From positions 1-64,000 of the forward strand of contig CAVYKI010000012.1 in assembly GCA_963769025.1 (NCBI GenBank): a stretch of DNA of 64,000 nucleotides, read 5' to 3'. Source of the stretch: an uncultured Verrucomicrobiae bacterium (lineage in GTDB: Bacteria > Verrucomicrobiota > Verrucomicrobiia > Chthoniobacterales > Chthoniobacteraceae). This document shows, in pieces, positions 1 to 64,000 of the stretch (the first letter of the stretch is position 1; each line of letters starts with the position of its first letter). Below the pieces are notes generated by a model. The model searched no databases, was not told where the DNA came from, and saw only the letters and a list, made by a program, of their open reading frames with translations. The position numbers and the translations under genes were made by a program.

Positions 1-755
1 TCGCCTTCCATGAGCTCGACGCCGAAGCCCGCGCCCGGGCCCTTTTCGTCGCGCAGCTTCCGGCTGTATTCCTTGATATGAAGATTGATGACGTGCTTTT
101 TCCCAAGCGTGCGGACCCAGTGCTCGGGCCAGCCGAAGGTGACGCAGTTGCCGACATCGAAATGCCAGCCGACCCACGGGCTGTTGATCTCCTCGAGGAA
201 GCGCTTTGCGGCGACGGGCTCGTTGATGAAACGGTTCCACACATTCTCCACCGCGATGGCGCATTTGCTTTTCTCCGCGGTCTCGATGCAGCGCCTGATG
301 CCCTCGATGGAGTCACCCAGCACTGCTCGTAGGTCACGTCCTTCTCGACGGTGCCAGGGACGAGCAGCACGCGGTCGCAGCCGATTTCGCCGCCCTGCTT
401 GAGCGCGAAGTTGAGCCCGTTCACGGTGCGCTCGCGCTTCGCCGGATCGGGTGAACTGAGCGGATTGCTCCAGTGCGGCGTGCAGATGATGCCCGCGACT
501 GCGAGTCCGCTCGCGGCTTTGGCCTCGATGATCTGATCGGTCGTGAGTTCGCCCGGGAGGTTCAGCTCGATGCCGTCGAAGCCCGCATCGCGGATCGCCT
601 TAAACTTGTCATTCTACGCTGCCCTTCACGCCGCCGGCCATGCCGAGGTTCACGGCCTTCTTCAGATGCGGGCGTTTCTTCGCTTCCTGCGCGCGGGAAA
701 AGACGGCGCTGGCTGCGAATGCGGTGGTGGTGGCGAGGAACGTGCGGCGGTTCAT
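1..755 (-). CDS. Tat-exported sugar phosphate isomerase/epimerase (xylose-isomerase-like TIM barrel); frameshifted, 3' end outside window
   Basis: N-terminus MNRRTFLATTTAFAAS is a twin-arginine signal. Joined frames give AGFDGIEL, AVENVWN, HFDVGN and HIKEYS, typical of the AP_endonuc_2 family. ATG overlaps the upstream gene's stop (ATGA). Confidence 0.75.
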
Positions 756-3194
756 GGTTGGGCGGTTTGTTTCGGGGGGGTGGAGGAGAGGGCCTTTGCG
801 GTGGCGTCGGGCGGCAGCGCGAGCAGGCGCTTGGATTCGGTGAGCAGCCACTTCGCCTGCGTGAACGGCTGGAAGGAAATGTCCTGCCAGCGGACGAGGC
901 CGTTCGCATCGATGAGGAACGTGCCGTGGAGCGGCATCGCCTCGAAGTCGTCGAAGGCGCGGAAAGCCTTGAAGGTCGCGAAGCGATTCGTCCGCGAGGA
1001 TCGGGAATGGGAACCCCGCGTCCTCCTTCGCGAGCGTGTACGTCTTGTGCAGCTCCTCGGACCGCTCGGTGCCGATGGCGATGAGGTCGATGCCCGCGTC
1101 GGCGAATTCCTTCGCGACCGGGCCGAACGTGTTCAGCTGCTCGATGCAGTGCGAGCAGCCGCTGCCGAGGTAAAAGAGCACGACGACCGGGCGGCCCTTG
1201 AACTCGCTGAGGAGCCGCGTCTCGCCGGTGTGATCGGGAAGGCTCCAGTCCGGCGCGGGGTATGGATGCCAGCGGAACGGCCCGAGGCTCGCGAGGTCCG
1301 GGCGCTTCCCGCTGTCCGCGGGAAAATCGAGCTTCGGCCGCCAGTCGGCGGCGAGCTTGAGCTCATCAGCGACGGGACGCAGGCGCGTGAAGGCCGCCTG
1401 ATCGACTCGCCTGCGCGCAGAGCGGGCGGAGCTTGTTGAACGTGTCAATCGCCTCCTTGCTGCCCGCACGCCACAGGATGTCGGTCAGATTCGCGAGCGG
1501 GAGCACCTGGCCCTCGCCGTCCTTCGCGGCGTCGCGCGCGAGCTGGCAGGGCCTTGGCACTGTCACCGGCCAGTTCGTTCAGGCGCGAAAGACGGACCTT
1601 CTGCGGAATGGTGACGCCGGCGATCTGCTTGCGCGCGTCTTCGGTGCGGCCTTCGGCGAGCGCACGGTAAAGTTCGAGTTCGGCGATGGCCTTCTCCATG
1701 GGCGCCATCTTGGGCACGAAGGACGCCTGCGCGTCGGCGATCGCCTTTGCAATTTCGGCAACCGGCTTTTTCGCCTTCGTCGCAGCAGCCTCGGCCTCCG
1801 CGCCCTTGGCGGTGCGCTCCTGCCGGATCTTCGCGAGCAATCCGCGGATCGCCCCGACCTTCGCCATGCCGCGCGCCTTGTCGTCCTTTTGAAACGCGGC
1901 GATGCCCATTGCGACGAGACGCTTCGTCTCCTCCGTGGCGTCCTCATTCACGGGAAGGGACGCGCCACCGTCGAGTGCGAGCAGATCGTCCCACCGCTCC
2001 CATGCGAGCAGCGCATCGAGGAGGCGCCGCTGGCCCATCACGAATCCGCCGCGTTCCGCCACGTAGCCGGGCTTGCCGACGAGCTTGTGCCCCGTCGCGA
2101 GGCGTGGGAGCTCGATCATGTTTTTGGCCAGATCGATCGCCTCCTGAACGCGGCCGACGTAGGTGAGGTTTTTGACCAGCCAATCGTTGTTGTGGGCGTA
2201 GTTGTGGATCTGCTCCGGCATGATGCGCGCCGCCGCCATGTAGGCGTGATCAACGCGCGCGGAAGCTTCCTGCTGCCAGGTGGCGTCCGGGTAGCGGTGG
2301 AGATTGGAAAGGTATGCCCCGACATGTGCCACATGTGGGCGATGGCCGGCGCCGATTGCCCGCAGCGCGGCGCCGCAGCGGTAGCGCGCGCTTGTCTCCG
2401 TCCGCTTATTCCAGAGATGGATGAGGTAGTGGTGCGACGGGGTGCATCGGGTTCTTCGCGAGGACCTTGCTGGGCGAGCGCGTCGAGGCCGCGTGGCTGG
2501 GCAGCGGGATTCGCTTCTGGCTGTTGTCCCACACGTGAAAGATGAGGAACGCCTTCGCCTCGATGTCGTCCGGAAACTCGAATACGATCTTCTCCAGCGC
2601 CTTCACCAGCGCGGTGCGACGCGCCTTGTTTGCGGGGTCGTCCTTCTTCGCGGGTTCGGCCTGCTTCGCCGGTTCAGGCTGCTTCGCGGCGGCATCTTTC
2701 CCGACAGGCTCCGGCTTCTTCGCGGGCTCATCCTTTTTCGCCGCGGTGTGCCACGCGCTGTAAGCGTCGATGTAAAGGCGTTCGCGCGGGCTTCCCTTTT
2801 CACGGCGCGTGACGGCCTGCCTGATGAACTCCGCCGCGCGCTTCGCGTTGTTGACGTTGGCCATCGCCATTCCCCAGTAGGGCATCGGCGCGGTGTCATC
2901 GAGTTTCGCCGCCTGGCGGAACGAGCGCTCCGCCTCGTCGTACCAAAACCCGTGGAGCTGCGCGACGCCCTGGTCGAAAAATTTCTGCGCGTCGCCGCTC
3001 TGCGTCGTGATCGGAAAGCGGATCGCGCCCATCCCGCCCAGCAATACGGCGGCCTGCCTCGGGCCTTCGTCAAATGCATCGCCATGCGTGGAATGCCCGG
3101 CCACGGGCGTGCCGCCGGGGAGCACAGGCACGTCATCGGCAGACGCGAGCACGGGACAAAGGACGGCGGCGAGGAGGAGGGTGCGGGGCGACAT
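752..3194 (-). CDS. Exported TPR + redoxin (AhpC/TSA-like) domain protein; frameshifted
   Basis: Joins ORFs 2406-3272, 1445-2332, 609-1469 and 752-937. Signal peptide MSPRTLLLAAVL; TPR segment QKFFDQGVAQLHGFWYDEAERSF; C-terminal thioredoxin fold FYLGSGCSHCIEQL...HGTFLIDANGLVRW. Confidence 0.75.
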
Positions 3195-3281
3195 CGGCAG
3201 GGAGGAAAACCCGCCTGCAGGCCCATTACAAGGGGGTGAATTCCTGAGCGCTGCAAATCGCCGCACTTTCACGCGACGCGC

Positions 3282-5295
3282 TCAGTTGCCGGAAGCCTCG
3301 GGGAGCGGGAGGATGACGCGGACGACGCCGGGGCCTTTGTCGGGATGGGGGATCTCGATCACGCCGCGGTGGCTCTCGATGATCTTGCGGGAGACCGTGA
3401 GGCCGAGACCGAGGCCGACGCTGCGCGTGCTGTGGAAAGGTTCGCCGATCCTGTCGGCCACTTCGTGCGGGAAACCCGGGCCGGTGTCCTGAAACTCAAC
3501 GGCAATCCCAGGCCTGCCGGAGCTCGGGGCCTCCGCGAAGCGGATGGTGATGAGCGGATTCTCCGGGTTGGCCTGGAGGGCGTTGAGAAGCAGTTCGGAA
3601 AACGCGTGACGGAGGGCCTTGGTGTCGCCGGAAATTTTCCACGCGGCCTTGCTCATGTTCAGCGCGCTTTTCTGCTTCGAAGGCTGGTAGCTGCTGGCGT
3701 CCTGGTAGGCGCCCTCGATGAGGTCGGTGAGTTTCACCGCGTCGCCGGGCTTTCCGTCCCACTCGCGGCTGAGGAAGGTCATCTGCTGGGTGAGGCGGGT
3801 GATGCGGCGGACGCTGCTGGCGAGCACGCCGCTGAGTTCCTTGCGGACCTCGGCATCGTCGCCCTCGATCTCGAGCAGCTGCTGCATCGTGGAGACGGGC
3901 GTGACGGCGTTGCCGATTTCGTGCGCGAGGTGCCACGCCATCTGCCGGACGAGGCGCAGCTTGCCGGCCTCGATTTCCAGAAGGACGGCGCGCTCGTGCT
4001 CGGTGATGTCGTCGAGGACGAGGAGCGCGGCGTTGGGACGCTGGCTGTTGCCGACGGTGAACGGGAGGATGGTGACGCGGCACGCCAAGTCACTGCGCGA
4101 GGGCGGGACCCATTTGAAAGGCGGCGCGGCCCTGCCGTTCTGGATGACCTGGAAAATGAGGCTGCCGATCTGCTGCGGGATTTCCGCGAAATCGATCTGC
4201 CGCGCGGTGGCGCGCTCGGGGATGAGGAGGCGGAGCGCGACGGGGTTGGCATGGAGCACCCCGCAGTTCGCGCCCACGACGATGCAGCCATTGCCGAGGC
4301 CCGCGAGGATGTCGTCGACGAGGCCGTGGGTGGCGGCGAGCTGTTCGTGGCGACGGCAGTTGCGGATGGCGACGCCGAGTTCCTCGAGCCAGTGGAAAAG
4401 CTGGGCGAGTTCCTCGTCGGAGAAGACGCCGCCGGTGATGCGCTCGTCGAGCAGCAGCACGCCGACGAGGCCTTCGCGGTCATTGATGGGGAGCGCCACG
4501 GCGCTGCTGAGCGTCTGGAATTCGCGGCTGATTCTCGCGATTTGCCCGGACCTCGGCGCTGTCGGCGCGGAGGATGCGGCCGTGCTGCGCGAGATGCCGG
4601 CCCATTCCGGTCGAGAGGCTCAGTGGGAAATGTTCGACGAGGGCAGGGTCGTGGCCGGTCATGTGCGCGGGGCGCAGCCAGTGGTCATCGGAGGAGGGCG
4701 CGCCGTCCGTCGGCAGCGCGCTGGGCTTGCGCAGGAAAATGACGACGCGGTTCACGCAGAGCGCTTCGCGAAGCTGCTGGACGGCGTCGGAAAGGAGTTC
4801 GCGGACATCGAGGCTGTGGACGAGGAGGGAGGAGAAACGGCGCAGTTCATCGAGCCCGCGGCGCGGCGCGTAAACCGGGGCCGGCATCACCGGCAGCGCG
4901 CCGGATCCGGCGGGCGCGGCTTCGCCGGATGGCGGCGTCCCGTCGAGCGCCTTCCCGAGGAGATAGACGAGGAGTCGGGCGCGCACGGGTTTCTCGAGCA
5001 CATGCGCCGTGCCGAGAAGGTACGCCTCTTCCTCCCATCCCCGGGGGCCGTGCCCGGCGAAAACGATGAGGGGGCAGTCCGGGTCGAATGCGCGGACTTC
5101 CACGATCGCACGGGTGGCGACGCCATCCGGGTGCTCGAGATCGAGGATGATGGCGTCCACCGCGCCGCGCCCGAGGAGCGAGGCCGCACTGGCCGGGTCT
5201 TCCTTTGCGATGACGCGGTAAACCCCGGGATCGAGCGAGGCCTCGATGACTGCGGCGAAGGGCGCCTGGCGGGTGATGACGAGAAGGGTGTGCAT
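3282..5295 (-). CDS. Hybrid sensor histidine kinase (REC-GAF-PAS-HisKA-HATPase); frameshift near 4490-4530
   Basis: Receiver domain (AIILDLE...VLEKP), GAF-like region, H-box LAHEIGN, N-box LLNALQA, G1 DTGPG, G2 GLGLGL. Confidence 0.85.
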
Positions 5296-5296
5296 T

Positions 5297-7468
5297 TCAG
5301 ACGTGGACCGTTTCGACGCCCGCAGCCTGCGGGAGCTTGGGCGTGGACTGGAAATTCGGGAGGTCGAGGTTCACGATGGTTCCCTTTCCGACCTCGCTGG
5401 AAACGACGAGGCTGCCGCCGTGGAGGGACGCGATCTTCCTGCAGATCGCGAGGCCAAGGCCGAAACCGCGGTTGTCGTCACCGGTTTTTTTGGTCGTGAA
5501 GTAGGGCTGGAAAACGCGCTGCAGATTTTCCGGGGCGATGCCGGAGCCGTGGTCAGTCACGCGGACGCGAAACCAGTCGCGCTCGGCGTCGGTTTTCAAC
5601 AGGCGGATGACGTCGATCTCGATCCGCCCGGGCGATTCGGACGCATCCACGGCGTTGGAGATGACATTGCTGAGCAGCCGCCCGATGAGGACGCGATCCA
5701 TCTCGAGCACGATATCGCCGGACAGGCGGACCGAGTATTCGATGTCCTTGCCCTTGCGCTTGTTTTGCCGGGCGATCTGGACGACTTCCTGCACGAGCAC
5801 ATCGAGGCGGCCGGTCTGGAAATCGGGTCGGAGATTTTCCGAAAAGAAAAGGGCCTCGCGGATGTATTCGCGCATCGTCTGGATGTTGCGCATGGCCACC
5901 GGGGCGAGGTCGGAACGCAGGGTGTCGGCCGGGACTCCTTCGCTGAGGAGCTGGAGCAAAGTCCACACGGGTGTGGTGAGGTTGTTGAGGTCGTGTGCCA
6001 TCCCCTGCGACATGCGTCCGAGTAGGTCGAGTTCTTTGGATTGAAGGAGCTGGTTTTTAAGAGAAATCTGATTGATTACAAGAGCTATATTTGTCGTAAG
6101 CTCACAAAGAAGCTGGATATCGGTTTGAGTGAACGACCGACCGCCGGCTTTGTCTTCGATGACGAGAAATCCCAACGGCTGCTGATCCACGAAAAATGGG
6201 AAGGCAAGGATGCCCGGGATCTCCTTGAGTTCAGCCCGGGCGGCAATTTCGAGCGGGTCTTTATTTTGGATGTAGCCCGACCCGAGCGCGAGGTAGCCAC
6301 TTGCGGATGCCGAAAATGCGCGGAATACCGCCGAGTCGCTGCCTAATTCCGGGATCTGCCTCGGGATATCCGGCGGATGCGCCCGGGCGACTGCGAAGGC
6401 CCGGTTCGTCTCATCCCGGAGAACAACCGCATAGCCGCGAACATTGAGCGTGTTCAGGAGAACGGTGTGGAGGTCCGCGAGCAGGGCATCGAGTTCCGTA
6501 TGCCACCTGCAGCGCTCGATAAAGGCGCGGACCTTGTCCTGATACTCGAAGTGGTCGCCGAGGAGGCGGCGCTCGAGGGATTCCGATCCCGCTCCGAGCA
6601 GTTTCGGCATGTAGCGCGACGCCACGAATCCGCTCGCGAGCAACATCGCGAGCGATGCCCAAAAAGCAGCGGGGCTGATCGCATTTGCCGGTGCCAGGAG
6701 CGAAATGACTAGCATGAAGACAAACCCAATCAGGAAGAGAAACGCCATGCGCATCGCATGGGCTGCGAACCGGGTGAGACCGACGTGGATGTCCAGCAAT
6801 TGGTGCTGCAACACGCTGTAGCCGACGAGGATGCCGTAGAAAATCGCGCACAGGCTGCCGATGGGGAAAATCGGGATGTGCACCACGGGATATGAATAGA
6901 CGCCGAGAATCGGCAGGATGTCGTTGTTGCCGCCGGCGATGAGGATACCCGTGGCCCAGAGCAGCGAGCGGATCTGCCCGTGGCGAAAGCGCGTGGCCTT
7001 CGCTTTCGCACGCCAGAGGAAAATGAGGGTCGAGACGGTGAGGACCAGATACATCGCCGCGTAAATCCAGAACGCGACCCCTCCGACGCTGTACCACGCG
7101 TAACCGGCGTCCCGGACATCGGCGACGAAGAACCGCGTGAAAACCGTGCCAGTCAGCAGCAAGCCGGCGGCGTAGGACAGGAGCACGAGCCGCTTGCGCT
7201 GGATGTTGCAAATCTCAAGGCAGAGGTGAAACAGGCTGATCGGGAGGAAAATGACGCCGATTTGGAGAAACCGAGCCCATCCGAGCGCGTCTTCGTGGGT
7301 GTGGGTCCGGAACATCTGGAAGGTGCCAAAGTTCCAGATCGCGATGGCGAGTCCCCAGACGAGGTAGGCGACCCGAGTGGAAGCCTGGACTCCCGCGCGC
7401 AGGACAAAAAATGCGAGGAGCGCGTTCAGCAGCGCTGCGGCGAGCGGCACGTACGCTGCGAAACTCAT
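5297..7468 (-). CDS. Membrane sensor histidine kinase with N-terminal multi-TM (7TM-type) input, GAF, HisKA and HATPase domains
   Basis: About 8 hydrophobic segments, GAF (PLGFLVIEDK...FTQTDIQLL), H-box MAHDLNN, NAVDA, DHGSG, GFGLGL. Confidence 0.88.
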   Translation of the reverse strand: MSFAAYVPLAAALLNALLAFFVLRAGVQASTRVAYLVWGLAIAIWNFGTFQMFRTHTHEDALGWARFLQIGVIFLPISLFHLCLEICNIQRKRLVLLSYAAGLLLTGTVFTRFFVADVRDAGYAWYSVGGVAFWIYAAMYLVLTVSTLIFLWRAKAKATRFRHGQIRSLLWATGILIAGGNNDILPILGVYSYPVVHIPIFPIGSLCAIFYGILVGYSVLQHQLLDIHVGLTRFAAHAMRMAFLFLIGFVFMLVISLLAPANAISPAAFWASLAMLLASGFVASRYMPKLLGAGSESLERRLLGDHFEYQDKVRAFIERCRWHTELDALLADLHTVLLNTLNVRGYAVVLRDETNRAFAVARAHPPDIPRQIPELGSDSAVFRAFSASASGYLALGSGYIQNKDPLEIAARAELKEIPGILAFPFFVDQQPLGFLVIEDKAGGRSFTQTDIQLLCELTTNIALVINQISLKNQLLQSKELDLLGRMSQGMAHDLNNLTTPVWTLLQLLSEGVPADTLRSDLAPVAMRNIQTMREYIREALFFSENLRPDFQTGRLDVLVQEVVQIARQNKRKGKDIEYSVRLSGDIVLEMDRVLIGRLLSNVISNAVDASESPGRIEIDVIRLLKTDAERDWFRVRVTDHGSGIAPENLQRVFQPYFTTKKTGDDNRGFGLGLAICRKIASLHGGSLVVSSEVGKGTIVNLDLPNFQSTPKLPQAAGVETVHV

Positions 7469-8728
7469 GAGCCGCCCAGATAGCGTTTCATCACCAGACA
7501 GGAATTCTTTCCGCCAAAGCCGGAACTCAAATTCAACGCGGCCTGAATCGGATAAGGTCGCGATTCGCCGATAACCAAATCCAGACCGCAGTCGGCCTCG
7601 GGCACGAGCAGATTGGTGGTCTTCGGGATCATCTGATGATGAATCGCGAGCGCCGTCACGACACTCTCCAGCGCGCCGGCCGCCGCGAGCAGATGCCCCG
7701 TCACGCCCTTGGTGGAACTGACGGCGAGACGTTTCGTGTGGGCTGCGAAATGGGTCCGGATCGCGAGGAGTTCCACCGTGTCGTTCGCAGCCGTCGCGGT
7801 GCCGTGGGCATTGATGTAATTCACTTCCGACGACGGAATCCCGGCATCGTTGAGCGATTTTTCGATCGCCCGGCGCATCCCGATGCCTTCCGGATGCGGT
7901 GCGACGGAGTGGTACGCTTCACACGCACGCCCATGCCCGCCCACCTCCGCATAGATGCGCGCGCCGCGCGACATCGCGTGCGAGAGTTCCTCGAGCACGA
8001 GAAATGCCGCGCCCTCGCCGAGCACAAAGCCATTCCGCGCCACATCGAAAGGGCGCATGGCGGTGGCTGGCGTGTCGTTGCTCGTGGACATCACTTTCAT
8101 GAGGCAAAACGCCCCCCAAAGCGGTGCGAGGATCGGTGCCTCGGCACCCCCGGCGACCATCACGTCCACCTCATCGTCCCGGATCATTCGCACCGCGTAA
8201 CCCATCACGTCGTTCCCCGACGCGCTGCCCGAACTGTAACTCGCGGCGTGCCCCCGGATGCCCAATTCCAGGGCGATCTCCCCCGCACCGCCCCCGGTGT
8301 ACGCATTGATGAGCGTAAACGGGCTCATGCCGCGATAGCCGCGCGTTTCGAATGCGGTCTGCCCTTTGAACGACGACTCCATGCCGGAGACCGAGGTTCC
8401 CTCGATGATCCCGATGCGCTCCGGGTTGCGGCTCACCACGTCTCCGCGCGCGTCATTCAGCGCAAGCCTGGCGGCAGCAAGGCCATACTGGATGGAAAGG
8501 TCGAAGCGACGCGCCTTTTTCGGATCCGTATATTTTCCGAGATCAAAGTCGCGCACCTCCCCCGCCACGCGGCTCGGGAGATGGGCTGCATCGAATCGCG
8601 TCAGCGGTGCCGGTCGCGCTCCGTCCGTCGCGGATGCTCTCCCAAAATGTCACCAGGTCTTTCCCGTTCGGGGCGATGACTCCCATGCCGGTCACCACCA
8701 CCCGGCGGCGGGGTTCGCCCGAGCTCAA
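7465..8728 (-). CDS. FabF-like beta-ketoacyl-ACP synthase family protein with active-site Cys replaced by Ser; frameshift near 8580-8620
   Basis: RRVVVTGMG start, RPFD..RNGFVLGEGA, INAHGTAT..ND, STKGVTGHLL, SGFGG. The nucleophile position reads SSGSASG (codon AGC at 8224-8226). Confidence 0.85.
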
Positions 8729-9300
8729 GACGTCCTCCTTCCGAAAGGCAGGATCGCGGGGGTGCGCTGGATATATTTCGAGTAGGCCTCGCCGAATTTC
8801 TCAATCAGCGCGCGCTCCTCGATCCGCACCCGGGTGATCATTGTCGGCACAAAAATCGCGAAGACGACCGCGAGCGCGATCCACGCATTCAGGATGAGCC
8901 CGATGCCGAGCAGTTCGAGGATCATCGAGAAATAAACGGGATGCCGCGCGTAGGCGAAAGGTCCGCTGGTCACGAACTCATGCCCCTCGCGCATCTCGAC
9001 GTGCAGGCTCCAGAATTTCCCCAACGCCCGGATCGCCGCGCGGCGGATCGCGAAAGACGCGAGCGAACAGACCAAGCCGATCACAAACGTGGGCCACCAC
9101 AGCACGGAATGCCGGAGCAGGAATTCCGCGATTCCGCCGATCACGATCAGAATCCCGCAGAGCATGAACAGGCGGAAGGTGAGATTCTCAGTCTTCTTTC
9201 CGGAGACCACATCGCGCTTGGTGAACACCTCAGCCATGCGCGCGGCATAAACAATCACCACAGCGGCGAGCGGAACGAGTTGGGCGGGATCGGCAGTCAT
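8725..9300 (-). CDS. Isoprenylcysteine carboxyl methyltransferase (ICMT/Ste14) family membrane methyltransferase
   Basis: LGKFWS...HEFVTSGPFAYARHPVY...RIEERAL..FG..Y..Y motifs and several TM helices. Likely start is the ATG at 9300. Confidence 0.85.
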   Translation of the reverse strand: MTADPAQLVPLAAVVIVYAARMAEVFTKRDVVSGKKTENLTFRLFMLCGILIVIGGIAEFLLRHSVLWWPTFVIGLVCSLASFAIRRAAIRALGKFWSLHVEMREGHEFVTSGPFAYARHPVYFSMILELLGIGLILNAWIALAVVFAIFVPTMITRVRIEERALIEKFGEAYSKYIQRTPAILPFGRRTS

Positions 9301-9419
9301 TGTTGGGGAAAATGTACTTAGCTTGGAAATCCGGCACGCAGGGGCGAAATGGATTCTTCCGGTGCCTCCCTCACGACTCACCACCCTCACCGGACGGAGG
9401 CAGGACAGCCGCGGTGAGG

Positions 9420-9758
9420 TCAGCCGGGCGGCCATGCGAGCGCCCTGCCGGCGAGCAGATGAAGGTGGAGGTGCGGGACACTTTCCCCGGCGTCGCGGCC
9501 GTTGTTGATGACGACGCGATATCCGCTTTCGAGCACGCCCAGTTTCGCGGCGATCTCACGGGTCGCCAGCAGCATGGCCCCGAGCAATTCGGCGTGCTCA
9601 GGAGCCGCGTCCGCGAGGCGTGGGATGCATTTTCGCGGCACGATGAGGACATGGACGGGAGCTTGCGCGTGAATGTCGTGAAAAGCGATAAACTTATCAG
9701 CCTCATGCACGATTTTCGCCGGGATTTCGCCGGCGGCGATCTTCTCAAAGATGGTCAT
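9420..9758 (-). CDS. HIT family (histidine triad) nucleotide-binding protein
   Basis: TIFEKIAAGEIPA, QAPVHVL, HLHLHLL triad, C-terminal WPPG. Confidence 0.95.
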   Translation of the reverse strand: MTIFEKIAAGEIPAKIVHEADKFIAFHDIHAQAPVHVLIVPRKCIPRLADAAPEHAELLGAMLLATREIAAKLGVLESGYRVVINNGRDAGESVPHLHLHLLAGRALAWPPG

Positions 9759-10333
9759 GTGACGTGGAGGAAAAGCTCGCGGGCTGAGTGCGTTCGTGAC
9801 CCGCCGAGAGCCTGCGCCGTATGGCTCCGCGCGAAGGTGACGATCTCCGCGCGCAACTCGTCACATCCGCTGCTCCAGTTCCTGCGCTGGCGGAGCACCT
9901 TCACGCACGGCTCCAGGCTGTGCAGTTCGCAATAGCTCCCGCCCGCGGCGAAAACCTCGCGCAGCCGAGCGTCGAGCGCGGCGAAGAACGCGAGCTCGAA
10001 TCCGTTGCCCGCCTGCTGCGCGATCTCCACGAGCGAGATGCGCGCGAAAGGCGACGACGCCTCGAAATGCGCGCCGATCTCCGCGTAGCCGATCGCCTTC
10101 AGCGCCTCGCGCACGGCGCGGGTGAAGGAAGCCACGGGCATCGTCGTCCGATCTTTCAGGCACTCCATCCACGCATGCACGCTTTCCGCGACATGCGGCG
10201 CGAGCCACCAGTCCGCGTGGCCGGCCCGCTGCGCGGCGAGCGAGAGCACCCGCGTGAGCCATTCGCGGTCGAAGGCGATCGCGCGACGGTCCTGCAGCAC
10301 GATCAGCGGCAGCGCATCGCGGAAGGCGATCAT
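9755..10333 (-). CDS. Hypothetical protein coupled to nrdR
   Basis: 192-aa ORF with 4-nt start/stop overlaps on both sides. Confidence 0.7.
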   Translation of the reverse strand: MIAFRDALPLIVLQDRRAIAFDREWLTRVLSLAAQRAGHADWWLAPHVAESVHAWMECLKDRTTMPVASFTRAVREALKAIGYAEIGAHFEASSPFARISLVEIAQQAGNGFELAFFAALDARLREVFAAGGSYCELHSLEPCVKVLRQRRNWSSGCDELRAEIVTFARSHTAQALGGSRTHSARELFLHVT

Positions 10334-10818
10334 TTGAAAAGCTCCGGCTGGCCGCTGCCCTTGCGCGGCTGCTTTTCCAGCTTTTGGATCTCGTGGATGA
10401 ATTCCCCGATGTCCTGAAAGTGCCGGTACACGCTCGCATATCGGACGTAGGCGACCTCGTCGATCTCGTGCAGCGCCGACATCACCTTCGCGCCGATGAC
10501 GTGGCTCGGCACTTCCCTGCGGAATTCCATCTGCAGATCGTGCATGATCTCATCGCTGACTTTCTCCAGCGCCTCGACGCCGACCGGGCGCTTCTCGCAC
10601 GCCTTCAACATTCCGGCCAGCAGCTTCTCCTTGTCAAAGGGCTCGCTCCTTCCGTCACGCTTTGCCACGCGCAACTCCGAGCGCTCCACCTCCTCGTAAG
10701 TCGTGAACCGCTGCGCGCACTGGAGGCATTCGCGGCGACGGCGGATGCTCCGCCCGTCTTTCGAGAGACGCGAATCGATGACTTTGTCTTCCAGGCTACC
10801 GCACTTGGAGCAATACAT
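10330..10818 (-). CDS. nrdR: Transcriptional repressor NrdR
   Basis: Zn ribbon CSKC...DSR...RRRRECLQC..RFTTYE, ATP cone, and EVAYVRYASVY. Confidence 0.97.
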   Translation of the reverse strand: MYCSKCGSLEDKVIDSRLSKDGRSIRRRRECLQCAQRFTTYEEVERSELRVAKRDGRSEPFDKEKLLAGMLKACEKRPVGVEALEKVSDEIMHDLQMEFRREVPSHVIGAKVMSALHEIDEVAYVRYASVYRHFQDIGEFIHEIQKLEKQPRKGSGQPELFK

Positions 10819-11024
10819 GGGGTTGTGGCATTTGGGAGCGGGCGCTTCCTTTTAACACAAGGTATGGATGGGTCAACGTGAAACACACGGTTCCAACTTC
10901 TGGGAAATTGGACCCGTGCAGCCGCGGAGAATGCCGGTTCCGGAGCCCACGGACATGGTCGAGATCCCTCCGGAAGCAGCCACAGCACTCCTCCTCTGAA
11001 ACGCCTGAGTTTCGGCACCATTGC

Positions 11025-11040
11025 TGGCACTGGGAATGCT
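11025..11040 (+). promoter_or_regulatory. Sigma54 (RpoN) -24/-12 promoter
   Basis: TGGCACTGGGAATGCT has exact GG-N10-GC spacing and ends 22 nt upstream of the first pseudopilin ATG. Confidence 0.65.
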
Positions 11041-11062
11041 ATTTTCCATAGAAACCACTATC

Positions 11063-11603
11063 ATGACTCAGGCATTTAACGAGAGAGGCGGGACCAGCGG
11101 CCCAAACGAGGCAGCCGGGCGGAGCGCGCTCGGAAGACTGCGGCGCTTGCGCAGCCGCACGGGCATCCTGCTCGTTGAGGTGATGGTCGCGGCCGGGGTG
11201 CTCGCGATGGTCATCGTCGCCGGGACTCACGCACTGCTGACTGCCAACCGGATGGCCGCCGCTTCGAGGGTCTGGACCGGGGCGCGGGCCGCCGTCCAGC
11301 GGAACATCGACACCGCGCTCACCGTGACTTTCACACAGGCCTCTACACCGGCAATCCTCGCCTTCACGCCGGCAAACGGTCAGAGCGTGGGACGACGACG
11401 GCGGTTTCGACAACGCCATCCAGATCGCCGTCCAGGATAACGGGACGATGGTCGTCGCCACCGGCGTGATGACGCGCACGGTCACCGCCGTGGCAAACCC
11501 GGACAACGCGGACATCCGCCAGGTCACCTTCCGCTTGGACTACACCTACCAGAAACGGCCGCAAACCATCTCCATGACGACCATGCGGAGCATCGACGAC
11601 TGA
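11063..11603 (+). CDS. Type IV pilin/pseudopilin-like protein (PilV-like); frameshift near 11390
   Basis: Class III signal RRLRSRTG|ILLVEVMVAAGVL with E at +5. The second frame ends ...IRQVTFRLDY...MTTMRSIDD*. Confidence 0.7.
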
Positions 11604-11604
11604 C

Positions 11605-12499
11605 ATGAAAAATTCCTTCCGCCGCCGCCGCCTTTTGGGCGCTTCGCTCATGGAGATGACGCTTTATCTCGGCATCGCCGCTGCGCTCTCCGGCGTCACA
11701 TACGGATTTTTGCGCAGCACCACGATGCTTTACGCAAAAAACGCATCCATCGTTCGTTCGCACACCAGTCTGCGGAGCGTCCTCGACCGGCTCTCGAACA
11801 ATCTCCAGCAGGCCAACAGCCTGCCCGTGCTCATCACCACGACCGGCGCTTCCAGCGCCGCCCCTTCTTCGGGCCTCTACTACGATCGCTACCTCGGCGA
11901 TCCCTACGTCGTTTCAAACCCCTCAGGAACCGGACTCCCGTCGAGCACCGTCACCGTCACCCTCACCCGGTCCACGGATGCGAATGCATCGCCGCCGATT
12001 CCGGCAGCGGGCGACGCCGTGTTGATCGACGATCCGAACGGCGCAGTGCGCGCGCTTGTTTCCACGGTCACCGCAGGCGCCATCAACGGCGTCACCAAGC
12101 AACAGCCGATCACAATCACCCTCACCGCGGCGCTTGGGGAGGACGATCAGCTGGTCCCCGCCGGAGATCCGCACGGCCAAGCTCGTGCATCGGGAAGCGT
12201 TCATCGTGGTGCCGGTGGGAGACCGCTCGGAGTTCCGGTACTTCCGCAATTTCGAGCCGATGCCCGTGCTGACCAATCCCGCCAACTACCGGGTGCTCTC
12301 GAACCAATTCAGCATGATGCCCGGTGAAACGACGCCGTTCTCCATCGACATGATCGGCTCGGATCGAATCGTCCGCGCGAGCCTGTTTGCGCGCAGCACC
12401 GAATTCAGCACCTGGCTGGCCGACAAGCAGGCCAACAATTTCAACACTTTCGTGCGTCTCAACGCCTCGCTCGGCTCACGACTTCGTCCCAAGCAATAA
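11605..12499 (+). CDS. Pseudopilin-like protein (PilW/GspJ-like); frameshift near 12140
   Basis: Class III signal RRRRLLG|ASLMEMTLYLGI; joins ORFs 11605-12327 and 12056-12499. Confidence 0.65.
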
Positions 12500-12514
12500 C
12501 CACCCCCGTACCTT

Positions 12515-14478
12515 ATGAATACCGCACTTGTTCCAAACCGTGAAGCAGGCGTGCCCGGCTCGCTGATGGGTTCAAAATTCAGCCCGTCGGGACGGCACCG
12601 CGGCAGCGCCCTCATCGCCGCCATGATCACCGTCGTCGCCGTGACGGCGGTCGTTGGCGTCACGTTCGTCTCCACCACCGACGCCACCCGGATGGGCGGA
12701 CGCGCCAAGGACTTCGCTTCCACCCAGCAGGCCGCCGAGGCGGCGGTGGAGTACGGCTACGGCATCTGGAAGCGGCGCATCTTTATCGCCAATGGCGCAA
12801 TATCCACACTCGCGGCGAATGCCAGTCTCGTCGGGTCCCGACGCTCCCGGGGATTTCCTATCAGAACGCAGCAAACAACGGACTGCTGAAAATCGCTGCC
12901 ACGGATGAGTTCGGTGCGCCGGTGACCGACCTCACGAAGCCCCCTACCCGTGTCGCGGTGAGCCTCAATGACTATCCGGGATGGCGCGGCTATGCCTCCA
13001 GCTACCTCGTGAGCGCCAAGGTGGACTCGGTCGGCCAGGTCGGCGCCCTCGCGAGCGCCGGTGTCCGCCGCCGGTTCCAGTATGTCGAGGTGCCGATTTT
13101 CCAGATGATGTTCTTCTTTCAGAACAACATGGAATTCTACCGGCCCGCTACGATGATCGTCGGCGGGCTCGTCCATACGAACTCGAGCCTCTGGGCAAGT
13201 TCCTCCTCCTCGGGGACGCTGACCTTTACCGGCAACGTATCGTACGCAGGCAACTATTCGACGACGCAGGATCCGCCATACGCGAGCGCGTGGAGCGGGT
13301 GGTCGGCGAATGCGCAAATCAAGCCGACCTATCCCAATGGCGAGGCCAATCAGGTCACCAAGGTCCCGGCGGCCCAGCCGATGGGCGTTTCCCTGACCAC
13401 CGTTTTCAACACCCTCGATGCGAACCCGAATAACGACGGATACAGGGAAATCATCGAAATGCCGGTGGCCGGCTTCACGGATCCCGCGGAGGTCGCCTCG
13501 CGCCGAATGTTCAACAAGGCGGGCCTCGTCGTTTCCATCGTCGGCACGACCGCGACGGTCATCCCGCAAAACGGCACGGTGGTCACCCCTGCGCAACTGC
13601 TCGCCGTCCAGACCGCCTTCACGGGCAAGACCACGATTTACGATCAGCGCGAAGGAAAGTCCGTGGACGTCGCCAACATCGACGTTTCGAAACTGACGCC
13701 CACCTTGAACACGCTGAGCACATCCGGTGGCTTCAACGGCGTGCTGTATGTCGTGGATAATACGCCGGTCGTCCCGGCCACCCCGTACGTTCCGGCCGTG
13801 ATTGCTGACCCGAAAAAAGGCATTGTCGGTTCCCCTGCCATTCCCGCCAACCCGGGTTCCCCGAACGTCAAGACCGTCCGCCTCCAGAACGGCGGCGTCC
13901 TGCCGGATAGCGGCCTGACCATCGCCAGCCAGAATCCCGTCTACATCCAAGGCGACTACAACACCGGCACGAACGCTGCGAACGCCCCGACGAAGGTGCC
14001 CGCGAATTCCACCGGCAACCCGAACAACACCGACAGCCCGACCGTGCCCGGCTACACGCGGAAGCCGTCTGCCGTCATGGGCGACGCCGTGATGTTCCTC
14101 TCGAACGGATGGAGCGACGGGAATTCCTCCAGTTCGCTGAGCAACCGCCAGGCGACGAACACCACCTTCAACACCGCCGTCATGGCCGGCTTCATGCCCT
14201 CGGGTTACCAGCCCGCATCCGGCGCACAATACGGCTACTCCGGCGGCGCGAACAATTTCCCGCGCTTCCTCGAGGACTGGTCGGGCAACTCCTGCACCTA
14301 CTACGGCTCGATGGTCGAGCTCTTCGAGAGCAATTCCTTCACCGGCAAGTGGGACACCGGCAACATCTTCTCCCCGCCGTACCGCCGCTGGAACTACGAC
14401 ACGAACTTCTCGACCAATTCACCTCCCGGAGGCCTGAACGCGGTCGTCTATACCCGCGGCTCGTGGGCCCGGTATTGA
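12515..14478 (+). CDS. Large PilX/GspK-type pseudopilin with beta-rich C-terminal domain; frameshift near 12840
   Basis: RHRG|SALIAAMITVV (no E+5, as in PilX/GspK) and QAAEAAVEYG helix. C-terminus has NPVYIQGDYN, GGANNFPRFLEDW and PYRRWNYD. Confidence 0.7.
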
Positions 14479-14502
14479 AATCCCTCATCTGAAATCCTGC
14501 AC

Positions 14503-15090
14503 ATGAAAATACACGTCAGCCTGCTCCTCGCCTTCAGCGCGCTCTCCGCACCGGCGCTCGATCTGAGTCCCCAATACGTCAACACGGAATCCGACGGCGT
14601 CACCATCCGCCGCCCGTACTTTGCCGACGGCGGCAAGAAGTATTCGGTGACGCTCAACATCGAGACCGAACTGCTGCCCTACGAGGACGGCGCGCTGTTC
14701 CGGTTCGTCAAAGTCAAAGGCGCCGAGATGCGCCTGCGGCCGTCGTCGTTCGGCGTGGAGATGAAGTTCGACGATGAAAACGCGGATCGCTACCGGCAGG
14801 CCGCGCGCAAGCTCCTGCCGCAGATCGCCGAGTCCGTGGTCCTCGAACACGAGACGCCGAATCCGCTGCCCATCAACGGATGGCAGAGCCAGCGCTTTGT
14901 CTTCAAATACAAGACCACCGCCGGCGAAGTCCGCGAGAGCATCACCTTCCTGAACATCACCCCCACGCAGCAGGTCATCGTGCAGGTGTATGCGCCGGAA
15001 AAGGATTTCGCCGACGCCTCGGACCGCGCCTGGGACATCATCCGCCGCTGGCACGAATTGAAGCCCGAAGCCGTCCTCCGCGGGAGCTGA
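14503..15090 (+). CDS. Exported hypothetical protein
   Basis: Sec signal MKIHVSLLLAFSALSAPALD; host-like codon usage. Confidence 0.7.
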   Translation: MKIHVSLLLAFSALSAPALDLSPQYVNTESDGVTIRRPYFADGGKKYSVTLNIETELLPYEDGALFRFVKVKGAEMRLRPSSFGVEMKFDDENADRYRQAARKLLPQIAESVVLEHETPNPLPINGWQSQRFVFKYKTTAGEVRESITFLNITPTQQVIVQVYAPEKDFADASDRAWDIIRRWHELKPEAVLRGS

Positions 15091-15224
15091 CCGGCGGACG
15101 CTGCGCCTCGGACCGATTCGCCCGGAGAAAAGCCGGCGGCACCCGCGAGGGCGATCTTGCGATGCCGGGTCGGGCGGAACTCGACACGCATCGGGCGGGG
15201 TCGCTAGCGTGCGCGGACCAACCG

Positions 15225-16613
15225 ATGAATCCAGCCGTCCGACACGTCCACTTTTTGGGAATCTGCGGCTCGGCGATGGGAGCCGTGGCGGCGGCGATGC
15301 GCGAACAAGGATTTGCGGTCACCGGCTCGGACGAAAAGGTGTATCCGCCGATGTCGGATTTCCTGAAGGCGCGCGGCATTCCGATCCTGGAGGGGTATCG
15401 CGGCGAAAACATTCCGGCGAACACGGATCTCGTCGTGGTGGGAAATGCGATTTCGCGCGGCAACGCGGAGCTCGAGGAAGTGCTGAACCGGCGGCTGTGC
15501 TACCAGTCGCTTCCCGAGACGCTGCGGCATTATTTTCTGCGCGGCCGGCGCAATCTCGTCGTGGCGGGCACGCACGGAAAGACGACGACCGCGGCGATGC
15601 TCACGCACATCCTCAACACGGGCGGGCTGAACCCGGCTTACATGATCGGCGGCATCGCCGAGGATCTCGGCCAAGGCGCGAGCCTGCACGATTCGAAGTA
15701 TGTGGTACTCGAGGGCGACGAGTATGACACGGCGTTTTTCGACAAGGGGCCGAAGTTCGCGCATTACCTGCCGGACCTCGCGATCCTGAATGCGGTGGAA
15801 CTCGACCAGCTCGACATCTATCCGGATCTCTCGGCGGTGAAGAAGGCGTTCGGCCTGCTCATGCGCGTGCTGCCGGCAAATGGACTGCTCATTTTCAACG
15901 CGGACGATCGCAACGCCTGCGACGTGGCGGAGCCGGCGCGGGTGAAGGCGAAGCTGGCGGTGGGCCTCGGCTCCTCGGCGAAATTGCGCGCGACGGCGGT
16001 GCGGCACGAGCCTGCGGGTTCGCACTTCACGCTGCTCGGCACGGAGTTTTCGCTGCCGATGGTCGGCGAAATCTATGTGCGCAATGCGGCGATGGCGATC
16101 GCGGCGGCGGAGCATTGCGGCGTGGCGCACGAGGCGATGCAGAAGGCGCTCGCCGGATTTCGTGGCGTGCGGCGGCGGCAGGTGCTGCGCGGGGAACGGA
16201 ACGGGATCCGGATCGTCGAGGACTTCGGCAAGCACCCGACGAACATCCGCGAGACGATCAAGGCGCTGCGCTTCCGCTTTCCCGGCGCGCGCGTGTGGGC
16301 GGCGGTGGATCCGCGGTCGAGCACGATGTGCCGGTCGGCGATCCAGCAGGCGCTGATGGCGGCGGTGGCGCACGCGGACGGCGTGCTCATCAGCGCGGTG
16401 GACCGGCCCGAGCGGTTCCGCTCCGGCGAGGCGCTCGACCCAGAAGGAATGGCGCACGAACTCGCCGCGCGCGGGATGCCGGCATTCGCGGAGCCGGGGC
16501 CGGATGCGATCGTGGAACGCCTGCGCGAGGTGGCAAAGCCGGGCGATGTGGTGGTGCTTTTCAGCAGCGGGAGCTTCGGCGGGATCTACGAGAAGCTGCT
16601 GGCGGGACTTTAA
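15225..16613 (+). CDS. mpl: UDP-MurNAc:L-Ala-gamma-D-Glu-mDAP ligase (murein peptide ligase)
   Basis: HFLGICGSAMG, GSD..VYPPMS, GNAISRGNAE, GTHGKTTT, EGDEYDTAFFDK.PKF..Y, and F.GVRRR motifs. Confidence 0.9.
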   Translation: MNPAVRHVHFLGICGSAMGAVAAAMREQGFAVTGSDEKVYPPMSDFLKARGIPILEGYRGENIPANTDLVVVGNAISRGNAELEEVLNRRLCYQSLPETLRHYFLRGRRNLVVAGTHGKTTTAAMLTHILNTGGLNPAYMIGGIAEDLGQGASLHDSKYVVLEGDEYDTAFFDKGPKFAHYLPDLAILNAVELDQLDIYPDLSAVKKAFGLLMRVLPANGLLIFNADDRNACDVAEPARVKAKLAVGLGSSAKLRATAVRHEPAGSHFTLLGTEFSLPMVGEIYVRNAAMAIAAAEHCGVAHEAMQKALAGFRGVRRRQVLRGERNGIRIVEDFGKHPTNIRETIKALRFRFPGARVWAAVDPRSSTMCRSAIQQALMAAVAHADGVLISAVDRPERFRSGEALDPEGMAHELAARGMPAFAEPGPDAIVERLREVAKPGDVVVLFSSGSFGGIYEKLLAGL

Positions 16614-16715
16614 CGGCGAGCCGCGAATCCGCAGAGGGACAAACGCGGTACACATTCGGCCAAATTCAGGGTTTGCGTGATCGCCGCCCGCGACTAATTG
16701 AAACGCCTCCAATCT

Positions 16716-17873
16716 ATGAACCTCACCCGCACAGCCTACGGCACCTGGAACGGCGGCCGATACATGCACTTCGGCGAAGCCATCGACGAGGCGCGCTTCG
16801 ACGCCTGCATCCGCCACGCCTACGACAAGGGCATCCGCACTTTCATGACCGCCGACGTGTACGGAAACGGAGCCGCTGACGAGGCGGTGGGCCGGTCGCT
16901 CGCCGGCGTGCCGCGCGACAGCTACTGCCTCGTGGGCATCATCGGACACGACTTTTACGGCGGCGCGCGCGACGGGCAAAAGGGCTTCCCGCGCTTCACC
17001 GATCCGCGCCTTCGCCAGCCGCGGGATTTTCCGGAGTACGTGCGCATGGCCACGGAGCGCGCGCTCGCACGATGCAAGACGGATCGTTTCGACTGCCTGA
17101 TGCTGCACAATCCCGACAGCATCGGCTATTCGCAGGACCAGGTGTGGAAGGCGATGGCGCGGATGCAGGAGGAGAAAATGACCGAGCTGATCGGCGTCGC
17201 GCCCGGGCCGGCGAACGGCTTCACGCTCGACCTGCTGCTGTGCTTCGAGCGCTTCGCGCCGCTGCTCGACTGGGCGATGATCATCCTGAATCCGCTCGAG
17301 CCGTGGCCCGGCAACATGGCGCTCCCCGCGGCGCGCAAGCACGACATCGACCTGATCACCCGCGTGGTGGATTACGGCGGCCTTTTCCACGACGACGTGA
17401 AGCCCGGGCATACCTTCGGCACGCGGGACCATCGCACCTTCCGCCCGGCAGGCTGGGTCGAGGCGGGCAGCGCAAAAATCGAGGCCATCCGCCCCATCGC
17501 GGAAAAGCACGGCCTCACGATGCTGCAACTCGCCTGCGCGTGGAATCTCAGCCAGTCGCCGGTGAAGAGCGTCATCCCCACGCTCATCCAGGAAGTCGCG
17601 CAGGTGAACGGCGTCACGCCGAAGACCATCGAGCAAAAGATCGAGGAACTCGCCGCGCTGCCGGACGTGACCTTGAGCGCCGACGAAATCGCGCGCATCG
17701 CCGAGGTCGGCAACAATAAGGGCTGCATGGAGTTGAAGGGCGGCAACCCGGGCTTCACCGGCGACCCGCTCCCCGACCGTTGGCCATTGAACGACGAACT
17801 GCTCGAAATCGCCGCCCGCTGGAAGATCGAGCCCGCCCGGGACCTGACCTGCACCCACGCGACCGCGGCCTGA
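16716..17873 (+). CDS. Aldo/keto reductase family protein
   Basis: GTW, TADVYG.G, ERALARCKTDRFDCLMLHNPD, LQLACAW...VIP. Confidence 0.85.
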   Translation: MNLTRTAYGTWNGGRYMHFGEAIDEARFDACIRHAYDKGIRTFMTADVYGNGAADEAVGRSLAGVPRDSYCLVGIIGHDFYGGARDGQKGFPRFTDPRLRQPRDFPEYVRMATERALARCKTDRFDCLMLHNPDSIGYSQDQVWKAMARMQEEKMTELIGVAPGPANGFTLDLLLCFERFAPLLDWAMIILNPLEPWPGNMALPAARKHDIDLITRVVDYGGLFHDDVKPGHTFGTRDHRTFRPAGWVEAGSAKIEAIRPIAEKHGLTMLQLACAWNLSQSPVKSVIPTLIQEVAQVNGVTPKTIEQKIEELAALPDVTLSADEIARIAEVGNNKGCMELKGGNPGFTGDPLPDRWPLNDELLEIAARWKIEPARDLTCTHATAA

Positions 17874-18159
17874 CGGTGCGCGCGTGCGACCTTTGAATGA
17901 GCGCCGGGTGGTCGGCACCTGCCTGATAAAAACTTCGTTCCCGCCCGAGCCGTCCGGAATGCGCCAGGTTCCGCATTCACCGTCTCCGGACTGAAGACGT
18001 TTCTGCATTTCGCGCCCGTGCATCCTCTGAAGGCACAACGACGTAGTGAAAAACCGCACAAGACCACCGCGACCCCCGGCGTGGAAACGCGGTGAAGCAT
18101 CCGAAATCCGGCGGGATTTCCACTTTACACATGCCGGGAGGTCGATAAAGATTAACAAC

Positions 18160-18855
18160 TTGAAGAACGGGTCAGCCACATTCCCCCTAGCAGTTCTTGC
18201 GCTCCTTGCATGCGCATGGATTTTGCCGTCGGCGCGGGTCGAAGGTGCGATTGTGAATGGCGATTTCGAGCTGGGGGCAAACCAGAACAGCGGAGTCTGG
18301 GAAGCACCGATGACCTTTTGGACCATCTCCGCCCCGGATATTTTTAACAACGTCGTTGGGGTGGATACCGCCGTTCAGTATGCGCTCGCACCGCATTCGG
18401 CGAATATCGCCGCGGCATTCTCCTCGGACACAGATGCGACCGGAGCCGGCGCGAGCCTCTCGCAGATGGCCTCCACGCTACCGATACTGACTTACGACGT
18501 GAGCCTTTGGGTCGCGAACCCGATTCAGGATGCCGCGAACTTCAACAACGTCTTTTCCATCAGTTGGAACGGGCAGCTGATCTCCCTCTCAAATCCCTAT
18601 CTGACTGAGACGGCCTCCGGATCGAAAATGTATGTGGTCACCCCATCGACACCGTGGTTCCAACTGGTGGTCACGAATCTCCCGGTGACAGGGGCGATGA
18701 CGGAGCTGAAGATCAGCGCGAGGAACAACGATTGGGCGACGCTCGTGGACGACGTAATCGTCGAGCCAACGCCGGAGCCGTCCACAGTGGTGATGCTCTG
18801 CGCGGGCGCGGCACTCCTCGGAGCGCGTCGCAGGCGTCAGCAACGGGTCTCCTGA
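18160..18855 (+). CDS. PEP-CTERM sorting domain protein with carbohydrate-binding-like domain
   Basis: Signal peptide then IVNGDFE; C-terminus TPEPSTVVMLCAGAALLGARRRR. TTG start at 18160 inferred. Confidence 0.85.
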   Translation: MKNGSATFPLAVLALLACAWILPSARVEGAIVNGDFELGANQNSGVWEAPMTFWTISAPDIFNNVVGVDTAVQYALAPHSANIAAAFSSDTDATGAGASLSQMASTLPILTYDVSLWVANPIQDAANFNNVFSISWNGQLISLSNPYLTETASGSKMYVVTPSTPWFQLVVTNLPVTGAMTELKISARNNDWATLVDDVIVEPTPEPSTVVMLCAGAALLGARRRRQQRVS

Positions 18856-18911
18856 TCATTCGGGGCCCAGATGCGCCCCCAAGTGCCGCACGGGCACCGC
18901 TTCGATCTGAC

Positions 18912-19466
18912 CTACCCTAGCACCGCCCGGATCTCCGCCTCGCGGGCGCGATGTGCGGCATCGTCCATCACCGGGGTGAAAATGACACCGCTAGGAAGCT
19001 CCGGGAGCGGAATCCAGGACCGGCAGCCGCCGAATTTCGGCGAGTCCGCGAAGACAAACGGGGCACTCAATTTCTCCACGCGCACAAACGCGACGCTCAC
19101 GCCGGGCTTCCCCTTTTCCTCCTCGTAACGGAAGCGCTTCTCGATTTCCGAGTCCTGCCAGATGTGAAACCCCGCGAGCTGTCGCACGATTTCAAGGTCC
19201 GCCACATCCCGGGTCCACTCCACGCGCACCCGGAGCGTGATCTCGTGCCGCCCATCACCGCGCTGCGCCAGGAGAAGGGTGCCCGGCGGCAGCTTCAGCT
19301 TCGCGACCTGCTCGTGGAACAGCGTCGGGAAAAGGAAGAATTCCGGATGCTGAAAACGAAAGCCCGCGCGTCCCTCGGCGATGCCGCCCTTGCGGATGAT
19401 GATGCTTTGCATGCCGCTCCCGAGCGCGTCGCACACCAACGTCCATTCTTTGAAACCAATGCTCAT
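18912..19466 (-). CDS. DUF1802 family protein
   Basis: FKEW..VC.AL..G.Q.II.RKGGI.EG, F.LFPT.FH, and GGCRSWI motifs. Confidence 0.85.
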   Translation of the reverse strand: MSIGFKEWTLVCDALGSGMQSIIIRKGGIAEGRAGFRFQHPEFFLFPTLFHEQVAKLKLPPGTLLLAQRGDGRHEITLRVRVEWTRDVADLEIVRQLAGFHIWQDSEIEKRFRYEEEKGKPGVSVAFVRVEKLSAPFVFADSPKFGGCRSWIPLPELPSGVIFTPVMDDAAHRAREAEIRAVLG

Positions 19467-19568
19467 TCCCCGGAATAAAGGATGCGCGCCGTGCGACGCA
19501 AGGATCCCGGTTCACGCCGATGCACGCGCCACTTGCATCCGGCGGCCCTTCGCAGCCATCTTCTGCGG

Positions 19569-20270
19569 GTGTCCCTCCACCTCGACCTCCATTGCCATTC
19601 GTGGTTCTCCGGCGATGGCGTGAGCAGCCCGGAGGCGTTGATCGCCAGCGCGCGGAGCAAAGGCCTGCACGGTTTCGCCATCACGGATCACAACACCTGC
19701 GACGCCTACCACTACATGGTGGACCATGGTCTTGCGCGCACAGACGGGTTGCCGGTGGATGGATTCCTCGTCATCCCCGGCGTCGAAGTCTCCACCTCGG
19801 AGGGTCACCTCCTTTGCATCGGCACCGTGCTTCCGCAGATGAAAGGCGAACCCGCCGCCGCAGTCGCGCGCGCTGTGCGGGCCGCGGGCGGGCTGGCAAT
19901 CCCGGCACATCCGTACGATCGCTTTCGCGCCGGCATCCGCGGGGCCACGCTCGAGACGCTGGAGGTGGACGCCATCGAGGTCTTCAACGCCGCGATTTCC
20001 CACCACAGCTACAACGACAAGGCGCTCGCATTCGCCAAAAACCGCGGCCTGCCGATGATCGCCGCGAGCGACGCCCACCACGAGGCGGCCATCGGCACGA
20101 GCCACATGATTTTCGAGACCCAGGATTTCACCGTCCGGGCCATCCTCTCCGAAATCGTGAAGGGCGCGCGCCGCCACGAACAGCTCCTCTCCTTCCGCGA
20201 CAAGCTGCGCAAGACGCTGAACAACTGGTTCCGCCTCCGCCGGACCCGCAGCTACACCGCGAAAGCGTAG
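19569..20270 (+). CDS. PHP domain metal-dependent phosphoesterase
   Basis: DLHCHS..SGDG, AITDHN, GVEVST..GH, AHP, SDAH. GTG start inferred. Confidence 0.88.
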   Translation: MSLHLDLHCHSWFSGDGVSSPEALIASARSKGLHGFAITDHNTCDAYHYMVDHGLARTDGLPVDGFLVIPGVEVSTSEGHLLCIGTVLPQMKGEPAAAVARAVRAAGGLAIPAHPYDRFRAGIRGATLETLEVDAIEVFNAAISHHSYNDKALAFAKNRGLPMIAASDAHHEAAIGTSHMIFETQDFTVRAILSEIVKGARRHEQLLSFRDKLRKTLNNWFRLRRTRSYTAKA

Positions 20271-20273
20271 CCG

Positions 20274-21449
20274 TTACGCGAGCCGCACCGCGCGCGTCTT
20301 GTCGAGCTTCAGCACGTCGCCGTGGTTGAACGCGGGCGCCGCCTTCGCATCGCCCACCTTCTCGCCGCGGAGCTGGATGCTCCCCTGCTCCACCAGCCTG
20401 CGCGCGTCGCCGCGCGATTTCGTGATCGAGAAACATTGCGCGTAGGCGGCGACGACGACGCTGATGATGTCCGGCTGCAAGCCCGCGAGCGGCAGCGCCG
20501 GCAGGTCGGCGTGATCGAGATCCTTTTTTGAAAAGCGCGTCTCAAATTCCTCGCGTGCCGCCCGTGCCGCCTCCTCGCTGTGGTATCGTGCGACGATCCG
20601 CGTCGCGAGCTGCTTCTTCGCCTCCATCGGGTGAATGTCCGGCACCGGCTCGCAGAGCAGCAGCTCGTAGTAACGCGCCATGAGCGTGTCGCCGATGCTC
20701 ATCAGTTTTCCGAACATCATCTCCGGCGCCTCCGCCACGCCGACGTAATTGCCCAGGCTCTTGGACATCTTGTTCACGCCATCCAGCCCCTCGAGCAGCG
20801 GCAGCAGAAAGACGACCTGCTCACACTGCCCTTCCTCGCGCTGGAGCGAACGTCCGACGAGGCAGTTGAAAAGCTGATCCGTGCCACCGATTTCCACGTC
20901 CGCCCTGATCATCACCGAATCCCAGCCCTGCATGATCGGGTACTGGATCTCGTGAAGGTGCACCGGCTCGCCGTCGGCGAGGCGTTTCTTGAAATCCTCG
21001 CGCTGGAGCATCTGCTGCAGCGTCACCCGCGCGTTCAGCTTCATCACCGAGTCAAACGTCATCATCTCGAACCACTCGCCATTGAACACCACGCGCGTGC
21101 GCGACGGGTCGAGAATCTTGAACGCCTGCTGCTTGAACGTCGTCGCGTTCGCCATCACGTCGTCATGCGTGAGCTGCGGGCGCGCCTTCGAGCGACCGGA
21201 CGGGTCGCCGATCATCGCCGTGAAATCGCCGATGATGAGGATCGCCTGGTGCCCGAGGTCCTGGAACTGCCGGAGCTTCGAAAGGCCGACCGTGAAGCCG
21301 AGATGAATATCGGGTGCCGTCGGATCCACGCCGAGCTTCACATTCAGAGGGCGCCCAAGTCGCAGCTTCGCGAGCAATTCTTGATCGGAAATAATCTGCG
21401 CGGATCCGCGCTTCAGGATGTCGAGCTGTTCTTCGGGCGATTTCATCAT
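20274..21449 (-). CDS. tyrS: Tyrosine--tRNA ligase
   Basis: GVDPTAPDIHLG, GDFTAMIGDPSG, YPIMQGWD, GGTDQLFN, KMSKS, C-terminal S4-like domain. Confidence 0.97.
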   Translation of the reverse strand: MMKSPEEQLDILKRGSAQIISDQELLAKLRLGRPLNVKLGVDPTAPDIHLGFTVGLSKLRQFQDLGHQAILIIGDFTAMIGDPSGRSKARPQLTHDDVMANATTFKQQAFKILDPSRTRVVFNGEWFEMMTFDSVMKLNARVTLQQMLQREDFKKRLADGEPVHLHEIQYPIMQGWDSVMIRADVEIGGTDQLFNCLVGRSLQREEGQCEQVVFLLPLLEGLDGVNKMSKSLGNYVGVAEAPEMMFGKLMSIGDTLMARYYELLLCEPVPDIHPMEAKKQLATRIVARYHSEEAARAAREEFETRFSKKDLDHADLPALPLAGLQPDIISVVVAAYAQCFSITKSRGDARRLVEQGSIQLRGEKVGDAKAAPAFNHGDVLKLDKTRAVRLA

Positions 21450-21521
21450 TGGAAAAGAGCGCGCCTGGATATTCCCCCGGCGACCGACTGCAAGGCTGGA
21501 CTCCTCCCCATCGAATGCCCC

Positions 21522-22148
21522 TCAGTTCTTGTTCAGCAGCGCCTTCACATCCTGGATCGTCAGCGGCTTCAAGTCGCCGGACCAGCTTTGCCCACCGTCG
21601 CGGTCGTCACCGACCGGAAGCTTCGGCGCGCGACCCTCGGCGCGATCCGCGTCGAGTTCAGCCTGCCTGCGGCCGCGCGGGAGGAACTGCTTCTCCGAGC
21701 CGGGCAGCGTGCCTCCCTGCAGGTTCTTGTTCGCATCGGAACTCTCCCGGGTCACAAACGCCTTGGTCGAGGCGGTGAAACGCGAAAACCATGACTCCTT
21801 CGTCTGCGCGGTCTTCGTCTCGTACGTCGAACCCGCGCCCCAGGCCGGCTTCGAAAAAAGCTCCTTGGTCGCAAAGCTCTTCGTGCGCGTCTTGTCCACG
21901 AATTGAAATTCGCTCGTCGATGTCTTCTTCCCCGTGATGGAGACCGCGGTGCCAAATTTCGCCGAACTCAGGTTGAACGCCTTCGTCTCATCCGCACGCA
22001 GGATTTCCTCTTCCCGCGAACTCGGCTTCGGGGCCGTGGCCGCATTCAGCCGCTGCTGCTCCTTGGCACGGCTGTTCCACGGCCATTGGAGCGGCTTCGC
22101 CTGGAGGCAGCCGGCCGTGAGCAGCCAGGAAAAGAGGAACATTCGCAT
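21522..22148 (-). CDS. Exported hypothetical protein
   Basis: Signal-like MRMFLFSWLLTAGCLQA and a Lys/Thr-rich body ending LTIQDVKALLNKN. Start inferred. Confidence 0.6.
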   Translation of the reverse strand: MRMFLFSWLLTAGCLQAKPLQWPWNSRAKEQQRLNAATAPKPSSREEEILRADETKAFNLSSAKFGTAVSITGKKTSTSEFQFVDKTRTKSFATKELFSKPAWGAGSTYETKTAQTKESWFSRFTASTKAFVTRESSDANKNLQGGTLPGSEKQFLPRGRRQAELDADRAEGRAPKLPVGDDRDGGQSWSGDLKPLTIQDVKALLNKN

Positions 22149-22186
22149 CCACAAACCGATGCCAGTGGAACCGCCCGGTGGCAAGG

Positions 22187-25100
22187 TCAACTTCCCGGCT
22201 TTCCCGGCCTCGCGGGATCGGCGGTCTTTTCCCACAAATCCAACGCGGCCTCACGTTCCGCCGGTGACTGCGATCGGGAGAGAAACGGCTCCAGCACCGC
22301 CCTCGCCTTCGCCAGCTCATTGCGCCCGAGCCGCATCTCCGCCGCGCGCCGCGCGAATTCCCACGAGCCCGGCCGCAACCCGGCCGCGCGCTCCAAGTGC
22401 AGCACCGCAGCGTCGCTTTCGCCACGCCGCCCTGCCCGGTCGCCGCGCAATGCTTCCAGTTCCGCTTCCGCGTCCGGCTTCCGCGATGCCGCCATCCATT
22501 CGAGCGTTTTCGCGACCTCGTCAAATCCCCCCGTCTTCACCGCCATGCGCCGCAGCCGTTCGCAATCAATCCGCGGCTCCGCACCGGCCGCAGCGCCGGA
22601 TATCCCCGCCGGGCTCACGATCGACGGCTCCGCCGCGACCAGCGCCAGCGCCTCGCGCACGCGGGCGTGCCTTTCGTGCACCGCGAAAATCGCGAGCTGC
22701 AACTCATGCCTCGCCCGCGCGGAGAGCCCGAACTCCTCCGCAACCTCGCTCCACCGCGCCATCCCGCCGCCCGCATCGAGATACGCCGCAAGCGCCGCGT
22801 ATTCGTGACACACCGGCTCCGAGAACGCACGCCGCAGCAGCAGTCTCGCCGCGGGAAAATTATTCGCCGCGACGTGGACCTGCGCCATCGCAGCCAGCAC
22901 GGATGGCGGCGGCACCGGCACATTCTCCTTCATCGCGCGCGAAAGATAACCCCGGGCCTGCTCCGTATCACCGGTCGCGAGCCACGCACGGCCCAGCGCT
23001 TCCGCTCCGCCGGAAAATCCCGCGAGCCAAGCATGCTGCGCGAGCACCTCCGCCGCGCGCTCACGCGATCCGCTCGCCGCCAGCAGGCGCACCCATTCCA
23101 ACATCCCGTCCGCCGCCGGCCACGAGCGGCGCGCCGCCGCCTCGGCGACGAGCAACTGCAAATCCCGGCGACCGGTCTGCGCCACAAGGACACGCAAGGC
23201 CTCCATCGACGCATCCGAGACGTCCGCGCGAGTCGTCAGCGCCGTGCAGGTGAGACGTGCGGCATCCGCGTCGCCGCGCGCAGCCACACGCCGGAGCATC
23301 ACCATTCCCGCAGCGGCATCCCCTTTCCCGCCCGCCCACGCGGCAGCGACCTCGTCCTTCCATTCCTCCTCGATCCCGAGGCGCGCCGCATAGCGATCGA
23401 AAAATTCAAAATACGCGCCCGCCAGCTCCGGATTCTGGCGGACGCCGTCGCGCATCCGATCCTGCATCCGCGCGAGAAAGGCGCGCGACGGTGGGAAGCC
23501 GGGGATCGTGAGCAACTTCGCACGCACCTGCAGCATCGCACGCGGCTCGGCCGTCTTCGACGCCGCGGAAATGAGCGCGCCCCGCGCCAGCGCACCGTCG
23601 CCCTTCATCGCCACGACCTCGGCCACCGCCATCGCCGCCTGGACCGCGCTGCTGCCCGTAAGCCGCTCGAGCGCGATCAACGCCTCATCAGTCTGGCCGT
23701 TCTTGCAAAGGAGCGCCGGCAGCGCCGTGTCCCCCGACGCACCCGCACGCGTACGCACCTCGATGGCGTCCTCGAATCTCCCGCGCTCCTCCAGCAAGCC
23801 CGCCAGCGCAAAGCGCGCATACGCCGTGCCGCCGTCCATGCCGATCATCCGTTTCCAAATCGCCGCTGCATCGTCCCCCCTTCCCACCCTTTCGAGGAGC
23901 AGCGCCTGACGCATCAGCAGTCGCATCTCCTCGGGATTCCATCCGACGGCCTTTTCGATCACCGCCAGCGCGTCGTCCACCGCCCCGCGCGCCTCCAGCA
24001 ATTCCGCGAGCTCGATCGCGAATTCCCGCGGTGTCGTGTCGTTGCCCAGGTTGATGCGATCCTCGACGCAGCGCCGGCGCACTTCCTCGGCGGTCGTCAC
24101 GTCGCCGGTCAGTCGCGATGCATCTGCCAGCTTCCGCAGGGTCGCGGGATTCTCGGGATCCTGTTCCCATCCCATGCGCCAGATCGCCACCGCGTACGGC
24201 TTGCCACCGCCCAGCGATTCCAGCGCATCCGCAAATCGCGACCACTCACCCTCGTCCGACTTCGCCTGCATCTCCGCGATCATTGACCCCCGCCCGATCG
24301 GACCTCCGCCGAGGTATGTGAATGCATCGCGTTGCGCGCGCCCTCGCAGCATGGCCTCGTGGAAATGCGGCCGCTCGCCCCATGCCTCGCCGAGGGACTC
24401 GATGGTCGGCGCACCGTGCCGGACTTTCTGCTGCTCCTGAAGGCCGCGCAACCCGCCGTCGGCGAGCGCCACTTCCAATACATGGTGCGCAAGCTCCGGG
24501 AGGTTCCACTCGATGAGCTGAGTCGCGATCCCGTTTGCAAAGCCCCATTCGCGAAGCGCGGAATTTCCCTCCTCCTGCAACACCGCGCCGATCGGCCGCC
24601 GCGCGAGAAGGCGCGAGATCGCGGAGCGCGCCTCGCCGTTCCGGCCTTCGAGCGCGAACAGCAGCGCCCGCGTGTTCAGTCCGTGCACCGTGCCCTCGTC
24701 CGTCTTGCGGAGCCGCTCGCGAACGAATGCGGCACGCTGCTCGGCGGGCAGCAGGAAATAGAGATCCCGCAGCGCGCCATACACCGGCGCTTCCAGCGAA
24801 TCGCCAGCGCCCTCGCTTGTCGCCGCGAGCACGGAGCGCGCTTCGTCCGTCTCGCCGAGCGCGAGATGCCAGCGCGCCATTTCACGCCCCACCACGGCCC
24901 GCTGCGGCGGCGCATTTTCCAGGACGCGGCGTCCGAGCAGGATTGCCTCGCGCGTGTGCTTCGCACCCGCAAGTTCCAGCGCGCACGGCCACAGGCGCGC
25001 ACGCGCGCCTTCCGGAAAGAGTCCCTGCATCATCGCCGGCGACACCATTTCCGGGCGCGACCGCAGCACCTCGGCGAACGCGTGCGAGAACAGCTCCATA

Positions 25101-28100
25101 TCGTCCCCCGTGCGCCCGTCCGCATTCAGCCACACACCGAGACGCGCATACAGGCCGCTTTCGAATGCCATCCACAGGTATGCCTGACGGTGCACATCGC
25201 GGTCCGTGCCGGTCGCCGCATTTTGCTCCGCCAGCGAAACCACGGCATCGCGCGCACCCGCAAAATACAACGCCCACAGCGTCTCCACCGTCTCGCCGGA
25301 GGGGGACGGCGTCCAGTCGGCCATCCATTTCTCAAGGGCCGCGCCTCCCATCCTTTGCGCGATCTCTGCAAGGCGGCGCAGCGCACCGAGGCGAAACCGC
25401 GCCTCCCCTTCGAGACGGCCCCCGCCCTTCTCAAGCCTGCGCATCGATCCCGCCGAGGTCGCGAGCCCCCGGGAATTCACGGGCGCACTCCGATCGCTCC
25501 ACGGTCCGCCGCCGCGTTCCGAAGGATACACGGGCTGCGTCACGGGCTGTGTCAGCTTCATCACGCTCTCGAACGCGGCGCGCGCCTCCGCAAGCCGGCC
25601 GGACGCAAACTGCAACTCACCGAGTTCATACGCCGAGCGCAGATCCGTCCCGTCGAGCGCGCAGAGTTTTCCGAGGAGCACGGCTGCAGTTCCGCGTTCG
25701 CCCCACTGCACATGGAAATCCGCCGCGCGCCGGAGCACATCCGCATCGCGCGGGAACTTCGCGACGGCCTGCGCCCACGTGCGCTCGGTGGCATCGGGGT
25801 CGCCGCTGCCTTCCTGCAATGTCGCGAGGCGCATCCACGCGTCCGGATGCTCCATCCGCGCCGTCCGCACGAACTGCTCCTGCAGGCGAACGGCGAGCCC
25901 GAGCCGGTGAAGTTCCTCCGCCTCCCGCACCAGCTCCGGCAGCACCTCGGCGTCATTCGGCGTGGAGAGCGCCGCATCCGCAAACATTTCGAATGCCGCG
26001 GCCTTTTTCCCCATGAGCTTGAGCGCCCGGCCGAGCGCGATGCCGGCCACATAGTCGTCCGCCTTTGCCTTCCGCCGCTTCTCGAAAATGCCGCGCACCC
26101 ACGGAAGCCGCCCGTGCCGCTGGCAATACATCAGCAGCTCATCGAGCCTCGCGAAACGCGTCCTCTCATCTGCCGCCTCATCCGCCCCGCGCAGGAGCAA
26201 TGCCGTTGCCTCCTCGTGACCGCCCGTGCGTTCCAGCACCCGCAGCAGCGACGAGGCCGCCTCGCGCCGACGTGCAGCAGGCGCGACCGCGAGCACACGC
26301 CTCCACGTTTCCGCAGCCTCCTCGGCTTTTTCGGCGCGTTCCTGCGCGAGTCCAAGATCGGCCAGCGCATCCATGCTGCCGGGATTGGATTTCACCAGGT
26401 CCGCGAAAATCCCCAGCGCCTCCGCCTGGGCGCCGCGCTGCATTTCGAGCTGCGCAATCTCGCGCAAATACCCGTCGCGCCCCGGGGGATTCAGCCCGAT
26501 CAGCTCGCGGAAGTACGCAATCGCATACGCAGTCTCGCCATTCGACGCGGAGTGCCGCGCGAGAAATTCGCGGGCTGCGGGATTCTTCGGCTCCATGTCC
26601 GCGGCCTTCACGGCAAAAGTCACCGCGCTCGCCTTGTCGCCATTCCACGCCTTCCACCGCGCCACGCGCAACCAGCCTGAGGGGGATTTCGCGTCGTTGG
26701 CTTCGCGCATCAGATCGCGGATGTAGCCCTCCACCTGCGCGGCGGCGGACTGCCCCTGCGTGCGTCCCTCGCCCGCGGGCGCCGCAGAGGATCGGACGCT
26801 TTCGAACAGTTTCCCGTCCACCTCCATCCGTTCCGCAGCGGTCCGGCTCACCTTGTAGGCGCGTTCATACACCGCCCTCGCCTCCGCCGGCTGCGCGAGC
26901 GCCGCGCGCAACTCGCCCAACTGCATCAGCGCCTCGCGCGATTCCGGTTTCAGGCGCACTGCCGCCTCCATTTCCGCGACCGCGGCGGTCAGTTCGCCGT
27001 GCCCCTTGAGATGCTCCGCCGCGAGCGAACGGCGGCGCGCCTCCTCCTCAGGCGGAACGCCCGCGCGGAGCAGACGCTTCAGCACCGCGCGCGCCTCCTC
27101 GTTTCTCCGCTGCGAAAAATAGAACTCCGCCAGCGCGAGCACCGCGTCATCCGCTTCCTTCTCCGCGTCCGCCCGCAGGAGTTCCTCCACGGAATCCGCG
27201 AGCCGGTGTTCCTGGAAAAATCCCAGCGCCCGCGAGCGCAGCAGTTCGTCGTCCCGGTTCGCCGAGAGCATCGCGGCGATCCGCTGCCGCGCGGCCGTCC
27301 CATCCTCGCGGCGCAAATCCAGCCGTGCCCGCTCAAAGACCAGATCGGTGTTTTTCGCCTGCGCGGACAGCACCGCGTCAAACTGCGCCGCCGCCGCGTC
27401 GAGCTGATCCATCCGCGTCAGCAATCGCGCCAGCCGCAGCCTGTGCTCCGCATTTCCCGGCACCAGCGCCGTCACCTTCTCCAGCCACGCACGCTCCTGT
27501 TCGGGATTCCCGACACGATCGTAAAATTCCACCAGTTGCAAATAGCCGCCCAAATCGCGCGGGTTCGCCTCCACCTGCGCGAGCCACTTTTTCTCCAGCG
27601 CGTCCTCGGCACGCGTCCTCCGCGCGAGCCGGATGATTTGACCGAGCAGTTCGCGGCGCAGCCAATTTCCCGGCGCGGTTCCGCGCACCGCACGTTCCAG
27701 CGCGAGCATCGCATCCTGCGGCCTGCCGGCGGCGGAATGCAAACCCGCCATCTGCTGCAGCGCCTTTGCACGCTCCGACGGCTCCGCATGCTCCGCGAGA
27801 AACTCCAGATGCCGGAGCGCCACCTCGGCCTGCCCCGCATCCGCGCACGCCTGCGCGAGACGTCGGCGAAGCTCCAGATCGTCCGGCGCCAGCGCGACCA
27901 TGCGCTCCCACACCTCCGCGGCCTTCGCCGCTTCCCCGGCGGCGCTCCATGCCGTGCCGAGTTGCATCAGCGCGTCCTGCACACGCGCGTCACCCTTCGG
28001 GAGAAGGACGAGCGCCTTTTCGAAAAGCACCGCCGCCTCGCGCGGCCGCGCATTCTCCAGCTCCAGCCGCCCCATCGCGAGGAGCGGGAGCGGACTCGCG

Positions 28101-28403
28101 ACGTCCGCCTTGGCAGCGCTCTCGAATGCCGCACGCGCCTCGTCGTCGCGGGCCGCCTTTCGCAGCAGCAGGCCGAGGATCATCCGTCCCGGCAGATCCT
28201 GCGCATTCCGATATCCGGCGAGCAGCTCCTCCGTCGTGCCGCCGTCGAGCGCGCCTTTCCACAGACGGTCGAGCGCGATTCCCTCGGCCGGGATTTGCCG
28301 CGAGCATCTGCCGGTAGCGTTCCGCCACCCGGGGCGAAAGCGGCTCCGCCTGCGCCATGGCGGAGGCAAGCATTGCGGCGGCAAACATGCGGCGGACTCG
28401 CAT
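22187..28403 (-). CDS. Giant (~2070 aa) exported tetratricopeptide-repeat protein; frameshift near 28290
   Basis: Signal peptide MRVRRMFAAAMLASAMAQAE in one frame, then >2000 aa of Ala/Leu/Glu/Arg-rich TPR-like helical repeats. Confidence 0.8.
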
Positions 28404-28499
28404 CGTGCGCGCACTATCCGCGCCGCTCCTGAAAACACAACTCCGCCGCCACCGCACTCGGCCTTTCCAATTTTCCATCCGCCGCTAGGTTGATTCACC

Positions 28500-29838
28500 A
28501 TGTTTCAGCACACCTCCCGCCGCTCGATGCTCCGCGGCCTCGGCACCGTCATCGCGCTCCCTTGGCTCGAATCCATGGGCAGCCTCACCGGATGGGCTGC
28601 GGGCGCGCCGGGCAAACGCACCGCGCCGAACCGCCTCGCCTTCCTCTACGTGCCAAACGGAAAGGACATGCCGAACTGGACGCCTTCGGCGGAAGGAAAG
28701 CTCGGCGAGCTGCCGGAGATCCTCTCCGCGCTCGGGCCGGTGAAAAACGATCTCCTCGTCCTCAGCGGTCTCACCGCCGACAAGGCCCGCCCGCACGGCG
28801 ACGGCGGCGGCGACCATGCGCGGGCGATGGCCGCCTACCTCACCGGCGCGCAGCCGCGCAAGACCGACGGCACCGACATCCGCGCCGGCACCTCGGTGGA
28901 CCAGCTCGCCGCCGCGCGCGTCGGCGAACAGACGCGCGTCGCATCGCTCGAAATCGGCTGCGAAGCCAGCGCGATGGCGGGCAACTGCGACTCCGGCTAC
29001 TCGTGCGTTTACAGCTCCACGATGGCGTGGAAGACGCCCACGCAGCCGCTGCCGAAGGAAGTCAACCCGCGCATGGTCTTCGAGCGGCTCTTCGGTTCCG
29101 CCGGCGCCACCGAGCGCGCAGCACCGCTACGCTTCGCGAAAGAGCGTCCTCGATTTCATCCGCGACGACACGCGCGCCCTCGCCTCGAAGATCACCTACT
29201 CCGACCGCCAGAAGCTCGGCGAATACTTCACCTCCATCCGCGAGATCGAGCAGCGCATGGATCGCGTCGCGCAGATGCCCGCCATCCAGCCGCCCGCCGG
29301 GGTCACCGCGCCTGCGGGCGTTCCCGGCGATTACGCCGAACACCTGAAGCTCATGTGCGACATGATGGTGCTCGCGTTCCAGTCGGACATCACGCGCGTC
29401 TGCACGTTTGTCCTCGCGAATGAGGGCAGCAACAAGAACTACCCGACGCTCGGCGTGCGCGAAGGACACCACGAGCTTTCGCACCACGGGCGCGACGCCG
29501 AGAAGATCCGCAAGATTCGCGAGATCAACAAATTCCACGTCGCGCAGCTCGCCTACCTCCTCGGGAAGCTGAAATCCATCCGCGAAGGCGACGGCACGCT
29601 GCTCGACCACTGCATGATCGCCTACGGCAGCGGCAACAGCGACGGCGACCGCCACAACCACGACGACCTCCCGCTCCTCCTCGCCGGCCGCGGCGGCGGC
29701 ACCATCCAGACCGGCCGCCACGTCCGCGTCCCGAAGGAAACGCCCATCGCCAACCTCTGGCAGTCGCTCCTCGAACGCATGGACGTCCGCGTCCCCTTCG
29801 TCGGCGACAGCACCGGCGCGCTCGGCGGGCTGTCCTAG
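28500..29838 (+). CDS. DUF1552 (HXXSHH) domain protein; frameshift near 29120
   Basis: SRRSMLRGLG..IALPWLESM, YVPNG, TSVDQ, NPRMVFERLF, HHELSHH, EGDGTLLD motifs. Confidence 0.9.
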
Positions 29839-31631
29839 TCCAGCATCGTCCCCGGCTTGTAGCGGTAGAGCAGATAGACGCGGACCTTGCGCAGCGGGAG
29901 TCCGTGCTGCTCGAACTCGAACGTGGTCTTCAATTCCCAGCGCTCGAAGGTGTGCGTGAGCGGGTCGAACGGGATCGTCTCGAACTCGCGGTCGGTGACG
30001 TAGATCGCGGTGCGCCCGGCGAAGCGGCTGGTGCCGTATTCGCGCGAGTCCTGCTGGTCGTTGATGACCGGCGCCTTCCGGTCCTCGTATTCGTCGTAGC
30101 GGCCCCAGAAGTGGAACTGGTTTTCCGGCACCGGCGATTCCGGGACATAGACGGCGGGATGGCCGGGCGCCTCGATGCGCTTTTCCGGAAGGTAAAAGCA
30201 CAGCGCGCCGGCGGTGCCGTAGCTGTTCGCGATGAGGAATGTCCTCTGGCCGCTTTGCTCCTCGATGGCCTTGCGAAATGCGCCGACCCGCTCCGCAACT
30301 TCGCGCCAGCCGCGCAGGCGCGCGCTGGGGTCGCGCTTGAACGGCAGCGGGATGCCGACTGCGCGGAGGAGGTCCGAGTTCACCGCGACGGCGCTGATGA
30401 GGAACCCGAGCGCAAACGCAATGACGGTGAACACCCGCACCCCGCGGATGTCCCTGAGGACACGATCCAACCCGTACGCGACGGTGAGGACAATCAGCGA
30501 GACCGACGCCGGCGCAGTCCAGTTCGGCTCACCGTTATGATGGAGCGCGAGCCACAGGTACACGAGCAGCAGCGGCAGCGCGAATGCCGAGAGGAACCGC
30601 GACTTCCACGGCGTGTTTGGCGCTTCCTTGCGCACGTAGATGAAAATCAACGCGGCCAGCACGGCAAGGAACACGCCGGCCTTATGGAACGATTTCGCCT
30701 CGAAGAAATTCCCGGCCATCCACAGCGCGGCGAGCGCGATTGCCAGCAGCACCCACCCAACCCACGCGGAGCGGAAACTCCGCGGGAACGCCGTGAGCGC
30801 CTTTGCGAACGCACTTCCCCACCGGCGGAAGGACGCCCCGGTGGCAGCCCCGAGCGCCATCAGCATCGTGAAGAAAATCAGCGGCGAATAGACGAGGAAA
30901 TGCGCGCCGACGAATTCGGCGACGGATGCGAAATCAAATGCCCACCACGCCTTTTCGAGACCGCCGCGCGCCGCGAGGTGCATCGTCGTCGGCCAGCCGC
31001 GCGCCTGGTTCCAGACGACCATCGGCACGACGAATGGCGCGAACGCGAGGAGCATCGACCAGAAGCCGGGCCGGAGGAGTTCCCAGCGGAAGCGCGGCGT
31101 GAGCAACAGCAGCAGGAACGCCGACGCGAAGAACGCGGCGTTCGTCATTTTGCAGAGGAAGCCCAGCCCGGTGAGGATGCCCGTGAGCGCCCACCACCAC
31201 GAAAACGCGGGGCTTTTCTCCAGCGCCAGCCAGAGCGTGCAGAGCGACGCCGCCCAGAAAAAGATGGAGGGCCCGTCGATGGTCATCAGCAGCGCGCCGG
31301 CGTTGAAGATGGGCGTCACGCTCATCACGATCACGGTCCAGAATGCGACGCGCGCGTCGTAGATGCGCCGCGCGAGCCAGTACACGAGGAGGGACGTGCC
31401 GAGCGCAAAGAGCGGCGCGAAGAAGCGGACGCCAAATTCCGTGTGGCCGAACAGCGCCGTGCCGATGCGCATGATGACCGCGATGCCGGGGCCCTTGCTG
31501 AAATACCACCAGTCGAGCCGCTGGCTCCATTCGTGGTAATACGCCTCGTCCGGCAGCAGGCCGACCTGCGCGATGTACACGAGCCGCAGCACCGTGAGGA
31601 CGACGAGAAACGCGAGGAGGCGGATGTTCAT
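29835..31631 (-). CDS. GT-C glycosyltransferase (ArnT/PMT_2-like)
   Basis: LLPDEAYY.EWS..LDW.YFSK.P, EFGVR, TIDGP, GLGFLCK; many TM helices. Confidence 0.85.
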   Translation of the reverse strand: MNIRLLAFLVVLTVLRLVYIAQVGLLPDEAYYHEWSQRLDWWYFSKGPGIAVIMRIGTALFGHTEFGVRFFAPLFALGTSLLVYWLARRIYDARVAFWTVIVMSVTPIFNAGALLMTIDGPSIFFWAASLCTLWLALEKSPAFSWWWALTGILTGLGFLCKMTNAAFFASAFLLLLLTPRFRWELLRPGFWSMLLAFAPFVVPMVVWNQARGWPTTMHLAARGGLEKAWWAFDFASVAEFVGAHFLVYSPLIFFTMLMALGAATGASFRRWGSAFAKALTAFPRSFRSAWVGWVLLAIALAALWMAGNFFEAKSFHKAGVFLAVLAALIFIYVRKEAPNTPWKSRFLSAFALPLLLVYLWLALHHNGEPNWTAPASVSLIVLTVAYGLDRVLRDIRGVRVFTVIAFALGFLISAVAVNSDLLRAVGIPLPFKRDPSARLRGWREVAERVGAFRKAIEEQSGQRTFLIANSYGTAGALCFYLPEKRIEAPGHPAVYVPESPVPENQFHFWGRYDEYEDRKAPVINDQQDSREYGTSRFAGRTAIYVTDREFETIPFDPLTHTFERWELKTTFEFEQHGLPLRKVRVYLLYRYKPGTMLD

Positions 31632-32278
31632 GCGGTGGTCGAAAGCAGTGAGGGAAAGCGCGTGGCGAGCGCGGGCGCGAGCTTGCTGCCCAAAGGCGCG
31701 CCAGAGCGCTTCCGCGAGCAGCAGCGTGAGCAGCGCCATGCCGAAGCCGAGGCAGATCCCGCCGAGCACATCACTCGGCCAGTGCGATCCGGTGTACACG
31801 CGCGAGTAGGCGACGAGCAGCGCCGGGAAAAATGCGATCCATCCGCGACGGCGGAAAAAGATCGCGGCCAGCAGCGCGACACACGCCGTGTTCGCAGCAT
31901 GGTTCGAGGGAAACGAGCGCCCCCCGGCCTGCGGCCCGGAGCCGTCTGGAAATCGTCTCAATCACCGGGGCAAAGACTCCCTTCCACGGCGGATGCGCGA
32001 GCGATATCTGCCGCACTCCGGCTTCAATCTGATGCGGCCGCAGCCGCGCGACTGCCTTTTTGATCAAGTTGCCCGACGATCGCGTCGTAGAGCGCGACCG
32101 CCAGCAGCGCGACGACGACGAGCGCCCGCCCGCGAAATCCGCCGAGCACGAGCACGGCCAGCACGAGCGCCACGAGCGGCACCGTCCAGAGCGCGGAACT
32201 CGATGCGACGGTCATCACCCGGTCGAGAACCGCGCCGGTCCATTCACGGTTGATGAGAAAAAGTAGCTTTTGATCCAT
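31628..32278 (-). CDS. PAP2 family phosphatase; frameshifted
   Basis: KKAVARLRP, SFPSNHA and YSRVYTGSHWPSDV motifs across joined frames. Confidence 0.85.
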
Positions 32279-32305
32279 CCGGAGTAGGCGAAGGTTCGCG
32301 AGCCT

Positions 32306-33016
32306 ATGGTCGCCCTACTCCGTGTAAAGAGCATCCTCGCCGCCTCATTCCTCACCCTCGCGCTTGCAATCGCGCCAGCCGTCGGTGCCGACGATCCGCC
32401 GCCACCCGCGCAGGACCTGCTGCGGTCCGTCCGCATCGCGCAGTCCTCGCAGGATTGGAAACTCACCGGCCGCCTGCGCGTCGGGAGGGACAAATTCCCG
32501 TTCCGCCTGACGCTGGAGAAGAACTCGATCCGCTACGAGTTCACCGCCACCGGCGACACCATCACGCTGCGGCTCGGAGAAAAGACATCCACGCTCGAGG
32601 AAACGAAGGGCGGCAAGACCGGACGCGTCTCCACCGCGAAATTCGACGCGCCGGTGCTCGGCACCGACATCAGCTACGAGGATCTCGCGATGCGATTCCT
32701 CTACTGGCCGAATGCCAGCGTGGTCGGCACCGGCATGATCTCCGCGCACAGCTGCTGGAAAGTCGAGGCGCGTCCCGCCTCCGCGAACGACTCCCAGTAC
32801 GCGCGCGTCGTGCTGTGGATCGGGCGCGACGATGGCGCGCTGATGAAGGCCGAAAGCTACGATGCCGCTGGCAACTGGGTGCGCCGTTTCACCGTGACGA
32901 CCGTGATGAAACGCGAGGGCTACTGGCTGCTGAAGCAGATGCGCATCGAAAGCGCAAAGGGCAGGAGCACCGATCCAAAGCCGACGTATCTCGAAATCGA
33001 GGACGCGGAGAAATAG
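32306..33016 (+). CDS. Outer-membrane lipoprotein-sorting (LolA-like) protein
   Basis: Signal peptide; GTDISYEDL; CWKVEARP...SQY.RVVLWI...KAESYD. Confidence 0.75.
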   Translation: MVALLRVKSILAASFLTLALAIAPAVGADDPPPPAQDLLRSVRIAQSSQDWKLTGRLRVGRDKFPFRLTLEKNSIRYEFTATGDTITLRLGEKTSTLEETKGGKTGRVSTAKFDAPVLGTDISYEDLAMRFLYWPNASVVGTGMISAHSCWKVEARPASANDSQYARVVLWIGRDDGALMKAESYDAAGNWVRRFTVTTVMKREGYWLLKQMRIESAKGRSTDPKPTYLEIEDAEK

Positions 33017-33021
33017 CGCGG

Positions 33022-33918
33022 CTACTTCGGAATCGTAGCGATGATCTCGCTGGCCACGCGCCGGTTGATCTTCACCGCGACATCGACCTTTTTCCCGTCG
33101 AACTCCTCGATGCCCGCCGCATCGACCTCCAGCTTCGCCATGCCCTTGGTGCGCCCGGCCGTGGAAGTCGGATCCACCGGCACATCCATCTCCACGGTGT
33201 ATTCCGAGTGGAAATGGCGGCCCTTCACGTTCTCGGGAAGGTTCGTCAGCGACACGCCCTTGCCCTCGATCTTCGCATCCATCCGCACGGAATACGCAGG
33301 CTGCTTCTCGAATTCGCCGAGCATCAAAAGTTTCGCGTGCCCGCTCACGCCGGAAGGATCGAGGCCCGTGACACCGTTCTGCGCCAGCGAGGCGACCGCG
33401 GCCTTTGCATTCACCGGCCATTCCGCGCCGATCGCGACTTTTTCCGACGTGCCGAAAATATCCTCGTCGCTCACCTCGTCCTCCGCCTGCACCGTCAGCA
33501 GCGACTCGATGATCTGGGCCTGCACATCGTCCGCGGCCTCGCCATTCACCTGCGCCTCATTCTCCGGTTCGTCCCGGCGGAGGAAAAGTTCGTCGCCGTC
33601 GCTGAAAATTCCCACGGGCTGTCCGCCACGCACGCACTCGACAGTTTTCACCTTCAGCCGCATCGCGCTCGGCAGGCCCTTCTTCGTCACAGCGAGGACG
33701 GTGAGCGCGCCCGTCAGCCGGCAAGCCACGATCGTCTCATCCGACTCCACCTCGCGTCCGTCGATGCTCGTCTTCATGCTGTCTTCGTAGGCGACCTTTG
33801 CCGAAATGTCGAAACGGTCACCGGCCTTCACCGGCCGCAGCAGGCGAATCTGATGCACGTCCGCCGCAGCGGCCGTGGAGATGAACAGGCAGAGGGCGAG
33901 AAACGTGCGTGCGATCAT
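33022..33918 (-). CDS. Exported hypothetical protein
   Basis: Signal MIARTFLALCLFISTAAAA; SD-like GAAGGAAGG upstream; beta-rich body. Confidence 0.7.
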   Translation of the reverse strand: MIARTFLALCLFISTAAAADVHQIRLLRPVKAGDRFDISAKVAYEDSMKTSIDGREVESDETIVACRLTGALTVLAVTKKGLPSAMRLKVKTVECVRGGQPVGIFSDGDELFLRRDEPENEAQVNGEAADDVQAQIIESLLTVQAEDEVSDEDIFGTSEKVAIGAEWPVNAKAAVASLAQNGVTGLDPSGVSGHAKLLMLGEFEKQPAYSVRMDAKIEGKGVSLTNLPENVKGRHFHSEYTVEMDVPVDPTSTAGRTKGMAKLEVDAAGIEEFDGKKVDVAVKINRRVASEIIATIPK

Positions 33919-33990
33919 GCGCCTTCCTTCGCAGAAAACGCGCCATGCGCCAGCGCAGATTCGTCCCGGACGCCCGGCGAGTCGCCCGCC

Positions 33991-35108
33991 TTACGCCGGC
34001 ACCGGCTCGGCGCCCGCGTACTTTCGCCATCCACTCGCGGTGCACCTTCGGCGAAATCTCGCTCGGCTTGATCTCGCTGCGCCCGCCCCAGAAGACGTTC
34101 GTGTAGCTCACCGGGATTCCGCACGCCTCGAGATGATCGTCGATCGCCTTCTTGTGCAGAAAGCACGCGCTCCTTCTCCGTGCCGTGGCAGACCGCCATG
34201 ATGTTCACATTCGCAAAATCCGGCCCGCCCTCGCGCCAGTAGCAATGCGTGAGAATCTCGTGCCGCCCGGCCTCCGCGCCCGCGCGCTCCTGCATCCCCT
34301 CCGGCACACGCCAGTGGAAGAGCGCGTTGAATTTCGTCACCCGCTGCCCGCCCTGCGACGGCTTCACGTGTTCGAGGAACGTGCTGAAGCGCCCGATCAC
34401 CTGGCGCTTGTTCAGATCCTCCGCGACGCGGCAGAACGTCTCCACGTCCACGCCGATTTCCTTCGCGCGATCCGCCCACAGGCCCGTGCGGATCTCGTCC
34501 GGCGAAAGTTCGCGCTTCAACGCCAGCAGCACCTCCCACTCCAGGTCGCTCAGCTTCACGATCCCCACCGGGATCATCCGCGCAGGCTCCGGTGACTTGT
34601 CGCCGGGCTCGATCACCTTCCGGCGCACATGCCCCACGCCGAGCGCGAAGATTCCCTTCGCCGGCATCAGCTTGAATTTCGTGCAGCCTGTGTGGCGCAT
34701 CAGCACGCGCGCATGTTCCTCCATGTTCGTGCCGGTCGGCGTCTTCAGCGTCGTCCAAAGGCGGTACATGCTGCCCGTCGTCTGCCCGTCGGTGCTGCGC
34801 ACCACCACATGACCGCTGAACGGATCATTCTTGAACATCCAGTCAAACGCGTCGTTCAGCTTTTCCTCCGGCACCTGCCACGCGACGAGCGCGCCCTCGG
34901 CGAGATTTGACGCCACGAGCGTCTGCCGCACGCGCCGGATCGTCCCCGCCGACAGCATCGTCCGGATCCGCTCCAGCACCGTCTCCAGCGGCACGCCGCT
35001 CTTCTGCGCGATCTCGATGAATGGCTCGCGCACGAAGCCCTGAATCTTGTCCTCCGAGGTGGCGAGGATTTGCGAGTTGATGGGATCGCTGTGTTCGATG
35101 CTGGACAT
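33991..35108 (-). CDS. Fused siroheme decarboxylase-like protein (AhbA/B, NirDL-type; Lrp/AsnC fold); frameshifts near 34160 and 34022
   Basis: Two tandem HTH + RAM-like units, with GHVVVR...YRLWTTL and THCYWRE...NIMAVCHG. The end is inferred as ...KYAGAEPVPA* (TAA 33991-33993). Confidence 0.7.
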
Positions 35109-35228
35109 GGGACGTGAGCCTTAACCCATCCGGCCCCGCCGCGCCACTTAGGAATTGCCACGCTTTGCCCCAGTATTGGCGCGCGGAAAACCTGACGGGC
35201 GGCAGAGCCTCTTAAACCCGATCGGCAC

Positions 35229-38200
35229 TCAAGCCGCAGCCATCTGCCGACGACGCCGTGCCGCGAAAAGCCGCCCGGCAAGCGCGAGCAGCACCGCCAG
35301 CCCTGCAAAAATCGCGACCCGCATCCAGCGCTCGGCGATCTGCGGATCGGCGAAGGAAACTTCGAGCACCGCGCTGGCCTTCGCCTTTTGGAAATGGTGC
35401 ACGCGGCCCGCCAGCGGAAAATCCACCGCAAGCGAGAGCCGTCCCATCTGCTGCACGGCCTGGAGTTCCGCATTCATCGAAACACCCGCGCCCGCAGTCG
35501 GCACGGTCGCCGCCGCCAGCGCGCCGGGACCGGTTACGCCCATCCGCACGGTTCCTCCGTTCGCGGTTGAAAATGACATCGTCGTCCTCGGCTGCGCGGT
35601 GACGACGGGCGGCAGGTTCGGCGTGGTTGGCGCCGGGGTACTCTGAGGCGGAGTCTCGGCTGTCGGCCTTGCCACCGGCTGCGGTGCGCTGGCATTCGAA
35701 AGCACCTGCGCCTGCTCCATCTGCTGCTGCCGGTTCCCGCGGGCGAGATTCAGCGTCCGCAAATTCTCCCCGTCGCTCTCCGCATCCTTCCTGCCTTTTT
35801 CCTCACCGGATGCGACCTTCTTCCCCTCCTGATCGTCCCCCATCACCTTCAGCTTCCCGGCGATGTCCATGGGTTCCGCAATGTCGGCGGGCTTCCCTGG
35901 CTTGCCATCCGCACTCTCCTTCACACCCCCCTTGAAATTGCTCGCGCCAGTCAGTTCCAGCGTCCCCGCGCCGCTCTTGTTCAGGACAGCGACACCCTTC
36001 CCGGTCTTCGCCTGCTGCAGCACGATGTTGTCATTCAGGTAAAAATTCCGCTTGTCCCCGGCCGTCGCCTCCTCGGGTGCCGTGGGCTGCGCCGGGGCCT
36101 TGTTTGCAGGATTCTCAGCCCAGCGTGTGTTCTGGACATTCGAGACCGCGCTGTTGCCCTGAATACCGAGAGCACCATTGTCGAACTGCTGCGCCACGCC
36201 GCCCTGCCCGGCGACGACCGTCCCGTTGGTGATCACAATGTTGTTCCCAGTCGTCGCGTTGCTGTTGAGCGTCCCCGCATTGATGTTCGTCCCGCCCGAG
36301 TACGTGTTGTTCCCGAAAAGCAGCACCTGCGCGCGATTCTGATTCATCGCGCCCTGCTGCACCTGCAGGCCATTCGCATCCGTGAGCGCGGCGGCCTGCT
36401 GCTGCGGAAGGTTGCTCTCATTGGACTGCCCCTCCCGCTGCTGCTCGATGCGCCTGTTGTCCGCCTCCACCTTCGCGAGCTGCTGGCCGACATAGGTGTT
36501 CGTGTCGCTCAATTTCTGCACGAGCGCCTGCTGATCCTTCCCGACCTCGTCCCGCTGACCCGATGAATAGCGGTCCACCCGCAGCACGTCGCTGTTATAT
36601 GCCACCTGCTTCTGCACCTCCGCGCATTTCATCGCCCAATTCAGCTTCGCGTTTGCGCGCACCTCCTCGCTCACCGTCGGGTCGGCGATGATCCCATTGA
36701 GTGCCGCCAGTTCGTCCACCGCGCTGCGCGCCTTCTCGACTTCGCGTGCCACTGCCACGACTTCCGCCATGTTCCCTTCGCTCTTTGTCAGCGAGCGGCT
36801 GTCCGGCAGCCATACGGACCAGAATGTCTGCTCCACCGTGATGCCGATGAGTTCCGCGTCGTGAAAATTCCGCTTGTCCCGCGGCGCGAGCTTCGCGCCC
36901 GACTGCTTCCACACCACCTCCACATCGTAGCTCACATCGCCCGGCCGCGTCTTGATCAGCGGGATGAGGATCGCCTCGCGCCCGTTCACCTTCCCCGAAT
37001 CAGCCCGCACTCCCTGCCCCGCGACCTTCGCGCTCACGAGCACCGCGCCGTCCGGCAGTTTCACCGGGAGGAATTGCAGCGAGCGGTTTTGCAAATGCCA
37101 CACCGCCTTGTGCCACTCCGTGCCGTTCTCGCGCAGCGCCGTCGTCATTTCCGCCCACGCGCAAAATGCCGTCCGCACCTCCGCCTTTTCCAGCCGCTCC
37201 AGCACGAGCGCGACCTTCCACACCGGCTGCACGCGGAAAATCCCCGCGCTCTTCGTCACCGACGGCAGCCACGGAATCGCCGACGCCTGCGCGGGCTCCG
37301 CGCCATCGGTCTCCAGCTTCAGCTCGTACTCGCTCGCATTGTCCGCGATCACGTAGCCGGTCGTCAGTTGCGACTCGGGAAATTCCGGCGCGGGCAGCGC
37401 GATCTCGTTCACCTTGCGCCCGTCCGGCTTCTTGCCCTCGGCCATCGTCAGATCCACGTCCACCGTGAAGTCCACCGTGTCGTACACATCATTCTGAAAC
37501 GCCACGTCGTAAATCCGCCGCTCGCCCTCCACGCGGGTCCGCGTCTCGCGCACTTCGGGGCCCGTCACCTTCGCTTCCGGCAGCGCAGCGGGGAGTGAAA
37601 AGGTCGTCCGCTCGATGCTCCCCTGCCGCAGCGTCACCTGCACCTTCATGCTCCACGACACCCACGACTCGAACGCCTGCGCGTGCATCATCCAGGTCGT
37701 GTTCTGCTTCACCGGCAGCGCCGCGAGCGTCACCTGACCGGAGAATTTCTGGTTCTTGAATTCAAACCCGCGCTTCCGCTCCAGCGGCGGCAGGATTTGG
37801 AAATCCGGCGCAGCCTTCGCCGGGTCCACTTCCTTCGCTGCATCCACCGCCTCCGCACCGTCGAGCGAGAGCGAAGCGCTCACGCCCTTGTGCGCCGCGA
37901 TCACCGCCTCGCCTGTCACCTTGGAAAATCCATCCAGCGCGAGAGGCTGCACATCGAGCTGCTGCGGCGCGGCGGCGTATTCGCGCACGAGATACACCAC
38001 GAGCGGCGTCATCTCCGGCGTCGCGTCCTTGAACCGCACGCGCAACTTTTGCCCGTCGCGCCACCAGTCCTGGAGGCGGACGCTGTCCACCGCCTGCACG
38101 TCGAAATTCGCCGGCAACGTGAGCGACACATCGAAAAGCGGCGCATCCTTCGCGTGCAATTGCAGCGACGCGATGAGTTCGATTTTCCGCCGGTTCACCT

Positions 38201-39434
38201 GATACACGTAATCCACGCGCGCCTCGTGTCCCGACTCCGCGAGCGAAGTGCGATAGCCCAGCGCCCCCGCTCCCGTCCACGATCCCGCGAGCTTCACGCC
38301 TTCGCGCGCCTGCTTCGCGAGCTGCACCTGCCGCAGCACCGCATCCGGCTCCGGCACGACCGCGATGCCCGCGCCCGAATAAAGCGCCAACGTGCGATTC
38401 ACACGCCGCGCCGCGGGCGAAAACTGCGGCACACTCCGCGTCGCCGGGAACACCGTCGCCTGCGCCCGCTCCGTCGCGAACGCCAGCCGGAAGCTCCCCT
38501 TCGCCGGCTCCGCAAGCTGCACTTCGAGCACCTGCTTTGAATCGCCATCCGTGAGCTTCCACGACTTCATCCCCGGCGCATCCAGCATCGCCAGCGCGAG
38601 CCCCTTTTCAAAGCTCACCGAAAACCGATCCTGCTGCGCATCCGCAAATCCGAACGCGATCTCCGTCTCAAACCGCTCATACCCCGCGAGCGCCAGCGCC
38701 GCCGTCTCCACCTCCGCAGTCGCAGGCTCCACGACCCGCGCCACGCCCTCCGCCTCGACGAGCGCCACCGAGATCCGCCCCGTCGTGCCGAGCGCCGCCG
38801 TCACCGTCTTCTTCCCATCCGTCACACGCTCGATCACACCCGCATCCGGCGCGATGCGCGCCGACCATCGCGTCTCCGGCAGCGTCAGCACCAGCCGCGT
38901 CGCTGCCGTGCGCGGGATGCCCCACGAAAATTCCCGCGCCCCCGCCGCCAGCGGAATCTCAAACGCCGCCGTGAGCGAATGCCTGCCCGGCTTCTCCACC
39001 ACGAGCGCGCCATCCGCAAATGCCGCCGGCTTCCCGTCCACCGCGAGTTCGCTGATCTGCACGCCCTCGAACGGCAGCGGCACTTTCACCCACGCCTCGT
39101 CGAACGTCGAAAACTCCAGCGTCACCGAAAACGCCGCGCGCTTTTCCTCCACGCGCCCCTCATACCGCGCCGCCCCCAGCGCAAACGCCGCCGCCGCAAA
39201 CGCCGCCTTCTCCGGCGTCCGCGTCTTCTTCGCCGCCTCCCACAATTCGAGAAAGCGATCGTATTTCAGATACACCTTGTCCGGATGCTGATCCGCCACC
39301 GGCTTCTTCGGATCGTACGGAACAATCACCGTGTCGCGCGACTCCGGCCGCATGGCCTGCGGCTTCTCCGCGCGCACACCGACGTTCCCGACGCAAAACA
39401 GCGCCAGCATCATCGAGAGCATCCAAGGTTTCAC
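35229..39434 (-). CDS. Giant exported protein C (~1400 aa), unknown function, with C-terminal TM anchor and partial PATR repeats
   Basis: GTG overlaps gene B's stop (GTGA). Signal MKPWMLSMMLALFC, repeated beta modules, Gln/Asn-rich insertion, then a C-terminal TM helix and RRRR. Confidence 0.8.
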   Translation of the reverse strand: MKPWMLSMMLALFCVGNVGVRAEKPQAMRPESRDTVIVPYDPKKPVADQHPDKVYLKYDRFLELWEAAKKTRTPEKAAFAAAAFALGAARYEGRVEEKRAAFSVTLEFSTFDEAWVKVPLPFEGVQISELAVDGKPAAFADGALVVEKPGRHSLTAAFEIPLAAGAREFSWGIPRTAATRLVLTLPETRWSARIAPDAGVIERVTDGKKTVTAALGTTGRISVALVEAEGVARVVEPATAEVETAALALAGYERFETEIAFGFADAQQDRFSVSFEKGLALAMLDAPGMKSWKLTDGDSKQVLEVQLAEPAKGSFRLAFATERAQATVFPATRSVPQFSPAARRVNRTLALYSGAGIAVVPEPDAVLRQVQLAKQAREGVKLAGSWTGAGALGYRTSLAESGHEARVDYVYQVNRRKIELIASLQLHAKDAPLFDVSLTLPANFDVQAVDSVRLQDWWRDGQKLRVRFKDATPEMTPLVVYLVREYAAAPQQLDVQPLALDGFSKVTGEAVIAAHKGVSASLSLDGAEAVDAAKEVDPAKAAPDFQILPPLERKRGFEFKNQKFSGQVTLAALPVKQNTTWMMHAQAFESWVSWSMKVQVTLRQGSIERTTFSLPAALPEAKVTGPEVRETRTRVEGERRIYDVAFQNDVYDTVDFTVDVDLTMAEGKKPDGRKVNEIALPAPEFPESQLTTGYVIADNASEYELKLETDGAEPAQASAIPWLPSVTKSAGIFRVQPVWKVALVLERLEKAEVRTAFCAWAEMTTALRENGTEWHKAVWHLQNRSLQFLPVKLPDGAVLVSAKVAGQGVRADSGKVNGREAILIPLIKTRPGDVSYDVEVVWKQSGAKLAPRDKRNFHDAELIGITVEQTFWSVWLPDSRSLTKSEGNMAEVVAVAREVEKARSAVDELAALNGIIADPTVSEEVRANAKLNWAMKCAEVQKQVAYNSDVLRVDRYSSGQRDEVGKDQQALVQKLSDTNTYVGQQLAKVEADNRRIEQQREGQSNESNLPQQQAAALTDANGLQVQQGAMNQNRAQVLLFGNNTYSGGTNINAGTLNSNATTGNNIVITNGTVVAGQGGVAQQFDNGALGIQGNSAVSNVQNTRWAENPANKAPAQPTAPEEATAGDKRNFYLNDNIVLQQAKTGKGVAVLNKSGAGTLELTGASNFKGGVKESADGKPGKPADIAEPMDIAGKLKVMGDDQEGKKVASGEEKGRKDAESDGENLRTLNLARGNRQQQMEQAQVLSNASAPQPVARPTAETPPQSTPAPTTPNLPPVVTAQPRTTMSFSTANGGTVRMGVTGPGALAAATVPTAGAGVSMNAELQAVQQMGRLSLAVDFPLAGRVHHFQKAKASAVLEVSFADPQIAERWMRVAIFAGLAVLLALAGRLFAARRRRQMAAA

Positions 39435-42400
39435 GCCAGCACCTCCTTCTTCACCCGGAACACGCACCACGCCCCGACCCGGTTCAGCACCAGCCCTGCG
39501 AGCCAGCCGCCGAGCAGCGCATTGCACACCGGCATCCACGCCACGCTCACACACAGCGGCACCGCGGACAGCACGAGCACCGCCCACAGCGTCCGCCACC
39601 ACGGTCGTCTCGACGCCACGAGGTAAAATGCGACCCCTCCCGCGACGAACCAGATCCACAACGCCCGCGCGCGGCTCCACCAATCGTCATACCGCATCTC
39701 CAGCCGCTCCGGCGCATACAGCCCGTCAAACACCAGCGCCGGCCCCGTCTTCGGAAGATCGAGCGTCACGGGCAGAAGACCCGCGGTTTTTCCTCCGCGA
39801 TACCATCCGCGCGCGCCCGATTCGGGAAGTCGGGATTTCAAGGTTTGGAAATTGCTCACGTCGTCCGTCTTGGTTTGCGGCTTCGCCGGAGCCGCCGGTT
39901 CAGGTTGCGCAGTTGCGGTCTGCGGAGCCGGCGCCTTCGGGGCGAGTTTCCCGTCCAACTCGCGAGCCGCCAGTTCGCTCTTCGTACCTTCCTGGGCGGC
40001 CTTCCGCCCATCTTCAAACCGCCCTCTCATGCTTCCCGGCAGTTTCTCCAACGCCTTTGCGCGATCCAGTTGGTCTGCATCCACGTTCATGTCGGTTATT
40101 CCCGGACGGTGCGACTGCGCGGCAGGCATCTCTTCGTTGTCCCACATCACCTGTCCTGCCGATTCACGCGCAGCCTTCAGCGTTCCCAAACTGAGCTCAC
40201 CCAGCGCGCCGAGCGACACGCGCCCAATCGTCCGCACCAGCAATTCCTCATGCGGCGCTTCCGGCACCGGCAGGTTGCTCTCGATGTCCGAGAACGAAAA
40301 TCCCTCCGGCACCCACACGCGCCACGTGCTCTTCAGCACCGGGATGCCCGTGGCGATGGATGGCGCGTTCAGCGCGAGCTTGCCGCGATTTTTCCAAGCA
40401 CCGCCCGTCGTCTCGTACACGAGCGCAGCGATGACTCCGGTGTTCGCGTCGCGCTTCGCCGGGAGCGGGAGACGCACGCTGCCGGGGCGATCCTCCACCG
40501 TCACGGGCTTCACCGCGGTGCCGTCAATCGCCGCCGAGAGCAGCGCCGCGCCCTGCGGCAGAGCCACGTCGAAGTATTCCACGCCCGAGGCGCGCAGCCG
40601 GTAGATGGCCTCGTGCCGGTGCGTGCCGCTCGTGGATATCACCGTGTTCAGTTCCAGCGCGTCCACCACGGCCGCGAGCATCCCCGCGGGCGCGTGCCGC
40701 ACGCCGTTCAGCGTGAGCGCGTAGTCCGCGCCGAGCCAGCCGAAGACGCCGATGACGCGGTGCCGCGGCGCGTAGTCCGCGAGCTGCGGCGCGAGCAGCG
40801 AGTCGAGTTCGTTCATCCCGACCGCGTCGAAGCGAATCTCCGTTTCCGTGTTCGCCTCCACCGCCCACAGCCCGCTCGCGCGCACGACATCGAGCGGCGA
40901 AATCACCGGCACCTTCACCGCAAACGAATAGCCCTTCGCGCCATTTTTCCCGTCGCCCGCCTGCTTCCCCACCGGCACCTGCGCGGCGATGCTCAGCGCA
41001 TAGTTCCCCGTGAGTTCCTTTTGGAAAGTGACCGTCCACACGTCGCCGTCGAGCGCGCGCTCGGCGACTTGCGGTCCTTCAAAATGGAAGTTCTGCGCGA
41101 TGTCCTTCGGCACGCGAATCTTCACCGCGCGCGTGCCGCCGCCGAGGAACTGGTAGTTCATCACCGCATGCACATCGAGCACGCCTTCGAGCGGCAGGAC
41201 GTAGCCCGTGAGCGCCGCGAGCACCTCGGACGGACGCCGCGCGATCTTCGACCGTAAGATCGAACGCATCGCGCCGGAACCACGCATACTCGCCCTGCAC
41301 CGGTGTGCTGCGCCCGTCGCGCCGCTCCAGCGTCTCGCCCGGCTGCGCCTCGATGCGAAACGCCGGGTCCGCCGTGAGCGCGATGTATCCCGTAACCTTC
41401 GCCGAGTCCGCGATCTTCGCATCGCCGAGCGTGATCGAAATCCCCTCCGCCGGAAGCTGCGTCCATTTCTCCGGCTCGATGCGCGTGCGCACGCGGAACA
41501 CGCGCGGCTTCACGGATTCGTCGCTCCACTTGATGAGCACCCTGCCGCCCTCGCGCGTCCACTCCGGCTCGGTTTCACTGCCCGCGATTTGGCCCGGCAG
41601 GATTCCCTGAGCCGCAGGCTGGCCCGCGACAGGCTTCACTTCCTCGATGCGCCGCACGTCCAGAAACTCCTCGCTCGCAGGGAGCGTGATCGCCGCGGAA
41701 AAGCGACGCCCCTTCTGCTCCCGCAGCGTCAGCGTGCGCGTGACGAAAATCGCGTCCGAACGAAACTCCACGAGCGTGTCGAGGTCGCTCTCCAGCCCCG
41801 GCACCGCGCGCTCGATGACCACCTTCGGCGCAACGCCGCTGCCGGAAAATTCATACGCGCCGAAGAACCCGCGCTCGCCGCGATCCTCGGGAGTCGGCAT
41901 CCGCCGCATCCGCGCATCGGCGGTCACGTCCTTGATCGTCACATTGTCCGCGCCCGCGATGTGCAGCTCGCCATCGAGCCGCGACGCGCCCTGCAACACC
42001 GGCATCGGCAGCACCGTCGCCGCCGCGTCCTTCCCGATCAGCGGCTGCAACTCCACACCAATTTCCAGGTCGAGTTCCTTCCGCGCACCGTCCTGAAACT
42101 TCGCGACAATCTTCCCGCCCGCCGCCTCCCACCCGCGCAATTCACCCGCGCGCACCGCGAGCACCTTCACCCCCGCAGGCAGCGCAAACTCGAACGACAG
42201 CGGCAAATCGCCGAGCGGAGCTTCGAGGTGAATCCGGTAACTGCCCGCGATTTTCTCCGCATCAATGTCGTAGCGCACGAGCGCCTGCGCGCGCACGGGA
42301 ATCTTCCCGTCATTCTCTGCGCCGCCCTTCCACGCAAACGCCACCGCACTCCGCGCCGGCGAAAGCGCGACGGTCGCCGTGGTGGATTCCGCAGTCTTCG

Positions 42401-43160
42401 TCACCCGCACCGCATCGCCGAGTTTTTCCATCGTCGCACCCGCGGGCAGCGCGAGCGTGAAGGAACCCGCCGCGACGCCCGGCACACCGAGCGCCAGCGT
42501 GCTGATCCCGCCCGCTCCCGCGATCGGCGCGGTGATTTCCAGCGTGACCTTGTGCTCGCCGCGTCCGCGCAACAGCAGGAGCGCGGGCCTCTCAGGCGCG
42601 ATCATTTGTTTCCCGCTCTGCGGCTGCGCGGCCTGCGGCGGCGGCGCATCCCGCAAGACCGGATTCCGAGCCGTGAGCACGCCTTCGCCGTCGAGCTTCA
42701 CCTCGCCGATGGCCGCGCCCGCAAAGTCGAGCGGCAACGAACTCCAGCCGTTGCGCAGCACGTTCACACGGAGTTCCGCATGGATCACCGCCGTCTTCCC
42801 ATCCGGCACCGCGCGAAATTCCGCGCTGGAAATCGCAGCCGCAACGGGCGCCTCGGATTCCGGCTTCTTCTCGCGCTCCGCATCGCGGAGAAGCGCCTCG
42901 TACTGCTCGCGCGTCAGCAGCACCGCATTCTTGTCGAGCACATGCCCGAGCTTGTCCACCGGCACCCAAAGCTCCCGGCGATCCGGCGGCTTCGGCGCGG
43001 CGGGCTCCGCGCGCGCCGCGATGGATGGAAGCACCAATGCGATCAGCAGCGCGACGAAAACATGTAGCCGCGCTTGTAAAAGCGCGGGCACTCTTTGCAT
43101 TCGCGCGGGAAAATCAGCCCGCGCCTTTACAAGCGCAGCTACGATCGGTTTCGCACTCAT
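39431..43160 (-). CDS. Giant exported protein B (~1240 aa), paralog of A and C; frameshift near 41250
   Basis: ATG overlaps gene A's stop (ATGA). Joins ORFs 41079-43448 and 39431-41422; three C-terminal TM segments. Confidence 0.78.
43064..43142. repeat. GTAG-type REP doublet (REPIN-like)
   Basis: GTAG-CCGCGCTT-GTAA-AAGCGCGG at 43064-43087 and an inverted copy with 2 mismatches at 43119-43142. Confidence 0.75.
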
Positions 43161-46100
43161 GGCTGCGCGGGCGGCTCGGTAGGTTTCGTTTCCTGCGCAG
43201 CCTGCCTTGCCGCAAATCTCTCCGCGCGCTTCTCCGCCTCCTCGGCGGCGAACTTCGCGGCCAATGCCTGGCGCTCGCGCCGCCGCTCCATGCACGCGGC
43301 CAGCCAGGCGCGGATTCCGCAGATCAGCCAGATGCCCACGCCTGCGAACACGCCGATGGACGCCATCTGCCACGGCCCGGCAGAGCGCGGATTCACCGTG
43401 CCGGAAACGACCAACGCGCCGAGCCCGACGAAAATGAAATACGCCCACTTCGCTCCGCGCTCGCGACGCAAGAGCGCGATGGCCCCGGCAAACGCCAGCA
43501 GCGCCGCCATCGCCTCGACGAGGAACGCGAACGTCTTTCCGCGATGCGACACACTCACCGTCGCGGGCGCATCCATCCGCCGCAGATCCGCGCGCACGCC
43601 TTCCTTGCGGAGTTGCGTGTCGAAGCCCGCGCGTTTCGGCGGCGGCATCGGCGGCGTGGCGACATTCTGCACGTTCAGCGCGGACGGCGCAGCCGGGCCG
43701 ATCTGCGGGAGGTAAAACCGCAGCCCGCGCGCAATCCGTTCCCAGCCGAACGCGCCCACGTCCTCGCGCATCGCCCCGCCAAAATCCACGTAGCGCTGCG
43801 AGGCCGGCAGGAAGAGCGTCCAGTGCGTCTGCAGCACCTTCACGTCGGAGAGCCGCGGCGGCTCCAGGTCAAAATTCCCGCGCCAGCCGAACTTTTCGCC
43901 CGGCTTCGCGCTCGGCACTTCATAGACGAAACGCACGGGGAATTCCGCATTGCCGTCCTGCCGCGCTGGCAGGCGGATGAGCACTTCGTTGCGATCCGGC
44001 CGCTTGCTCGGCTGCTGCGGTTCGCCATTTACGAACGCATCGCTCAGGAGCCGCGCCTGCTTCCCGCCGCGCGACGGGAGCTGGATGCTGAAGAACTGCT
44101 GCGAGTTGTTTTTCACCCAATAGATCACCTCGGTCGTCTCCGCCGCGTCCTCGGCGATCACGCTCGTGAGCACCGCGCTCGTCACGATGGCCTGCGGCAC
44201 GTCGAGGTAGAGATTCTTCGACACGCTCAGCGAGAGCGACACGGGATGCTGGCTGTATTTGTAGGCGAGGAAAATCCCGTCGCGTTGCAGCGCGGCGTTC
44301 AGCTCCTTCGGGTCAATCGTCTCCAGCCCCTTCGAGTCCGTCTTGGTGAATTCGAGGTTGCCGTCCTTCAGCACCGCGACCTGTCCCGTCTCGCGGAAAA
44401 CGCCGGGCGTCTTCACCTCGTGCAGCGTCACGGGCAGCACCACGCCGGGCTTTTGCTCCGCGCGCGCCGCGTCGTGGGAAAAGGTGAGCGTGTGCGCGCC
44501 GAGCACCTTGTCCTGCAGCACGACGCGCCAGATCACCGCGCCCGTCGGCTGCCCCGCGGCATCGAGCGCGTCGCTCTTGATGCGCTCCTTGATGTTCGCA
44601 CCCTCGATTTGCAAATCGTCCGCGATCGCCTTCGGCACCTCGACGCTGAACTCATTCACGCCCGGCAAACTCCACGTTGAAATTCACAATCCACGAATGC
44701 CGCGTGAGCGTCTCGCGCACATCGAGCAGCGTGAGCACATCGGCGGACACGCGCGGCTTGCGCAGCTCGAATGCGATCTGCGCCGCCTTCACCGCCGCCG
44801 CCGACTGCGAGCGATATCGGAAGCCGATCGTGAGCGGCGTCTGCGCGGGATTCGCCGCCACCATGCCTTCGAGATTGCGGATGTCCTCCTCGCGCATGTC
44901 GCCCTTGTCCGTCGTGTTCGCCTTCAGGCTCAGGTGAATGGCGAGGCCCACCTTTGCATCGTGGCGCTCCGCGGCGAGCGGATTGAAAACGGGCACCGTC
45001 ACCGCGTCGCCCGCATTCGCGCGCGGCGCATCGGCCGTGAGATGAAATTGAAACACACCGAGCTGGCGCGACTTGAACTTCACGCTCATCACGCGCTTGC
45101 CGCCCGACCTCCGCCACCGTGCTGCTCTCGACCATCGGGCCGACCGCCTCCTCATTCCGATACCCGGCCGGCAGCTCGATCTGCACCCCGAAGATGCCCG
45201 CCTTTTTCACCGTGTAGCTGAAGCGCGTGTTCAGCGTCAGCGTCTCCGTGCCGACCGTGAGCAACGACAGACTCGCCACTTCCACCTGCGGTTTTGCCTC
45301 GGTGACATTCAGCACGCCCGCGTACGGCAGGCGCAGATAGCGGTAGCTGCCCACGAGCCCCGGCTGCGTTTTTCCGTCCTTCGTCAGCGCGACGCCCTGC
45401 TGCGTGAGGTTCTGGAGATCCGACGGCTCGACGACCAATTCCGCGTCCGCATTCACCGTGATGCTCCCGCTCTGCCGCTCGACATTCAGCGCCGACACGA
45501 CCGGCAGCGCGGGCTTCTGCGGCAGCGCGCCGAGCGCGGCTTCCAGCGTGAGCCGCAGTTGATACGAGTCCTTCGCAGGAGTGTGCAGCTCGATGTGAAT
45601 GCCCTGCCCCGCCTGCCCCGCGACGCCCGCCGCCGGCTTCCATTCGCGGATATTCGCGCCCTCGACGCTGAGCACCTGCTGGTCCAACGGCACCGTCACG
45701 TCAAACGCACTCACACCTGTGCGCAGGATGCGGTAGCTCATCGTCACGTCCGTCCGCAGCGCGCCGCCGCCCACGCGCACGACCGTCTGCGCATCCGCAA
45801 AAAGCAGCGCGGGCAGCGCCGTCTCGCCGCCCTTCTTCGCCCAGGAAATCGTCACCTGCTGCGAAGCGCCGAAATACACCGAGAGCTTCGTCCCCTCGCC
45901 CTGCTCCACGGCGCTGAACGCCGACGCCGGCGTGATCGTGAACTCCAATCCCTTCTCCGGGATCGTGAGTTCAAACTGCGACACCGCCGTGCCCGGCAGC
46001 TTCAGCGGCAGCGTCGCGCGCCCCTTGTCGCGCGTGACCTTTCCAAAGATGACCGCATCGAGCGTGTATGCGCCCTTCTTCGGAAAAATGATCGTCTGCC

Positions 46101-46551
46101 CGTCCTTCGTCGCATTCAGCAGCGCCGTCGTCTTTGCCTCCGCGAGCGCGAGATCCGTCCCGAGCGAAATCTGCGACCAGCCCTCCTTCAGCGCCTCGAA
46201 GTTCACCTTCGCCTTTATCTCCGCAAGATCGCCCTCCACTTTCCCCGAGTAAGTCGCGCCCGCCACCACGCCATCCACCGGCGGCTCCGTCTTCTTCAGC
46301 TTGTCCGGCAAATTCACCTTGTTCCACATCTCAAGGAATTCGCGGTACGGCAAAAACACGCCCTGCTCCTGTCCGGCGAAAACTTCCTCCAGCTTCTCGA
46401 ACGGCACAAAAATCGTCTGCTCCTTCGTGATGACCTTCGGCGGCTGCACGGGCGCAATTGGTGGCGCAGGCGGCACCGGCGGCGGCTCCTGTGCGGACGC
46501 GATCACGAGCAGCGCCGGAAACAACAGCGCGAGGAGACGGAGGATTTTCAT
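43157..46551 (-). CDS. Giant exported protein A (~1130 aa), unknown function; frameshifts near 45110-45155 and 44660
   Basis: Signal MKILRLLALLFPALLVIASA. Joins ORFs 44656-46551, 44652-45155 and 43157-44668; three C-terminal TM segments and a charged tail. Confidence 0.8.
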
Positions 46552-46987
46552 GCGGAGGGAATCTTGCCGAAAGTGCTCCGGCGATTGTCAGGTTTTGGAG
46601 CGGCGGTTGTAAAAGAATTGTCAGTCCGCGGCGAGACATTCCATCCGCGGGCGTCATCCGCGGAATGAGGACCACGCACCGCGTTACGCACCACGCCCAT
46701 GCGCACCGCACCCGGCTGGGCCAGGCGCCGGACGTTTCCCCAAACGCCCGGCGCCCTCCCCGCCTTTCGCGGGATGCCCCCTTGTTGACGGATCGTGAGA
46801 ACGCTCCCTCACCTCCCGGATACCGCGTTTCGCGCCGTTTGTTACCGAGGTTGAGCAAAAATCTTCGTGGACCGGCTCATTTTGAGGTCACTCCGGCTCT
46901 TTTGCCCGGAACAGAGCCCGCGAAGCGGTTCGTCGCCCAAATTCACCTTGCCCGACCCGGCTCCCGCTTTAAGTATCCTCCTCCGAC

Positions 46988-47514
46988 ATGAGCACCACCA
47001 CACCGGCCGCCTACGACTCGAAGATCGAGGGCAACATCATCTTCACCAAGGTCGATGCCGCCATCAACTGGATGCGCAAAAACTCGCTCTGGCCGATGCC
47101 GATGGGCCTCGCCTGCTGCGCCATCGAGCTCATGGCCACCGGCGCGTCGCGCTTCGACATCTCGCGCTTCGGCGCGGAGGTCATGCGCTTTTCGCCGCGG
47201 CAGAGCGACGTGATGATCGTCGCCGGCACCGTCACCTACAAAATGGCGCTCGCCGTGAAACGCATCTGGGACCAGATGCCCGAGCCGAAATGGTGCATCG
47301 CCATGGGCGCCTGCGCGTCAGCAGCGGCGGCATGTATCGCAGCTACGCCGTGCTCCAGGGCATCGACCAGCTCATCCCCGTGGACGTCTATATCTCCGGC
47401 TGCCCGCCGCGCCCCGAGGCGCTCATCGAGGGCCTGATCCGCCTCCAGCGGAAGATCGACGGCGAGAAGTCCTTCCTCGCGCAGAAGCCGGAGCTGGTCG
47501 CCGCCTTGAGTTAA
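46988..47514 (+). CDS. nuoB: NADH-quinone oxidoreductase subunit B; frameshift near 47320
   Basis: [49 protein letters not shown]. Confidence 0.95.
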
Positions 47515-47528
47515 GAAGATTTTGAATC

Positions 47529-47593
47529 AGGAAGGCATGAAGGCAGGAAAAGAGCATGTGAAAATGTGGGTTTTCCTGCCTTCCTGCCTTCCT
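47529..47593. repeat. Intergenic inverted repeat (23-bp arms built from GGAAGGCA units)
   Basis: AGGAAGGCATGAAGGCAGGAAAA (47529-47551) and TTTTCCTGCCTTCCTGCCTTCCT (47571-47593), 1 mismatch. Confidence 0.75.
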
Positions 47594-47640
47594 AAGTTTC
47601 TTCACCCCACGATCTGCAACTGAGCACTCACCTTTTCAAA

Positions 47641-48231
47641 ATGGCCATCAATCTCGAAGTCCCCGCATCCACCAAGAAGGACGCCGCCGCGCTCGCCGCG
47701 AAATTCACCATCGTCTCGCAAAAGGAATTCCGCGGCGAACTCACGCTCACCGTGAACCGCGCGCAGTTCCACGACATCGCCGCATTCCTCCGCGACCAGC
47801 TCGGCTACACGTATCTCATCGATGTCAGCAGCGTGGATCACTTCGGCCAGGAGCCGCGCTACGAGGTCGTCTATGAGCTGCAGAACTTCGAGCGCGCCGA
47901 CCACCTCCGCGTGAAATACACCGTGAGCGAGGACGACGCCACCGCGCCCACCGTCACCGACCTCTGGGCCACCGCCGACTGGCACGAGCGCGAAGTGTAC
48001 GACATGATGGGCATCCGCTTCACCGGCCATCCCGACCTGCGCCGCATCCTCATGTGGGAAGGCTACCCGTTCTTCCCGCTGCGAAAGGACTTCCCGCTCG
48101 CCGGCAAGGACAGCGACACGCCCGACGTGGCCTTCTCGCGCGCCGCCCCGCTCGCTGGCGGCCCCTTCGTCACATCGCCCACCGGCGGCGACACGCAGGA
48201 CCGCGAACCGCGCTCGCGCGAGATGGAGTGA
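47641..48231 (+). CDS. nuoC: NADH-quinone oxidoreductase subunit C
   Basis: ADWHEREVYDMMGIRFTGHPDLRRILMWEGY..FPLRKDFPL. Confidence 0.95.
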   Translation: MAINLEVPASTKKDAAALAAKFTIVSQKEFRGELTLTVNRAQFHDIAAFLRDQLGYTYLIDVSSVDHFGQEPRYEVVYELQNFERADHLRVKYTVSEDDATAPTVTDLWATADWHEREVYDMMGIRFTGHPDLRRILMWEGYPFFPLRKDFPLAGKDSDTPDVAFSRAAPLAGGPFVTSPTGGDTQDREPRSREME

Positions 48232-49031
48232 ATGTAGAACCTGATCTTCAGGACACATCATCCGGGACTGGCCGACCCGGACAGTGGTGGATCGCTTCAC
48301 TGGTGGCGCTCGTGGTATTTGCCAGCTTGGGTTTCGTTATTGGCGTCACGCAACGGGACTGGATGGCCTTCTATGTTTATTCGGTATACGGCTTTTTTAC
48401 CGGAGCGTCGTTGTGCGTGATTTTTGCGATCATTTCGTTCGCGAGAAATGAAACGCATCGCGTGTGGGCCGCCATCCCCGCACTTGTCATGGTGTTTTGG
48501 GGCCTGTCCAAGCTCACCCAACAATGGCAGTCCGCCCGAGATTTTAAGTCGTACCGCGCATACATTGAGCAACTCAAGGCCGACCCCGAGATCGCCCTGC
48601 GGGAACACTGGCCCTCGAACCGGGCCACAGTGCAATCAAGGGCATTCTTCGATGCCGTCTGGGCGCCGTATGTGGAATTCTCCGCAAGCCAAGTGGAGCG
48701 AATCTACGCGGAAATGCCCGAGTTTCGCGAGGTGGTATTCAATCAAGTTTCCTGCACACCCGGATTTATCCGCGCCCATTTCGATGAAGCCCCCGATTTA
48801 GCGCGCAAGAAATCCCCACACATGCTGGAGAAAATAGTCCACAACCGGAATACTCCGATTGAACTGCTGCAGCGGGTCATTTTTTATCGGAAACAGCTAC
48901 CATTCGAACCGCCTCATCAGGCCGAGCGCATTTCGTCGCATCCCGTGCTCGGCTACGGGATGTCGCCCGAGCAGGCATTCGGCGTGTTGCGGAAGTTGCT
49001 CGCGGTTCCGACGCATCGTTTCGTTGGTTGA
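48228..49031 (+). CDS. Hypothetical membrane protein (3 TM + soluble domain), visibly lower GC
   Basis: GTG overlaps the nuoC stop (GTGA); three N-terminal hydrophobic segments. Confidence 0.6.
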   Translation: MNVEPDLQDTSSGTGRPGQWWIASLVALVVFASLGFVIGVTQRDWMAFYVYSVYGFFTGASLCVIFAIISFARNETHRVWAAIPALVMVFWGLSKLTQQWQSARDFKSYRAYIEQLKADPEIALREHWPSNRATVQSRAFFDAVWAPYVEFSASQVERIYAEMPEFREVVFNQVSCTPGFIRAHFDEAPDLARKKSPHMLEKIVHNRNTPIELLQRVIFYRKQLPFEPPHQAERISSHPVLGYGMSPEQAFGVLRKLLAVPTHRFVG

Positions 49032-49426
49032 TTTGAGCTGTGAAGGCCGCGTGCCGCTCACCGGACGCATCCCGGGTGCAAACAATGTCACCGGTCACTA
49101 CCTCGCCGCACGGGCCCGCCAGCATGGGCTGAGCTTTGATGAGCCATTGACCCGCACGTTTCCCGACGGACCGGGATTGATGGAACTGGTGACTCAGCGA
49201 GAACAGGGGGAGCACTGTAGCCTGACCCTTGTTCCTTGACGTTTTGATCGCGCATCGCCATCCGGTGCAGAGCGGATGCGGAAATGAACTCTTGCTTAAA
49301 TACCGATGCGAACGACTGTTCGCGCCCCTCGGCTGGCCGTGATGGTCGGTCGAGGCAGCCCACAAGGGCAATTTTAACCCGGCGAAGGTCCCGAAACCCG
49401 CCAATTCAAACGCAAAAATCCAATCC

Positions 49427-49648
49427 ATGCCTGTTCAAGATGATGTCATCGTAATCGAGGGAAAAATCACGTCGGTCCTTGCCGGAACCATGTTTCGTGT
49501 CGAGCTAGCCAACAAGCACCTCGTGCTCGCACACATCTCTGGCAAGATGCGCAAGCGGTTCATCCGCCTCGCAATGGGAGACCGCGTGAAAATGGAGATG
49601 TCGCCCTACGATCTCTCGAAGGCGCGCATCGTTTATCGTCTCGGGTAA
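49427..49648 (+). CDS. infA: Translation initiation factor IF-1
   Basis: [28 protein letters not shown]...[20 protein letters not shown]. Confidence 0.97.
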
Positions 49649-49697
49649 GGCAATGCACATCCGTGGAGGCGCAGCAGGAAGGCTGAAGCCGTGATTT

Positions 49698-49905
49698 TTC
49701 CGGGGGCTGGTTCCCCGGGTCCAAGAAGACATCCGCAATCGAAACGCCGATACCGGACGCATCGTCCGCACCCTCAAGGAGGACCTCATCTGCCCCCGCG
49801 ACCGGTTCAGCTTCCATGAACTCCGCGCGGCCCTCGCCCGCTGGTTCCGCTACTGCAGCCACAACTTCCGCCGTATCTCACCCCTCCTCATCCGCCTCTC
49901 CTTGA
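49698..49905 (+). pseudogene. Degenerate IS3/IS481-like transposase fragment (integrase core C-terminus)
   Basis: Hand translation NADTGRIVRTLKEDLICPRDRFSFHELRAALARWFRYC resembles the rve_3 pattern NAxxERxxRTLKEE...L..W...YN. No start codon or element ends. Confidence 0.45.
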
Positions 49906-49944
49906 TTTTTCCTCGCCTTAGCCGGGGGCGGCCACGGCTCGGGC

Positions 49945-51603
49945 TCACGACACCATCCGGCCGAGGCACTCGATGAGGTAGGGGAGGAGCTGTTTTTTAC
50001 GCGAGACGATGCCGTCGAGCTGCCAGATGAAGGACGGGTGAATGACGGGCGATGGGATGGTGGAGAGGAAACGCTGGTCGCCGCGCACGAGGAGGAGGCT
50101 GCTGTGCGTGGTGATGTCCGTGACGAGGAGCGCGGCGAAGAGCAGGCCCTCGCGCTTTTGCCGGGCCTCGAGCGCGGCGAGGAGGGCGTCGCGCTTTTCG
50201 TGGAAGTGGACGAAGGTGAGTTCCTCGACCTGAGCGACCACGAAGCGGTGGCCGTTCTCGGTGTAAGGTTTTGAATCGGCGTTGATGGCCTCCTCGGCGG
50301 AGAGCGTGAGCAGCGGGCTGCCGACGCTGAAGAGTTCCTTCGCGTAAATATCCGGGTCCACTTCGGCGGCCTTCGCGAGTTCGTCGCGGATTTTCCGGTC
50401 GGTCGGAGTCGTCGTCGGTGAAGTCAGGTTCAGCGTGTCGCTGATGAGCCCGGAGAGCAGCACGCCCGCGATTTTCCACGGGACGGGGATGCCGGCATAC
50501 TGGAAGCAGAGCGCGACGATGGTGCTCGTGCTGCCGACGGGGTTGTTCCAGAAATGCACGGGCACGCGGCTCGTGAAGCCGCCGAGGCGGTGGTGGTCGT
50601 AAATTTCCACGATGGGGACCTGCTCCGCGCCGGCGACGGCCTGGTCGAGCTCGTTGTGATCGACCAGGATGAGCTGGCGCGGAATTTCCTTGATGAAATC
50701 GGACTTCGAGAGGATGCCGCAGAGCTTGCCGTGGTCGTCCACGACCGGGAAGACGAACGCGCTGCTGTCCGCGGCCGTGCGGCGCGCCTCGGCGAGCCGG
50801 GTGTCGCGGCGGTAGGAAAGGAAATTCGTCTCGACCATCCGGCCGGCACGCACGGCACCGCGGCTCATGAGCACGGTGGTCGCGGTGTCGGTCGGCGAGG
50901 AAAGCAGCGTCACTCCCGCGGCGCGCGCGGCGATTTCCACCTCGGGCTCGACGGCGTGCGCGCCGGTGACGACGATCGCGTGCGCGCGAAGCTCGATGGC
51001 GAGCTGCTGGATGTGCGGACGGTCGCCGACGAAGACGACGACCTTGCGGCCCTCCTCGGCGTAGCTTTTCAGACGCGGGCCGAAGCTGTCCTGCCGCATC
51101 GCGCCGACGAGCAGGAAAAGCTCCTCTTCCACGGTGGAAAGTTCGCCGCAGATGAGCTGTCCGCCGACGGTGCGCGCGATGTCCGCAAGCGACGCGGTGA
51201 CGATGCGCGCCGCGCCCGCCCCTTCGCGTGGCGGGAAAAGGTGGTGCATGATCTTGTAGGCGTTCAGCAGGCCCATGCAGCGATGGCGGTTGTCCACGAC
51301 CGGCAGGCCGCGGAGCTGGCGACGGTCGATGAGCTGGATGGCGTCGTAAATCGGCGTGTCCACATGCACGCTCACCACGTTTGGCTGCATCACGTCATTC
51401 ACGCGCGGGCTCAGGTCGCTGAGCAGCATGGGCGCCTCGGTGCCAAAGCGCTGCAGTGCAAAATCGATCCGCGGATTGGTCGGCCCGCAGCGCGCGGCGA
51501 TCACGTCGAGCCAGCCGCTCAGGCGCTTGAGTTCCGCGCAGCCGATGGCCGAGCAGATGGAATCCATGTCGGGATTCTTATGGCCGATGACGATGGTTTG
51601 CAC
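49945..51603 (-). CDS. ppaC: Mn-dependent inorganic pyrophosphatase, family II, with CBS-DRTGG insert
   Basis: VIGHKNPDMDSICSA, CBS pair and DRTGG (VGDR), LVDHNE, DHH, GSTSTI, SDTL..SPTTT, SRKKQLLP. GTG start at 51603. Confidence 0.92.
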   Translation of the reverse strand: MQTIVIGHKNPDMDSICSAIGCAELKRLSGWLDVIAARCGPTNPRIDFALQRFGTEAPMLLSDLSPRVNDVMQPNVVSVHVDTPIYDAIQLIDRRQLRGLPVVDNRHRCMGLLNAYKIMHHLFPPREGAGAARIVTASLADIARTVGGQLICGELSTVEEELFLLVGAMRQDSFGPRLKSYAEEGRKVVVFVGDRPHIQQLAIELRAHAIVVTGAHAVEPEVEIAARAAGVTLLSSPTDTATTVLMSRGAVRAGRMVETNFLSYRRDTRLAEARRTAADSSAFVFPVVDDHGKLCGILSKSDFIKEIPRQLILVDHNELDQAVAGAEQVPIVEIYDHHRLGGFTSRVPVHFWNNPVGSTSTIVALCFQYAGIPVPWKIAGVLLSGLISDTLNLTSPTTTPTDRKIRDELAKAAEVDPDIYAKELFSVGSPLLTLSAEEAINADSKPYTENGHRFVVAQVEELTFVHFHEKRDALLAALEARQKREGLLFAALLVTDITTHSSLLLVRGDQRFLSTIPSPVIHPSFIWQLDGIVSRKKQLLPYLIECLGRMVS

Positions 51604-51692
51604 GGCGCGGAGGAAAGCTGCGACCGTGCCAGCGGGGAAGGACAAACCGCGCAGGACCGGTCCGATCTGCCCGCCGAGCAGAGCAGATCGAC

Positions 51693-52247
51693 CTACGCGA
51701 CCTTGCGCCGGGAGGCCTTCGCTTTCGAGGCGTAGCCCTTCGGCGTTTTGGCTTTCGCTTTCACCGCGTGGGAGGCGTGTTTCACCACCGACTTGCCGGC
51801 GCTTCCCTCCTTCTTCGCGGGCTTCGTGGCTCCCGCCGGGAACTCGTCGATTTTCACGATGGTCGCCGGGCGGCTGACGTAGAAGGACACCTGCGATTCG
51901 ACCGGCTGCGTGGGAAGCCACACGGGGGTCGAGAGCCGCTCGGACATGATCCACCATGGATTCGCCGGCGTGCAGCAGTCGCGATAGATGACGGCCGTCT
52001 CCTCGCCTTCGGGGTTGAGGCGGAGCCGCGAGCGGTAGCGGAATTTGAAAGTGACGACCTTGTGCTCGACGTTGGCATCCTGCAGCGCCTTGTGCAGATT
52101 TCCGGCGTAGGCCACATCCGGGTTTTGCACGCCGGGGCCGATGCGCGGCACGGCCCGGACCGTTTGCCAATTGCGTGAGGGCTGCGGAGTCCCGCAGCCT
52201 GCGAGGAAGATGGCGGCCGCGGTGGAGAGGAGGACGAACTTTTGCAT
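51693..52247 (-). CDS. Hypothetical lipoprotein
   Basis: Lipobox FLAG|C after a short signal; Lys/Ala-rich tail. Confidence 0.7.
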   Translation of the reverse strand: MQKFVLLSTAAAIFLAGCGTPQPSRNWQTVRAVPRIGPGVQNPDVAYAGNLHKALQDANVEHKVVTFKFRYRSRLRLNPEGEETAVIYRDCCTPANPWWIMSERLSTPVWLPTQPVESQVSFYVSRPATIVKIDEFPAGATKPAKKEGSAGKSVVKHASHAVKAKAKTPKGYASKAKASRRKVA

Positions 52248-52302
52248 CGAAGTGGTGGAATGATGTCGCGGCGAGTGGGCAAGGCTGCCGCGCTCCCGCC
52301 AC

Positions 52303-53697
52303 TCAGGCCAGGTCGAGGCGGTTTTTCAATGCCCAAGTGTGCGCCTTGAGCGTGAGCTCGAACATGTTGAACGGCTTTCCGAGCAGGTCGCTCGCGCCTT
52401 TGAGCATGCCGCGCTCGCGGTTGTTTGCGGAATCGTCGCCGGTGACGAAGAGGATGGGCGTCCGGTCGTGCTTCGGCAGGGCGTGGATGCGGGCGCACAT
52501 GTCGAGCCCGCTCATGTCGGGCAGGCCGATGTCGAGCAGGATGACGTCGAAGGGATGTTCTTGGAGCAAGTCGAGCGCGGTGCGGGCGTCGGCGCAGCCG
52601 GTCGTGACGAGGTTCGCCGATTCGAGCGTGGCGACGATGATGGGGAGCAAATCAACGTCGTCGTCCACGGCGATGACGCGGGACTGCGGGAGCTTTTCCG
52701 CGCGGGAGAGGACATCGTGCGCGAGCAGCCGGGTGAGGAATTCGAACGTGTGCGCCGACGTCTGCACGGTGCGCTGGCTCACGGGACCGGAATGCTGAGC
52801 GGCGTCCTGGAGGAGCGCGTCGAGATGCGCGGTGACGGTCGCGACCGGGTGCTGGCCGAGGATCGCAGCGAGCTGGCACATCTCCTTCACACGCGAAATG
52901 ACCTCGGCGAATGTGTTCCGGTCCGAAGGGTGCAAGGCGAGGGTCGCCGCCTGGTCGCGGAGGATCGCGTTGATGTTGGCGACTTCGTAAAACGGTGAAT
53001 CGAGCGGCGGCGCAGGCAGCACCGCGAGCGGCGAATGGCCAATGCCCCCCTCCCCCGTGGGCGCCATGAACACGCTCTGCACGAAGCTTCCGCCGGAATT
53101 CCCGCCCGCGACGCGGCGCGCGACGTGCACCGTGGCGCCGCGCCCGGTGAGCACGCGGAGTTCGTGCAGTTCCTCGGCCAGCGCCTTGTTTTCCACCATC
53201 AGGGCGTCGCGCTGGGACACGAGTTCCTTCACCTGCTCGCGGAAGGCGCTCAGCTCGGATGTCGCGCCGCGCGTCATCAGCTTCACGTTGCCCAAAATGT
53301 CAATTTGGTTCTTCTGCTCGATGACCTTGGCGATCAGCTCGTCGTTCTGGCGGCGGAGCACGCCGACGTTCTTTCGCAGCGCGTCAGTTTCGTCCGGGAG
53401 GGCTTCCACATTGTCCGGCAGAAAGTCGCACTCCACCGTCCCGAGCACGAGCCGGCAGGCCTGTTCGAGGGCCGCCTCGATGAACATGACGCCGCCGATG
53501 TACGAGTGGTTCGTCGATTCGAGGTCGCGCATGACGTAGTGGCCGCCGACCTGGACGAGCTCCGCGTGATGGCCTGAAACCGTCGTGTGCCGGATCTGGA
53601 TGGTGTTGTCCGAATGCCGCCCGACGGTGATCCGTTCACCGCTGAGGGTGAAAGTCAGATCCCCTTCGTCGGGATGTCTTACGAGTAATTTGGGCAT
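52303..53697 (-). CDS. FHA + coiled-coil + Hpt-like + response regulator receiver protein
   Basis: FHA (TVGR...VSGHHA...DLESTN) and C-terminal REC (VDDD...LLDIGLPDMSG...VTG...GKP). Confidence 0.85.
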   Translation of the reverse strand: MPKLLVRHPDEGDLTFTLSGERITVGRHSDNTIQIRHTTVSGHHAELVQVGGHYVMRDLESTNHSYIGGVMFIEAALEQACRLVLGTVECDFLPDNVEALPDETDALRKNVGVLRRQNDELIAKVIEQKNQIDILGNVKLMTRGATSELSAFREQVKELVSQRDALMVENKALAEELHELRVLTGRGATVHVARRVAGGNSGGSFVQSVFMAPTGEGGIGHSPLAVLPAPPLDSPFYEVANINAILRDQAATLALHPSDRNTFAEVISRVKEMCQLAAILGQHPVATVTAHLDALLQDAAQHSGPVSQRTVQTSAHTFEFLTRLLAHDVLSRAEKLPQSRVIAVDDDVDLLPIIVATLESANLVTTGCADARTALDLLQEHPFDVILLDIGLPDMSGLDMCARIHALPKHDRTPILFVTGDDSANNRERGMLKGASDLLGKPFNMFELTLKAHTWALKNRLDLA

Positions 53698-53830
53698 GTG
53701 CTCGGCGCGGGTGCGTTGATTTCTGGAAATTATAGCACATATAATGCCTGCACTGGATTAAGTATCGGCCTTCCCCACCTCCCGAGAGCCCAAGCCGCAA
53801 TTCACCAGCCCCGCGCCGCGAGCGCGCCTA

Positions 53831-54720
53831 GAGCGTGTCATGCACTTTGACGGAAGAGCGAGCCGAGCATGAGGGTAATGAAGGCCAGCCAGTGAAGGCC
53901 GGCAAAAGTTTGGGGCAATCGTTCGTAGTCCTTGGCCAGTCTGCGGAAGCGCGCCATCCAGGCGAAGGAACGTTCCACCACCCAGCGCCTGGGCAGGAGG
54001 ACAAACCCGCGCTTGGCCGTGCTGAGTTTGACCACTTCGAGCTGGATGCCCTGCGCTGCGGCGGCGTCCGCCGCGTCCCGGCCGGTGTAGCCTTGGTCCA
54101 CATACGCCAGCCCGACGCTCTGCCCGGTGGCTTGCTGCACTTCTTTGGCCAGCGCCTCGACTTGCGCGCGCTCCTGCTGGTCGGCGCTGGTCACGCGCAG
54201 CGCCAGCAAATGTCCGAGCGTGTCCACCGCGATATGCACCTTCGAACCCTTGCGCCGCTTGTGCCCGTCATAGCCCGCGCGCGCCCCGCTCTCGGGCGTG
54301 GATTGCACCGTCCGTCCATCAAGGACCACCGCGCTCGGCTCCTCCGCGCGTTCCAGGATCAAGCGCAGGATGCGCCGCAGGTCCGCCGCCATGTCCTCGA
54401 AAATCCCCGCCGCGATCCAACGCAGCGTCTGCTGCTGGATCGCCTGCCAGGGCGGCAGGTCGTGCGGCAGCATCCGCCACGGGCAGCCCGCACGCACCAT
54501 GTAACGCAGCCCGTTGAACACCGTGCGCAATGCATGCTTTCTCTGCGCAGCTTCCTCATTCATCAGCGTCAGGTACGGTGCGCAAAACGCCCACTCCTCG
54601 TCGGTGACGTCGCTCGGATACGTTTTCTTTTGGTCAGTTTTGTGTGCCATCCCGAGCCTGATGCCGGGATGTATTTACAAAGTACAGACCTTTCTTTCAA
54701 CCCAAGTGCATGACACGCTC
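53831..54720 (-). mobile_element. IS5-family insertion sequence, 890 bp, apparently intact
   Basis: Perfect 17-bp TIRs GAGCGTGTCATGCACTT (53831-53847) and AAGTGCATGACACGCTC (54704-54720); TA duplication at 53829-53830 and 54721-54722; single transposase ORF. Confidence 0.95.
53838..54650 (-). CDS. IS5 family transposase
   Basis: YPSDVTDEEW, GCPWRMLP.D.PPW, LDG..V, GYDGHK..KG.K.H.AVDT.G, VDQGY, RWVVERSFAW..RFRRL.KDYE. Confidence 0.96.
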   Translation of the reverse strand: MAHKTDQKKTYPSDVTDEEWAFCAPYLTLMNEEAAQRKHALRTVFNGLRYMVRAGCPWRMLPHDLPPWQAIQQQTLRWIAAGIFEDMAADLRRILRLILERAEEPSAVVLDGRTVQSTPESGARAGYDGHKRRKGSKVHIAVDTLGHLLALRVTSADQQERAQVEALAKEVQQATGQSVGLAYVDQGYTGRDAADAAAAQGIQLEVVKLSTAKRGFVLLPRRWVVERSFAWMARFRRLAKDYERLPQTFAGLHWLAFITLMLGSLFRQSA

Positions 54721-55761
54721 TAGCCTTTTTCGCCCCGGCAAATCCGCCAGACTTCGCGGGCCCGCGAGATGATCTGCTTCAGGACTTCGGGGGTCACCGC
54801 CTGCTTTGGGTCGTCGCCGATGCCCTTTGCCGGGCTGGATGTTGCACTCGATGCACAAGCCATCCGCACCATACGCGATGGCCGCCAGCGACGCGGCCGG
54901 GACATACATCGCTTTGCCGGTGGAATGCGACGGGTCCACGACGACCGGCGCCCATGAGCGCTCCTTGAGCAGCGGGACCACGCTTTCGTCCGGGTGGTTC
55001 CGGTAGCCATCGAGCCCCGGCTGCGTGCCGCGAGGGCAAAGCATCACGTTCGGGTTCCCGAATTGGACAATGTATTCCGCCGCCGAGATGAACTCCTGCA
55101 CGGACCCCATGTGCATCCCGCGCTTCAGCAGCACGCTCGTCTCCCGTCCGGCGATCGCCTGGCCGACCTGCCGGAGAAGGGCGTAGTTCAGCGAATTGCG
55201 CGTCCCGATCTGAAGGCAGTGCGCGCCTGCCTCGAGCGCGAGGTTGAGCTGTTCCTCGTCCATCACCTCGGTGTCCACGGGCAGGCCGGTCTGGCGGCTG
55301 GCCTCCATGAGGATGAGCAGCGCCTTCGCGTCGCCCTGGTAGCTGTAGGGATTCGTCCGCGGCTTCCACACGCCGCCGCGCAATGCATGCGCCCCGGCCT
55401 CCTTCACCGCGTGCGCGGTTTCGATGGTCAGGTTCGGGTTCTTCGGGTCGATCGTGCACGGTCCCGCGCAGAAAAACGGCTCCTTCCCCAGTTCGATCCC
55501 GCCGACCTTCACCCGGTGCGTCGAAAGGCTGGAACGGATGTCCATGAGCTTGTGCGGGCTTTGGATGCGATCCACGCGGTCCACGTACGGCAGTCCTTCG
55601 AGTTTGGTCACCATATCATCGTTTCGCTCGTCGCCGACGATTGCGTAAATGCACCGCTCCTGCCCCTTGATCACCATCACCTTGCTCCCATACGCCGTGA
55701 GGATGTCGGTCACTTCCTTGAGCTGCTCGTCGGAGAGCACGTTGACGTTGGGGATGATCAT
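54720..55761 (-). CDS. aroF: 3-deoxy-7-phosphoheptulonate (DAHP) synthase type I-beta with N-terminal regulatory domain; frameshift near 54830
   Basis: AGPCT, LRGGVWKPRTNPYSYQG, QIGTRN, LLKRG, GNPNVMLC.RG, VDPSH, GADGL. Confidence 0.92.
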
Positions 55762-55902
55762 GGCCGGAAAAAATGGGTCGCGAAGCTAGCCGTCCGCCGT
55801 GCAGCGGCAACGGTTTTCTTCCTCCGCCGCCGGCTCGCCGGACAAAAAAGACCCGTGGCAGGGCCGGGATCTGCTTTTTGGAAAGCCAAATCTCCTACTC
55901 AC

Positions 55903-56169
55903 ATGGCGCGACAAATCAAACTCAGCGGCCGCGAACTCGGCGTGATGCGCACCATCGGCTTCGGCCTCGGCATGCGGGGCTCGGAGATCCAGGAACGCAC
56001 CCAGATCGACCCCGAGGACCTCTGCGATCTCCTCAACACCCTCCTCGACGTCGGCTATCTCGAGACGACGACGATGAAGGAACGCATCCCTTTTCTCGAC
56101 TACCCGACAGAGCTCTTCGAGATCAATCCCAGCTACGCCTCCGACCTCAAGGTCGCGATGCGCCGCTAA
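55903..56169 (+). CDS. Small hypothetical protein, winged-helix-like (88 aa)
   Basis: MARQIKLSGRELGVMRTIGFGLG...LLNTLLDVGYLE; strongly host-like codons. Confidence 0.7.
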   Translation: MARQIKLSGRELGVMRTIGFGLGMRGSEIQERTQIDPEDLCDLLNTLLDVGYLETTTMKERIPFLDYPTELFEINPSYASDLKVAMRR

Positions 56170-57157
56170 GCACCGGCGCGACCGGGCCGTGCTCGGCGAA
56201 GAGCTGGCGGATCACATCCTCGACCGGCGGTTCCTGCACAGTCAGGTCCGTCACCGGAAAACGCCCCAGCACCTCGCGGCACACCTCCGTCGCCTTGGCA
56301 CGCGGCACGCGCAGCCGCACCGTGTGCGAAGTCTTTTCCACGATCTCGCCAAACGCCCCGAGGTCATGCGCCGCCGTGTCGCCAAACGTCAGCCCGAGGA
56401 TCTTGTGCGTCGCATAGCGCTCGATGACCCGCGCCAGCGGCCCATCGAAGAAAATCTTCCCGTGGTCGATGATGATCACCCGCGGGCACAGCGCCTCGAT
56501 GTCGCCCATGTAGTGGCTCGTGAGCATCGTCACGATCCCGTGGCCCTTGTTATACTCGCGGAGAAAATCGCGCACCTTCTGCTGCGAAGTCACATCCAGC
56601 CCGATCGTCGGCTCGTCGAGGAAGAGCACCTTCGGCGAATGGAGCAGCGCGGAAATCAGTTCCAGCTTCATCCGCTCGCCGAGGCTCAGCTCGCGCACCA
56701 TCACGTCCAGCTTGTCCTTCACATCCAGCATCTCCGTGAGCCCCCCCACCACGTCGCGGAACCGCTTTTCGTCGATGCCATAGATCGTCCGGTTCAACTC
56801 CAGTGACTCCCGCGCCGGCAGGTCCCACCACAGCGCATTCTTCTGCCCCATGAGGAGGGAAAACTGGCGCTTCAGCGCATCCTCGCGCTTCCACGGCACG
56901 TGGCCGAGCACGAGCGCGTCGCCGCTCGTCGGATGCAGCAGGCCGCTCAGCATTTTCAGCACCGTCGTCTTGCCCGCCCCGTTCGGCCCGAGGAACCCGA
57001 CGAACTCGCCCTCCTCGATCGAAAATCCCACGCCATCCGCCGCCCGCACCTCCTCGTAGTCGCGTTTGAAAAGCCCCCGCACCGCCCCCGCGAGCCCGGG
57101 GCGTTTCTTGTAAGTGCGGTAGATTTTCGTGAGACCGCTGGCAGTGATCGCGGGCAT
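56147..57157 (-). CDS. ABC-2 type exporter ATP-binding subunit
   Basis: Walker A GPNGAGKTT, signature LSLGE, Walker B LFLDEPTIGLD, H-loop TSHYM. Confidence 0.93.
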   Translation of the reverse strand: MPAITASGLTKIYRTYKKRPGLAGAVRGLFKRDYEEVRAADGVGFSIEEGEFVGFLGPNGAGKTTVLKMLSGLLHPTSGDALVLGHVPWKREDALKRQFSLLMGQKNALWWDLPARESLELNRTIYGIDEKRFRDVVGGLTEMLDVKDKLDVMVRELSLGERMKLELISALLHSPKVLFLDEPTIGLDVTSQQKVRDFLREYNKGHGIVTMLTSHYMGDIEALCPRVIIIDHGKIFFDGPLARVIERYATHKILGLTFGDTAAHDLGAFGEIVEKTSHTVRLRVPRAKATEVCREVLGRFPVTDLTVQEPPVEDVIRQLFAEHGPVAPVLSGASRP

Positions 57158-57460
57158 GCCCGCCAGTTACCGGAACGCGCCGCGCCAGCGCGAGGGGAAA
57201 TTTTCCCCGCCGCCCGCCAGGCACGAACCGTTTCCGGTTTGACTCAGCCCCCCGCCCCGCAACACTCCCCACCCATGACGCCTCCCCTCCCGCGTAGGCC
57301 GAGGAAAACGGAGCCCCGACTCGGTCCCCTCCGATGTTAGGCCTCTCCCCATGAACTTCAGCGAACGAGACCTGATTCAATTCCGGAAGGACGTCGAACG
57401 TATCCGGAGGCACGAAGCGAATCGTTTTTCCAGAGCCGGGTCGCCAGGAACCCAACCGAT

Positions 57461-57814
57461 ATGAACACCAAAAGAATAGTGCCTGACATCACATCGCACC
57501 GCATGGACGAGAGCCGGAAGTTTTATACGGAATTTCTCGGACTCGAGCTGGCGATGGACATGGGATGGATCCTGACGTTTGTATCGCCCAGCAATCCGAC
57601 CGCTCAGATCACGCTGATGCAGGCGCAGACGTCGGCCGTCCCGAATCCGAATGTATCCATGGAGGTCGAGGACGTTGATGCCGTGCACGCCAAGGCCGCC
57701 GCGCTCGGCCTGCCGATTGTTTACCCTTTGACGGACGAACCGTGGGGCGTTCGCCGGTTCTTCGTGAAAGACCCGAATGGCGCGGTGATCAACGTGATGA
57801 GCCATCGCCAATGA
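57461..57814 (+). CDS. VOC/glyoxalase family protein
   Basis: FYTEFLGLE...EVEDVDAVH...DEPWGVRRFFVKDPNG. Confidence 0.92.
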   Translation: MNTKRIVPDITSHRMDESRKFYTEFLGLELAMDMGWILTFVSPSNPTAQITLMQAQTSAVPNPNVSMEVEDVDAVHAKAAALGLPIVYPLTDEPWGVRRFFVKDPNGAVINVMSHRQ

Positions 57815-57853
57815 ACCGGCCTGACGCCGGGAGGTTCCCCGCGTCTCACTCGA

Positions 57854-58312
57854 ATGACACCTTATGAGCCACGCCCCATCCGGTTCCTCGACCTTTGGCG
57901 CGTGGACGACTGGCGCATCAAGCTCTACGGCATCGCCTACGCCCGTCCGCAGCCGCGTCCCGGGCTGGTGACGGCGGCCAGGCGCGTCGCATCGCAGCAC
58001 CTTCGCTCGTTGCCGGCCGGCCTCCGCCATTACCATCTCGGCTTTCTCGGCGTTCATGACGGCCGCACTTCCAACTTCGTCTTCCTCGACTTCTGGGCCG
58101 ACGAGAACGAACTCCATCACCATGTCTTCGTCTCGCCGGGTGCGCAGCCCGATCAGTTCACCTACGTCACGCCCACCGGCCTTTCGGCGTGCGTGTGGGA
58201 CCTGCGGCTCCAGGCATTCGAGCGCGACGCGTGGGTTGCCCACGTCTTGCAGCGCAGCGCGGCACCGGACTTCGACGGCTACCTCGCAACCACGCTCAAT
58301 GCCGATGTCTGA
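57854..58312 (+). CDS. Hypothetical protein
   Basis: 152-aa ORF with host-like codons (W.IKLYGI, GFL.VH.G, W..ENEL, ACVWDL...FER.AW). Confidence 0.7.
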   Translation: MTPYEPRPIRFLDLWRVDDWRIKLYGIAYARPQPRPGLVTAARRVASQHLRSLPAGLRHYHLGFLGVHDGRTSNFVFLDFWADENELHHHVFVSPGAQPDQFTYVTPTGLSACVWDLRLQAFERDAWVAHVLQRSAAPDFDGYLATTLNADV

Positions 58313-58472
58313 GCACGTGGAAACGAGCCGCGACCGGCACGGGGCGGGACGCGCTCACCACATTCCGAAAGGAAAGCGCGTCCGTGAGCGGGCGGCCCGA
58401 CGGCGCTTGCGCGTCGGAGCGGTTGCGCTACTTACTCCGGGATGACTCGGCCAATCCCCCGGTGGAGCAACG

Positions 58473-60278
58473 ATGAGCTATAAGCCGATCGAGTCGTATG
58501 GCGTGATCGGCGACCTGCACACGGTCGCCCTCGTGGGGATGGATGGTTCCATCGACTGGTGCTGCCTGCCGCACTTCGATTCGCCCAGCGTGTTTGGGTC
58601 GATCTTGGACGACGAGAAGGGCGGATTTTTCAAAATCGCGAGCATGTTCGAGTCCGAGCACAAGCAGATGTACCTGCCGGACAGCAACGTGCTGGTCACG
58701 CGATTCCTGAGCAAGGAAGGCGTGGGCGAGGTGGTGGATTTCATGCCGATCCACGATGCGGCGCGGGGCAAAAAGGTTCACCAGATCGTGCGGGTCGTGC
58801 GGGCGGTGCGGGGCGCGGTGCGGTTCCGCCTCGAATGCAGGCCGGCGTTCGACTTCGCCCGCAAGCCGCACGAGATCATCCTCGCCGGCCGGGGTGCGAT
58901 ATTCGAATCCGAGGGGATCAAGCTGTCCCTCGTCAGCAGGTTCCCGCTGGCGCGGCAAGGGGACGGCGTGGCGGTGGAGTTCGTGCTGCATCCGGGGGAG
59001 ACGTCCACTTTTCTCCTGCAACAACTCGAGGACGAGCACGACGACGAGCTGCTGGAGACCCGCATCATCGGCACGGAACTGCTGACGCAGACGCTGGAAT
59101 TCTGGCGGCGGTGGGTGAAGCAGATCAAATACAGCGGCCGCTGGTGGGAGATGGTGCACCGCTCCGCGCTCATGCTGAAGATGCTCACCTTTTCCCCGAC
59201 CGGTGCCATCGTCGCGGCACCGACGTGCAGCCTGCCCGAGGAGATCGGCGGCGTCCGGAATTGGGACTACCGCTACACGTGGATCCGCGACGCAGCATTC
59301 ACCCTGTACGCGCTGATCCGGCTCGGGCTCACGTCCGAGGCCGAGCACTTCATGGGCTGGCTGGAAAAGCGGATCATCGAGGGCGCAAAGAACGGCCCGC
59401 TCCAGATCATGTACGGCATCGACGGCCGGCACAGGCTGACGGAAGAAACGCTCGACCATCTCGACGGCTACCGCGGATCGCGGCCCGTCCGCGTCGGCAA
59501 CGGCGCAGCAGACCAGCTCCAGCTCGACATCTACGGCGAGATGATGGACGCGGTGTATCTTTACGACAAACACGCATCGCAGATCGGCTACGACAGCTGG
59601 AGCCACATCCGGAAAATCATGGACTGGGTGGCGGACAATTGGGAGCGGCCGGACGAGGGCATCTGGGAAGTGCGCGGCGGCCCACAGCAGTTCGTGTATT
59701 CCAAGGTGCAGTGCTGGGTGGCGCTGGATCGCGCGCTGCGGCTGGCGCAAAAGCACAGCCTGCCTCTCGACCACACGCGCCTGCTCACGGAGCGCAACCG
59801 CATCTACGAGGCGGTGATGAGCAAAGGCTACAACCCGAAACGCCGGACGTTCGTGCAGTACTTCGGCACCGACGCGGTGGATGCCTCGAATCTCATCATG
59901 CCGCTGGTGTTCTTCCTCTCGCCGACCGATCCGCGGATGCTCGGGACGATCGACCGCACGATGTCGGAGCTGATGTCCGACAGCCTCGTGCACCGCTACG
60001 AGATCGGGAAGGGCGCCGGCGACGGACTCACCGGCAAGGAGGGCACGTTCAACATCTGCACCTTCTGGATGGTCGAGGCGCTGACCCGCGCGGGACGGCT
60101 GGAGGAGGCGCGCTTCGTCTTTGAGAAAATGCTGACTTACGCGAACCACCTCGGCCTTTTCGCGGAGCAGACCGGGCCGTGTGGCGAAGCGCTCGGAAAT
60201 TTCCCGCAGGCATTCACGCACATCGGCCTGATCAGCGCGGCGTTCAATCTCGACCGCAAGCTGGGACGCGAGGATTAG
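58473..60278 (+). CDS. Glycoside hydrolase family 15 (glucoamylase/trehalase-like)
   Basis: [61 protein letters not shown]. Confidence 0.95.
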
Positions 60279-60281
60279 CCT

Positions 60282-60767
60282 ATGCCCGAGCCGCTCACCA
60301 AAGCCACGCAACCCGGCTACCTCGGAATTACGGTCTCCGAGTGGATCAGGGTCCTCCACAGCAGCGACCCGCTTGATCGCCGCCTCGCCACCCACGCCCT
60401 CGCGGAGCTCGCCCCAGACGCAATGGAAGCAGTGCCGGCCCTTCGCGCAACGCTCGACGACCCGGTCGCCTACGTGCGCGTTTGGGCCGCGGCCGCCCTC
60501 GCGCGGATCGATCCATCCCACAGCGAATCGCTCGCAGCGCTCATCGCGGGGACCCAGGAGAAGATTCCTTTCATCCGCAGCCTCGCCGCGTGGCACCTCG
60601 GTCGCCTCGGCCCGGAGTTCCCCGGCATCGAGCACTCGCTCGCAGCCGTCCGCAAAATGCTCGGCGACGAAAATCCGAGCGCGTGCACGGAGGCCCAACT
60701 GGCGCTCCGGAGCCTCGAAGGCAAGGGTGCCCCGCCTCTGGAACTGTGGTCGCTCTCGAAGGGCTGA
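60282..60767 (+). CDS. HEAT/PBS-lyase repeat protein
   Basis: AVPAL..TL.D...YVR..AA.AL repeats; starts 3 nt after the GH15 stop. Confidence 0.8.
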   Translation: MPEPLTKATQPGYLGITVSEWIRVLHSSDPLDRRLATHALAELAPDAMEAVPALRATLDDPVAYVRVWAAAALARIDPSHSESLAALIAGTQEKIPFIRSLAAWHLGRLGPEFPGIEHSLAAVRKMLGDENPSACTEAQLALRSLEGKGAPPLELWSLSKG

Positions 60768-60819
60768 CGCGATCCCGCCGGTGCAACAACGGGCACTGCA
60801 AACGCGTCCGCCGCCCGAC

Positions 60820-61443
60820 CTACTGCTCCTTCCAGCGCGAAAGCGAAGCGCGGAGGATTTCCCGGGCCCGGTGAAGTCGCGTTTCGACGGCCTTCCTCGT
60901 GCAGCCGAGCGCGGCGGCAATCTCCCCGTAGCCCAGGTCGTGATATTCAAAAAGGAGCACGGCGGTCTTGAGTTCGTGCGGCAGCGCGCGGATGTGCTCG
61001 CGGACGGCATCGGCAAGATCGTCGCGTTCGGCATTGGCCGCCGGAGTGTCCCCGGGCGCCGGGACGGTGTCAGCAAGGCTCGGCGCGCCTTCCTCGGCCT
61101 CCATGGTGACGGTGGGATGGTGCTCCCGCCAGCGCGCCTGGTTGCGGCAGAGGTTCGCGGCGATGGTGAAAAGCCACGTGGAAAATTTTCCGCGCGGCTC
61201 GTAGCTCTCGCGGTGCTCAAAGACGCGGAGAAACGCTTCCTGCGTGAGATCGAGGGCGTCCTGTTCGTTGCCGGTGTAGCGAAGGATGAAGCTCGCGAGC
61301 GGATGCTGCCAGCGCTCCATCAGCGCATTGAGCGCGAAATCGTCTCCGGCTTTCAGACGCAGCATCGCCTGAGCGTCCGGGTCGCCGTTTCCCGCGGGGT
61401 CGGGAGTGCGCGGGCGGGCGGGAGACTGGCCGGCCGGTTTCAT
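60820..61443 (-). CDS. ECF sigma-70 family RNA polymerase sigma factor
   Basis: A.DLTQE.FL, FSTWLFTIA.NLC, LP...K.AVLL......Y.EIA..LG....AVETRLHRAR. Confidence 0.93.
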   Translation of the reverse strand: MKPAGQSPARPRTPDPAGNGDPDAQAMLRLKAGDDFALNALMERWQHPLASFILRYTGNEQDALDLTQEAFLRVFEHRESYEPRGKFSTWLFTIAANLCRNQARWREHHPTVTMEAEEGAPSLADTVPAPGDTPAANAERDDLADAVREHIRALPHELKTAVLLFEYHDLGYGEIAAALGCTRKAVETRLHRAREILRASLSRWKEQ

Positions 61444-61716
61444 TTTTCGGGTTTCGAATTCAAGGTCTCAAGGCTCGTGCCGGGCTCGACAACCGGCGTC
61501 CGCAGACTTGCGGGGAACTCGCTGAAATCCAAGGGGTTCATGCCCACATTTTACACCGCCATTCCACGGATCTCCTGCATTTTCATCTGCCGCCACAACG
61601 CCGCGGTCCGGAGTAAAAAAGTCCGAGGGTTTGGCGGCGTCTCCGGGGTTTAACGGGTTAGCGACCGGTTCACGCCGGGCGTGGAAAGCAGTCGAAAACC
61701 ACAGCAACCAACTCCT

Positions 61717-62007
61717 ATGAAAACATTCACCAAGTTTACGATAATCGCCGCAGCCCTTGCAGCATTTGCGAGCAGCGGCGCGCTCGCACACGAGCGTTAC
61801 ATGGGGCAGCGCCTCGCGTGGCACTGGGTCCACGGTCAATACACGCCTTTGTACGTGCCCGATACTCCAAAGACCATCGCCGTCTATGCAGGTCGCACGG
61901 GCATGAGCGACCGGACCATGATGGATCGCGAAACGCCAAGATCGCGCTTCGTCTTCCGCTTCAACGCGCACGGCGACCGCACCGGTTTCTACGTGTTCGA
62001 CAAGTAA
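61717..62007 (+). CDS. Small exported protein (96 aa)
   Basis: Signal MKTFTKFTIIAAALAAFASSGALA; mature part rich in His, Met and aromatic residues. Confidence 0.7.
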   Translation: MKTFTKFTIIAAALAAFASSGALAHERYMGQRLAWHWVHGQYTPLYVPDTPKTIAVYAGRTGMSDRTMMDRETPRSRFVFRFNAHGDRTGFYVFDK

Positions 62008-62226
62008 GCAGTGTCCGACACGCGTAGGAGTAGGACTGTCCCAGCCGCCCATTGCAGGGCGGTTGGGCAGAATGGGATTTTGCATCGGCGCATGACGCCG
62101 GAGTGATGGCGGAGAGGTTTGGCTCCGAGGAGCGTCACGCGCCGGTCGTACGCCGCTTGCGTGGCGTTTTCAGGACAAAAGCAGCACGCCGTTGTTTCCA
62201 CTGAAATTTGTGCTAAACGGTGCGCC

Positions 62227-63063
62227 GTGCGTTTCGGCCACCTTTTTTCGATTCCAACCCTCGCGTTCCTTTTCTTTGCGAACCATCTGTCCGCCGCGAC
62301 CACGGTTCCATGCCAGTTCCGGGACGGCATGGTGTGGCTGAAAGTTGCCGTCGCGGGAAAGAGCGAGCCGCTGAATTTCCTGCTCGATTCCGGTGCCGGC
62401 GCAAGCGTGCTCGATCTGGCCGCCGCGGGACGCCTCGGGCTGAAACTCGGCGCCAGCCAGCACGTGCAGGGCGTCCACAGCCGCAGCGTCGCCTACCGCG
62501 TGGAAGGCTTCGCCGCCCGCACCGCCGGGGTGGAAATTCCCTCCTCGCTGCTCGCCATCGACCTGAGCGGGCCCAGCCGCGCGTGCCACCAGCGCATCGA
62601 CGGCCTGCTGGGAGCCGACTTCTTCCGCGACCACATCGTGCAGATCGACTACGCGGCGCGCGCGATCCGACTCTTGCAGCGCAGCGAAGTGAGCACCGAA
62701 GGCTGTGAAGTGCTCCCGCTCACGACTCGCAACGACGCATTTTGCGCGCGCGTCTCCGTGAATGGAAACTCCCGCGAATGGCTGCGCATCGACACGGGTT
62801 GTAGCACCGCGCTCGAATGGGTCGTGACCGGCGACCGGGCCAAAAAGCTCGGCCTCACCACGCTCGGCCTCAATCGCGGATCGGTGCGCGAAATCCAGAC
62901 GGACGTGCAACTCGGTGCGACACGCATCGCCTCCGTCAGGACCGGCGTCCACACCAGCCAGATGTTTGCCGACGAAGCGGGGCTGATCGGCAACGGCCTG
63001 CTTTCCCGCTTCACCGTCACCATCGACGCCGCGCGGCGCCGCTGCCTCCTCGGCCCCCGCTGA
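62227..63063 (+). CDS. Exported twin-domain retropepsin-like aspartyl protease
   Basis: FLLDSGA...DGLLG.DF and RIDTG...GLIG..LL.RF motifs; signal-like N-terminus. GTG start inferred. Confidence 0.85.
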   Translation: MRFGHLFSIPTLAFLFFANHLSAATTVPCQFRDGMVWLKVAVAGKSEPLNFLLDSGAGASVLDLAAAGRLGLKLGASQHVQGVHSRSVAYRVEGFAARTAGVEIPSSLLAIDLSGPSRACHQRIDGLLGADFFRDHIVQIDYAARAIRLLQRSEVSTEGCEVLPLTTRNDAFCARVSVNGNSREWLRIDTGCSTALEWVVTGDRAKKLGLTTLGLNRGSVREIQTDVQLGATRIASVRTGVHTSQMFADEAGLIGNGLLSRFTVTIDAARRRCLLGPR

Positions 63064-63124
63064 GCCCCCTCAGCGCCCAACCCTTTTCTTCCGGGTCACG
63101 GCAGATTTGCCTCCGCCGTGAGGC

Positions 63125-64000
63125 CTACTTCAGCCAGCCGATGATGTCCTCGCGCAGCTTGGCGGCGTCCTTGTCGAGGAGGTACATCATGTGGCCGCTG
63201 TCGTAGGTTTTGATGGTGATGTTCGCGCGAAGGCTGTCGGGGATGGGGAGGTGGTTCAGCGAGTAGTTCATCGCGTCGGGCGGGACGGCGAGATCGCGCA
63301 GGCCCTGGCAGACGAGGACGCGGAGGAGCGGATTCGTCTTCATCGCATCGGCGAGGCGCGGCTCGAGGCTCGCGTAGCGGTTCGAGAAGCGGGAGTAATT
63401 CCACGGCAGCCCGGCGAGGATGCGGTAGGGCTGGTCGTTTTCGTAGCCGAGCACGCCGCGCGTGTAGGCGTTCGCCGCGGCGCTGAACGGGCCGACGATG
63501 AAGGTGTAGCTCGGGTCGAATTCCGGGCGCGGATCGGACGGGTCGGCATCCTCGGCGACGACGCGGCCATCGAAGCGGCCGATGATTTTTCCCTCCTTCT
63601 TCAGCAGCGCCTTGCGGAACGCGCTCGGCGAGACACGCAGGTCGTTGTCCTCGACGAGCTGCTGCGGGAGGCCGGTGAAGCGCGCGAGTTTCCCGGCGAT
63701 GGCGCGGCGTTCGTCCGCGGGCAGCGTGCTGCCTTTGAGCAAAGCGGTCGCGTATTCGCCGAAGGCAAACGTGCGGACCTCGGCGAGCGTCTTGTCGAGG
63801 TTCGCGGAAAGTTCGGGCGCGAGCTTGCCGTGGAACGCGGCGGTGGCGGTGAGCGTCGGCAGGAAGCAGAGGAAGGGCAGATCGTTCGCGGTGTCGGGGC
63901 CGAGCGTCTGGAAGTTGAGCAGGCCGCTGACGATGATTACGCCGTTCAGATACATGCCGTGTTTGCTTTGCAGGAAATCCGCGAGGCCCGCGGCGCGGAT
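63125..64000 (-). CDS. Peptidase S10 serine carboxypeptidase (5' part outside window)
   Basis: GMYLNG.I.VS, IGRFDGR, DPS, NP.LRVL...G..DL..P, Y.SGHMMY. Confidence 0.9.
   Translation of the reverse strand: MRAAGLADFLQSKHGMYLNGVIIVSGLLNFQTLGPDTANDLPFLCFLPTLTATAAFHGKLAPELSANLDKTLAEVRTFAFGEYATALLKGSTLPADERRAIAGKLARFTGLPQQLVEDNDLRVSPSAFRKALLKKEGKIIGRFDGRVVAEDADPSDPRPEFDPSYTFIVGPFSAAANAYTRGVLGYENDQPYRILAGLPWNYSRFSNRYASLEPRLADAMKTNPLLRVLVCQGLRDLAVPPDAMNYSLNHLPIPDSLRANITIKTYDSGHMMYLLDKDAAKLREDIIGWLK

Follow-up and report, generated by a model that had tools for sequence, protein, structure and literature searches.

Gene Organization of the Locus

The window, i.e., the whole stretch of 64,000 nucleotides that was analyzed, stems from a soil Verrucomicrobium and contains three large consecutive genes on its minus strand, in the order A, B, and C (Table 1). 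A first-pass annotation made from the letters alone had described three genes of about 1130, 1240, and 1400 aa that are coupled by short overlaps, and both statements were confirmed: the lengths are about 1130, 1241, and 1401 aa, and the A-B junction ATGA (43160-43157) and the B-C junction GTGA (39434-39431) could be read directly in the sequence. The Shine-Dalgarno-like sequence of C overlaps the last codons of B. The KEV.A ending is found repeatedly in B orthologs, and it may reflect the ribosome-binding site of C. The promoter match upstream of A is a pointer only, because one site was found versus 1.1 expected from shuffled sequences, which is no better than chance. The counts of the promoter and terminator scan were likewise at chance level.

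Table 1. Coordinates of the A-B-C genes and their features in the window.
Feature	Position	Strand	Remarks
Gene A	43157..46551	-	~1130 aa; three frames in the assembly; apparent 1-nt indels near 45103/45104 and 44661/44662
Gene B	39431..43160	-	~1241 aa; ATG overlaps TGA of A; two frames, one apparent indel near 41247-41257
Gene C	35229..39434	-	1401 aa, intact; GTG start overlaps TGA of B
Sigma-70-like promoter match	46584..46613	-	33 nt upstream of ATG of A; TTTACA-18-GACAAT, 9/12 matches; pointer only
A, signal-peptide-like N-terminus	46489..46551	-	residues 1-21; hydropathy
A, C-terminal unit	43160..44221	-	final beta sandwich, short helix, hairpin, three-helix TM bundle, cytoplasmic helix; AF2 model
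A, transmembrane block	43289..43534	-	A3 residues 379-460; hydropathy and AF2
B, pre-TM hairpin motif	39722..39781	-	GLLPxxLxLPxxG...F.G; 35 orthologs
B, transmembrane block	39461..39670	-	three hydrophobic segments; conserved CNALLxGWL
Shine-Dalgarno-like AAGGAGG for C	39442..39448	-	within last codons of B (K-E-V-L-A); 7 nt before GTG of C
C, autotransporter-associated beta-strand (PATR) repeat	36264..36317	-	long linker, residues 1041-1057; TIGR02601, 34.3 bits (cut-off 19.85)
C, pre-TM hairpin motif	35391..35444	-	GRxSLxVDFPxEGxVxHF; orthologs
C, single C-terminal TM helix, then Arg cluster	35256..35330	-	hydropathy and orthologs

In the assembly, gene A is distributed over three reading frames (46551-45104, 45104-44662, and 44668-43160) and gene B over two. 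Both breaks of A are located at GGG runs and the break of B lies in a G/C-rich stretch. None of the pieces contains an in-frame stop, and they are 60-81% identical to the intact orthologs at locus L001. The orthologs of A are single ORFs, which ruled out programmed frameshifting. In addition, an unrelated DUF1552 gene (28500-29835) is split in the same way, which points to consensus indel errors. The short G/C runs, the split unrelated gene, and the intact relatives thus indicated that the three breaks are probably assembly errors. A different explanation would be decay of the operon in this genome, with frameshifts having turned A and B into pseudogenes. It would account for three frame breaks within 7.1 kb, and the gene call of A in the source is a fragment of 631 aa (P0350), but the location of the breaks, the stop-free pieces, their similarity to intact orthologs, and the split DUF1552 gene make decay very unlikely.

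A, B, and C Are Colinear Paralogues at the Sequence Level

The three proteins had been described as diverged paralogs with one colinear architecture, and homology was found to be significant in all three pairs. Profiles of the respective orthologs were compared with hhalign, which yielded E-values of about 1e-60 to 1e-70 over about 840 columns with a probability of 100 in each case (A-C: 6.6e-70, 843 columns; A-B: 1.5e-67, 839 columns; B-C: 3.4e-60, 829 columns). The identity between the paralogues in these profile alignments is only about 20%, and blastp among the pieces of A, B, and C revealed 22-28% identity over 130-590 aa. A tree of 75 rows was calculated with sequences from 24 of the 80 loci and from the window. 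Each of the A, B, and C families formed one side of a branch, with SH-aLRT values of 99.2, 99.4, and 100. Taken together, the profile comparisons and the tree revealed that A, B, and C are anciently diverged colinear paralogues.

Domain Architecture and Membrane Anchors

The common layout starts with a signal-peptide-like segment, a conserved N-terminal motif, and two beta domains. It continues with three tandem modules of about 180 aa and a final sandwich of a distinct type, followed by a hairpin in front of the membrane and by TM helices at the C-terminus. About three repeat modules had been noticed before, and in agreement with this M1 (244-421), M2 (422-597), and M3 (598-793), taken as sub-profiles of the A family, match one another with hhalign at a probability of 94-99 (E 1e-7 to 2e-16). 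No match to M1-M3 was obtained with the final module of the A family (794-940; hhalign probability below 4). Hydrophobic N-termini and TM segments, which the first-pass annotation had interpreted as signal peptides and C-terminal anchors, are present as judged by hydropathy only, with two to three TM segments in A, two to three in B, and one in C. The ectodomains of all three proteins are nearly free of cysteine.

The pre-TM motif that had been seen in both B and C turned out to be conserved in their orthologs. In B, G47 and G54 are invariant in 35 orthologs, while G35, L43, and P44 are nearly so; in the C orthologs R41, P49, G52, F57, K59, and K61 are nearly invariant. The AF2 model predicted a hairpin in A at the matching place. 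The three proteins have different distances between the final sandwich and the hairpin or anchor: in A the sandwich is placed directly on the TM bundle, and the linker comprises about 155 residues in B and 435 residues in C. The C linker includes a coiled-coil-like stretch and PATR repeats, and PF12951 scored 24.7 bits there, below its cut-off of 27. In Verrucomicrobiales relatives the B linker contains TPR repeats as well as STN domains, the latter scoring above the cut-off of Pfam.

Family Searches and Fold Matches

None of the sequence families of Pfam, NCBIfam, and the PDB covers the array of A, B, and C, in line with the earlier impression that no characterized family has this organization. 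The absence of a recognizable catalytic motif was also borne out, as Pfam and NCBIfam revealed neither an enzyme family nor a catalytic motif. Every named homologue is "hypothetical", with the exception that some sources name C homologues after PATR. The A profile had no match in a PDB sequence search at E up to 10, and the 12 weak matches of the C profile (best E 0.015) were all confined to the coiled-coil and low-complexity linker. The nearest atlas clusters were unnamed Acidobacteriota hypotheticals (0.93-0.95), and the best named cluster, which bears LysM, reached only 0.83; neither result provided a helpful lead. A full-text literature search retrieved no description of the family. The trio was rated as a new family and system.

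Several specific identities were rejected. Type V secretion was rejected, because no autotransporter barrel family was found with Pfam and C ends in a single hydrophobic helix with an Arg cluster. Alpha-2-macroglobulin/TEP was dismissed, as A2M-family Pfam matches and the C[GLS]EQ thioester motif were absent; TEP1r appeared among the fold matches of the full-length A model only at rank 45 (TM 0.09). BatD (oxygen tolerance) had no Pfam match at E up to 1. PEP-CTERM/exosortase sorting of C was discarded, since no NCBIfam model matched at E up to 1 and no conserved PEP is present beside the helix. A LiaF-type TM domain was also rejected: LiaF-TM scored 22.9-23.7 bits in the A block, below the gathering score of 27, and weak matches occurred in 9/35 A orthologs.

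Structures were predicted with AF2. The C-terminal unit of A was modeled as a compact unit (pLDDT 89.7, pTM 0.77), and the A ortholog of L001 was predicted to be all-beta (pLDDT 80). Ribophorin-like and aminopeptidase-N-terminal sandwiches had been proposed as folds to be compared, and both were recovered as top matches, with weak TM-scores (0.3-0.4). The six best PDB matches of the C-terminal unit were Ost1/ribophorin I chains (E 1.8e-8 to 1.2e-6, TMq 0.35-0.40, rmsd 12-17 A). The alignments comprised 289-320 columns including the membrane helix, and 6ezn_A was the best match (E 1.8e-8). Ost1/ribophorin I was also among the matches of the full-length A model. The second group of matches of the final sandwich consisted of M1-aminopeptidase N-domains (E about 1e-6, TMq about 0.30). 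The top matches of the full-length model were integrin alpha legs and PrgB Ig-like domains (E 5e-11 to 1e-9, TM-scores 0.10-0.17). Overall, the TM-scores were low, and beta sandwiches are generic. Pfam Ribophorin_I did not match any of the six pieces from the window (E up to 1), nor did it match the C-terminal part of any of 35 A sequences when E-values up to 10 were admitted, a search in which the HMMER filters drop many weak matches.

Conservation of Gene Order and Gene Fusions

At least 80 loci were retrieved, and in 79 of 80 an ORF could be assigned to A, B, or C. Of the 46 informative Verrucomicrobiota loci, i.e., those in which 7.5 kb or more of sequence is available upstream of C, 44 have the order A-B-C on one strand. 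One of the two exceptions is cut by a contig end (L066), and only L069 is devoid of A and B. The trio, about 11 kb of coding sequence, is a fixed three-gene unit in two orders of Verrucomicrobiota. A 4-nt overlap is found at the B-C junction in 28/38 loci and at the A-B junction in 11/36. The genes overlap or are at most 30 nt apart in 37/38 (B-C) and 33/36 (A-B) cases, whereby the candidate start nearest the upstream stop was chosen, which favors short distances.

In 9 of 44 loci B and C form one stop-free frame. These fusions have retained the B hairpin, the three TM segments, and the signal-like segment of C, which fits re-entry from the inside to the outside. At E up to 0.001, a library of 1.84 billion proteins contains 7552 cluster representatives of the superfamily, and 52 of the best 150 representatives contain two full arrays in one chain with a TM block in between. 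A conserved neighbor of the trio was not found in the 79 of 80 loci with an assigned ORF; the largest flank cluster comprised seven loci. The inspected flank clusters encode an ABC ATPase, RF3, a sulfatase, a Ser/Thr kinase-FGE fusion, and an LpxL-heptosyltransferase fusion. Cultured carriers include Brevifollis gellanilyticus NBRC 108608 (L058), Verrucomicrobium sp. BvORR106 (L034), and Luteolibacter marinus (P0379).

Possible Functions of the A-B-C Proteins

The best reading of the trio is a co-translated, inner-membrane-anchored heteromeric periplasmic scaffold, a proposal that we regard as evenly poised between right and wrong. The three proteins would be translated from one mRNA with coupled starts, exported by their N-terminal signal sequences, and anchored in the cytoplasmic membrane by helices at their C-termini (three each in A and B and one in C). 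Each protein would project an array of beta sandwiches of about 850 residues into the periplasm, and the three arrays would associate side by side or stacked to form one membrane-tethered heteromer, which could organize or dock other envelope components. We infer the location in the inner membrane and the periplasm from hydropathy and positive-inside topology logic; the physical association of the three proteins is likewise putative, and a structural role appears most likely. The heteromeric assembly had already been suggested in the first-pass annotation, and it gained support from the paralogy (SH-aLRT 99-100), the gene order (44/46), the B-C overlap (28/38), and the B-C fusions (9/44). The colinearity of the three proteins, the periplasmic-type accessory domains (STN/TPR in B of relatives, PATR in C), the stalk or scaffold proteins among the fold matches (integrin alpha legs, PrgB, Ost1/ribophorin I), and the lack of an enzyme family or catalytic motif in Pfam and NCBIfam also argue for a scaffold. 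On the other hand, co-transcribed paralogues can act separately, the TM-scores are low (0.12-0.40) and the sandwiches generic, at L069 C occurs without A and B upstream, and, given the three frame breaks, this organism could lack a functional operon. A complex prediction with the C-terminal units only (A 320 aa, B 126 aa, partner C 81 aa; a 35-row alignment for each unit) gave a score of 0.01 (mark 0.32), which spoke neither for nor against binding.

Two other functions have to be weighed against a heteromeric scaffold. The proteins could be co-expressed and act independently as membrane-anchored periplasmic receptors or adhesin-like stalks for different ligands, whereby duplication diversified the specificity. 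The identity of only about 20%, the differences among the linkers and among the accessory domains (PATR in C, STN/TPR in the B proteins of relatives), the receptor-like appearance of the A sandwich on its TM bundle with a long cytoplasmic helix, and fold matches to integrin legs and, at low TM-score, ligand-gated channels are in accordance with this. However, the frequent fusion of two arrays in one chain, the fixed order in 44/46 loci, and the conserved 4-nt B-C overlap fit an obligate partnership better, and no signaling output domain was found with Pfam and NCBIfam, so that independent action seems rather unlikely. Alternatively, the trio could resemble Ost1, Swp1, and Wbp1, which are non-catalytic scaffold subunits for STT3, and form the ribophorin-like scaffold of a membrane enzyme, e.g., a GT-C glycosyltransferase or a lipid-linked-glycan enzyme. 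The six best fold matches of the A C-terminal unit and the seemingly matching layout of a beta-sandwich ectodomain followed by TM helices speak for this, as do a PAP2 and PMT_2 (GT-C type) gene (29838-31961) that is encoded on the same strand about 3.3 kb downstream and an LpxL-heptosyltransferase fusion gene directly 3' of C in the one checked locus of a five-locus cluster. Yet the Ribophorin_I model did not match the window pieces (E up to 1) or the 35 A C-termini (E up to 10), TM-scores remained below 0.5 at an rmsd of 12-17 A, neither a glycosyltransferase in the 79 of 80 loci nor the PMT_2 gene is a conserved neighbor, and M1-aminopeptidase N-domains score almost as well, which may indicate a shared generic sandwich. 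An enzyme-bound trio of this kind is therefore quite improbable.

The cell envelope of PVC bacteria is poorly understood, and the trio belongs to a large family that is not represented by a Pfam or NCBIfam model, has no relative of solved structure, and is named only "hypothetical". If the scaffold proposal were true, it would add a new component to this envelope, namely a large, conserved periplasmic assembly that is tethered to the membrane. It is tempting to speculate further that the trio is the core of an undescribed heteromeric envelope machine of Verrucomicrobiota, fused in related phyla, which would either organize an enzyme of the membrane or connect the inner membrane with outer layers of the envelope. 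Its ribophorin-I-like arrays would then be a bacterial counterpart, possibly a distant homologue, of the OST scaffold subunits, or the machine would be an integrin-like heteromeric receptor; the chance that this is correct is small. The cultured carriers make the role of A, B, and C accessible to experiments.

Comparison With Known Systems

PATR proteins of Verrucomicrobia are similar in that passenger repeats occur in C (TIGR02601) and some C homologues bear this name, but the repeat accounts for about 20-60 linker residues, A and B do not contain it, and many C orthologs lack a PF12951 call. In contrast to autotransporters, no beta-barrel translocator was found in A, B, and C with Pfam. The M1 aminopeptidases (ERAP2, APN, PepN) have an N-terminal beta sandwich that resembles the final sandwich of A; this likeness is restricted to the domain level, as A, B, and C are devoid of the peptidase domain, the zinc motif, and a Pfam Peptidase_M1 match. 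Integrins are heteromers of anchored chains, and integrin alpha legs and PrgB Ig-like stalks share long beta-sandwich arrays and a C-terminal TM anchor with the A model. However, A, B, and C lack the beta-propeller, the I-domain, and sequence similarity, the TM-scores are 0.10-0.17, and the matches reflect a generic fold class. Ost1 acts in a membrane complex that contains several such anchored sandwich subunits. Compared with Ost1/ribophorin I, A, B, and C are 2-3 times longer and have three extra repeat modules; a sequence-level match is missing, TM-scores are below 0.5, and no STT3-type enzyme is linked in the surveyed loci. According to a 2016 survey, prokaryotic homologues of the non-catalytic OST subunits were not found (PMC4973528). 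Ost1/ribophorin I appears to resemble A in having a beta-sandwich ectodomain that is followed by a C-terminal membrane anchor, and if this resemblance were due to homology, it would be relevant to how the non-catalytic OST subunits originated.

Three consecutive and overlapping genes

The minus strand of the window carries three long reading frames in succession, A, B and C, from 46551 to 35229. Genes A and B overlap by ATGA (43160-43157), and B and C by GTGA (39434-39431). Both overlaps were read directly in the sequence, and three consecutive overlapping genes were thus verified as described in the first-pass annotation. An AAGGAGG is located within the last codons of B, 7 nt 5′ of the GTG of C.

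Positions of the genes discussed (in the window unless a locus from another genome, L, is named)
Feature	Position	Strand	Remarks
Gene A	46551-43157	minus	three frames: 46551-45104, 45104-44662, 44668-43160
Gene B	43160-39431	minus	two frames, switch near 41247-41257
Gene C	39434-35229	minus	intact, 1401 aa, GTG start
TPR protein	22190-28501	minus	2104 aa, downstream of the trio
DUF1552 gene	28500-29835	plus	28500-29420, profile 1-151 of 307; 28816-29835, profile 156-307
PAP2-PMT_2 fusion	29838-31961	minus	708 aa, about 3.3 kb downstream of C
AsnC/NirDL-like gene	33918-35108	minus	about 120 nt past the stop of C
NuoB-like ORF	46867-47511	plus	divergent from A
CBS-DRTGG-DHH-DHHA2 protein	49948-53697	minus	pyrophosphatase-like, 785 aa, upstream of the trio
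FHA and response-regulator receiver protein	within 49948-53697	minus	464 aa, upstream of the trio
LpxL-heptosyltransferase fusion	L039:7140-9158		about 110 nt downstream of C, same strand as C
B-C fusion	L057:7481-10060		B linker with TPR and STN
B-C fusion	L063:7562-10060		B linker with TPR and STN
B-C fusion	L046:10193-12820		B linker with TPR and STN
C homologue	L069:10001-13858		no A and B upstream

In this assembly A is read in three frames and B in two, as would be the case if the operon were decaying in this genome, but real breaks are improbable. Both breaks of A lie at GGG runs, that of B lies in a G/C-rich stretch, and no piece of A or B contains an in-frame stop. The pieces are 60-81% identical to single-ORF orthologs of locus L001, and in relatives the counterparts of the three pieces of A share one frame. 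An unrelated DUF1552 gene (HXXSHH, PF07586) is likewise split over two frames, which suggests that the assembly contains indel errors. On these grounds, the breaks in A and B were also read as probable assembly indel errors. Of the 128 positions of the Oxidored_q6 profile, the NuoB-like ORF covers only 80-127, and the ORFs upstream of and overlapping it had no Pfam match; this gene, too, may be broken or mis-started.

A, B and C are paralogs with a common domain layout

The pieces of A, B and C matched each other colinearly with 22-28% identity (blastp). Profiles built from 37 A, 20 B and 25 C orthologs aligned across about 830-840 columns with a probability of 100 (hhalign; A-C, E 6.6e-70; A-B, E 1.5e-67; B-C, E 3.4e-60), confirming the proposed colinear homology. 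A quick maximum-likelihood tree was calculated from the last ~300 residues of the array, the chain of beta-sandwich domains, with 75 rows (the window and 24 of 80 loci, three proteins each). Each family occupied one side of a branch (SH-aLRT 99.2, 99.4 and 100), which indicates that the triplication predates the divergence between the Chthoniobacterales and Verrucomicrobiales sampled.

The common order is a signal sequence, a conserved N-terminal motif, two beta domains, three repeat modules, a final sandwich, a linker, a hairpin and TM helices. In the A family, the tandem modules 244-421, 422-597 and 598-793 (L001 ortholog numbering) are mutually homologous (hhalign probabilities 98.2, 98.7 and 94.2), and the final module 794-940 had no detectable relation to them, in agreement with the earlier description of about three repeats plus a separate final module. 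The signal-peptide-like starts and C-terminal anchors were likewise recovered: hydropathy revealed a hydrophobic N-terminus in each protein, two to three C-terminal segments each in A and B, and a single one in C, after which comes an Arg cluster; AF2 models of A also contain three C-terminal helices. The ectodomains are nearly cysteine-free and contain no thioester motif.

The linker between final sandwich and hairpin has about 50 residues in A, and is longer in B (about 155) and longest in C (about 435). It is tempting to speculate that this gradation spaces the three arrays differently from the membrane, or that B and C use their long tethers to pack against A. The linker of C contains PATR repeats (TIGR02601, 34.3 bits, cut-off 19.85). 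In Verrucomicrobiales relatives the B linker carries TPR repeats and STN domains (46.9, 40.2 and 36.4 bits; Pfam cut-off 28.4), which suggests possible docking to outer-membrane or periplasmic partners; a Pfam scan found neither in the B of the window. Three such relatives are B-C fusions in which the STN (secretin/TonB N-terminal) domain occurs two or three times, with additional weak FecR_C and Secretin_N matches (L057, L063, L046).

Apart from PATR in C, Pfam and NCBIfam gave nothing above threshold on the arrays (a LiaF-TM match in A was below it) and no catalytic domain, as the first reading had anticipated. The A profile had no match among PDB sequences at E up to 10, and the C profile had only weak ones, confined to its linker. 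Homology searches yielded 93 proteins for C, 120 for A and 38 longer A relatives; no Pfam domain except PATR was found in the homologues of A and C. Their source names are 'hypothetical protein' and, for C, also 'autotransporter-associated beta strand protein'; among the C homologues, P0037 bears the extra JGI label 'uncharacterized protein YbdZ (Mbt...'. Judged by the organisms named for these homologues, the window would belong to Chthoniobacteraceae. Full-text searching found no description of such a family, and family and three-gene system are undescribed in the resources searched.

Conserved gene order and coupling, and recurrent fusions

A scan of species-representative genomes for C gave 102 confirmed relatives; the 80 loci retained all come from Verrucomicrobiota. 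Among the 46 loci in which at least 7.5 kb precedes C, 44 show the order A-B-C on a single strand. The contig of L066 ends within A, and L069 is the sole locus without A and B upstream of C, despite 10 kb of sequence there. Genes B and C overlap by 4 nt in 28 of 38 loci, and in 37 they overlap or lie no more than 30 nt apart; for A and B the counts are 11 and 33 of 36. The start was taken as the candidate nearest the upstream stop, which biases these distances toward short gaps.

No other conserved neighbour was found: the largest flank cluster comprised 7 loci, and the clusters checked had unrelated functions. Neither the PAP2 phosphatase-PMT_2 (GT-C type) glycosyltransferase fusion nor the gene with an AsnC-type ligand-binding domain and a NirDL-like HTH (siroheme-decarboxylase-like) is conserved beside the trio in other loci. 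The TPR protein on the same strand consists almost entirely of repeats (TPR_19 126 bits, TPR_14 107 bits, others). ORFs like the fusion of a lipid A acyltransferase (LpxL-type) and a family 9 heptosyltransferase in L039 occur near C in five loci (including L038 and L041), on the same strand in four.

In 9 of 44 syntenic loci B and C share a single stop-free frame. The junctions retain the B hairpin motif, three hydrophobic segments, the C signal-like segment and the C N-terminal motif, which fits a chain re-entering the periplasm. An exhaustive profile search gave 7552 representatives at E ≤0.001 (5147 at ≤1e-10, 2458 at ≤1e-30); 52 of the best 150 carry two full arrays per chain (1955-2822 aa), separated by a TM block. 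A strong DUF1559 pseudopilin-like domain between arrays was found in 2 of 18 representatives scanned, and a third was sub-threshold. This Planctomycetes-typical domain is preceded by additional hydrophobic segments in P0178 and P0213 (E 1e-52 and 3e-49); the match in P0193 was weak.

Possible function and comparison with known folds

In the reading with most support, A, B and C would be three co-translated, type-I-like membrane proteins with predicted periplasmic arrays working jointly. The fixed order, conserved coupling, recurring two-array fusion and lack of a catalytic domain argue for a heteromeric scaffold, for which we see roughly even chances. Receptors or stalks acting independently are a doubtful alternative, against which the same order, the frequent 4-nt B-C overlap and the recurrence of fusions speak. 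The observation behind the first-pass annotation held, and its interpretation in part. Paralogy, order, coupling and fusions are established by the comparisons, and physical contact within the scaffold is what we infer from them.

The AF2 model of the L001 A ortholog (1146 aa, 37-row alignment) is an all-beta chain (pLDDT 80, pTM 0.40) with many very long strands (23-28 residues), ending in a hairpin and three helices. It matched integrin alpha legs (E 5e-11, TM 0.12-0.17) as well as PrgB Ig-like domains and Ost1/ribophorin I (E ~1e-8, TMt 0.25-0.32); all are generic arrays, and their TM-scores are low. The C-terminal 354 residues of A of the window gave a confident, compact model (pLDDT 89.7, pTM 0.77) in which a sandwich is followed by a short helix, a hairpin, a three-helix bundle and, on the predicted cytoplasmic side, a long helix. 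In the PDB, the six top-ranking matches of this model are all chains of Ost1/ribophorin I (E 1.8e-8 to 1.2e-6, 289-320 columns, TMq 0.35-0.40), followed by M1-aminopeptidase N-terminal domains (E ~1e-6, TMq ~0.30). Both folds had been put forward for testing from the sequence and are indeed the best ones for this unit, at a weak TMq of 0.30-0.40.

Ribophorin I homologues have reportedly been found in Asgard archaea. From the six best matches A, B and C could be seen as accessory, ribophorin-like subunits of some membrane enzyme, but we consider this unlikely, as no Ribophorin_I sequence signal was present in 35 orthologous A sequences at E up to 10. PMC4973528 describes BLASTp and HMM searches with the non-catalytic OST subunits, in which no promising prokaryotic homologues turned up. 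Ost1/ribophorin I is taken as a fold-level lead for the C-terminal unit of A, and not as a family to which it belongs.
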